Of a stretch of DNA of 24,000 nt, positions 1 to 24,000 are shown in pieces. The first letter of the stretch is position 1, and each line of letters begins with the position of its first letter. The notes beneath the pieces are model-generated. The model saw nothing but the letters and a program-made list of their open reading frames with translations. It had not been told where the DNA came from and did no database searches. Origin of the DNA: an uncultured Thermoplasmata archaeon (GTDB lineage Archaea; Thermoplasmatota; Thermoplasmata; SG8-5). The translations under genes were made by a program, and so were the position numbers. The stretch spans positions 62,725 through 86,724 of the forward strand of contig CAYHBA010000008.1 of the NCBI GenBank assembly GCA_964354755.1, given 5' to 3'.

Positions 1-522
1 GACGTCCTTCGCCGATACCCAGGGCCTGAGCTGGCCCGTGAGGTTGACCTTGACGACATTCGGGCAGGTGAGGTAGAACGGGTCCCCGCCCATTGCCAGG
101 GCCACGTCCAGCCCGCCCGCGCCGATAGCAACCTGGCCGATACCGCCTCCCGTGGGAGTGTGGCTGTCCGAGCCCAATAGGGTGGTGCCTGGCTTGCCGA
201 ACCTCTCGAGGTGCAACTGGTGGCATATCCCGTTGCCGGCGCGCGAGTAAAGTATTCCGTACTTCGCGGCCACGGTCTGCAGGTACCTGTGGTCGTCCGC
301 ATTCTCGAAGCCGACCTGGATGGTATTGTGGTCTACGTAGCTGACTGACAAATCAGTCTTCACCCTGTCGAGGCCGATGGCCTCGAACTGCAAGTACGCC
401 ATGGTGCCAGTGGCGTCCTGAGTCAGTGTTTGGTCGATCCTGATGCCTATCTCGTTCCCGGGTACGTATTTGCCAACAACCAGATGTTTCTCCAGTATCT
501 TTCTCGTAAGGGACTTGCCCAT
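1..522 (-). CDS. Aconitate hydratase (aconitase family), N-terminal part; the gene continues past the left edge of the window
   Basis: Absent from the ORF track because it runs off the edge. Reverse-strand translation from the ATG at 522-520 gives MGKSLTRKILEKHLVVGKYVPGNEIGIRIDQTLTQDATGTMAYLQFEAIGLDRVKTDLSVSYVDHNTIQ...GNGICHQLHLERFGKPGTTLLGSDSHTPTGGG. These are typical aconitase-family N-terminal motifs. A GGAGGA Shine-Dalgarno-like box (rc of 529-534) lies 6 nt upstream. Confidence 0.85.
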   Translation of the reverse strand, partial: MGKSLTRKILEKHLVVGKYVPGNEIGIRIDQTLTQDATGTMAYLQFEAIGLDRVKTDLSVSYVDHNTIQVGFENADDHRYLQTVAAKYGILYSRAGNGICHQLHLERFGKPGTTLLGSDSHTPTGGGIGQVAIGAGGLDVALAMGGDPFYLTCPNVVKVNLTGQLRPWVSAKDV

Positions 523-685
523 TGTATCTCCTCCTTTGAGGGTGGGACAGGGTAATTTTTAGCCGTATATAAAGATTATCAATAATACGAATATCAGGTA
601 GTATTACGTAATATATCTCAGTTTATAGGCAATATTTCGCACAAATATATGAATAAGAAACAATAATAATAAAATAAAGATAAAA

Positions 686-1771
686 ATGATAGAAAATTAC
701 TTATGCTTAATGCGCAATCGGGCATTGATGAATCTCTCCAAGAACGAGAAGCTCGTGCTCTGGGGCCTTGTTGCCTGCCCGGACCTGAACGACATGGAGC
801 TGGCCAAGAGGCTGGGCATGAAATATTCCACGCTGTGCACCGTGAGGAAGCGGCTGCAGGAAGGGGACTATTACCGCACAGTGAGGGTTCCGGTGCTGCA
901 GAAGCTGGGCGCGGAGATGCTCGGCGTCATCTACACCGTGTTCAACCCGGCAATATCCGTCCAGGAGAGGGCCAGGATAACCACGAAGACCATCGAGGTT
1001 TCAGAAGAGCTGTTCTACTCGGTGGGCGAAACCCACAAGGGATTCTCGTTAAGCCTGGCTTCGGCGTACTCCGACCTTTCCGTCATCAACGAGACCAGGA
1101 TAGAGACCTTTGCCAAGGCCGGGCTCCTGGACCAGAAGCATCCCACCGAAGTCATATTCCCGTTCGCGATCAGCCACATACCCAGGTTCTTCGATTTCGC
1201 CCCGCTCCTGGCCAGGGCTTTGGACATAAAAGACAGGGACATCATGGTCACCGGGTTCCCCACGGAGATGCGGAAGGTCGAGCTGAGCAGGGTGGAGAAG
1301 AGGGTGCTGCTCGCGCTGGTTGAAAAGCCAGACATGAACGAGAAAGATCTGGCAGCGGAACTTGGGCTGTCAAGGTACACGTTCTCGAGGGCGAGGAAGA
1401 AGCTGGACTCGGATGGCCTTGTCATGAAGAAAAGGATACCGAACTTCCAGAAGCTGGGCTTCAAGGTCATGACAATATCGCACCTGATGTTCAACCTGAA
1501 GAAGCCGTTCGACGCCAAGCTGCTGGCCACAGGCATACTTCAGAACCCTGGCACCATATTCCTGGCCGCGAGGAAGTTCGAGTGCATATCCGTTTCCGTG
1601 TACATGGAGTACGAGGATTACAGGGAGGAACACACCAAGGACCTGCAGTACCTCAAGGAGAACGATTATCTCATAGACGTTCCGAACACGGCAAAATACA
1701 TCATTCCCAACATGGTGGTCATGAAGGATATGGTATTTGGCCCCATGGTCAAGAAGATTCTGGGCTTATGA
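686..1771 (+). CDS. Transcriptional regulator with two tandem winged-helix HTH modules (internally duplicated)
   Basis: 361-aa ORF after a very AT-rich promoter region (523-685). Residues 17-88 and 200-271 align colinearly (LSKNEKLVLWGLVACPDLNDMELAKRLG... / LSRVEKRVLLALVEKPDMNEKDLAAELG...). Both look like MarR/TrmB-type wHTH modules. Met9 or Met15 are possible alternative starts. Confidence 0.7.
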   Translation: MIENYLCLMRNRALMNLSKNEKLVLWGLVACPDLNDMELAKRLGMKYSTLCTVRKRLQEGDYYRTVRVPVLQKLGAEMLGVIYTVFNPAISVQERARITTKTIEVSEELFYSVGETHKGFSLSLASAYSDLSVINETRIETFAKAGLLDQKHPTEVIFPFAISHIPRFFDFAPLLARALDIKDRDIMVTGFPTEMRKVELSRVEKRVLLALVEKPDMNEKDLAAELGLSRYTFSRARKKLDSDGLVMKKRIPNFQKLGFKVMTISHLMFNLKKPFDAKLLATGILQNPGTIFLAARKFECISVSVYMEYEDYREEHTKDLQYLKENDYLIDVPNTAKYIIPNMVVMKDMVFGPMVKKILGL

Positions 1772-2080
1772 CATCGACAACGGCATGCCCGGCTTATGTG
1801 AGCGTTATCAATTCAATAGGGCAGGGGGGTCAACTCGATACCGTCAACCTGGGGGTGCTAATCTCCATAAGCCCGGGGGTAACTGCTTTGGAAAGCGTTA
1901 GGTTGACTTGGGGCAAGCGTCTACTGGCTAAGGCTGTGTGCCCGTTTTTAATGTGCAGATATTCCGTAGTGTTTGGCGGTGGATATTGATAGAATTTATT
2001 AAAAATTAATAATAGTAGTTAAATAGTTAACATACAATTCGGAAACACGTGAGTTTCGATAATCTAATCCGGGTGAAGAG

Positions 2081-2932
2081 ATGAACCTGCAGAAGGTGAA
2101 GATATGGAGCGGCATCGTAGCCCTTGTTTCATTGATCTCTGGCACAATCATGCTCGTGATACTCAGAGATTTCCTTCTGCCTGAGGAATATGGAGCCATA
2201 ACCTTCGAAACATATCACGGCTTCGGGGCTCTGACCCTCTCGCTCTGGATACTTTTCCTGGCCTCTGCCGGGACCTGGATAGTTTTGATGTTCACGGATA
2301 CGAATCAACCAGATATCCTGGACCGCAAGACTATGAGCCAGATAATCCTTGTTTCGGGTTCGTTCTGCTTCGTTACAGGCCTTGCATTCTATACGGACTA
2401 CTATTTTCTCCTGTCGTTCTTCATGCCCATGACCTCCGGATTCTATATCGATTACTGCTACCGCCGGAGGTTTCCAGCCAGCCTCCTCAGGGTCTATACC
2501 AATCTGAGCGTGCTCGTAGGTATGATAATGGGATACATTGTAGCCTCCTTCCTGGTCTGGAACAAGCTTGACGATATGACCGGCACCCAAATACTTGGTG
2601 GGGATACCTTTTCTCAGGAATTCAGCGTCGTCCGCATCGGCATATTCATTCTCATTTATGTTTTCATGAGCTTTGTCGGGATGCTAATAGGAGAACAAAG
2701 ACGCATATACCAGTCCTCTCACTTCGAGGAAGAATATCCCATGCTCATCAAACCAGAAATCAAAAACATACTCGCTACTCTTGCGGTACTGGCAATATGT
2801 CTGTTGATAATCCACCTCATACCATGGGAAGGCAGGTTCTACCTATTTTGGGACGTGATAGCCGTGTTTTGGGCGATAATCTGGATGAGCCAGTCGGTGT
2901 TGAGGTTGATTGCGCTATATGGGAAGGGATAG
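2081..2932 (+). CDS. Polytopic integral membrane protein, function unknown
   Basis: 283-aa ORF with about 8 hydrophobic segments and no motif I recognise. GGTGA lies upstream of the ATG and an AT-rich promoter block at 1985-2040. GC content is lower than in neighbouring genes. Confidence 0.6.
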   Translation: MNLQKVKIWSGIVALVSLISGTIMLVILRDFLLPEEYGAITFETYHGFGALTLSLWILFLASAGTWIVLMFTDTNQPDILDRKTMSQIILVSGSFCFVTGLAFYTDYYFLLSFFMPMTSGFYIDYCYRRRFPASLLRVYTNLSVLVGMIMGYIVASFLVWNKLDDMTGTQILGGDTFSQEFSVVRIGIFILIYVFMSFVGMLIGEQRRIYQSSHFEEEYPMLIKPEIKNILATLAVLAICLLIIHLIPWEGRFYLFWDVIAVFWAIIWMSQSVLRLIALYGKG

Positions 2933-3048
2933 GGAGAAAAATGCAATGCGAAGTTTACAAAACTGGACATACAGAGCGCCCCGAGCATACGGGGGTTGGC
3001 GCAGCCAAGGCTCGGTGAATCAGTTCCGGTCAACAACATCAAAAACAC

Positions 3049-3073
3049 ATCCGAAGCTTGCTTCGGATACCGG
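3049..3073. repeat. Palindromic intergenic element (ATCCGAAGC-TT-GCTTCGGAT followed by ACCGG), copy 1
   Basis: A 9-bp perfect inverted repeat at 3049-3068 between convergent genes. TTCGGATACCGG (3062-3073) recurs at 3119-3130. Its reverse complement CCGGTATCCGAAGC recurs at 6456-6469. Confidence 0.6.
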
Positions 3074-3135
3074 AAAAGAACGTCCGAATCCCGACTGATA
3101 TCATTTGAATTAAAAGGGTTCGGATACCGGTAAAA

Positions 3136-3831
3136 TTAATCCGCAACGACCTCGAAGCCGTCCTTGTCGAAAATAAGCGGCAGGTAATTCCTCTTGTGAT
3201 TTGTCTGGCGCATCTTCACGATGCTGAGCCACAGTTTCACGTCTGTATCGTCCCTCCTCAGGTCCAGGTGGAATATGCCGTCCGCCAGGAAATCCTCGCT
3301 GTTCCTGCAGAACTTCTGTGAGTCCTGGTCCATCTCGGTTATCAGGAACGCGGTCACCTGCATGTCCCTGAGCCATTCGAAGAAGTGGAACAGCTCCTCC
3401 CTGGGGGTCGAGAACTTGGCCATGACCTCCAGGATTGGCAGGGAGTCAATCACGACCAGGTTGATGTCCATGTTCTTCTTGAGGTTCTTCAGGTACATCT
3501 TGAAAACCTCCATCCATGTCTGGTTGGTCAATTGGACGAGCTTCTTCCGTATCATCCCGAGGTCAAGGACGGATATTTCCTTTTCCAGGCCGCCGAGCTT
3601 CATGCCCAGGCCGTCCATGTTCATGAGCAGGCTCTCCCGGCTCTGCTCCAGGGTGACGTAAACGCCGTTCATGTCCTCCTTGTTGGCATTGTGGTAAAGG
3701 ATGTTGAATGCGAAGGATGATTTCATGGTGCCCGGTTTCCCGGCCACCAGGATGACGGAATTCTCCGGGATACCGCCCTGCATGACCTCGTCAAGTCCCT
3801 TCACGTATGTCTTGATGCGGTTGACTTTCAT
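3136..3831 (-). CDS. KaiC/RadA-like RecA-superfamily ATPase (single domain)
   Basis: The 231-aa product begins MKVNRIKTYVKGLDEVMQGGIPENSVILVAGKPGTMKSSFAF. It has a P-loop-like GKPGTMKS and a Walker B-like NLVVIDSL. Length and layout match archaeal KaiC-like ATPases. Confidence 0.8.
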   Translation of the reverse strand: MKVNRIKTYVKGLDEVMQGGIPENSVILVAGKPGTMKSSFAFNILYHNANKEDMNGVYVTLEQSRESLLMNMDGLGMKLGGLEKEISVLDLGMIRKKLVQLTNQTWMEVFKMYLKNLKKNMDINLVVIDSLPILEVMAKFSTPREELFHFFEWLRDMQVTAFLITEMDQDSQKFCRNSEDFLADGIFHLDLRRDDTDVKLWLSIVKMRQTNHKRNYLPLIFDKDGFEVVAD

Positions 3832-3973
3832 CTTTGTGCCCTCCGGGCCTAAACCATACCTCGTTTTATCAATATATAATTAACTGACACAAATGCATCC
3901 AATCTGCGGTGCCGGGCCCGCACAACATATATTTATACTCCGGCCGGTATCACGATTTCGAGAAGGTATCTGA

Positions 3974-4579
3974 ATGAAGGGAATAGAGAGCATAGCCAAG
4001 AGGGCCATGGAGCTCAAGAAGAGCGGCATGAACGACAAGGAGATAGCCAGGGAGCTGCATCTTTCTGAGAATACAATAGTATGGCTCCTTACAAAAGGCG
4101 TGAAGTCCCAGACAGCGCCGACAGACACTCCACAGGATGTGAAGATTGGCTGGAAATCGGTCGGGGTCTTTGGAGGCCGCATATCGATGATGGCCTCAAT
4201 ATTGGCAGATATCCTTTTAGAGGAAGCGGAGAACGGGGAATACGAGATCCAAACCGCGGTCGGGTTGGCTATCAATGGAATACCGTTGGCAACCCATATA
4301 TCCAACGAATTGGACATAGAGTTCGCGGTTTACAGGCCACCTCAGAAAAAGGAGATGGTTGGCGCTCTTAGTTCCAATTATGCGGGAGTCAAGGGCAAGA
4401 ACATTGTCGTTGTTGATGATGTTATCGGCACCGGAGAAACAATGATAAAGACCATCGAGGACCTGAAAAGCATGGGCGCCAGTCCGAAACTCATATTGAT
4501 AATCGTGAACAAGACCCAGATGAGGGACATCGACGGTGTTCCCATCAGGTCAGTGGTCAGGGCAAGCACACTGAGTTAG
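3974..4579 (+). CDS. gfcR: GfcR-type regulator: N-terminal HTH fused to an orotate-phosphoribosyltransferase-like (PRTase) domain
   Basis: The 201-aa product has an N-terminal HTH (KKSGMNDKEIARELHLSENTIVWLL) and the PRPP-binding signature NIVVVDDVIGTGETM. This architecture is typical of the archaeal PyrE-like/GfcR family. Confidence 0.75.
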   Translation: MKGIESIAKRAMELKKSGMNDKEIARELHLSENTIVWLLTKGVKSQTAPTDTPQDVKIGWKSVGVFGGRISMMASILADILLEEAENGEYEIQTAVGLAINGIPLATHISNELDIEFAVYRPPQKKEMVGALSSNYAGVKGKNIVVVDDVIGTGETMIKTIEDLKSMGASPKLILIIVNKTQMRDIDGVPIRSVVRASTLS

Positions 4580-4606
4580 GCTTCATATCTCCAGGGAAGT
4601 AACTAC

Positions 4607-6181
4607 ATGCACTGGGTGGACGTTTATGCCGAGCAGCTGCTTGGCAGGGGCAAGAAGCATTTCGTGGAGAGCGGCACATCGATTTCCGGGGAACCGCACC
4701 TTGGCAGCGCTGAGGATTTGATAATATCCGACGGCATAGCGAAGGCTATAATCGCCGGAGGCGGGGAATGCAAGGCCATATGGGCCATGGACGACATGGA
4801 CGGGCTCCGGAAGATTCCGAAGCAGCTGCCCAAGGAGTTCGAGAATTACCTGGGCCAGCCCGCATTCAAATTACCATGCCCGGACGGATGCTGCTCCTCT
4901 TTCGCTGAGCATTTCACGAGGCCGTTCCTGGAGAACCTGGCCCGGATAGATGTGAAACCTGAACCTGTTTCAGTCGCCAAGATGTACAGGGACGGCAAGT
5001 ATGACAACGTGGTCAGGATTGCGCTGGACAGGGCGGCCGAGACAACCCAGATAATAAAGGAGGTCTCGGGCTCGGACAGGGGCGATGACTGGCTGCCTTT
5101 CTTCGCGATATGCGAGAACTGCGGTCGGATTCTGACGACTCAGGCCTATGTGTGGGACGGAAAGAAGATTTCATACAGGTGCAAGGGAGGAACAGCGGGA
5201 AAGAACTTCATACCCGGATGCGGCCACGAGGGCACAGCTGGAATCAGGGACGGGAAACTACCCTGGCGGGTCGAATGGGCTGCGAGATGGAGCCATCTCG
5301 GCGTGACGTTCGAGCCCATGGGAAAGGACCTCATGGCCTCGGGCGGGACTTATGAGACAGGAAAGGCAATCTGCGAGAGGATATTCGACAGCCCGGCTCC
5401 GCTGGCTGTCCCCTATGAGTGGATAGTCATCGAAGGGGGCAAGAGGCTCGGGAAGTCAGCCGGCAGAATTCTCACTATCGGGGAGTTAGTTGATATAGCC
5501 ACACCAGAGATTGCCAGGTACTTCTTCTTCCGGTCTAAGCCGACAAGCCACAAGGACATAGACTTTGGGCTCGGAATCACAAAGCTTGCCGAGGAATATG
5601 AAACTGCGGAGCGCACATACTTCGGCCAGGACACGGGCATACCCGAGAAGGAGCTGGAGGATGTCAAGCGGAACTATGAAATTTCACAGATCTCCGGGAC
5701 ACCGAAGAGGCTGAGCCAGGTCTCATACTCCCACCTGATTTCAACTGTGCAGGTAAGCAAAAACTGGGACCACATCCTGGAGAAGCTGGGCCGCACCGAC
5801 GACATCTCGGGCATGACCCAGGAAGAGGAGAAAAGGCTGAAGGCCAAGGTCCAGGCTGTCAAGACCTGGCTGGCCACCCACGCGCCCGAGGACATGAAAT
5901 TTCAGCTGCAGCAGGAACACCCAGCCATAGATATCGCCCCGGAAGAAAGGGCGATACTGGCCAGGCTCCTCGGAAAGCTGGAGAAGGCCGAATGGACAGC
6001 TGAGAAGATACACGATTCGATTCACACCACTGCCGTGGAATCTGGGATTAAAGCCGGGGCCATGTTCAACCTGATGTACAGGATATTCCTGAACAGGACG
6101 AAGGGGCCGAGGCTCGGGTATCTGCTGGCATCGCTGGACAGGGAGTTCGTGGTCGAGAGGGTGCGGTATTTCTCGGAATGA
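4607..6181 (+). CDS. lysS: Lysine--tRNA ligase, class I (archaeal type)
   Basis: The 524-aa product begins MHWVDVYAEQLL...SGTSISGEPHLGSAED (the HIGH-equivalent region). It has a Cys cluster CENCGR...C..GC and a KMSKS-like GKRLGKSAG. It is collinear with class I LysRS as I remember that family. Confidence 0.9.
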   Translation: MHWVDVYAEQLLGRGKKHFVESGTSISGEPHLGSAEDLIISDGIAKAIIAGGGECKAIWAMDDMDGLRKIPKQLPKEFENYLGQPAFKLPCPDGCCSSFAEHFTRPFLENLARIDVKPEPVSVAKMYRDGKYDNVVRIALDRAAETTQIIKEVSGSDRGDDWLPFFAICENCGRILTTQAYVWDGKKISYRCKGGTAGKNFIPGCGHEGTAGIRDGKLPWRVEWAARWSHLGVTFEPMGKDLMASGGTYETGKAICERIFDSPAPLAVPYEWIVIEGGKRLGKSAGRILTIGELVDIATPEIARYFFFRSKPTSHKDIDFGLGITKLAEEYETAERTYFGQDTGIPEKELEDVKRNYEISQISGTPKRLSQVSYSHLISTVQVSKNWDHILEKLGRTDDISGMTQEEEKRLKAKVQAVKTWLATHAPEDMKFQLQQEHPAIDIAPEERAILARLLGKLEKAEWTAEKIHDSIHTTAVESGIKAGAMFNLMYRIFLNRTKGPRLGYLLASLDREFVVERVRYFSE

Positions 6182-6204
6182 GTGGGTAGCAGGTGTCGGA
6201 GCCC

Positions 6205-6242
6205 TGGGGTCGGGTTGAGCCCCGATTTAAACACCTCCCCGC
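6205..6242. repeat. 38-nt direct repeat, copy 1 (TGGGGTCGGGTTGAGCCCCGATTTAAACACCTCCCCGC)
   Basis: Matches 6364-6401 at 31 of 38 positions in my manual alignment. The last 14 nt (AACACCTCCCCGC region) are identical. Confidence 0.6.
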
Positions 6243-6363
6243 GAGTATTTTTCTTTTAAGATTTTCTGCGCTGGCTCATCTTCCAAAAGAAAAATATTCA
6301 ATAAACAAGAAAAATCAGATGAGCCTGCTCGAAAATCTTTGTGGTTGGCGAGGTGCCAAAGCT

Positions 6364-6401
6364 TTGGGCCGGGTTGTATGCCGATTTTAACACCTCCCCG
6401 C
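6364..6401. repeat. 38-nt direct repeat, copy 2 (TTGGGCCGGGTTGTATGCCGATTTTAACACCTCCCCGC)
   Basis: Partner of 6205-6242, in the same orientation and 159 nt away. An inverted repeat GGCTCATCT (6273-6281) / AGATGAGCC (6317-6325) lies between the two copies. Confidence 0.6.
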
Positions 6402-6455
6402 CCTCACGGGCGAGGCTTCCTAAGGATGAACTCAATCATCACCAGCCCGGTTTTC

Positions 6456-6479
6456 CCGGTATCCGAAGCAAGCTTCGGA
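6456..6479. repeat. Palindromic intergenic element, inverted copy (CCGGTATCCGAAGC-AA-GCTTCGGA)
   Basis: An 8-bp inverted repeat at 6462-6479. The stretch TTTTCCCGGTATCCGAAGCAAGCTTCGGA is nearly the reverse complement of 3046-3078. Confidence 0.6.
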
Positions 6480-6723
6480 ACGACGTTTACGATAACCGGG
6501 CCACGACCCCGCCCTCCAGATATTATTAGAAAACATTCAGGCGGGGTATGGTGGCGGAGGTTCGAACCGCTCGCAGGGATGGTTGGAGGGTGCCGTGGTG
6601 AAGGATATGGTTAGAGTATTTGGTCCAACATGTCAAACCAACTTCAAACCTCTGCCTTCGACATCTTCCCATGGGCCTTCCGGGGAATTCCCGGGATATC
6701 GTTAAATAAGGAGATGCGGATTC

Positions 6724-8154
6724 TTGTTTAGAAGCGAGGGAATGAACATGGGAAGAAATAGCATGAAGTGTGCCGCATTGATAATAGTCCTGGCAATGAC
6801 ATTAGTGGCATTCAATAATGTTTCAGCCGGGGAGCCGGAACTTTCAGATTCATGGAGCGCAACATATGAAAAAGGGACATTCCGGCATGGCATGTTTGGC
6901 GGTTTCAACGGCGGTTCCGCGGACGATTTTATGGCGATTTATTCAGAAGAGCCATCGAACCTAACCGGTAAATATGAAACATTCCTTGTTCTCTTTGATG
7001 GACAGGATGGCGATATCATCTGGGAAAAGAATTTCTCAAATGAACTTGAGCCGGTATCTATCGTCAGTCCGGTAGAAACAGGCGGGAAGGTCAATGCGCT
7101 CATTTGCATATTAAAACTAACTGAGATTCCGGTTGCTAACACGAATTACACCACTACAATGAGCCTGGTGGGTATGGTCATGATTGACGGAGAAAATGGT
7201 AACATTCTCTGGACCACGAATAATTTCGGGGTTGTAGAAACACAACTAGTCTCGATCGATGGAGAGGATGTCATCCTAGCTGGCGTATTCAACACATTCA
7301 ACACGATTGAAGGCGGCCTCTACACAATCGAGCCCGATACGGGCCATTACAGATTCACAGGCATCGAATTCGATACCTGGCTTTCCAATTTTTTGATCGA
7401 CGAAACCCCGAACAGGGACGATGTTGTTATCATTTATGGGAACCAGGCCATCGAGGCTTACGAAATGGGCGCCTGGACCATGTTGTGGGAATACGATTTC
7501 TTCGATAACGATGTGTATTACTCAGATGGGTACTCTGGACTGCTGAACGGAGACGGAACAGTTGCTTTCCATGCTGGGAAGGGCGACGCTTACAATTCCT
7601 TGATTGTCCTGGACAAAATAACAGGCATGGAAATATCTGCAACCAATCTTACTCAAACAGGGGTCTCACAGCTATCGTTCATGTGGAATGGAGATTTTAC
7701 CGACGATGAAACAACTGATTACCTTGCGATGGGATTCGCCGACGGAAATTATAGCATGATCGCCATTGACGGCAGCAACATGAACGAGATGTGGCGATTT
7801 GACGCAGAGAAATTAATTAGTCAACCGGAATCCGCAAACCTCGAAATAATAGACCTTGACCGAGACGGCACTGATGATGTGCTGGTTACCATGGACATCC
7901 GGGTGCTCGCCCTCTCCGGAGAAACCGGGGAAATAATATGGGAACATGAGCTGCCTGCCAAACCAGATTATCTCATTTTAGGGGATTATAAGGACGGGCA
8001 GCCGAACCTCGCATACCTCAGTGAGGGCACCGTCTATTGCATGAACCTAGAGATACCGACTTCATCCAATTCGATTTTTGTCCTCATCATTGGAATTATC
8101 GCAATACTGATGATTGCCACAGCCGCCATAATGTTGATAAGAAGAAGGAGATAG
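6724..8154 (+). CDS. Secreted, C-terminally membrane-anchored beta-propeller-like surface protein with FG-GAP/VCBS-like Asp-rich loops
   Basis: ORF of 476 aa. The true start is probably Met9 (6748, GAGGG 7 nt upstream) or Met14 (6763), giving the signal peptide MKCAALIIVLAMTLVAFNNVSA. Asp-rich loops recur (NGDGTVAF, NGDFTDDETTDYL, DLDRDGTDDVLV). The C-terminus has a TM segment plus RRRR. Several N-X-S/T sequons are present, and GC is low. Confidence 0.7.
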   Translation: MFRSEGMNMGRNSMKCAALIIVLAMTLVAFNNVSAGEPELSDSWSATYEKGTFRHGMFGGFNGGSADDFMAIYSEEPSNLTGKYETFLVLFDGQDGDIIWEKNFSNELEPVSIVSPVETGGKVNALICILKLTEIPVANTNYTTTMSLVGMVMIDGENGNILWTTNNFGVVETQLVSIDGEDVILAGVFNTFNTIEGGLYTIEPDTGHYRFTGIEFDTWLSNFLIDETPNRDDVVIIYGNQAIEAYEMGAWTMLWEYDFFDNDVYYSDGYSGLLNGDGTVAFHAGKGDAYNSLIVLDKITGMEISATNLTQTGVSQLSFMWNGDFTDDETTDYLAMGFADGNYSMIAIDGSNMNEMWRFDAEKLISQPESANLEIIDLDRDGTDDVLVTMDIRVLALSGETGEIIWEHELPAKPDYLILGDYKDGQPNLAYLSEGTVYCMNLEIPTSSNSIFVLIIGIIAILMIATAAIMLIRRRR

Positions 8155-8208
8155 ATGCGTAAAAGTTCCCCTTCAGGACCATTTCAATAACGTTGGAGTC
8201 GTTGTAAA

Positions 8209-8280
8209 GGCCCCGTACAGATATTTGGCTTCACTGACAGCTATATCCAAACAATAGCCAAATATTGGACGGGGCTACGA
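8209..8280 (-). repeat. H1: 72-nt acceptor-stem-mimic hairpin element downstream of tRNA-Gln
   Basis: The minus-strand sequence is TCGTAGCCCCGTCCAATATTTGGCT-[25-nt loop]-AGCCAAATATCTGTACGGGGCC. The outer stem GCCCCGT/ACGGGGC matches the tRNA-Gln acceptor stem, and the inner stem is 10 bp. It is 52/72 identical to H2. Confidence 0.65.
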
Positions 8281-8302
8281 CTAAAAACGATAAAAATCGG
8301 AG

Positions 8303-8374
8303 TAGCCCCGTCCAGATTCGAACTGGAGTCTGGAGATCCAGAGTCTCTAATGATAACCACTACACCACGGGGCT
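8303..8374 (-). tRNA. tRNA-Gln (anticodon CUG), 72 nt, no encoded CCA
   Basis: Manual cloverleaf. Acceptor stem AGCCCCG/CGGGGCT (A1-U72) with discriminator A. D-arm GTGT-AGTGGTTA-TCAT. Anticodon arm AGAGA-CTCTGGA-TCTCC, with one mismatch at 27-43. The variable loop is 4 nt. T-arm TCCAG-TTCGAAT-CTGGA. Confidence 0.9.
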
Positions 8375-8402
8375 AGTGAGATGGCCGCGGATATTCGCAT
8401 GT

Positions 8403-8418
8403 CCATATTAAGCTTTTT
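8403..8418 (-). promoter_or_regulatory. TATA-box promoter of tRNA-Gln (AAAAAGCTTAATATGG on the minus strand)
   Basis: The TTAATAT box ends 30 nt upstream of the mature tRNA 5' end. The tRNA-Phe promoter in this window has the same box and the same spacing. Confidence 0.55.
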
Positions 8419-8432
8419 GAATCTTTCTGCAA

Positions 8433-8504
8433 AGCCCCGGACAGATTTTCGGCTTCACTGGAATCATTTTGGAAGCAATAGCCGAAAACAGGGCGGGACT
8501 GCGA
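8433..8504 (-). repeat. H2: second 72-nt acceptor-stem-mimic hairpin element
   Basis: The minus-strand sequence is TCGCAGTCCCGCCCTGTTTTCGGCT-[25-nt loop]-AGCCGAAAATCTGTCCGGGGCT. Two base pairs of the inner stem differ from H1 by compensatory changes (U-A to C-G, A-U to U-A). Confidence 0.65.
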
Positions 8505-8541
8505 ATGCAATCAGAGAAAAAACAGAGATGTTCCGCCCGTG

Positions 8542-8599
8542 TTCGAACTGGAGTCTGGAGATCCAGAGTCTCTAATGATAACCACTACACCACGGGGCT
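8542..8599 (-). pseudogene. Truncated tRNA-Gln copy: positions 1-58/59 identical to the intact gene, 3' end not foldable
   Basis: 8542-8600 is 100% identical to 8317-8375. After the T-loop TTCGAA the sequence is CACGGGCGGAAC instead of TCTGGACGGGGCTA, so neither the T-stem nor the acceptor stem can form. A T6 run follows (rc of 8517-8522). Confidence 0.75.
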
Positions 8600-8624
8600 A
8601 TAGAGCACCCGTGGTATCCCGCGT

Positions 8625-8639
8625 CCGTATTAAATATTT
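8625..8639 (-). promoter_or_regulatory. TATA-box promoter upstream of the truncated tRNA-Gln copy (AAATATTTAATACGG on the minus strand)
   Basis: The TTAATAC box ends 27 nt upstream of the pseudo-tRNA 5' end. It is homologous to the promoter of the intact copy, and both are followed by GGAC. Confidence 0.5.
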
Positions 8640-8724
8640 CCTGCATGGCCTAAGGAACAAAATATTAATACCATCATGTGATTCCGTGCCACAAATCTGT
8701 AAAAGATGACACGGAGATGTTGAA

Positions 8725-9045
8725 ATGGGCTGCTTTCTTATGGCAATGGGCTTGGGCTCGGTAACGACCGCATTCCGGAACAGGTTCCCGGAGAAGCTGC
8801 ATGTGGAATGGCTGAACCTGATGCTGTGGGGCGGGTCCGCGATGCTGATCGTGGACCACATAGCGAGCGGCGAGATTGTCGCCAGCTTCCCCTTCTTCAC
8901 AGCAGTGAGGGACGGGAACACGATGGCGATGCTGGCCGAGGTCGCGACGACCGGCACTGCCATGGTGGCCGCATGCGTCGGCATCTGGCTAGGCATGGTC
9001 TGGGTCGCCTCAAAGAGGGAGAACAGGGCCAAGGTTCCTGCCTAA
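8725..9045 (+). CDS. Small (106 aa) integral membrane protein, function unknown, immediately upstream of nikR
   Basis: Hydrophobic segments with G/C-rich third codon positions like neighbouring genes. I prefer it over the antisense 144-aa ORF at 8598-9032. Confidence 0.55.
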   Translation: MGCFLMAMGLGSVTTAFRNRFPEKLHVEWLNLMLWGGSAMLIVDHIASGEIVASFPFFTAVRDGNTMAMLAEVATTGTAMVAACVGIWLGMVWVASKRENRAKVPA

Positions 9046-9081
9046 CGCAATGTATTTATCGCCGGGCGCGGATGAAGCCCC

Positions 9082-9492
9082 GTGAAAGGCATAACCAGGT
9101 TCGGGGTCTCGCTTCCCGCTGACCTCCTGGAAAAATTCGACCGGGAAATAGGGGGTAGGGGCAAGGGCAACCGCTCGAAGGCCATCGCTGACCTTATCAG
9201 GGACAGCCTGGTGGGAAAAGCCTGGGAGGCGGGAAAAGGGGAAGTTGTGGGCGTGGTGACGCTTGTCTATGACCACCACACATCCGAGGTCGTGAACAGG
9301 CTGCTGGAGCTGCAGCACGACGCCGATGTGACTATTTATTCGACCATGCACATACACCTGGACCACGACAACTGCCTCGAGATACTCGCCATACGAGGCA
9401 GGCCCCGGGATGTGAAGGCGTTCGCGGACAGCGCCAGGTCTGTGCGCGGGGTCGAGCACTCCGGGCTGATGGTGACCAGCAATCTGAAATAG
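9082..9492 (+). CDS. nikR: Nickel-responsive transcriptional regulator NikR (ribbon-helix-helix plus ACT-like metal-binding domain)
   Basis: GTG start. The N-terminus ITRFGVSLPADLLEKFDREI...NRSKAIADLIRDSL is an RHH motif. The C-terminal half carries HH/H-rich motifs (VYDHHTSEV, HIHLDHDNCLE) typical of NikR. Confidence 0.85.
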   Translation: MKGITRFGVSLPADLLEKFDREIGGRGKGNRSKAIADLIRDSLVGKAWEAGKGEVVGVVTLVYDHHTSEVVNRLLELQHDADVTIYSTMHIHLDHDNCLEILAIRGRPRDVKAFADSARSVRGVEHSGLMVTSNLK

Positions 9493-9519
9493 AACTAGAT
9501 TATCCGCAACGGTGAGAGC

Positions 9520-11208
9520 ATGGATTGGAACGACCCGAAATACGACGAGCTGGCCAAGCAGGATTTCCTCAGGGCGGAAATCGTTGCGGACCTCAGGGCC
9601 GGGAAATATGAAAGAGTGCACACCAGGTTCCCGCCTGAGCCGAACGGCTACATCCACATCGGCAACGCCAAGGCCATATGGCTCAACTACTGCATAGCCA
9701 GGGACTTCGGGGGAAAGTTCAACCTGCGGTTCGACGACACCAACCCAGTGAAGGAGGAGAAGGAATTCATCGATTCCATCATCAGGGACGTGGCATGGCT
9801 GGGCGCGGACTGCGAGGGCCGCGTATTCTACGCCAGCGACTATTTCCAGCAGATGTACGACTGGGCCAGGGACCTCATCAAGAAAGGGAAGGCCTATGTC
9901 GACGACCTGAGCGCGGACGAGATAAGCCAGCACCGCGGCAATCTCACGACGCCGGGAAGGGACAGCCCTTTCCGCGACAGGTCGGTTGAGGATAATCTGG
10001 ACCTGTTCACGCGAATGAAGGGGGGCGATTTCCCGGACGGAGCCAAGGTCCTGAGGGCCAAGATAGACATGGCCCACCCCAACATGAACATGCGCGATCC
10101 GCTTATGTACCGCATAATCCACGCCCCGCACCCGCATGCCGGGGACAGGTGGTGCATCTATCCGATTTACGACTGGGCTCACGGCCTGGAGGATTCGATA
10201 GAGGGAATAACCCATTCCATGTGCTCCATAGAATTCGAGAACCACAGGCCGCTGTACGACTGGTTCCTCATCGAGCTGGGCATATACAAGCCAAGGCAGA
10301 TAGAGTTCGCCAGGATGAACGTCTCTTACACCATCATGAGCAAGAGGTACCTCAAGGTGCTGGTCGAGGAGAACCGCATGAGCGGCTGGGACGACCCCAG
10401 GATGCCCACGATCTCGGGGATGAGGAGGAGGGGGTATCCGGCAACAGCAATACAGGACTTTCTGACCCGCGCGGGCATCGCCAAGAAGGCCAACACCATC
10501 GCGTTCGAGCTGCTGGAGAGCTGCGTCAGGGAGGAGCTCAACAGGACTGCGCCGAGGCTCATGGGCGTGCTCAACCCCCTAAAGATAGTCGTCGAAAACC
10601 TGCCCGAGGGCCATGTTGAAGAGATGGAGGCCATCAACAATCCAGAGAACCCGAAGGCAGGGACCAGGAAAGTGCTGTTCACCAGGGAGCTTTACATCGA
10701 AAGAGAGGATTTCATGGAAGTGCCTGAGAAGAAATTCTACAGACTGGCGCCGGGCAAGGAAGTTAGGCTGAGGTACGCCTACCTGCTCACATGCGACTCC
10801 ACGGTCAAGGATTCTGCCGGAAAAATAACGGAGCTCAGGGGCCATGTGGACCCGGCCTCCAGGGGCGGCAACGCCCCGGACAGCAGGAAGGTCAAGAGCA
10901 CGATGCACTGGGTCTCCGCGACCAAATCCGTCACGGCCGAGGTCAGGCTCTACGATAAACTGTTCACCTGCGAGGACCTTTCCGACCAGCCAGGCAAGTT
11001 CCAGGACTACCTGAATCCTGACTCGCTGAAGGTGCTGGAGGGCTGCAGGATGGAGCCGGCCGCGGCCGGGCTGAAGGCCGGAGACAGGGTGCAGCTGGAG
11101 AGGCTGGGGTATTTCTGCGTGGACAAAGACACAGAACTTGGCAAATTAGTGCTTAACAGGACAGTTGGCCTGAAAGACACCTGGGCTAAGGTACAGGGAC
11201 AATCATAA
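9520..11208 (+). CDS. glnS: Glutamine--tRNA ligase (bacterial-type GlnRS)
   Basis: The 562-aa product is collinear with E. coli GlnRS as I recall it. Shared motifs are VHTRFPPEPNGYIHIGNAK (HIGH region), NLRFDDTNP, CIYPIYDWAHG, TIMSKRYL (KMSKS), WDDPRMPTISGMRRRGY and the C-terminal NRTVGLKDTWAKV. GGTGA lies upstream of the ATG. Confidence 0.9.
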   Translation: MDWNDPKYDELAKQDFLRAEIVADLRAGKYERVHTRFPPEPNGYIHIGNAKAIWLNYCIARDFGGKFNLRFDDTNPVKEEKEFIDSIIRDVAWLGADCEGRVFYASDYFQQMYDWARDLIKKGKAYVDDLSADEISQHRGNLTTPGRDSPFRDRSVEDNLDLFTRMKGGDFPDGAKVLRAKIDMAHPNMNMRDPLMYRIIHAPHPHAGDRWCIYPIYDWAHGLEDSIEGITHSMCSIEFENHRPLYDWFLIELGIYKPRQIEFARMNVSYTIMSKRYLKVLVEENRMSGWDDPRMPTISGMRRRGYPATAIQDFLTRAGIAKKANTIAFELLESCVREELNRTAPRLMGVLNPLKIVVENLPEGHVEEMEAINNPENPKAGTRKVLFTRELYIEREDFMEVPEKKFYRLAPGKEVRLRYAYLLTCDSTVKDSAGKITELRGHVDPASRGGNAPDSRKVKSTMHWVSATKSVTAEVRLYDKLFTCEDLSDQPGKFQDYLNPDSLKVLEGCRMEPAAAGLKAGDRVQLERLGYFCVDKDTELGKLVLNRTVGLKDTWAKVQGQS

Positions 11209-11258
11209 TAATTAATAATCGGTGACCGATACCCCGAGTTGTTACGGAGCTTGGGGAT

Positions 11259-14200
11259 ATGAAAAACCTGGTTGCAGTCGGAGTGTGTGCATTGTTGGTT
11301 TTAAGCGGCACGGTTCCATTGACAAGCGTTGCCCATAACGATTTACTGGCGAATGATGATGTCGCGAATCCGGCGCCCGCCTATTTCTCTCCGGATGAAA
11401 TCAAAGCAGGACCGCTCAATGACGAACTGAAAATAGCGCTTCAAGACGACATGATGGACATGAACCTATGGAATCCGGACACCAATTCGATATGGAAAAC
11501 CGACCAGCTCCAGTACAATTTCGAAGGCCTGATGGCCTTCAATCCGGACTTCGAGCTCTATCCGGTCCTGGCCGGGGAAAACCCCACAGGCCCCAATGGC
11601 GCCGATGCATGGGTGAGCGGAGATGGAATGCAGATTTCCATCAACCTGAGGCAGGACGCCGCGTTCACGGACGGGAAGCCCTTCACATCTATGGATGTGG
11701 TTTTTTCCTATCAGACAGCTGGATGGGATATTTATGCTTCGAACGTCTTGAACCCGCTCTACCATTGGGACGGGACCTTTGCCAAGTATGACGGCGGAAC
11801 GAGCCACATCGGGGTCGAAGCGAACGGGACGTACAGGGTCGATTTTTTCCTAGAAAACCCGTATTCGATGTTCTGGTACCAGACACTCTCGATGCCCATC
11901 TGCCCCTGGCATATCTGGCAGAACCATACAGTTTCACTGGACCCTGGAATGCATCCCGGATATAACGTGACCGGGGAGTCGGGGTTGGACTACTGGTACG
12001 GCAACAGCCTCTCGGAAACAGATGCGACCATCGGCACAGGGCCTTTCTACCTTGAATCCTGGGCTCTGGGCAATGGCTCGGTCGTAAAAGCCTATGGGGA
12101 TTACTGGAACAAGAACGGCACTGTGTCCTGCGGAGGGGAAGAATATCCGTGCTACCCGAAGCAAGTGAGGACCATCATATTCGAGATAATCCCACAACTA
12201 GACGATTCTGTAGCTGCGCTCAGAAACGGTTCGGTGCATCATATTGCGGCATCGCTTTCCCCAGCTTATTACAACATGATGAAAATCGATCCGAACATCG
12301 GATTCGAGACGCCTGACAGCGATGGATTTTTCTACATATGCTTCAACCTGAGAAAGGGAGCCATGACCGATGTTAATTTCCGCAGGGCCGTCGCGTACTG
12401 CGTGGACAAGGATTACATCGTTGACAATATCATGGACGGGTACGGCTCACCGGGAAGCGTGCCAATCTCGATCACATCCCAGATTTACGTGAACACGTCC
12501 GTGCCTGACTGGATTGCCGAGGGTAACCTGACGAAGGCGATGATGCTCCTGGATGCATCCGGATATGTTGATTACGACGGCGACGGCTGGAGGGATATGC
12601 CCGACCATTCGCCGCTCAGATACGACATACTCACGCCGCCGATGGATTACGACCCGGTACGGGCTAACGCCGGAATCCTCATCGAATCGAAGCTCAGGGC
12701 CGTCGGGCTTAATGTGGCCTCAGTGCCAACAGATTTCGACACAATTGTTAGTTCCGGATACGTGTCCCTCGATTTCGACATGTTCATCCTTGGATGGAGC
12801 GTGGGCTTGTTCCCGGAAACGTACCTGTGGGACTTCTTCCACGGGGATTCTGATATAGCCCTCAACCCATATGGCACAAATGCCGCTGGATATCACAACG
12901 CTTCCGTTGACAGCATGATCGATGCCCTGCAAACCGAGATGGACAACGATGCCAGAGCACAGTTGGTAAAAGACATCTGCGGCGCGACTATGATGGATGT
13001 AGTCTATGACACTCTATATTACAAGAAGGGCATCGAGGCTTACCTGCAGGATGCCTGGCAAGGTTGGCTGCCGGTCCTCGGGTCGATTTACAACAGATTC
13101 TCCGTGTGCAATTTGACGCCACCCAGCTACCTTTATCCGTCATACGGCAATCTGGAGGTCGGCGTTTATGTGCCCGACAACATCCGTGCGGGCGCGAACC
13201 GCACATGCTATGTCCTAGTGACGGACAACGACCAACCAGTCGACAACGCCCATATAGTCGTGCAGACCAACCTGGGAGTCACACTTGACGGATATACCAA
13301 CTTGGGCGGTTGCGTGGAATTCGATTATCATGTCCCGTTTGCGGAGGGCCAAGCCTTCTTCTCGGCGAACGCAACCAAGGGAGTGGACACAGGCGGGGCG
13401 TTCAAGGTTTCTTCCCTGTTCACGGACAAGTCCTTTGCCAGTCTGAGCCTTTCGACCCAGAACGGGGTGGTCTCCCCGCTCGGGAACACCACCGTCACTG
13501 CAAGAGCCACAGACAGGGAGGGCATGGGAGTTCCAGGTGCGCTGGTTGACGTGGACACCGCCCTGCTGTTCGGCTCGGTGGATAGCGCCCAGAAGACTAC
13601 TGATAGCCTGGGATTCGCGAATTTCACATACACGGCTCCCCCGGCTAGTTACATGCCAAACTCCAACAGGTACGAGCAATTCCGCGCCTCGGTTTCCGTG
13701 GCCGACACAGTGGTCCAGGAGGTCCAGGAGGCATGCCTTGTCCTAGCCATTGCTAATAATGTAAGGGACTGGCATTCGGTGGACATCGTTAATGTGGACG
13801 ATTATGTCATCTCGGGCAACAAGGCCGGAACACTTCAGTTAACCACGGATGTCACGGTATCTGTAGTCGATGCCACCGGCGCTTCGGTCATTGGGACGAC
13901 AGTCTATGTGGACACGGACAATTCGGTTGCAATTCCGGATTCTCCGAGCCACGTCACCAATGGGGCCGGAGAGGTTGTCTTCACCCTGTCAGCGGTGGAT
14001 GGAACGACCAGCCGAAGCACTAAAGTGGATTTTCATGTAAATAAAATGTACTCGACATCGGACTGCTTCCTACTTTTGAATCACAACGAGACAGACCCGA
14101 CAGGCGGATACGCAGCGGACATAGATTTCGAAGCCAAAATTGAACATGGCTCATCCGCCACAGTGACTGCCACTGTTTACGACGAGACGGGAAATCCGGC

Positions 14201-17200
14201 CCCGGGCGTCCCATGCCAGTTCTTCATCCCGCCCACAGCGGAGGGCATACCTGGGCAGTTCCAGGGGGGAGACGAGTGGATATGGTGGGAATACGGTACC
14301 GATTGGGACTTGGGCTGGTCGGCCAGTTACATCGGCAGCTGGTACGGGAACAATGCCTCGATGACGGACGGTACCGGCAGACTTGTGGCTACGATTTCCA
14401 CGCCCTCGTTTATAGCCGATACGCTGATACCTCTGGAATTCGGCATCGGTGGCTACTGGGTGACAGAGACGTTCAACAAGACTGCTAACAACTGGTGGAT
14501 GGAGGACTATGGAGATTCTGGCAATTGGGTTCCGCCGACCACAGATTGGTCAGACGGGAATTATTACTGGCGAGCCGCCGACTTCACCCTGGTCGACTCC
14601 GCAATCCTCTGGAGGGGACCGGCCGCGACCATGACCGATGTTAACCTGGGCGCACCATACCTTTCCTCCGAGGACCAAACCGGAACAATCACCATGACAT
14701 TCCAGAATGAGAGCGGCGCATTGGCGAATTCCAATGTCAAGATTTCCGAGGGAATAGCAAATCCCCCGCTGCTTGACGAAGGGCCGACGGATGGCGCAGG
14801 AATGAGGAGTTATCTTTATGATTCCGGAACCGGCCAGTTCGACGCCGGAATGGGATTCACTTCCATGGTGACTGAACCGGGATACTCACAGTTCCCGTTC
14901 ACATTCTATCTGCCATACGTTAATCTGCCAGACAAATGTATCCTCACTGTGGAACCTTCCGCGAAATTGGTCGCGCCCAACGGAACAGTGAATTTCACAG
15001 CCAGGTTGACGGACATCTTCGGAATCCCGATAGCCGGAGCCACAATCTGGGCGGGAACCCTGTCCAACACCACGGACGCCCTGGGAATCGCGGGATTCTC
15101 GAAAACATTGGCAGGTGCAGGCATCCAGAACACAAGCTTCACCGTGACCTTCGGAGGCAAGACCGGGAGTATGACAGCTGGTGTCATAGTGGGGGAGGTG
15201 TTTTCACTGACAACACACTTGCCCATCCGCATCAACTCCAACGCGGACTTCGACGAGGCGCACGGGGTAGTGAACTGGGCGACGGGGAACGGGACGCAGG
15301 GGAACCCCTGGATAATCGAGGGCTGGGATGTTAACGGGACTGGGTATGGATATTGCATTTATATTGGGAACACGACTGAGCATTTCATCGTGAGTAATTG
15401 TTATCTGCATGAGGCAAGTGGTTTCATGTCTCCCTTTTACTTCTTCAATCAGGGACTAATATTGTATCATACAACGAATGGAACTATCGAGAATATTATC
15501 GCTTATGGAAACGGTTTAGGCGTTCAACTGTGTTACTCACCAGGAAATGATGTTATCAACAATTCAGTGATTTCGAATGTGAATGAGGGGATATGGATTC
15601 ATGATTCCAGAGATGTTTTAGTGAGTGGCAACAATGTAACTTCCAACGAATACGGTATTGATATCACTATCTCTGACGGTGCCTTTGTTGTGAATAATAC
15701 AGCCTCCAACAATAATGTTGGCATATCTGCATCCCAGAGTGATGCGATCATAGTAAACAATATAGCCACCATGAATTTAGAAAGTGGAATTTCTGTCGGT
15801 GGTCCAGATAGTATTTACTTTATTAATAATAACACGATTTCAATGAACAATATCGGCATCACGCTGAGTGGAACAATCGGGGTTACCGTCAAGGATAATG
15901 CAATGCTCGGGAACAGCATGTTTATCTCCGGTGTTCTGGAACACTGGAACTCACATGATATCGATGTAACCAACACTGTCAACGGCAAACCAGTCCGATA
16001 TTGGAAGAATCAAGTTGGCGGAACCGTGCCCCCGGGCGCGGGACAGGTCATATTGGCGAATTGCATGAATGTCACGGTCGAGGGCCAGAATCTAATCAAC
16101 GGCTCGGTCGGAATATTGATGGGGCTCTCTGTAAACAATATAATTACCGACAATAACGCATCCTTAAATAATTTAGCTGGCATATACATGAATTTCCACT
16201 GCAACGGGAACCTCATCACCGGCAACATAGTATCAAATAATTATGACGGCATCTGCATGGACCCCTTATGCGATGGTAACACAATATCCAACAATACTGC
16301 AAATTCGAATTCCAGGTCTAGTATCTACCTCTTGGTTTCTGATGATAATGTTATTTGTGACAACGTTATTTCCAACTCGGGGATCGGCGTATATCTATAT
16401 GTGTCTGAATATAATATTATCGCTCGGAATACCTTTTTATACAATGGCTTTGGAATCTATTCATATATTGCGAGTCTTAATAAAATAAATCATAATAATT
16501 TCATTAACAACACAGAACAAGCGTTCGACGAAGATTACAACCAATGGGACGACGGCTACCCCTCAGGTGGCAATTACTGGTCTGACTACAACGGAACTGA
16601 TGCGTATTCCGGTCCTGGCCAGAACGAATCCGGTTCAGACGGCATCGGGGATACGCCTTATTTGTTCACGGGCGATCAGGACAACTATCCATTGATGACA
16701 CCCTGGACCCCCCCTGTACTTCTGGAGTTCACCATCCCTCTCTCCCCCGGCTGGAACCTCGTCTCAATCCCCCTGGAAATGGCCTCGACAGACATATCCA
16801 CAGCCCTGGCTTCCATTTCTGGCCAGTACGATGTAGTGAAATATTATTCGAGCACCGACGCTTCCGACCCCTGGAAAACCTACCGGCCAGGGAGCCCGAC
16901 GAACGATCTTGCGAGCATAGACAGGACCATGGGCCTGTGGATACACGGGACAGCCTACTGTAATCTGACCGTGACAGGCGAAATTCCAGCCACCACCCAG
17001 ATTCTTCTCCACGCCGGATGGAACCTTGTCGGCTACCCATCCATGACTGAGCAAACAGTGGCCAATGCCCTCTGGGGCACCGGGGCCTACATGGTCGAGG
17101 CCTTCGACCCAGGTTCTCCCTACCTGATATCCGAGATAGGGCCGACATACATGATGAAGCCGGGGGAAGGGTACTGGATACATGTTCCCGCTGACACGGT

Positions 17201-17219
17201 TTGGACTGTGAATTGGTAA
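11259..17219 (+). CDS. Giant (1986 aa) secreted surface glycoprotein: signal peptide, family-5 solute-binding (OppA/DppA-like) domain, Ig-like domains, NosD-type parallel beta-helix repeats, duplicated C-terminal GWNLV module
   Basis: Signal peptide MKNLVAVGVCALLVLSGTVPLTSVA. Residues about 50-620 look SBP_bac_5-like (FYICFNLRKGAMTDVNFRRAVAYCVDKDYIV). Residues about 625-1315 hold several Big/invasin-like segments. Residues about 1318-1760 are PbH1-type repeats (NNTISMNNIGITLSG, ITGNIVSNNYDGICM), followed by GIGDTPY...DNYPL. I counted 38 N-X-S/T sequons by eye. There is no C-terminal TM segment. Confidence 0.85.
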   Translation: MKNLVAVGVCALLVLSGTVPLTSVAHNDLLANDDVANPAPAYFSPDEIKAGPLNDELKIALQDDMMDMNLWNPDTNSIWKTDQLQYNFEGLMAFNPDFELYPVLAGENPTGPNGADAWVSGDGMQISINLRQDAAFTDGKPFTSMDVVFSYQTAGWDIYASNVLNPLYHWDGTFAKYDGGTSHIGVEANGTYRVDFFLENPYSMFWYQTLSMPICPWHIWQNHTVSLDPGMHPGYNVTGESGLDYWYGNSLSETDATIGTGPFYLESWALGNGSVVKAYGDYWNKNGTVSCGGEEYPCYPKQVRTIIFEIIPQLDDSVAALRNGSVHHIAASLSPAYYNMMKIDPNIGFETPDSDGFFYICFNLRKGAMTDVNFRRAVAYCVDKDYIVDNIMDGYGSPGSVPISITSQIYVNTSVPDWIAEGNLTKAMMLLDASGYVDYDGDGWRDMPDHSPLRYDILTPPMDYDPVRANAGILIESKLRAVGLNVASVPTDFDTIVSSGYVSLDFDMFILGWSVGLFPETYLWDFFHGDSDIALNPYGTNAAGYHNASVDSMIDALQTEMDNDARAQLVKDICGATMMDVVYDTLYYKKGIEAYLQDAWQGWLPVLGSIYNRFSVCNLTPPSYLYPSYGNLEVGVYVPDNIRAGANRTCYVLVTDNDQPVDNAHIVVQTNLGVTLDGYTNLGGCVEFDYHVPFAEGQAFFSANATKGVDTGGAFKVSSLFTDKSFASLSLSTQNGVVSPLGNTTVTARATDREGMGVPGALVDVDTALLFGSVDSAQKTTDSLGFANFTYTAPPASYMPNSNRYEQFRASVSVADTVVQEVQEACLVLAIANNVRDWHSVDIVNVDDYVISGNKAGTLQLTTDVTVSVVDATGASVIGTTVYVDTDNSVAIPDSPSHVTNGAGEVVFTLSAVDGTTSRSTKVDFHVNKMYSTSDCFLLLNHNETDPTGGYAADIDFEAKIEHGSSATVTATVYDETGNPAPGVPCQFFIPPTAEGIPGQFQGGDEWIWWEYGTDWDLGWSASYIGSWYGNNASMTDGTGRLVATISTPSFIADTLIPLEFGIGGYWVTETFNKTANNWWMEDYGDSGNWVPPTTDWSDGNYYWRAADFTLVDSAILWRGPAATMTDVNLGAPYLSSEDQTGTITMTFQNESGALANSNVKISEGIANPPLLDEGPTDGAGMRSYLYDSGTGQFDAGMGFTSMVTEPGYSQFPFTFYLPYVNLPDKCILTVEPSAKLVAPNGTVNFTARLTDIFGIPIAGATIWAGTLSNTTDALGIAGFSKTLAGAGIQNTSFTVTFGGKTGSMTAGVIVGEVFSLTTHLPIRINSNADFDEAHGVVNWATGNGTQGNPWIIEGWDVNGTGYGYCIYIGNTTEHFIVSNCYLHEASGFMSPFYFFNQGLILYHTTNGTIENIIAYGNGLGVQLCYSPGNDVINNSVISNVNEGIWIHDSRDVLVSGNNVTSNEYGIDITISDGAFVVNNTASNNNVGISASQSDAIIVNNIATMNLESGISVGGPDSIYFINNNTISMNNIGITLSGTIGVTVKDNAMLGNSMFISGVLEHWNSHDIDVTNTVNGKPVRYWKNQVGGTVPPGAGQVILANCMNVTVEGQNLINGSVGILMGLSVNNIITDNNASLNNLAGIYMNFHCNGNLITGNIVSNNYDGICMDPLCDGNTISNNTANSNSRSSIYLLVSDDNVICDNVISNSGIGVYLYVSEYNIIARNTFLYNGFGIYSYIASLNKINHNNFINNTEQAFDEDYNQWDDGYPSGGNYWSDYNGTDAYSGPGQNESGSDGIGDTPYLFTGDQDNYPLMTPWTPPVLLEFTIPLSPGWNLVSIPLEMASTDISTALASISGQYDVVKYYSSTDASDPWKTYRPGSPTNDLASIDRTMGLWIHGTAYCNLTVTGEIPATTQILLHAGWNLVGYPSMTEQTVANALWGTGAYMVEAFDPGSPYLISEIGPTYMMKPGEGYWIHVPADTVWTVNW

Positions 17220-17270
17220 GTCCAGCCCCCCTAAGTTGAATGCGGCTCTTTTAATTAACACATCTGAATC

Positions 17271-17338
17271 GTTCCGAGTGCCGAAGGCCTCGGATGGAGA
17301 TTAAAGAATCGAGCATCATGCGGCTCGGAACATTTTTG
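17271..17338 (+). terminator. Nested hairpin followed by a T5 run, candidate terminator of the giant ORF
   Basis: GTTCCGAG (17271-17278) pairs with CTCGGAAC (17324-17331). An inner hairpin is CCGAG-TGCCGAAGGC-CTCGG (17274-17293). ATTTTT follows directly at 17332-17337. Confidence 0.4.
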
Positions 17339-17539
17339 TAACAATTGTTGGATTCGTAAACATATTTTTAACATATTGAGAATCCGGCCCGATTGGGCGA
17401 TTTCGGAATGAAAACAATCAACACTGGCCGGCAATCGGTAATCCTCAAACACTCAAATTGCCGATGGCGCAAGGTATATCAATAAGAGTTTATTTACCAT
17501 GAAGCAGTGAGGGCAGGAGAATCCTACCTGTAATGTTAC

Positions 17540-17899
17540 ATGGCCAACATAGTAGCGCTCGAGGAAATATTGGACGACATCAAGTCCAAGGAAGGCGTGA
17601 CAGACGCGATACTTGTGTCCAGAAGCGGGATGCACATTGCCGGCAAGGTGCCGAAGGGCGCCCACGCGGAGACTTTCGTGGCAATGTCCGCCATCATGCT
17701 GGGCGCCGCTGAGACTTCCACATCCGAGCTCAAGGAAAAGCTCCGCATAGTCACGATCCTTCTGGAGCATTCCAAAGTCGCCATGGGCGTGGTGAGCTCC
17801 AAAGCCGTTCTGGTCCTCAGGACCGGCCTGAGCGATTCGGACGAGAAGCTCATAGAAATCCTAAAGTCGGCTGTGCCGAAATTCGAGAAGGCGCTGTAA
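17540..17899 (+). CDS. Roadblock/LC7 (MglB-like) domain protein
   Basis: The 119-aa product reads LEEILDDIKSKEGVTDAILVSRSGMHIAGKVPKGAHAETFVAMSAIMLGAAE. This is the typical Robl/LC7 pattern and size. Confidence 0.8.
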   Translation: MANIVALEEILDDIKSKEGVTDAILVSRSGMHIAGKVPKGAHAETFVAMSAIMLGAAETSTSELKEKLRIVTILLEHSKVAMGVVSSKAVLVLRTGLSDSDEKLIEILKSAVPKFEKAL

Positions 17900-17903
17900 A
17901 CTA

Positions 17904-17942
17904 CCAGCCCCTAAAGTAGCTGGAGTTTATCGCCGGGGCTGG
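17904..17942 (+). terminator. 8-bp inverted repeat (CCAGCCCC...GGGGCTGG) just after the Roadblock stop codon; possible terminator or 3' structure
   Basis: The perfect 8-bp arms at 17904-17911 and 17935-17942 enclose a 23-nt loop. A T6 run follows further downstream at about 18043. Confidence 0.3.
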
Positions 17943-18108
17943 AAGTTTACATGCATAGGCCATGCACCTAACTTATCAAAGCCATTTAGCTTTGATTTTA
18001 TGTACATATATCTGTACGGTGCATGGCGGTTTCCTACGTTTTTTACTGTTCATGCCGATTCATCTCAGCCCTGAAGGACTGAGCGTTCTCGGCATTTATT
18101 CAGTAGAA

Positions 18109-18771
18109 CTACATCTTTTTGAAGCCGCGGCCCACCCACATGGCGACGCTCACTGTGCGGTCCTTGAGGGCGGTGGTTGTCTTCCTGCTTTGGCCTCTGG
18201 CTTTGGTTCTTCCAGCTTTTATGGCTCTGAGCACGTCTTCCTCGGAAGAGGCGTCCGAGACTATGGTGAAAGCCCTGCCAATGGATGCCAGCTCGTGAGA
18301 GTCGCTGCCAGCTGTCCCGGGAAGACCCATTCTTCTCGCCAGCTTGCCAGCCAACATGTTTTCCCGAGCCGTGGAATGGGCATTCACTGTCTCGACAGCG
18401 TCGGGTTTTACCATCAACGTGGCCCCATCGCCGAGGCCTGACCAGAACCTGTAGGGATGGGGCACGACAGCCATTCCGCCCTGGGAATGTATCCTGTCCC
18501 TGGTCTCGGCAGGGTCGAGGTCCCTGGGTATCGCCTCGGATATGCCGTAGGCGAGTATGTGGCCGGCTGAGCTGGAAATCTCCATGCCTCCGACGATCAC
18601 GAGTTTGAATTCGGGCGCAATCTTCCTGGCTTCGATGCTGCCCGCTATAGTGTTATGGTCCGCGATGCAGAGTCCGTCGAGCCCGAGCCTCCTTGCCTGC
18701 TTCAGGATCTGCCTTGGCGCGGCATGCCCGTCCGCGGAATGCGAAGAATGCACATGCATGTCGAACTTCAT
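18109..18771 (-). CDS. PHP-domain metal-dependent phosphoesterase
   Basis: The 220-aa product begins MKFDMHVHSSHSADG...CIADHNTIAG...GSDSH, matching the PHP His/Asp metal-ligand motifs. Its start codon overlaps the metG stop (ATGA). Confidence 0.8.
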   Translation of the reverse strand: MKFDMHVHSSHSADGHAAPRQILKQARRLGLDGLCIADHNTIAGSIEARKIAPEFKLVIVGGMEISSSAGHILAYGISEAIPRDLDPAETRDRIHSQGGMAVVPHPYRFWSGLGDGATLMVKPDAVETVNAHSTARENMLAGKLARRMGLPGTAGSDSHELASIGRAFTIVSDASSEEDVLRAIKAGRTKARGQSRKTTTALKDRTVSVAMWVGRGFKKM

Positions 18772-20921
18772 TTTATCTTGGCTCCGGGCCCGACATTCTT
18801 GTCCGTGCCTATGGGTCTTCCCCCGACAGTGAGCGGGGAGTGCTGCCCGCCGGGCGACACGTATTCTGCGTTCCTGTCACGGCCTGTCTGAAGCTGGTAA
18901 GCCGCGAAGTCGCTTATCGTTATCTGGGGCGCCGGCACGGTTCCGTCCACCCTGTCACCCGGCGTTGCATCGGCCGGGGGCTGCAGAAGGCTCACGACAT
19001 CGCCCTCGCTGGCTGCAAGGAGCATGCCCTCGGACATCACTCCCCTCAGCTTGGCTGGCAGTAGGTTGCAGACGACTATTATCTTCTTGCCCGGGAAATC
19101 CTCAAGCGCATATTGCTTCTTGATGCCTGCGCACAGCTGCCTGGTCTCGCCGCCGACATCCACTGTCAGGACAACGAGCTTGTCCGCGTTCGGATGGTCG
19201 TTGGCTGTCTTTATCTCGCCCACCCTGAGGTCCAGCTTCCCCAGGCCTCCGGCTTGGGCGGACTCTGTCGCCTGCTCGGTCTTCCTGGCCTCCAATTTCC
19301 CTGCCTCGTCTGGCTCCAGTTTCCTGAACAGAGGCTTGGGCTCTGCAAGCTTCCTTCCGGATTTCGGCGGGACCAGCGCGTCCTCCCATTTCGCATCCAG
19401 GACCTTCCCGGATTCGCCCAGCGCCTCCCACAGCCTCTGGGACGAGAACGGCATGAAAGGCGCCATCATCACGGCCAGGGCTTTGGAGAGGCATATGGAT
19501 GTGTACAGTGTCGAGGCGCAGGCTTCCCTCGATTCCTTCAGCTGCCTCCACGGAGCCTTGGCGTCTATGTACTGGTTGCCGAACCTGGCGAGCTCCATTG
19601 CCCGCCTGATGGCATTCTTGAACTCGCATTTTTCAAGGTGCTGGCTTACTTCTTCCAGGGCCTTCTTCATCTCGGTGGCTGCCTCTGGCTCGGGAGTTCC
19701 GGCCGGAATCTCTCCGAAGTTCTTCTGCGCGAAGGAAAGTGCCCTGTGGACGAAATTCCCGTAAGTGGCAACCAACTCGCTGTTGTTTCTGGTGATGAAA
19801 TCGTCCCATGTGAAGTCCGTGTCCCTGTTCTCCGGCATGGTCGTGGCCATGAAGTACCGCATCGCGTCCGGGTCGAACCTGGCCACTATGTCCTTGATAT
19901 CTATGGAAATCCCGCGGGACTTGGAGAACTGCTCGCCGTCGTATTTCAGGTAGGCATTGGCAGGAACGTCGTAGGGCAGGTTCAGGCCCCAGTCCAGGGA
20001 TTTGAGAACCGCGGGCCAGAATATCGTGTGAAAGGGTATGTTGTCTTTCCCCAGGAAATAGTAATGCCTGCACTCGGGGTTCTTCCAGAAGCTCTCGAAT
20101 TTTTTCCTGTCGCCATCGGCCCACTTCACGGCCATGGTGTAATATCCCATGAAGGCCTCGAACCAGACATAGATGCGCTTGTCATCGTGCCCTGGCAATG
20201 GAATTTCAATGCCGTAGGTCGTATCCCTGGTGACGGGCCTGTCTTTCAGGCCGGATTCCAGATACTGCTTCGAGAAGTTGAGCACATGCGGCCTCCAGTG
20301 GGTCATCGGGGCCATCCATCCCTTGAGGAATTCCTCCTGGGCGCTGAGCCTGAAGAAGAAATGCTTCCGCTTCACGAACTCGGGCGTTGTCCCGCAGGTT
20401 ATGCACTTCAGGCCTATCAGCATGTCCGGGTCCATGAGCTTGCCGCATTTCTCGCACTGGTCTCCTCTCGCGTTTTCGAAATGGCAGTTCGGGCACTCGC
20501 CTTCAACGTATCGGTCTGGCAGCGTGCGGGCGCATTTCGGGCAGTAGGGCAGCTGCATTTCTTTCTCGTAGAGGAACTCCCTCTCCAGCAGCCTGAGGAA
20601 CAGCTTCCGGACCTCTGCCTTGTGCGTCCCGTCCTCGGTGCTCTCGAAAACGTCGAACTCTATGCCGAAATCCTTCAGGGCTTTCACATTCATCTCATGG
20701 TATTTCCGCGCCAGCTCCAGGGGGGCCATGCCCTCCTTCTCGGCCCTGACGGTGACGGGCGTGCCGTGCATGTCGCTGCCCGAGACCATGAGGACCTGGT
20801 TGCCTTTCATCCTGTGGTATTTCCTGAATATGTCGGGGGGAAGGTTGCAGCCTGCCATGTGGCCGACATGTATGGGGCCGTTCGCGTATGGCCAGGCAAC
20901 GCCGATGAATATCCTCTTCAT
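18768..20921 (-). CDS. metG: Methionine--tRNA ligase with a C-terminal Trbp111/EMAP-like tRNA-binding domain
   Basis: The ORF track extends to 21296, but the conserved N-terminus starts at MKRIFIGVAWPYANGPIHVGHMAG (ATG at 20921-20919, GGAGA 6 nt upstream). It has four CxxC zinc knuckles, KFSKSRG (KMSKS) and a C-terminal LDLRVGEIKTANDHPNADKL... Confidence 0.9.
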   Translation of the reverse strand: MKRIFIGVAWPYANGPIHVGHMAGCNLPPDIFRKYHRMKGNQVLMVSGSDMHGTPVTVRAEKEGMAPLELARKYHEMNVKALKDFGIEFDVFESTEDGTHKAEVRKLFLRLLEREFLYEKEMQLPYCPKCARTLPDRYVEGECPNCHFENARGDQCEKCGKLMDPDMLIGLKCITCGTTPEFVKRKHFFFRLSAQEEFLKGWMAPMTHWRPHVLNFSKQYLESGLKDRPVTRDTTYGIEIPLPGHDDKRIYVWFEAFMGYYTMAVKWADGDRKKFESFWKNPECRHYYFLGKDNIPFHTIFWPAVLKSLDWGLNLPYDVPANAYLKYDGEQFSKSRGISIDIKDIVARFDPDAMRYFMATTMPENRDTDFTWDDFITRNNSELVATYGNFVHRALSFAQKNFGEIPAGTPEPEAATEMKKALEEVSQHLEKCEFKNAIRRAMELARFGNQYIDAKAPWRQLKESREACASTLYTSICLSKALAVMMAPFMPFSSQRLWEALGESGKVLDAKWEDALVPPKSGRKLAEPKPLFRKLEPDEAGKLEARKTEQATESAQAGGLGKLDLRVGEIKTANDHPNADKLVVLTVDVGGETRQLCAGIKKQYALEDFPGKKIIVVCNLLPAKLRGVMSEGMLLAASEGDVVSLLQPPADATPGDRVDGTVPAPQITISDFAAYQLQTGRDRNAEYVSPGGQHSPLTVGGRPIGTDKNVGPGAKIK

Positions 20922-21044
20922 GCGCCTCTCCAATAAAGCCATAGGATTTAAATGTAATCGGTGAAAGCCTCCGGCCCGGGGACATTTATATTGAGCATAA
21001 ATATTTAATAGAATGAATGATATACACGCCTCCGAGGATGCATC

Positions 21045-21773
21045 ATGAGCGGGAAGGACGAGATTAGCGACATGCGCAAGTATTGTGCAGAATTCCTGGG
21101 CACGCTGGCCCTTGTGTTCTTCGGGTGCGGAAGCGCGGTCATCGCTGGAGCCTACATCGGCTTCCTCGGGATCGCATTGGCGTTCGGCATGGTTCTTTTG
21201 GTCCTGGCATATGCCATAGGGCCCATCTCGGGCTGCTTCGTGAATCCCGCGGTCACTGTCGCGATGCTGTTGGCCGGGAAGATAAAGCCAAAGCACGCCC
21301 TGGCTTACGTGGGCGTGCAGTGCCTGGGCGCAATTGCGGGCGCCGGTCTTCTGCTCGCAGTGGCCTCGGGAGTCTCCGGGTACGACATCGCCAGTGACGG
21401 CCTGGGCCAGAATGGGTTCGATTCGGCTTCGCCTGCAGGCTATGACATGACGTCAGCGTTCATCGCCGAGGTTTTCCTCACATTCTTCTTCGTGTACATT
21501 ATACTGAAGGTCACTTCGAAGTTCGCGTTCAAGGGATTCGAGGGCCTGGCCATAGGCTTCGCCCTGTTCCTCGCGCACATCGTGGGCATTCCGATAACCG
21601 GGACCTCCGTGAATCCGGCAAGGAGCCTGGGCCCCGCACTGTTCGTGCAGGGCACGGCAATGGACCAGCTATGGCTGTTCTGGGCCGCGCCTCTGGCCGG
21701 GGCGATGCTGGCCGCGATAATCTGGATGTACCTGACCAATCCGAATGAAGCGAAAGAAAAGTTCCGGATGTGA
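21045..21773 (+). CDS. aqpZ: MIP-family aquaporin (AqpZ/AqpM-like)
   Basis: Two NPA boxes (NPAVTV, NPARSL), six hydrophobic segments, and an N-terminus RKYCAEFLGTLALVFFGCGSAV like AqpZ. Met10 (21072) is a possible alternative start. Confidence 0.85.
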   Translation: MSGKDEISDMRKYCAEFLGTLALVFFGCGSAVIAGAYIGFLGIALAFGMVLLVLAYAIGPISGCFVNPAVTVAMLLAGKIKPKHALAYVGVQCLGAIAGAGLLLAVASGVSGYDIASDGLGQNGFDSASPAGYDMTSAFIAEVFLTFFFVYIILKVTSKFAFKGFEGLAIGFALFLAHIVGIPITGTSVNPARSLGPALFVQGTAMDQLWLFWAAPLAGAMLAAIIWMYLTNPNEAKEKFRM

Positions 21774-21777
21774 GAGG

Positions 21778-22917
21778 TCAGCGCAGGCATTCTCGCGCTA
21801 TGACCATTCTCTGGATTTCAGAGGTGCCCTCGTATATCTCCGTAATCTTTGCCTCGCGGAAGAACCGCTCGACAGCGTAATCCTTGGTGTAGCCGTAGCC
21901 CCCGTGAATCTGAAGGGCGTTGTTCGCAACTTCGACCGCAATCCTCGAGGCGTACAGCTTGGCCATGGCGCTCTCCTTTGACAGTTTCTGGCCTGTGTCG
22001 CTCAGGTATGCGGCCCTGAGCACGAGGAACCTTGCGGCAGCCACTTTCGTGGCCATCTCTGCCAGCATCCACTGTATCGCCTGGAATTTCCCTATGGGCT
22101 TGCCGAACTGCTCCCTCTCCTTTGCGTATTTCACGGCCTCATCCAGCGCACCCTGGGCTATACCCACTGCCTGGGCCGCTATGCCTATCCTGCTGCCGTC
22201 CAGGGTCATCATGCCGATTCTGAAGCCCGCGTTCAGCTCGCCCAGCATGTTCTCCCTCGGAATCGGGCAGTTCTCGAACACCAGTTCCGACGTGGCCGAC
22301 GCGCGCACGCCCATCTTGTCCTCGATAGTGCCGTAGGTGAAGCCGGGCGTTCCCTTCTCCACCAGGAATGCAGTGAGCCCCTTCGTTCCTTTCGAGGGCT
22401 CGGTCGAGGCAATGACCAGTACGACATCGGCCTCGCAGCCGGACGTGATGAATATTTTATTTCCATTTAAAATATAATTATCACCATCTAATATTGCCGT
22501 GGTCCTCACGGCTCCGGCGTCCGAACCAGCGCTCGGTTCGGTCAGTGCGAAGGCGCCCAGCTTCAGTCCCTTCGCCAGGGGTCTGAGGAATCTCTCCTTC
22601 TGGGCATCGGTGCCGAAGCGGTAAATCGGATGGCAGCAGACAGAGTTGTGCACGGCCATTATCACGCTCGTGGAGCCGCACACCCTAGCCAGCTCCTCGA
22701 TTGCCAGCATGTAGGATACAGAATCCGAGCCTGAGCCGCCCCATTCGCGGGGGACTGCCATGCCCAAGAGATTGAGCTGCCCCATCTTCTTCAGTATGGG
22801 CCACGGGAAATTCCCCTTTGCGTCCATTTCCTGTGCGACGGGTTTAATTTCCTTCTCGGCGAAATCCCTGACCATGGACCGGACCATGAGCTGCTCCTTG
22901 GAAAGGTCGAAGTTCAT
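21778..22917 (-). CDS. Acyl-CoA dehydrogenase (short/medium-chain type)
   Basis: The ORF opens at 22968, but the conserved start is MNFDLSKEQLMVRSMVRDFAEKEI (ATG at 22917-22915). ACAD motifs are present: GAFALTEPSAGSD, YILNGNKIFITSG, QIHGGYGYTKDYAVERFFREAKITEIYEGTSEIQ. Confidence 0.88.
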   Translation of the reverse strand: MNFDLSKEQLMVRSMVRDFAEKEIKPVAQEMDAKGNFPWPILKKMGQLNLLGMAVPREWGGSGSDSVSYMLAIEELARVCGSTSVIMAVHNSVCCHPIYRFGTDAQKERFLRPLAKGLKLGAFALTEPSAGSDAGAVRTTAILDGDNYILNGNKIFITSGCEADVVLVIASTEPSKGTKGLTAFLVEKGTPGFTYGTIEDKMGVRASATSELVFENCPIPRENMLGELNAGFRIGMMTLDGSRIGIAAQAVGIAQGALDEAVKYAKEREQFGKPIGKFQAIQWMLAEMATKVAAARFLVLRAAYLSDTGQKLSKESAMAKLYASRIAVEVANNALQIHGGYGYTKDYAVERFFREAKITEIYEGTSEIQRMVIARECLR

Positions 22918-22966
22918 CGGGCGGGAGAAACGCTGATACGTTAAAAATATTCCCAGTGCAAAAGAC

Positions 22967-22980
22967 AAAAGGTTAATATG
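22967..22980 (+). promoter_or_regulatory. TATA-box promoter of tRNA-Phe (AAAAGGTTAATATG)
   Basis: The TTAATAT box (22973-22979) lies 30 nt upstream of the tRNA 5' end. The tRNA-Gln promoter has the same box and spacing. Confidence 0.55.
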
Positions 22981-23009
22981 CGATTATCCGTTGCGCCAAT
23001 GTCCCGGAT

Positions 23010-23083
23010 GCGGTAGTAATTTAGCCTGGGTGAATGCTTGACTGAAGATCAAGATGTCGCTGGTTCAAATCCGGCCTACCGCA
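23010..23083 (+). tRNA. tRNA-Phe (anticodon GAA), 74 nt, no encoded CCA
   Basis: Manual cloverleaf. Acceptor stem GCGGTAG/CTACCGC with discriminator A. D-arm ATTT-AGCCTGGGT-GAAT. Anticodon arm CTTGA-CTGAAGA-TCAAG. Variable loop ATGTC. T-arm GCTGG-TTCAAAT-CCGGC. Confidence 0.9.
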
Positions 23084-23590
23084 CTCTGATTATTTTATGA
23101 TCAAATACGTGCGGTAGGCCTCTCACCGTCTATTGCATATTTATTGTTTCAAGTGAAGACGGCGATCCAGCCTACCGCCTGTGCAAGAGGTGGGAGTGCA
23201 CCGATATGGAGGCCTCTCTCAGCCTATTAATTCTAATATGAAAGAAGTGAAGGCTTCGATCCGACCTACCGCACTCTGATTATTTTATAATCAAATACGT
23301 GCGGTAGGCCTCTCGCCGCCTATTGTTTAGAAAATGTTTAGAGTGAAGGCAGCGATCCGGCCTACCGCCTGTGCAAGAGGTGGGAGTGCATAGATATGGA
23401 TAGGCCTCTCTCGGGTTTATTTATAAAATGCCAATAGTGAAGCCCTCGACACGGGCTAACTCACTTCGCTCGGATATGTAAAAAACGTGAGTTGGCCCTG
23501 TCTCGGCCTATCGCTTATAGAATAATAGAAATGAAGGCCTCGATCCGACCTACCGCACTCTGATTATTTTATGATCAAATACGGCGGTAA
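23057..23590 (+). repeat. Six-unit tandem array (period 94-96 nt) of hairpin units derived from the 3' end and trailer of tRNA-Phe
   Basis: Units start at about 23057 (inside the tRNA), 23153, 23247, 23343, 23437 and 23531. Shared frame: GTGAAG-N4-CGATCC-[arm]-[22-28 nt loop]-[complementary arm]-CTCTC-N4-CCTAT-[AT-rich block]. Families A (3 copies) and B (2 copies) alternate, and there is one divergent unit C. Confidence 0.85.
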
Positions 23591-23665
23591 GTCAATAATT
23601 CGACGATGTTCAAGTCCAGTTTCCATCATTCATGGACAAGGGCAATTTATAATCAGAAGCAGTCA

Positions 23666-24000
23666 TCACAATTCAGTTTGAACATATAAATATTCGCCGT
23701 TCTCCTCATTAATTATTATTTGTGCCCTATGGTAATTTTCATGTCCACCCAGATATTGCCATCCTATTGTCCAACAAAGGAGAGGGGATTCCAAGGGAAT
23801 TTCTCCACTGTAATTATTAACATCAGGAATTGATTGCTTTATTCCCAAACCCATGCCTTCCAAGGAATTTGGGTATCCCGCTACAAAATCTTTGATTTCA
23901 TCATTTTGTAGAGCCAGACTAAATAAAACTGTACTGTCCATAGTCCAATTTACAATCGGCTTGTACTCATTGTAAACGGAATCTAACGTAAAATCACCTA
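23666..24000 (-). CDS. Hypothetical protein in an AT-rich region; the reading frame stays open to the window edge, so the start is uncertain
   Basis: The track gives 23666-23941 (91 aa). The same frame continues without a stop through 23942-23998 (..GDFTLDSVYNEYKPIVNWT-MDSTVLF..). GC is about 30-40% against about 55% for the rest of the window. No motif recognised. Confidence 0.45.
   Translation of the reverse strand, partial: GDFTLDSVYNEYKPIVNWTMDSTVLFSLALQNDEIKDFVAGYPNSLEGMGLGIKQSIPDVNNYSGEIPLESPLLCWTIGWQYLGGHENYHRAQIIINEENGEYLYVQTEL

Follow-up and report, generated by a model that had tools for sequence, protein, structure and literature searches.

A putative chimeric tRNA-Gln pseudogene and tRNA-anchored hairpin units in a genus of Thermoplasmata

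INTRODUCTION

Behind the tyrT tRNA-Tyr gene of E. coli lie the RtT repeats (Rfam RF00391), tandem 178-bp units that each end in a copy of the tRNA 3′ end. Within archaeal tRNA genes, non-canonical introns at position 59/60 and split tRNAs are found in Thermoproteales, Nanoarchaeum and Caldivirga. Partial and complete tRNA copies that flank integrated elements are well documented in archaea (PMC9897764, PMC3293823); examples of partial copies are the PYG1 island of Pyrococcus yayanosii, which lies between a partial and a complete tRNA-Gln (PMC9897764), and a tRNA-Thr 5′ fragment in Caldiarchaeum (PMC3293823). IS200/IS605 ends, their derivatives without genes (PATEs) and REP/REPIN elements, which Y1 (HUH) transposases mobilise, carry hairpins with a conserved loop in strict orientation (PMC3201880, PMC5934647, PMC8266576). 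In IS608, the guide directly precedes the hairpin foot, and on the 5′ side 19 nt separate the foot from the left cleavage site (PMC3201880); engineered guides for 12/17-nt targets work (PMC5934647).

Here, we analyse a tRNA-Gln(CTG) locus in a 24,000-nt window (the whole stretch of DNA studied) from an uncultured Thermoplasmata archaeon, whose 30-contig binned draft genome we call G000. Like the RtT repeats, the hairpin units of this genome (H units) stand in tandem directly downstream of a tRNA gene and each ends with a copy of the tRNA 3′ end. Unlike them, the H units are about 96 nt and not 178 bp long, contain an inverted copy and a conserved hairpin, occur at about ten tRNAs and are archaeal; there is no sequence match, and the RF00391 covariance model had no match at its gathering threshold or at E ≤ 10. 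With 59/60 introns and split tRNAs the locus shares a break in the T-loop at 59/60, a 5′ portion with its own promoter and complementary flanks, but its would-be exon is decayed and species-specific, the bulge-helix-bulge appears incomplete by eye, a terminator lies inside and close relatives do without the feature. As in the partial-tRNA islands, identity stops abruptly inside the gene and gene finders mistake the partial copy for a tRNA; here, however, 165 gene-less nt separate the copies, the partial copy keeps its 5′ 59 nt and its own promoter, and the junction partner is a small hairpin repeat rather than an integrase-bearing island. The likeness to IS200/IS605 and REP elements extends to a conserved-loop hairpin in strict orientation, a putative guide directly 5′ of the foot, able to base-pair with a candidate cleavage or target site some 20 nt upstream and with another one 3′ of the hairpin, head-to-tail insertion beside the target and a candidate Y1 transposase encoded by the same genome. 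The IS200/IS605 guide has 4 nt, whereas the putative H guide has 12–13 nt and is specific to a tRNA end; an H unit has one hairpin where IS200/IS605 has two, which makes it a non-standard substrate.

RESULTS

Two tandem tRNA-Gln modules share a perfect 59-nt block

The locus consists of two tandem 225-nt modules on the minus strand, copy A upstream and copy B downstream, which form a direct repeat (8289–8380 / 8514–8605) at a spacing of 225 nt (Table 1). In the alignment, an unbroken identical block of 59 nt (8600..8542 = 8375..8317) extends from tRNA position −1 to standard position 59, while outside this block the modules are only about 65–73% identical; in the flanks, identity is 65% for the 60 nt that precede and 66% for the 170 nt that follow. 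A sequence-only reading had described this duplication, the identity of positions −1 to 59 between diverged flanks, the letters that end the upstream copy (CACGGGCGGAAC after TTCGAA), and a well-placed TATA box and T6 run for that copy, and we recovered each of these features. The TTTAATA box (~8628–8634) has the same distance to the gene as the TATA boxes of the genome's other tRNA genes and resembles them in sequence.

Table 1. Features of the tRNA-Gln(CTG) locus, listed along the minus strand, and of the tRNA-Phe array in the same window
Feature	Coordinates	Strand	Evidence or remark
Promoter A (BRE/TATA-like, GGAAATATTTAATAC)	8626..8640	−	precedes truncated copy
tRNA-Gln(CTG) −1 to 59, 5′ part of putative chimeric pseudogene	8542..8600	−	59/59 identical to 8317–8375
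X-type hairpin 5′ arm (CACGGGCGGAAC)	8530..8541	−	replaces T-stem and acceptor 3′ strands
X hairpin linker/loop, T6 run at 8517–8522	8500..8529	−	read from sequence
X hairpin 3′ arm (GTCCCGCCCTG), doubling as H1 5′ arm	8489..8499	−	pairs with 8530–8541 at 8/9 positions
H1 core hairpin, 9-bp stem and 25-nt loop with CTATTG ... AGTGAAG	8446..8488	−	covariance model R1, 74.8 bits
H1 3′ arm, decayed direct copy of tRNA-Gln 59–72 (ATCTGTCCGGGGCT)	8433..8446	−	alignment
Spacer and promoter B (AAAAAGCTTAATAT, TATA 8405–8411) of functional gene	8376..8432	−	type kept in G002, G003, G004, G006
Functional tRNA-Gln(CTG)	8303..8374	−	Rfam tRNA 55.9 bits, ARAGORN call
T-rich linker, two T5 runs	8279..8302	−	same-length linker behind nine other tRNAs
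H2 5′ arm, perfect 13-nt inverted copy of tRNA-Gln 3′ end	8266..8278	−	inverted repeat, 100% complementary
H2 core hairpin, 10-bp stem and conserved loop	8221..8265	−	inverted repeat; R1 77.3 bits
H2 3′ arm, direct copy of tRNA 59–72 with two changes	8209..8222	−	alignment and repeat search
tRNA-Phe, then five H-family units, one with X-type arm	23010..23590	+	H repeats, R1 covariance model

The upstream copy reads as a tRNA gene with a swapped tail

ARAGORN calls tRNA-Gln(CTG) at both copies. With the Rfam tRNA model (RF00005, gathering threshold 29 bits), copy B is the only one accepted; copy A (8528–8599) scores 20.3 bits and has mismatches in the T- and acceptor stems. Copy B is the assembly's only valid gene for the CTG isoacceptor. 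The 3′ end of copy A had been called destroyed; it has been replaced by the arm of a recurrent hairpin and has not decayed. Past T-loop position 59/60, the copy continues into the X hairpin (ACGGGC...GCCCTG), a motif composed of ACGGGC, variable bases, a loop, the complementary variable bases and GCCCTG. The motif occurs at no fewer than seven other loci, among them the tRNA-Phe array, C2:213328, C6:80302, C6:59444, C16:32092, C21 and a site upstream of tRNA-Ala(TGC). Aligned to module B, two base pairs of the X arms at the locus (8489–8499/8530–8541) are changed on both sides, and an X-type hairpin sits at the identical tRNA junction in another species of the genus (G006). As far as sequence can tell, the upstream copy is a dead tRNA-Gln whose tail was swapped inside the T-loop, at 59/60, for an arm from an X-type copy of a two-hairpin DNA repeat. 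ARAGORN's second tRNA-Gln is then a pseudogene, and should not be counted in annotation.

Promoter A is very probably active, because the sole tRNA-Gln(CTG) gene of G005, like that of the metagenome contig L187, is under this promoter. Oligo-T is the archaeal termination signal. Transcription of copy A would probably end at the T6 run and yield nothing but a short, dead-end product.

The dead and live copies evolve in concert, and relatives match the deletion product

G006 carries the same chimera, and its contig C159 is collinear with the locus from copy A through H2 at 78% identity; the arrangement predates the split between G000 and G006. Within each of these genomes the tRNA part is 100% identical between the two copies, as compared to 92–93% between genomes, and the four positions that differ between G000 and G006 are shared by both copies of each genome. 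Because the dead and live copies both carry their own genome's tRNA substitutions, they have evolved in concert. The flanks of the Gln copies group as orthologues, not by genome. Downstream of G000 copy A, the nearest sequence is G006 copy A (0.76, versus 0.66 for its own copy B), and downstream of G000 copy B it is G005 (0.82). Gene conversion or unequal exchange between repeats 225 nt apart would hold the 59-nt identity.

The sequence-only reading had offered gene conversion and selection on a 5′ tRNA fragment as explanations. The within-genome identity and orthologous flanks bear out the first, or another form of concerted evolution, and the nearest relatives speak against the second. In G005 and L187, the two closest, we found promoter A, one intact tRNA and H2, with promoter A on the single intact gene and no counterpart of the inter-copy segment; their flanks are 89–97% identical to G000. 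This state matches the exact product predicted for recombination between the 59-nt repeats with deletion of one unit. Since both of the nearest relatives lack the 5′ fragment, it is dispensable. A remnant of the H1 3′ arm lies upstream of the promoter in G003. The proposed comparison of orthologous loci gives a divided answer, the chimera and its within-genome identity recurring in G006 and the truncated copy being absent from G005 and L187.

The hairpin units form a family that follows tRNA genes

H2 (8209–8280) and H1 (8433–8504) are 73% identical over 74 nt, in line with an earlier estimate of 52/72. Both are predicted to fold into long hairpins, with energies of −28.9 kcal/mol (z = −4.0) for H2 and −25.6 kcal/mol (z = −3.1) for H1, and none of 200 shuffled sequences was as stable. 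Two compensatory inner-stem pairs that had been proposed are real (A-T versus T-A and T-A versus C-G), and covariation across the family shows that the H fold is conserved. The outer stem had been equated with the tRNA-Gln acceptor stem, which does not hold for H1, whose outer stem (AGTCCCG/CGGGGCT, one G·T pair) is not a literal copy; in H2, the 5′ arm is better described as a perfect 13-nt inverted copy of that gene's 3′ end than as one of its 5′ end, and the two arms of this inverted repeat lie 23 nt apart. The H2 core stretch (8221–8265) is 97% identical in L187 and 93% identical in G005.

Each unit is about 96 nt long and opens with a T-rich linker (about 23 nt). The tRNA 3′ end follows in inverted copy, then comes a hairpin whose conserved loop carries CTATTG ... 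AGTGAAG, and a direct copy of the same tRNA end closes the unit. As had been suspected, the tRNA loci of this genome share such hairpins as a general feature. Of its 29 tRNAs, ten are trailed by an inverted copy (≥8 nt) of their own 3′ end, compared to 1.4% of random sites. At nine of the ten the offset is 21–22 nt; the complement spans 8–15 nt, and the same arm also pairs with the unit's 3′ arm. G000 has 17 strong copies of the unit. Across these and 74 copies from relatives, the CTATTG, (A)TTG and AGTGAAG motifs vary little or not at all, and the same is true of the C-G and T-A pairs that close the loop. The sequence-only reading had seen H as a tRNA-Gln with its interior replaced and had noted the same theme at the tRNA-Phe locus. 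The latter observation was right, as that locus carries the same elements; the former finds no support, because the same core also occurs in dispersed MITEs and follows tRNAs for Phe, Met, Glu, Asp, Arg and Pro. H is a shared module framed by copies of the local tRNA end and not a remodelled tRNA-Gln. In literature searches, we found no published description of tRNA-anchored hairpin units in archaea.

We found the unit in six of seven genomes of the genus and in one genome of its sister genus, among 41 genomes searched; beyond these, two further families of the order gave one weak match each (E 2.7e-5 and 0.002), and the remaining genomes gave none. By this survey, the family is genus-restricted. 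In the relatives, 52 of 71 fetched copies are downstream of a same-strand tRNA, unit spacings form a ladder of about 18, 112, 210 and 320 nt, and unit arms match the species' own tRNA sequence. The tRNA-Pro(GGG) site is filled in G006 and G007 and empty in G000, the difference being exactly one unit. Filled and empty sites give no polarity of gain or loss, since a unit is also lost cleanly when its two direct copies recombine. G005 contains near-identical dispersed composite copies. These comparisons show that whole units come and go immediately downstream of tRNA genes, multiply into arrays and also travel in dispersed MITEs.

A pattern scan of IMG/VR for a viral origin gave no R1 match in the 80 loci screened of 111.

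A role as functional RNA is unlikely

The H units could instead be functional RNAs or RNA signals, with the truncated copy giving a regulatory 5′ tRNA fragment. The units might act as acceptor-stem mimics that are read through and cut by RNase P and RNase Z, or they might aid tRNA 3′-end formation or termination. Their orientation is always that of the tRNA and their position is fixed, their loop motifs are conserved and their stems covary across paralogues and orthologues. The 5′ arm begins at tRNA position +1, and 72/73 is the last position of the 3′ arm. Different species retain units at the same tRNAs, with a core identity of 0.65 when one tRNA is compared between genomes versus 0.57 for different tRNAs.

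The base-pair composition favours another interpretation. The inner stem is 89–90% paired with many double changes, but G·U does not exceed A·C in either stem (3 versus 7 cells in the inner stem, 53 versus 69 in the outer). Because G·T pairs are not enriched, the stems point to DNA-level hairpins rather than to an RNA gene. T5–T7 runs lie between each tRNA and its H element, and no Rfam family matched H, either in the window at gathering thresholds or in 8150–8700 at E ≤ 10. The loop is unlike a standard K-turn, unit number varies freely between species with absences at orthologous sites, 3′ arm decay differs by species, and the nearest relatives lack the truncated copy. Altogether, we regard a functional RNA as an unlikely explanation.

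Specific candidates were also tried and rejected. As a K-turn or C/D-box, the loop has a D-box-like 3′ strand (xUGA beside the stem), but its 5′ strand lacks GA and position 2b varies. An H/ACA reading found no consistent ACA box. As a primer-binding site, the inverted arm would pair with A73 of the gene and the C that follows it instead of CCA. Searches for a reverse transcriptase, for Cas1 and for TnpB found none, which bears on the primer-binding reading, on casposon or CRISPR-like integration and on a TnpB omega-RNA, for which no TnpB zinc-ribbon match was seen.

Integrase scars are an improbable source of the constant units

The tRNA 3′-end repeats and the partial and complete tRNA-Gln could also be attL/attR scars of tyrosine-integrase elements, originally integrated in the T-loop or at the 3′ end and since deleted to CIME-like mini-relics. 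Partial and complete tRNA copies have archaeal precedents (PMC9897764; PMC3293823). The 59-nt block does end inside the tRNA gene, at 59/60, where the 14–16-nt copies of the tRNA 3′ end begin, and 15–16-nt identity blocks are typical of att sites. The genome has five tyrosine recombinases, one of them beside tRNA-Ala(TGC), a 14-nt copy of whose end lies on another contig, and the H behind tRNA-Pro(TGG) adjoins a 5-kb island of 31% GC.

None of the five recombinase genes, however, is on contig C8, which bears the locus, and the copies flank no recombinase-coding element, as the 165 nt between them hold no ORF. At ten different tRNAs, the unit keeps to about 96 nt and to one internal layout, an outcome not expected of random deletion. 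Normal-GC DNA follows eight of nine H-bearing tRNAs, the sequence beside the direct copy lacks the T-loop overlap that a T-loop integrase needs, and the inverted copy has no role. We also rejected H units as island borders, because low-GC DNA follows just one of the nine H-bearing tRNAs, and a search for a far-end repeat at that place found none. Such scars are, in our estimate, improbable.

Assembly error and an intron are the weakest alternatives

A tandem pair produced by assembly, through the joining of two strains at the shared 59-mer, is suggested by the 30-contig binned draft and by a very close single-copy relative in metagenomes, but it would require two strain switches, the independent G006 assembly has the same architecture and both G000 copies carry the clade-specific C43/A44, so that we consider it very improbable.

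Scarcely credible is a working tRNA-Gln at copy A with a 104-nt intron at T-loop 59/60, a site described as the structural twin of the canonical 37/38 site, and with the H1 3′ arm as 3′ exon. By eye, the G000 T-loop UUCG can pair with a CGAA 2 nt before the H1 3′ arm, giving a 4-bp helix with two 3-nt bulges, next to a 3-bp T-stem, like the 37/38 intron of the genome's tRNA-Met; but no inner helix can be drawn, and in G006 the T-loop is UUCA with no compensating change, leaving the central helix at 3/4. The joined exons do not give a functional, conserved tRNA, as the G000 product has two of five T-stem pairs mismatched and discriminator U and that of G006 has an A1·A72 mismatch and G73, while the would-be exon decays differently per species (the G006 orthologue of the H1 3′ arm is ATCTGGACGGGGCA, with defects other than those of G000), the T6 terminator lies inside the would-be intron and the nearest relatives manage without copy A.

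DISCUSSION

The explanation that we favour, and consider reasonably probable as a whole, combines a chimeric pseudogene, concerted evolution and a non-autonomous DNA-level hairpin element. Within this explanation, ordinary recombination produced the dead copy.

The unit, read as a non-autonomous DNA-level hairpin element, would have the layout of an IS200/IS605 or REP end: a target or cleavage site, a linker of about 20 nt, a guide at the hairpin foot, the hairpin and a second cleavage site. The inverted tRNA-end copy would serve as a long guide, with either the tRNA end or the 3′ arm of the same unit as its pairing partner, and the match between arm and tRNA would be kept by palindrome correction or gene conversion. 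We advance as a tentative and rather doubtful possibility that the ~96-nt units are natural single-strand mini-transposons of the HUH/Y1 type, each with a 12–13-nt guide programmed for the 3′ end of one tRNA gene. A mini-transposon subfamily would home behind its own tRNA and re-insert behind its own 3′ arm, generating arrays, and from time to time it would recombine with that tRNA, an event of which the chimeric tRNA-Gln would be an example.

The genome holds one IS200-family Y1 transposase gene (C3:174851–175267; NF033573, 115 bits), and no recognisable IS ends were found at this single-copy gene. The Y1 gene is present in six of seven genomes of the genus, and also in related families and lineages without H. 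An H-specific co-occurrence was consequently rejected, and the link between Y1 and H is circumstantial. Equally, the direct tRNA-end copy could be a 15–16-bp target-site duplication, a product that the IS200/IS605 family does not make. A counterpoint to the guide model is that a new tRNA specificity needs both arms to change together.

The locus offers a clean, dated case in which a dead fragment evolves in concert with a live tRNA gene 225 nt from it, and it shows the deletion that such close repeats invite. Related genomes probably set the same annotation trap, in which the pseudogene is called as a tRNA-Gln. In one genus of Thermoplasmata, about one third of the tRNA genes are trailed, at fixed spacing, by small hairpin units with arms that copy the tRNA's 3′ end. 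If the H units are RNA signals, they would represent an unknown layer of archaeal tRNA gene organisation. If they are guide-directed single-strand elements, nature would have extended the 4-nt IS200/IS605 guide to a gene-specific length, a natural counterpart of the engineered long-guide IS608 that would bear on transposon targeting and on programmable insertion tools.

The chimeric tRNA-Gln copy

Direct-repeat search and pairwise alignment of the modules confirmed the arrangement described in the sequence-only reading, a tandem tRNA-Gln module with a 59-nt perfect match, a T6 run, TATA-like boxes and two hairpins. The ~225-nt module occurs twice on the minus strand at a spacing of 225 (direct repeat D1), and its unbroken identical block (8600..8542 = 8375..8317) extends from the base preceding the tRNA as far as T-loop position 59 (standard numbering); identity outside this block is ~65% upstream and ~66% downstream. 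ARAGORN called both copies as tRNA-Gln(CTG). The Rfam tRNA model accepted the downstream copy B (55.9 bits) and scored the upstream copy A at 20.3 bits, below the cut-off of 29, with the T and acceptor stems broken. The hairpins H1 and H2, located 3′ of copies A and B, respectively, share 73% identity and fold with z-scores of −3.1 and −4.0, and the two compensatory pairs previously noted between them are real in the alignment of 17 family copies (A2).

Beyond TTCGAA, copy A continues as CACGGGCGGAAC, and a near-complement, GTCCCGCCCTG, follows ~30 nt further on. The resulting X-type hairpin has a constant ACGGGC ... GCCCTG and a variable, co-varying top. Because the X-type hairpin found 3′ of TTCGAA recurs at other loci, copy A is a chimera whose tRNA positions 1–59 give way, within the T-loop, to an X-type version of the H repeat unit. 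Its 3′ end, earlier described as destroyed, has thus been replaced by a recurrent hairpin rather than decayed. Positions 59–72 of the tRNA reappear, in decayed form, as the 3′ arm of H1, ATCTGTCCGGGGCT. An X-type hairpin, ACGGGCTAATTTCC ... GGAAATTGGCCCT, also precedes the BRE/TATA box by ~25 nt in 3/3 tRNA-Ala genes, which suggests a conserved upstream module of the tRNA-Ala family.

Elsewhere in the genome under study (G000), ARAGORN with its intron option returned implausible calls of a tRNA-Pro (554-nt intron), a tRNA-Ser (62-nt intron) and a 'tRNA-Pyl'. Neither the tRNA-Pro nor the tRNA-Ser call has a match to the Rfam tRNA model; the 'tRNA-Pyl' is a genuine tRNA with an intron (58.8 bits), but its identity is uncertain. 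A 1986-aa open reading frame lies 3 kb from the tRNA-Gln locus.

Locations of features in the window (plain numbers) and on other contigs of G000 (contig:position)
Feature	Location	Context	Basis or result
T6 run	8517–8522		present, sequence
TATA-like boxes	tRNA-Gln modules		present
Hairpins H1 and H2, 72 nt each	8433–8504; 8209–8280		present
X-type hairpin recurrences	tRNA-Phe array (window); tRNA-Gln(TTG) array; contigs C16, C21		motif comparison
X-type hairpin	C6:80302; C6:59444 (minus strand); C2:~277590 (all outside the window)	5′ of all three tRNA-Ala genes	motif comparison
Implausible tRNA-Pro call	C10:52143–52794		ARAGORN
Implausible tRNA-Ser call	C4:58780–58941		ARAGORN
'tRNA-Pyl' call	C7:54475–54577		ARAGORN
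1986-aa open reading frame	11259–17219 (plus strand)		
Run of ~100 N	C16:~9080–9180	tRNA-Glu(TTC) H array	
tRNA-Ala(TGC) and tyrosine recombinase gene	C2:277678–278470		
14-nt copy of tRNA-Ala(TGC) 3′ end	C21:20855–20868		
5-kb island	C4:138690–143700	tRNA-Pro(TGG) H element	
Y1 transposase gene and overlapping GyrI-like/Cass2 gene	C3:174384–175267 (locus L189:585–1468)		

A repeat unit built from tRNA ends

We defined the H family in G000 by a simple motif search, by aligning 17 copies without gaps and by a covariance model (R1). Its members stand behind tRNA-Gln (CTG and TTG), Phe, Met, initiator Met, Glu, Asp, Arg and Pro, together with a few orphans. The unit consists of a T-rich linker (~23 nt), an inverted copy of the tRNA's last 10–13 nt that includes A73 and the next C, a 7–10-bp stem with a 25-nt loop carrying CTATTG, (A)TTG and AGTGAAG, and a direct copy of tRNA positions 59–72/73. 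Of the 29 tRNA genes, 10 have 8 nt or more of their own 3′ end repeated exactly, in inverted orientation, within 70 nt, and the offset is 21–22 in nine of these ten (1.4% at random genomic positions). Both stems covary strongly in G000 (paired cells are 81% versus 58% in shuffles, and double-change cells 81 versus 31), with the same picture in 74 distinct copies from relatives, and the arms track each species' own tRNA sequence, as in the Phe acceptor change between G000 and its relative G006.

In relatives, 52 of the 71 fetched copies are downstream of a same-strand tRNA, at about 18, 112, 210 and 320 nt, and arrays have a period of ~96–100 nt. One array, behind tRNA-Glu(TTC), contains ~100 N between two identical units, which are either a tandem-repeat assembly gap or a withheld stretch. 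The family is restricted to the genus, where six of seven genomes carry 1–17 copies each, apart from one sister-genus genome and two single weak R1 matches (E 2.7e-5 and 0.002), each in a different further family of the order. The remainder of the 41 searched genomes gave no match, and neither did the 80 IMG/VR loci screened with R1 among those listed as sharing the loop motif. No Rfam family matched the units. By layout, RtT repeats on the one hand and hairpin elements of the IS200/IS605 or REP kind on the other come closest, but the units are not clear members of either group.

A probable DNA-level element

Five lines of evidence argue that the H unit is probably a DNA-level element. First, whole units behave as indels: tRNA-Pro(GGG) is followed by one unit in the relatives G006 and G007 and by none in G000, and the native trailer follows the direct copy at the filled sites and the tRNA at the empty site. 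Second, copy number at one and the same tRNA differs among species. Third, the H core and a Pro-like inverted-repeat hairpin occur inside a composite, hairpin-rich MITE of ~330–400 nt, present in at least four near-identical dispersed copies in the relative G005. Fourth, where the structure of an RNA is under selection, A·C is normally much less well tolerated than G·U, whereas the H stems have no excess of G·T over A·C cells (3 versus 7 in the inner stem and 53 versus 69 in the outer stem). Fifth, the oligo-T runs between each tRNA and its H element, as terminators, point the same way.

Evidence for function is that different species retain units at the same tRNAs and that the stems of orthologs differ by compensatory changes. 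These observations are not decisive, because template-switch correction can likewise maintain perfect palindromes in DNA.

Integrase scars are an unlikely general explanation of the H units and partial tRNA copies. Integrated elements are well known to be accompanied by partial tRNA copies (PMC9897764, PMC3293823), and a real integrase is found at tRNA-Ala(TGC), with a 14-nt copy of this tRNA's end on another contig. However, the H unit is constant and includes an inverted copy, the contig of the tRNA-Gln locus has no integrase, and the DNA behind eight of the nine H-bearing tRNAs has normal GC content.

The tRNA-Ala(TGC) gene contains an intron, and downstream of it a tyrosine recombinase gene lies in the opposite orientation. 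The 14-nt copy adjoins hairpin repeats and an orphan H element; the two sites look like the ends of an integrated element split across contigs. A 5-kb island of ~31% GC starts within the 3′ arm of the tRNA-Pro(TGG) H element and looks as if it used this decoy tRNA-end copy, not the tRNA itself; a repeat matching its start was not found at its far end. In terminal H units, the 3′ arm is followed by a conserved C(T/C)(G/A)TGCAAGAG (window 8209–8200 and many loci, e.g. window 23178–23190), and other hairpin-rich repeats, a few hundred nt further along, terminate in its reverse complement, CTCTTGCA. These sequences probably form the termini, in inverted orientation, of a second MITE family inserting at position 72/73 of the tRNA-end copy.

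A possible mobilization mechanism

The H unit has the layout of an IS200/IS605 end. In those elements, the guide comprises 4 nt, lies 5′ of the hairpin foot and base-pairs with a cleavage site, which is 19 nt upstream for the left end and 10 nt downstream for the right end (PMC3201880), and IS608 has been redirected to unique targets by guides engineered for 12/17-nt targets (PMC5934647). The order in the H unit would correspondingly be a target (the tRNA end), the ~23-nt linker, a complementary arm abutting the hairpin foot on its 5′ side, the hairpin and a second target copy 3′ of the foot. The inverted arm would act as a long guide specific for one tRNA end. Such a guide would explain the triple tRNA-end sequence, the fixed spacing, the orientation and the arrays, the last because the unit's own 3′ arm would again be a target.

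The single IS200-family Y1 transposase gene of G000 overlaps the stop codon of a GyrI-like/Cass2 gene, has no recognizable IS ends and is conserved across the order, with one or two copies in most genomes, which is a domesticated, RAYT-like pattern. A one-hairpin substrate resembles REP/RAYT more than a classical IS. Reverse transcriptase, Cas1 and TnpB were not found in G000. We offer mobilization of H by a long-guide IS200/IS605-type mechanism, with Y1 as the candidate enzyme, as a speculative proposal that we consider rather unlikely.

The truncated copy in related genomes

Orthologous tRNA-Gln loci are present in 7/7 other genomes of the genus. The G006 locus has the same end-to-end order (promoter, tRNA 1–60, X hairpin, H core, tRNA 3′-end copy, promoter, intact tRNA and two H units) and is collinear with that of G000 at 78% identity. 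The segment 3′ of G000 copy A is nearest to G006 copy A (0.76, versus 0.66 for G000 copy B), and the G000 copy B segment is nearest to G005 (0.82). The flanks group by orthology, and the duplication is therefore older than the split of these species.

The tRNA part is 100% identical inside each genome and 92–93% identical between G000 and G006, and at each of the four differing positions (26, 43, 44 and 57) both copies of a genome have the same base. The tRNA parts of copies A and B thus evolved in concert, a pattern that supports gene conversion, one of two sources suggested for the 59-nt identity, or some similar process. In the tRNA-Gln(CTG) of G000 (window 8374–8303), G005 and the metagenome contig L187, the uppermost pair of the anticodon stem is an A27·C43 mismatch; in the other species of the genus, position 43 is U and pairs normally.

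G005 and L187, with flanks 89–97% identical to G000, have the copy A promoter (promoter A), one intact tRNA and H2, and no counterpart of the inter-copy segment. This arrangement is exactly what recombination between the two 59-nt repeats would produce. In G003, the promoter is preceded by an apparent remnant of the H1 3′ arm. The other suggested source of identity, selection on a 5′ tRNA fragment, does not fit a copy that is dispensable, as the nearest relatives, G005 and L187, have one intact gene only. Promoter A is very likely active in G000, because it is the sole promoter of the tRNA-Gln gene in G005 and L187, and copy A probably yields a short transcript ending at the T6 run.

Copy A might alternatively carry a T-loop intron, with the H1 3′ arm as its 3′ exon, and the G000 sequence allows a UUCG/CGAA helix flanked by two 3-nt bulges. 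We argue against this reading: the would-be exon is defective, differently in each species, one helix pair is lost in G006, no inner helix can be drawn and the T6 run falls inside the would-be intron. An assembly artefact is unlikely, because the tandem structure occurs independently in G006 and the clade-specific C43/A44 are common to both G000 copies.

By the comparative evidence, copy A is old, homogenized, unstable and dispensable. It is an ordinary object, a partial tRNA pseudogene whose identity is probably maintained by gene conversion, with an unusual junction partner.

Follow-up and report, generated by a model that had tools for sequence, protein, structure and literature searches.

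The RtT repeats behind E. coli tRNA-Tyr are the closest known counterpart of the repeats described here, and their function is poorly understood. The rtT (rttR) RNA has been reported to be linked to the processing of the tyrT transcript (bioRxiv 10.1101/2024.07.17.603846). Analysis of the E. coli tyrT locus, which was the positive control for the RtT model, recovered four RtT elements (RF00391, 133-137 bits). A 21-nt direct repeat of the tRNA-Tyr 3' end was present there in six copies, and every RtT unit carried an inverted copy of the T-arm and acceptor 3' sequence (22 nt at 86%, 10 nt exact). Integrative elements in the tRNA genes of Thermococcaceae, which are associated with attL/attR repeats and partial tRNA genes (PMC9897764), represent a second related system; the known elements are 9-23 kb long and have an integrase. 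In a third group, comprising integron attC and the attP hairpin of phage CTX, the attachment site is a folded single strand whose sequence varies while its structure is conserved. To our knowledge, folded single-strand attachment sites have never been reported at tRNA 3' ends, and we know of no RtT repeats at two different tRNA species with re-matched arms.

We analysed a stretch of 24,000 nucleotides from an uncultured Thermoplasmata archaeon (hereafter, the window). It contains modules that are a lineage-specific family of non-coding, ~95-bp repeats anchored on the 3' ends of tRNA genes (Table 1). Directly 3' of tRNA-Phe the predicted array is present, with five complete units of 94-96 nt and a sixth that is partial, and Tandem Repeats Finder reported periods of 96 and 190 over 23069-23412. 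The predicted 12-bp hairpin of the tRNA end with a downstream copy was also present: the last 12 nt of tRNA-Phe, GGCCTACCGCAC (23073-23084), are arm a, the 5' arm of the first hairpin, and form an exact 12-nt inverted repeat with GTGCGGTAGGCC (23109-23120), with 24 nt between the arms. The unit map reproduced the proposed alternation of A-type (U1, U3, U6) and B-type (U2, U4) units. The A-type core, CCTACCGCACTCTGATTATTTTAT, occurred in three exact copies (at 23075, 23265 and 23549) and in none in shuffled sequence. The two B units kept a weaker, bulged first hairpin, as had been noted, with 7 and 9 Watson-Crick pairs of 12 in register. The arms of U5, the divergent unit called C in the original prediction, were indeed re-matched, and differed from the canonical arms by three pairing-preserving double changes and one wobble (sequences read by eye).

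Table 1. Features of the tRNA-Gln and tRNA-Phe loci in the window. R1, covariance model; a/a', arms of the first hairpin (H1); X/X', arms of the second hairpin (H2).
Feature	Position	Strand	Score or match	Parts or sequence
Partial direct tRNA-end copy of G2	8209-8220			CTGTACGGGGCC
Module G2	8209-8316	-	R1 83.1 bits; 11/11 inverted match	a 8302-8313, T-rich loop, a' GTAGCCCCGTCC 8267-8278; X 8257-8266, loop TATTG...GTGAA, X' 8221-8229
tRNA-Gln(CTG) #2, intact	8302-8374	-	ARAGORN; Rfam tRNA 55.9 bits	
tRNA-Gln #2 promoter	8404-8416		0 mismatches to local tRNA promoter consensus	
tRNA-Gln-like copy of G1	8433-8444			CTGTCCGGGGCT
Module G1	8433-8542	-	R1 85.1 bits	a GGGCGGAAC 8530-8538, a' GTCCCGCCC 8491-8499; X 8481-8489, X' 8445-8453
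tRNA-Gln #1	8528-8599	-	Rfam tRNA 20.3 bits (gathering score 29)	
tRNA-Phe promoter, BRE/TATA-like	22968-22980	+	0 mismatches to local tRNA promoter consensus	AAAGGTTAATATG
tRNA-Phe(GAA)	23010-23084	+	ARAGORN; Rfam tRNA 60.1 bits	
U1, A type	23070-23165	+	R1 104.2 bits; H1 pairs 12/12	a 23073-23084, T-rich loop, a' 23109-23120; X 23123-23130, 27-nt loop TATTG...GTGAA, X' 23158-23165
U2, B type	23166-23259	+	R1 62.2 bits	a 23169-23180, purine-rich loop GCAAGAGGTGGGAG, a' 23204-23214 (weak, bulged); X 23217-23224, X' 23252-23259
U3, A type	23260-23355	+	R1 101.1 bits	a 23263-23274, a' 23299-23310; X 23313-23320, X' 23348-23355
U4, B type	23356-23449	+	R1 63 bits	a 23359-23370, a' 23394-23406 (bulged); X 23409-23416, X' 23442-23449
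U5 (unit C)	23450-23543	+	arms pair 12/12, including one G-U	a GGGCTAACTCAC 23453-23464, a' GTGAGTTGGCCC 23487-23498; X 23501-23508, X' 23536-23543
U6, partial, A type	23544-23597	+	R1 27.8 bits, E 0.00088	a 23547-23558, A-type loop, divergent a' GCGGTAAGTC; without H2
Relic of older L001-type module end	23601-23625	+	compared with L001 CAATTCGGCGTCGGTTCAAGTCCG	AATTCGACGATGTTCAAGTCC

The partial unit U6 is not merely cut off, having an a' arm of its own that pairs with a at 9 of 10 positions, GAC/GTC replacing GGC/GCC (hand count). The relic that follows it matches a T-loop fragment of the tRNA-Phe allele found in relatives; the tRNA of the window itself has TTCAAATCC there. None of the array units was called as a tRNA by ARAGORN, and between 22000 and 24000 the Rfam tRNA model matched only the real tRNA-Phe at E<=10. 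Other Rfam matches to the array were sub-threshold, miRNA-like matches to the palindrome.

The units have a common layout, in which the tRNA 3' end is followed by a T-rich spacer, an inverted copy of that end, a hairpin and a direct partial copy of the tRNA end. Each unit opens with arm a, in which tRNA positions ~59-74 are directly repeated over 15-16 nt. The spacer after it measures 22-28 nt and is T-rich in the tRNA-proximal unit, where for this reason it is probably the tRNA terminator. Arm a' is an exact inverted copy of the last 12 nt of the tRNA and makes up H1 together with a. The second hairpin, H2, which had been missed in the original prediction, has variable yet complementary stems and a conserved 27-nt loop, TATTG...GTGAA, with one difference in 27 between the window and the related genome L180; these loops are the AT-rich blocks between units. 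By eye, TGAAG in the H2 loop reads as U33-GAA-G37 of tRNA-Phe.

This layout is the one seen at E. coli tyrT. In both cases tandem units lie directly 3' of a tRNA gene, with a direct copy of its 3' end at their boundary and an inverted copy inside. One RtT unit is placed between a tandem pair of tRNA genes, which is also the position of module G1. However, RtT units are bacterial and 178 nt in length, versus 95 nt for the units here, the E. coli repeat includes the encoded CCA, and there is no counterpart of H2 with its TATTG...GTGAA loop. RF00391 had no match in positions 22000-24000 of the window even at E up to 10. The suggestion that the array belongs to no described repeat class is thus to be qualified: its layout is that of RtT, although the sequences are unrelated.

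The same module was found behind both tRNA-Gln genes of the window (8209-8599), with arms matched to tRNA-Gln, and every tRNA in the window has the a/a' hairpin. The 3' end of the intact tRNA-Gln #2, GGACGGGGCTAC (8302-8313), is arm a of module G2. The other copy, tRNA-Gln #1, is probably a pseudogene; it equals #2 up to the T-loop and then continues into a foreign 3' end, CACGGGCGGAAC. Copies of the tRNA end with three mismatches were located at 8208-8222 and 8432-8446. Both tRNA-Gln modules carry the Phe-type TGAAG core. The arms of unit C and those of the tRNA-Gln #1 pseudogene (corresponding end sequences GGGCTAACTCA and CACGGGCGGAACA, respectively) no longer match any tRNA.

Related Thermoplasmata had one unit, one unit and a degenerate remnant, two or three units, or other module types, all in the same layout. 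The module recurred at the tRNA-Phe of L092, L180, L182 and L190, and the other types were at the tRNA-Phe of L001 and L087 and at the tRNA-Gln of L182 and L187. The tRNA-Phe leader of the window was kept in L001, L087, L092, L180 and L182, and in L190 both tRNA-Phe and leader were almost identical to those of the window. All relatives with this tRNA-Phe locus had at least one module, no truly empty site occurred among the relatives compared, and no module was found away from a tRNA. A search of 379 kb of related sequence with covariance model R1 returned only the units already known, and a metagenome scan with the conserved tRNA-Phe leader returned one locus, L092. In a contig scan with the acyl-CoA dehydrogenase, the matches listed were all distant paralogues (<=63% identity) with no tRNA nearby.

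Copy number, which the original prediction had raised as a point of comparison between strains, was 5.5 in the window and 2 in L190, the difference consisting of exactly whole units that were present in one genome and absent from the other. For example, U4 was missing entire from the near-identical genome L190, the H2 of U3 had its counterpart in the first L190 unit, and the U5 arms were identical in both genomes with a loop differing at 4/22 positions (hand count). Distinct unit types also persisted across species: the window shares B-type loops with L092 and the C unit with L190. In L087, the acceptor had changed to GCGGTTG/CAACCGC and a', GGTTGGCCGG, paired with it over 10 bp. The L001-type units retained the T-arm and a string, GCTTGACTGA, equal to the start of the tRNA-Phe anticodon stem.

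The original prediction had offered remnants of attachment sites as one origin of the array, and several observations agreed with this. An exact 15-nt direct repeat of the tRNA 3' end delimits the L190 array, and a perfect 24-nt repeat delimits the L182 tRNA-Gln module; the gene beyond the array is different in every lineage, as expected at an insertion hot spot. This recalls attL/attR sites, where the insert lies between direct repeats of the 3' part of the tRNA gene, where a partial tRNA or pseudogene arises (here tRNA-Gln #1), and where the sequence further out is hypervariable. However, the inserted segments measure just 95-180 nt and contain no integrase or other gene; neither two covarying hairpins nor an inverted core copy would be expected in att scars, and these hairpins are left unexplained. 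No distal tRNA-end copy was found beyond the modules in L187, L190 or the window.

Pairing in the stems was analysed in 11 units from four genomes and two tRNA species. In this set, 91.7% of the cells were paired compared to 75.3% in shuffles, and 14 of the 25 pairs changed on both sides. The covariation score was 0.44 vs. 0.149; none of 500 shuffles reached 0.44, and slid controls gave 0.04-0.13. The compensatory change and retention of the hairpin in sequence unlike tRNA-Phe, originally noted for unit C, thus extend across this set. Between the window and L190, stems had diverged less than loops (1/80 vs. 10/100, p = 0.024, pooled).

These data bear on whether the modules are debris, that is, degenerate partial tRNA copies or internally deleted mini-tRNAs from slippage or unequal crossing-over, whose hairpins are leftover acceptor and T-stem complementarity. 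We consider this improbable, given the many pairing-preserving double changes in the H1 and H2 stems, the lower divergence of stems than loops and the persistence of distinct unit types across species. A debris origin is consistent with a' corresponding to the acceptor 5' strand and first T-stem bases, including the -1 T, with the anticodon-stem start in L001-type units, with the TGAAG of the H2 loop and with the variation in copy number among close relatives. However, a' carries GCC, the exact complement, whereas the real T-stem 5' strand has GCT, giving a G-U pair, and the tRNA-Gln modules with their Phe-type TGAAG core did not come from tRNA-Gln alone.

The pairs in the stems were almost purely Watson-Crick, with 5 G-U and 8 A-C among ~220 scored H1 and H2 cells. 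Since G-U was not favored over A-C, nothing in the stems marks RNA-level selection; they showed no wobble tolerance or strand bias, and comparison of the fold energies of the two strands revealed no consistent preference. In none of the 11 units did a' pair better with the downstream a than with the upstream a (totals of 92 and 118 Watson-Crick pairs, respectively). The a-loop-a' block therefore travels together, including in unit C and the tRNA-Gln #1 pseudogene.

Against this background we weighed an RtT-like trailer RNA, in which read-through from the tRNA promoter would be followed by excision of the units by the tRNA-processing machinery, and the a'...a helix and H2 would together resemble an acceptor/T-stem minihelix. 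The products would be stable or regulatory small RNAs, as has been proposed for the rtT RNA of the E. coli tyrT operon. We regard this as less likely than not, but it is the main rival to the explanation that we favor below. The tyrT/tyrV loci of E. coli show the same layout, with the reported tie of rtT RNA to tyrT transcript processing, and the combination of covarying stems, conserved motifs in the loops and a fixed loop length is typical of structured RNA. In addition, a' reads as the acceptor 5' strand with the start of the T-stem and pairs at 7-11 of 12 positions with the downstream a, and an extension of the stem by TATTG and GTGAA would be possible on the tRNA-sense strand alone, involving 16 G-U cells. 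Nevertheless, the T-rich stretch right after the tRNA, in the first loop, should stop archaeal RNA polymerase before a' is reached, and a' fits the upstream arm better than the downstream one in every unit where the arms differ. The stems lack the preference for G-U over A-C, H1 is kept beside the dead tRNA-Gln copy, and there is no match to RF00391 or any other Rfam family.

In predicted folds, pairing of a' with the tRNA end gave -41.6 kcal/mol compared to -27.8 kcal/mol for the acceptor stem. That a' would out-compete the acceptor stem by ~14 kcal/mol in a read-through RNA suggests that a' is not normally co-transcribed with the tRNA. The same folds bear on another earlier suggestion, that the first hairpin is a switch which sequesters the 3' strand of the tRNA. 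In a wider form of this reading, the hairpin would act in cis either in this way or by aiding termination, and the other units would be by-products. Such a switch is energetically possible in silico, H1 being strongly favored; the hairpin is present at every tRNA in the window, and a' tracks the tRNA across species, as in L087. Even so, we consider it quite improbable. Archaeal intrinsic termination requires only oligo-T, and a switch leaves unexplained the units far from the tRNA, the hairpins kept beside a pseudogene, and H2 with its trailing tRNA-end copy.

The original prediction had further raised the possibility that the units are small hairpin RNAs, most of them behind a TATA-like box; each would then be an independent gene with its own TATA box in an AT-rich block. 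The three TATA-like strings are present at the predicted coordinates (23232-23239, 23420-23427 and 23515-23522), lying 24-26 nt before three hairpin arms, and the string at 23228-23240 resembles the tRNA TATA box. Their role as promoters was not borne out, because none matched the consensus AAAGNTTAATATG at <=2 mismatches, whereas the real tRNA promoters had 0; the best match in the array (23228-23240) had three and lacked a BRE. Moreover, the strings lie inside the H2 loop, their positions are not conserved in related arrays, and no TATA-like string occurs in the equivalent loops of L092 or of the first L190 unit. The T-rich unit ends proposed as terminators likewise turned out to be T-runs in the loop of the first hairpin. 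Independent small-RNA genes are thus a very improbable explanation.

The explanation that we tentatively favor is that the modules are DNA-level repeats, anchored on the tRNA end and with att-like repeats at their borders, whose number changes by recombination. The occurrence of one architecture at two different tRNAs in a single window, with tRNA-specific arms and a homologous core, supports this, as do its recurrence in relatives, the covariation with almost purely Watson-Crick pairs, the joint travel of a, loop and a', the whole-unit differences in copy number, the bounding direct repeats, the lower divergence of stems and the variable genes beyond the arrays. We speculate that units are gained and lost at the tRNA 3' flank by recombination, with the shared tRNA-end copy acting like an attachment site, either by Campbell-type insertion, by unequal crossing-over between units, or both. 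Arrays would then grow and shrink by whole units, and older modules would be pushed off the tRNA and decay. The hairpins would be the selected feature, probably as folded single-stranded or cruciform DNA, and would probably be recognised by a recombination enzyme; we infer that a candidate enzyme may be supplied in trans.

Pfam and PHROG scans of the window ORFs identified no integrase, transposase or HUH enzyme. The module was absent from the viral, plasmid and phage collections searched: in viral scans the A-type core and the H1 pattern had 0 matches each, a degenerate module pattern had 86 single matches (near a rough chance estimate), and the X'-linker-a pattern had one, inside a phage ORF; blastn against plasmid and phage collections gave no match. 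At 95 bp, the unit is far smaller than any known integrative element, and the re-matching of the arms when the W-type core appeared at tRNA-Gln has no explanation under the DNA-level reading. Arm complementarity could also persist through templated correction in near-palindromes, without selection, and a role as RNA or in protein binding would account just as well for how strongly the H2 loop is conserved.

A more specific possibility, which we consider unlikely, is that the modules are a so far undescribed class of non-autonomous mini-elements inserting at tRNA 3' ends via a folded single-stranded DNA hairpin that mimics the duplex target. This would resemble the way in which integron attC sites and CTX phage integrate through a hairpin, with tRNA genes as the target, and the arms could have been re-matched to a new tRNA, from Phe to Gln. 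As in those systems, the hairpin would imitate a duplex target and head-to-tail arrays would grow beside a fixed site, and the hairpin here is kept while its sequence varies. The order of target copy, loop, inverted copy, second hairpin as cargo and target copy is the one that hairpin integration would be expected to leave. In contrast to those systems, the cargo consists only of that second hairpin. The unit alignment showed no R-box pair (GTTRRRY/RYYYAAC) at the hairpin feet and no dif-like motifs, and no gene for IntI, Xer or another recombinase was found nearby in the window.

Several other classes of repeat or RNA were rejected. The segment between tRNA-end copies starts with TCTGATTATT and ends with GAAGACGGCGA, which are not mutually inverted as in a MITE; the inverted repeats of the units are internal (H2) or involve the target copy (H1), and the terminal inverted repeats of a casposon-derived MITE are absent. 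Unlike a CRISPR array, which has identical direct repeats of about 24-48 nt and unique spacers of comparable length, the array here repeats in entire units of 94-96 nt, belonging to families A, B and C, with no unique spacers. A C/D-box or H/ACA RNA was rejected because both a D box and an ACA box are lacking and the internal loop is too small, and this loop is 2x3 and not the 3-4-3 of a bulge-helix-bulge intron. Small ORFs (MxxVKxxIRPTA-like) were dismissed, because every position of the supposed codons varied together with the facing strand of the stem, and the peptides read from the tRNA-Gln versions would be unrelated.

Should the modules prove mobile or recombinogenic, no smaller element with a tRNA 3' end as its landing pad would be known, and a hairpin that copies its target would be an unusual means of site recognition. 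If they are processed RNAs, the poorly understood RtT type would be extended from enterobacteria to archaea, where two tRNA species and several lineages can be compared. The modules could also replace the 3' strand of the tRNA acceptor stem, L087 having a changed acceptor pair and a matching a'. Either way, the flanks of tRNA genes in archaeal MAGs are to be read differently, as the modules give rise to partial tRNAs and to one or more false tRNA calls (tRNA-Gln #1), and mark hypervariable insertion hot spots.

Analysis of the region 3' of tRNA-Phe indicated that the array is built of ~95-nt units, each delimited as a linker, a copy of the tRNA 3' end (arm a), a first loop (loop1), an inverted copy of the arm (a') and a second hairpin (H2), in that order. 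The inverted repeat 23073-23084 / 23109-23120 reported in the original prediction was correct, being exact over 12 nt with its arms 24 nt apart, and the arms of the divergent unit C (U5) were paired as described (12/12, with one G-U). Tandem Repeats Finder identified periods of 96 and 190, and the core of the A-type units was present in three exact copies, against zero expected from shuffles. A relic of a module end like that of locus L001 in a related genome closes the array, which suggests that the newer units are those nearest the tRNA.

Coordinates of tRNAs, repeat units and other features in the window
Feature	Position	Strand	Source
tRNA-Phe(GAA)	23010-23084	+	ARAGORN
tRNA-Gln(CTG) #2	8302-8374	-	ARAGORN
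tRNA-Gln(CTG) #1	8527-8599	-	ARAGORN
GlnRS-type gene	9520-11208	+	
1986-aa ORF	11259-17219	+	
ORF running off window end	23669-24000	-	
U1	23070-23165		
U2	23166-23259		
U3	23260-23355		
U4	23356-23449		
U5 (unit C)	23450-23543		
U6, partial	23544-23597		
L001-type relic	23601-23625		

The AT-rich blocks between units, originally read as promoters, are actually the 27-nt loops of H2. This hairpin has the form TC-X ... X'-GA, and its stem sequence varies between units with complementarity kept (e.g., CCGTC/GACGG, GCC/GGC, GGGT/GCCC and GGCC/GGCC, and in relatives GTCATC/GATGAC and GCCGCC/GGCGGC). In an alignment of 11 units of the window's type, the H2 loop was constant in length with conserved ends, TATTG and GTGAA. 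Both real tRNA promoters fit the local tRNA promoter consensus, AAAGNTTAATATG, with 0 mismatches; the best match to it on the + strand of the array, at 23228-23240, had three, and no TATA-like string was found in the corresponding loops of the related loci L092 and L190. We consider it very improbable that the units are promoter-driven small RNA genes. T-runs occur in the loop directly 3' of each tRNA, in A-type units and in every tRNA-proximal unit from relatives, at the position expected of an archaeal terminator. Predicted folding of a read-through RNA favoured the a/a' hairpin (H1) over the acceptor stem (-41.6 vs -27.8 kcal/mol). A role of the units as a switch in cis is, in our judgment, distinctly improbable.

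Pairing statistics were computed on the same 11 units. The two-hairpin structure was paired in 91.7% of cells versus 75.3% in shuffles, and 14 of 25 pairs had changed on both sides. The covariation score was 0.44 versus 0.149, and 0/500 shuffles reached 0.44, although these are related sequences and such figures are counts, not probabilities; slid controls in which relatedness was kept scored far lower (0.04-0.13). That the units are neutral pseudo-tRNA debris is improbable. The inverted copy a' formed 118 Watson-Crick pairs with the upstream arm versus 92 with the downstream one, and paired at least as well upstream in 11/11 units, so the pairing register first proposed was the right one. Non-Watson-Crick cells comprised 5 G-U and 8 A-C, and the stem pairs showed neither a wobble signature of the RNA type nor a preference for one strand. 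Comparison of the window with L190 gave changes at 1/80 stem and 10/100 loop positions (p = 0.024), and between the window and L180, loop1 differed at 11/24 positions and the H2 loop at just 1/27. A covariance model from the alignment, run on 379 kb of related sequence, identified only these units.

Modules were also present at the tRNA-Gln pair. The 3' end of tRNA-Gln#2 (- strand), GGACGGGGCTAC, leads into a T-rich loop, after which come the exact complement GTAGCCCCGTCC, an H2 whose stem, AATATTTGGC / GCCAAATAT, encloses a TATTG...GTGAA loop, and a direct but partial copy of the tRNA end. The module at tRNA-Gln#1 is as at #2, with other arms (GGGCGGAAC / GTCCCGCCC), and these observations indicated that the module core is common to tRNA-Phe and tRNA-Gln and that the arms are tRNA-specific. 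tRNA-Gln#1, the upstream ARAGORN call, is probably a pseudogene or fragment. Its Rfam tRNA score was 20.3 bits versus 55.9 for #2 (gathering score 29), it equals #2 as far as the T-loop and has a foreign, non-pairing 3' end beyond, and its promoter-like region is its own and unlike that of #2.

Syntenic loci were found via homologues of neighbouring proteins and by one DNA scan.

Related loci and their modules (ACAD, acyl-CoA dehydrogenase)
Locus	Relation to window	Modules
L190	ACAD in same 90% cluster; tRNA-Phe identical	2 units: A type, then C
L180	ACAD 85%	1 unit 3' of tRNA-Phe
L182 tRNA-Phe	GlnRS 88%; synteny with most of window	1 unit and a degenerate one
L182 tRNA-Gln		different module, same layout: T-rich spacer, a' CCCCGTCCAG, hairpin, perfect 24-nt direct tRNA-end copy
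L187	GlnRS 78%	tRNA-Gln: counterpart of L182 tRNA-Gln module
L092	found by DNA scan	3 units
L001-L004	ACAD 86%	tRNA-Phe: ~180-nt units, same plan
L087	ACAD 84%	tRNA-Phe: same plan; first unit ~180 nt, second ~80 nt

The L190 array is bounded by an exact 15-nt direct repeat, ATCCGGCCTACCGCA. At L182, the closest relative whose tRNA-Gln locus was recovered, the a-loop-a' block is shared with the window and is followed by the different module. The third L092 unit has arms GGCCCAC / GTGGGCC, a double change with pairing kept, and in L087, where the tRNA-Phe acceptor pair has changed to GCGGTTG/CAACCGC, a' tracks the change as GGTTGGCCGG. L087 also has two extra tRNA-Phe 3' fragments at 2262-2360 (-), whose acceptor alleles differ (CCTACAGCA and CCAACCGCC; resident tRNA, CAACCGCA), suggesting that the acceptor-stem 3' strand has been replaced at least once. 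The gene past the array varies by lineage (PEPCK, a 566-aa ORF, a beta-helix protein or an LTD-domain protein), and in the window is an ORF of which the C-terminal 110 aa are present, had no Pfam or PHROG match and have unrelated genes in their place in relatives. L187 is more distantly related, and 3' of its tRNA-Gln (649-6329) lie an AbiEi/AbiEii pair, a gene for a DUF4143 AAA ATPase and a NosD-like gene, all absent in L182 and the window; a search beyond this tRNA-Gln found no distal tRNA-end copy. In the lineage of L089 and L090 tRNA-Phe does not adjoin ACAD, and the upstream intergenic region (3790-3960 in both) carries short repeats in tandem, namely two copies of ttttagattttagattttagatatttgcaggaata and runs of caatctacaat.

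The window is from a Thermoplasmata-type archaeon. Its genes include those for KaiC, a class I LysRS and a regulator resembling TrmB, and close homologues of its ACAD and GlnRS bear the label Thermoplasmata or Thermoplasmatota archaeon. The GlnRS-type enzyme is encoded ~1 kb from the tRNA-Gln pair; its homologues carry the name glutamine--tRNA ligase/YqeY domain fusion, some at 64-68% identity being labelled Planctomycetota or Sedimentisphaerales, and it may provide a direct route of Gln charging that was acquired horizontally. In the 1986-aa ORF, a domain of solute-binding protein family 5 is joined to repeats of the Big_1, beta-helix and NosD types, and relatives have a GH18/Amidase_6 protein in its position.

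The checked E. coli tyrT/tyrV locus has four RtT elements (repeats 3' of tRNA-Tyr; RF00391, 133-137 bits) with a period of 178 nt, and the tRNA-Tyr 3' end recurs there as a 21-nt direct repeat in six copies. Within each RtT unit, the T-arm and acceptor region of the tRNA is present in inverted form (22 nt at 86%, 10 nt exact), and the two arrays have a common plan, running from a tRNA end through a spacer, an inverted copy and further sequence to another tRNA end. RF00391 had no match in the archaeal array, so the likeness is one of layout, not of family membership. The rtT RNA is reportedly tied to processing of the tyrT transcript and to the stringent response (bioRxiv 10.1101/2024.07.17.603846). 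The units could be a processed RNA of this kind, since covarying stems and a conserved loop equally mark an RNA and an acceptor/T-stem minihelix can be drawn from a'-H2-a, but we think this rather unlikely.

In archaea, partial tRNA genes are a well-documented product of element integration (PMC9897764), although the inserts of those elements are 9-23 kb, unlike the modules of the window. Together, these data establish that the repeats form a structured and conserved family anchored on tRNAs, a conclusion that does not extend to its mode of spread. Based on the almost purely Watson-Crick pairing, the inheritance of the a-loop-a' block as one, the att-like direct repeats bounding arrays, the whole-unit differences between near-identical genomes, the hypervariable flanks and the terminator preceding a', we tentatively favour an element that would act at the DNA level and be spread by recombination.
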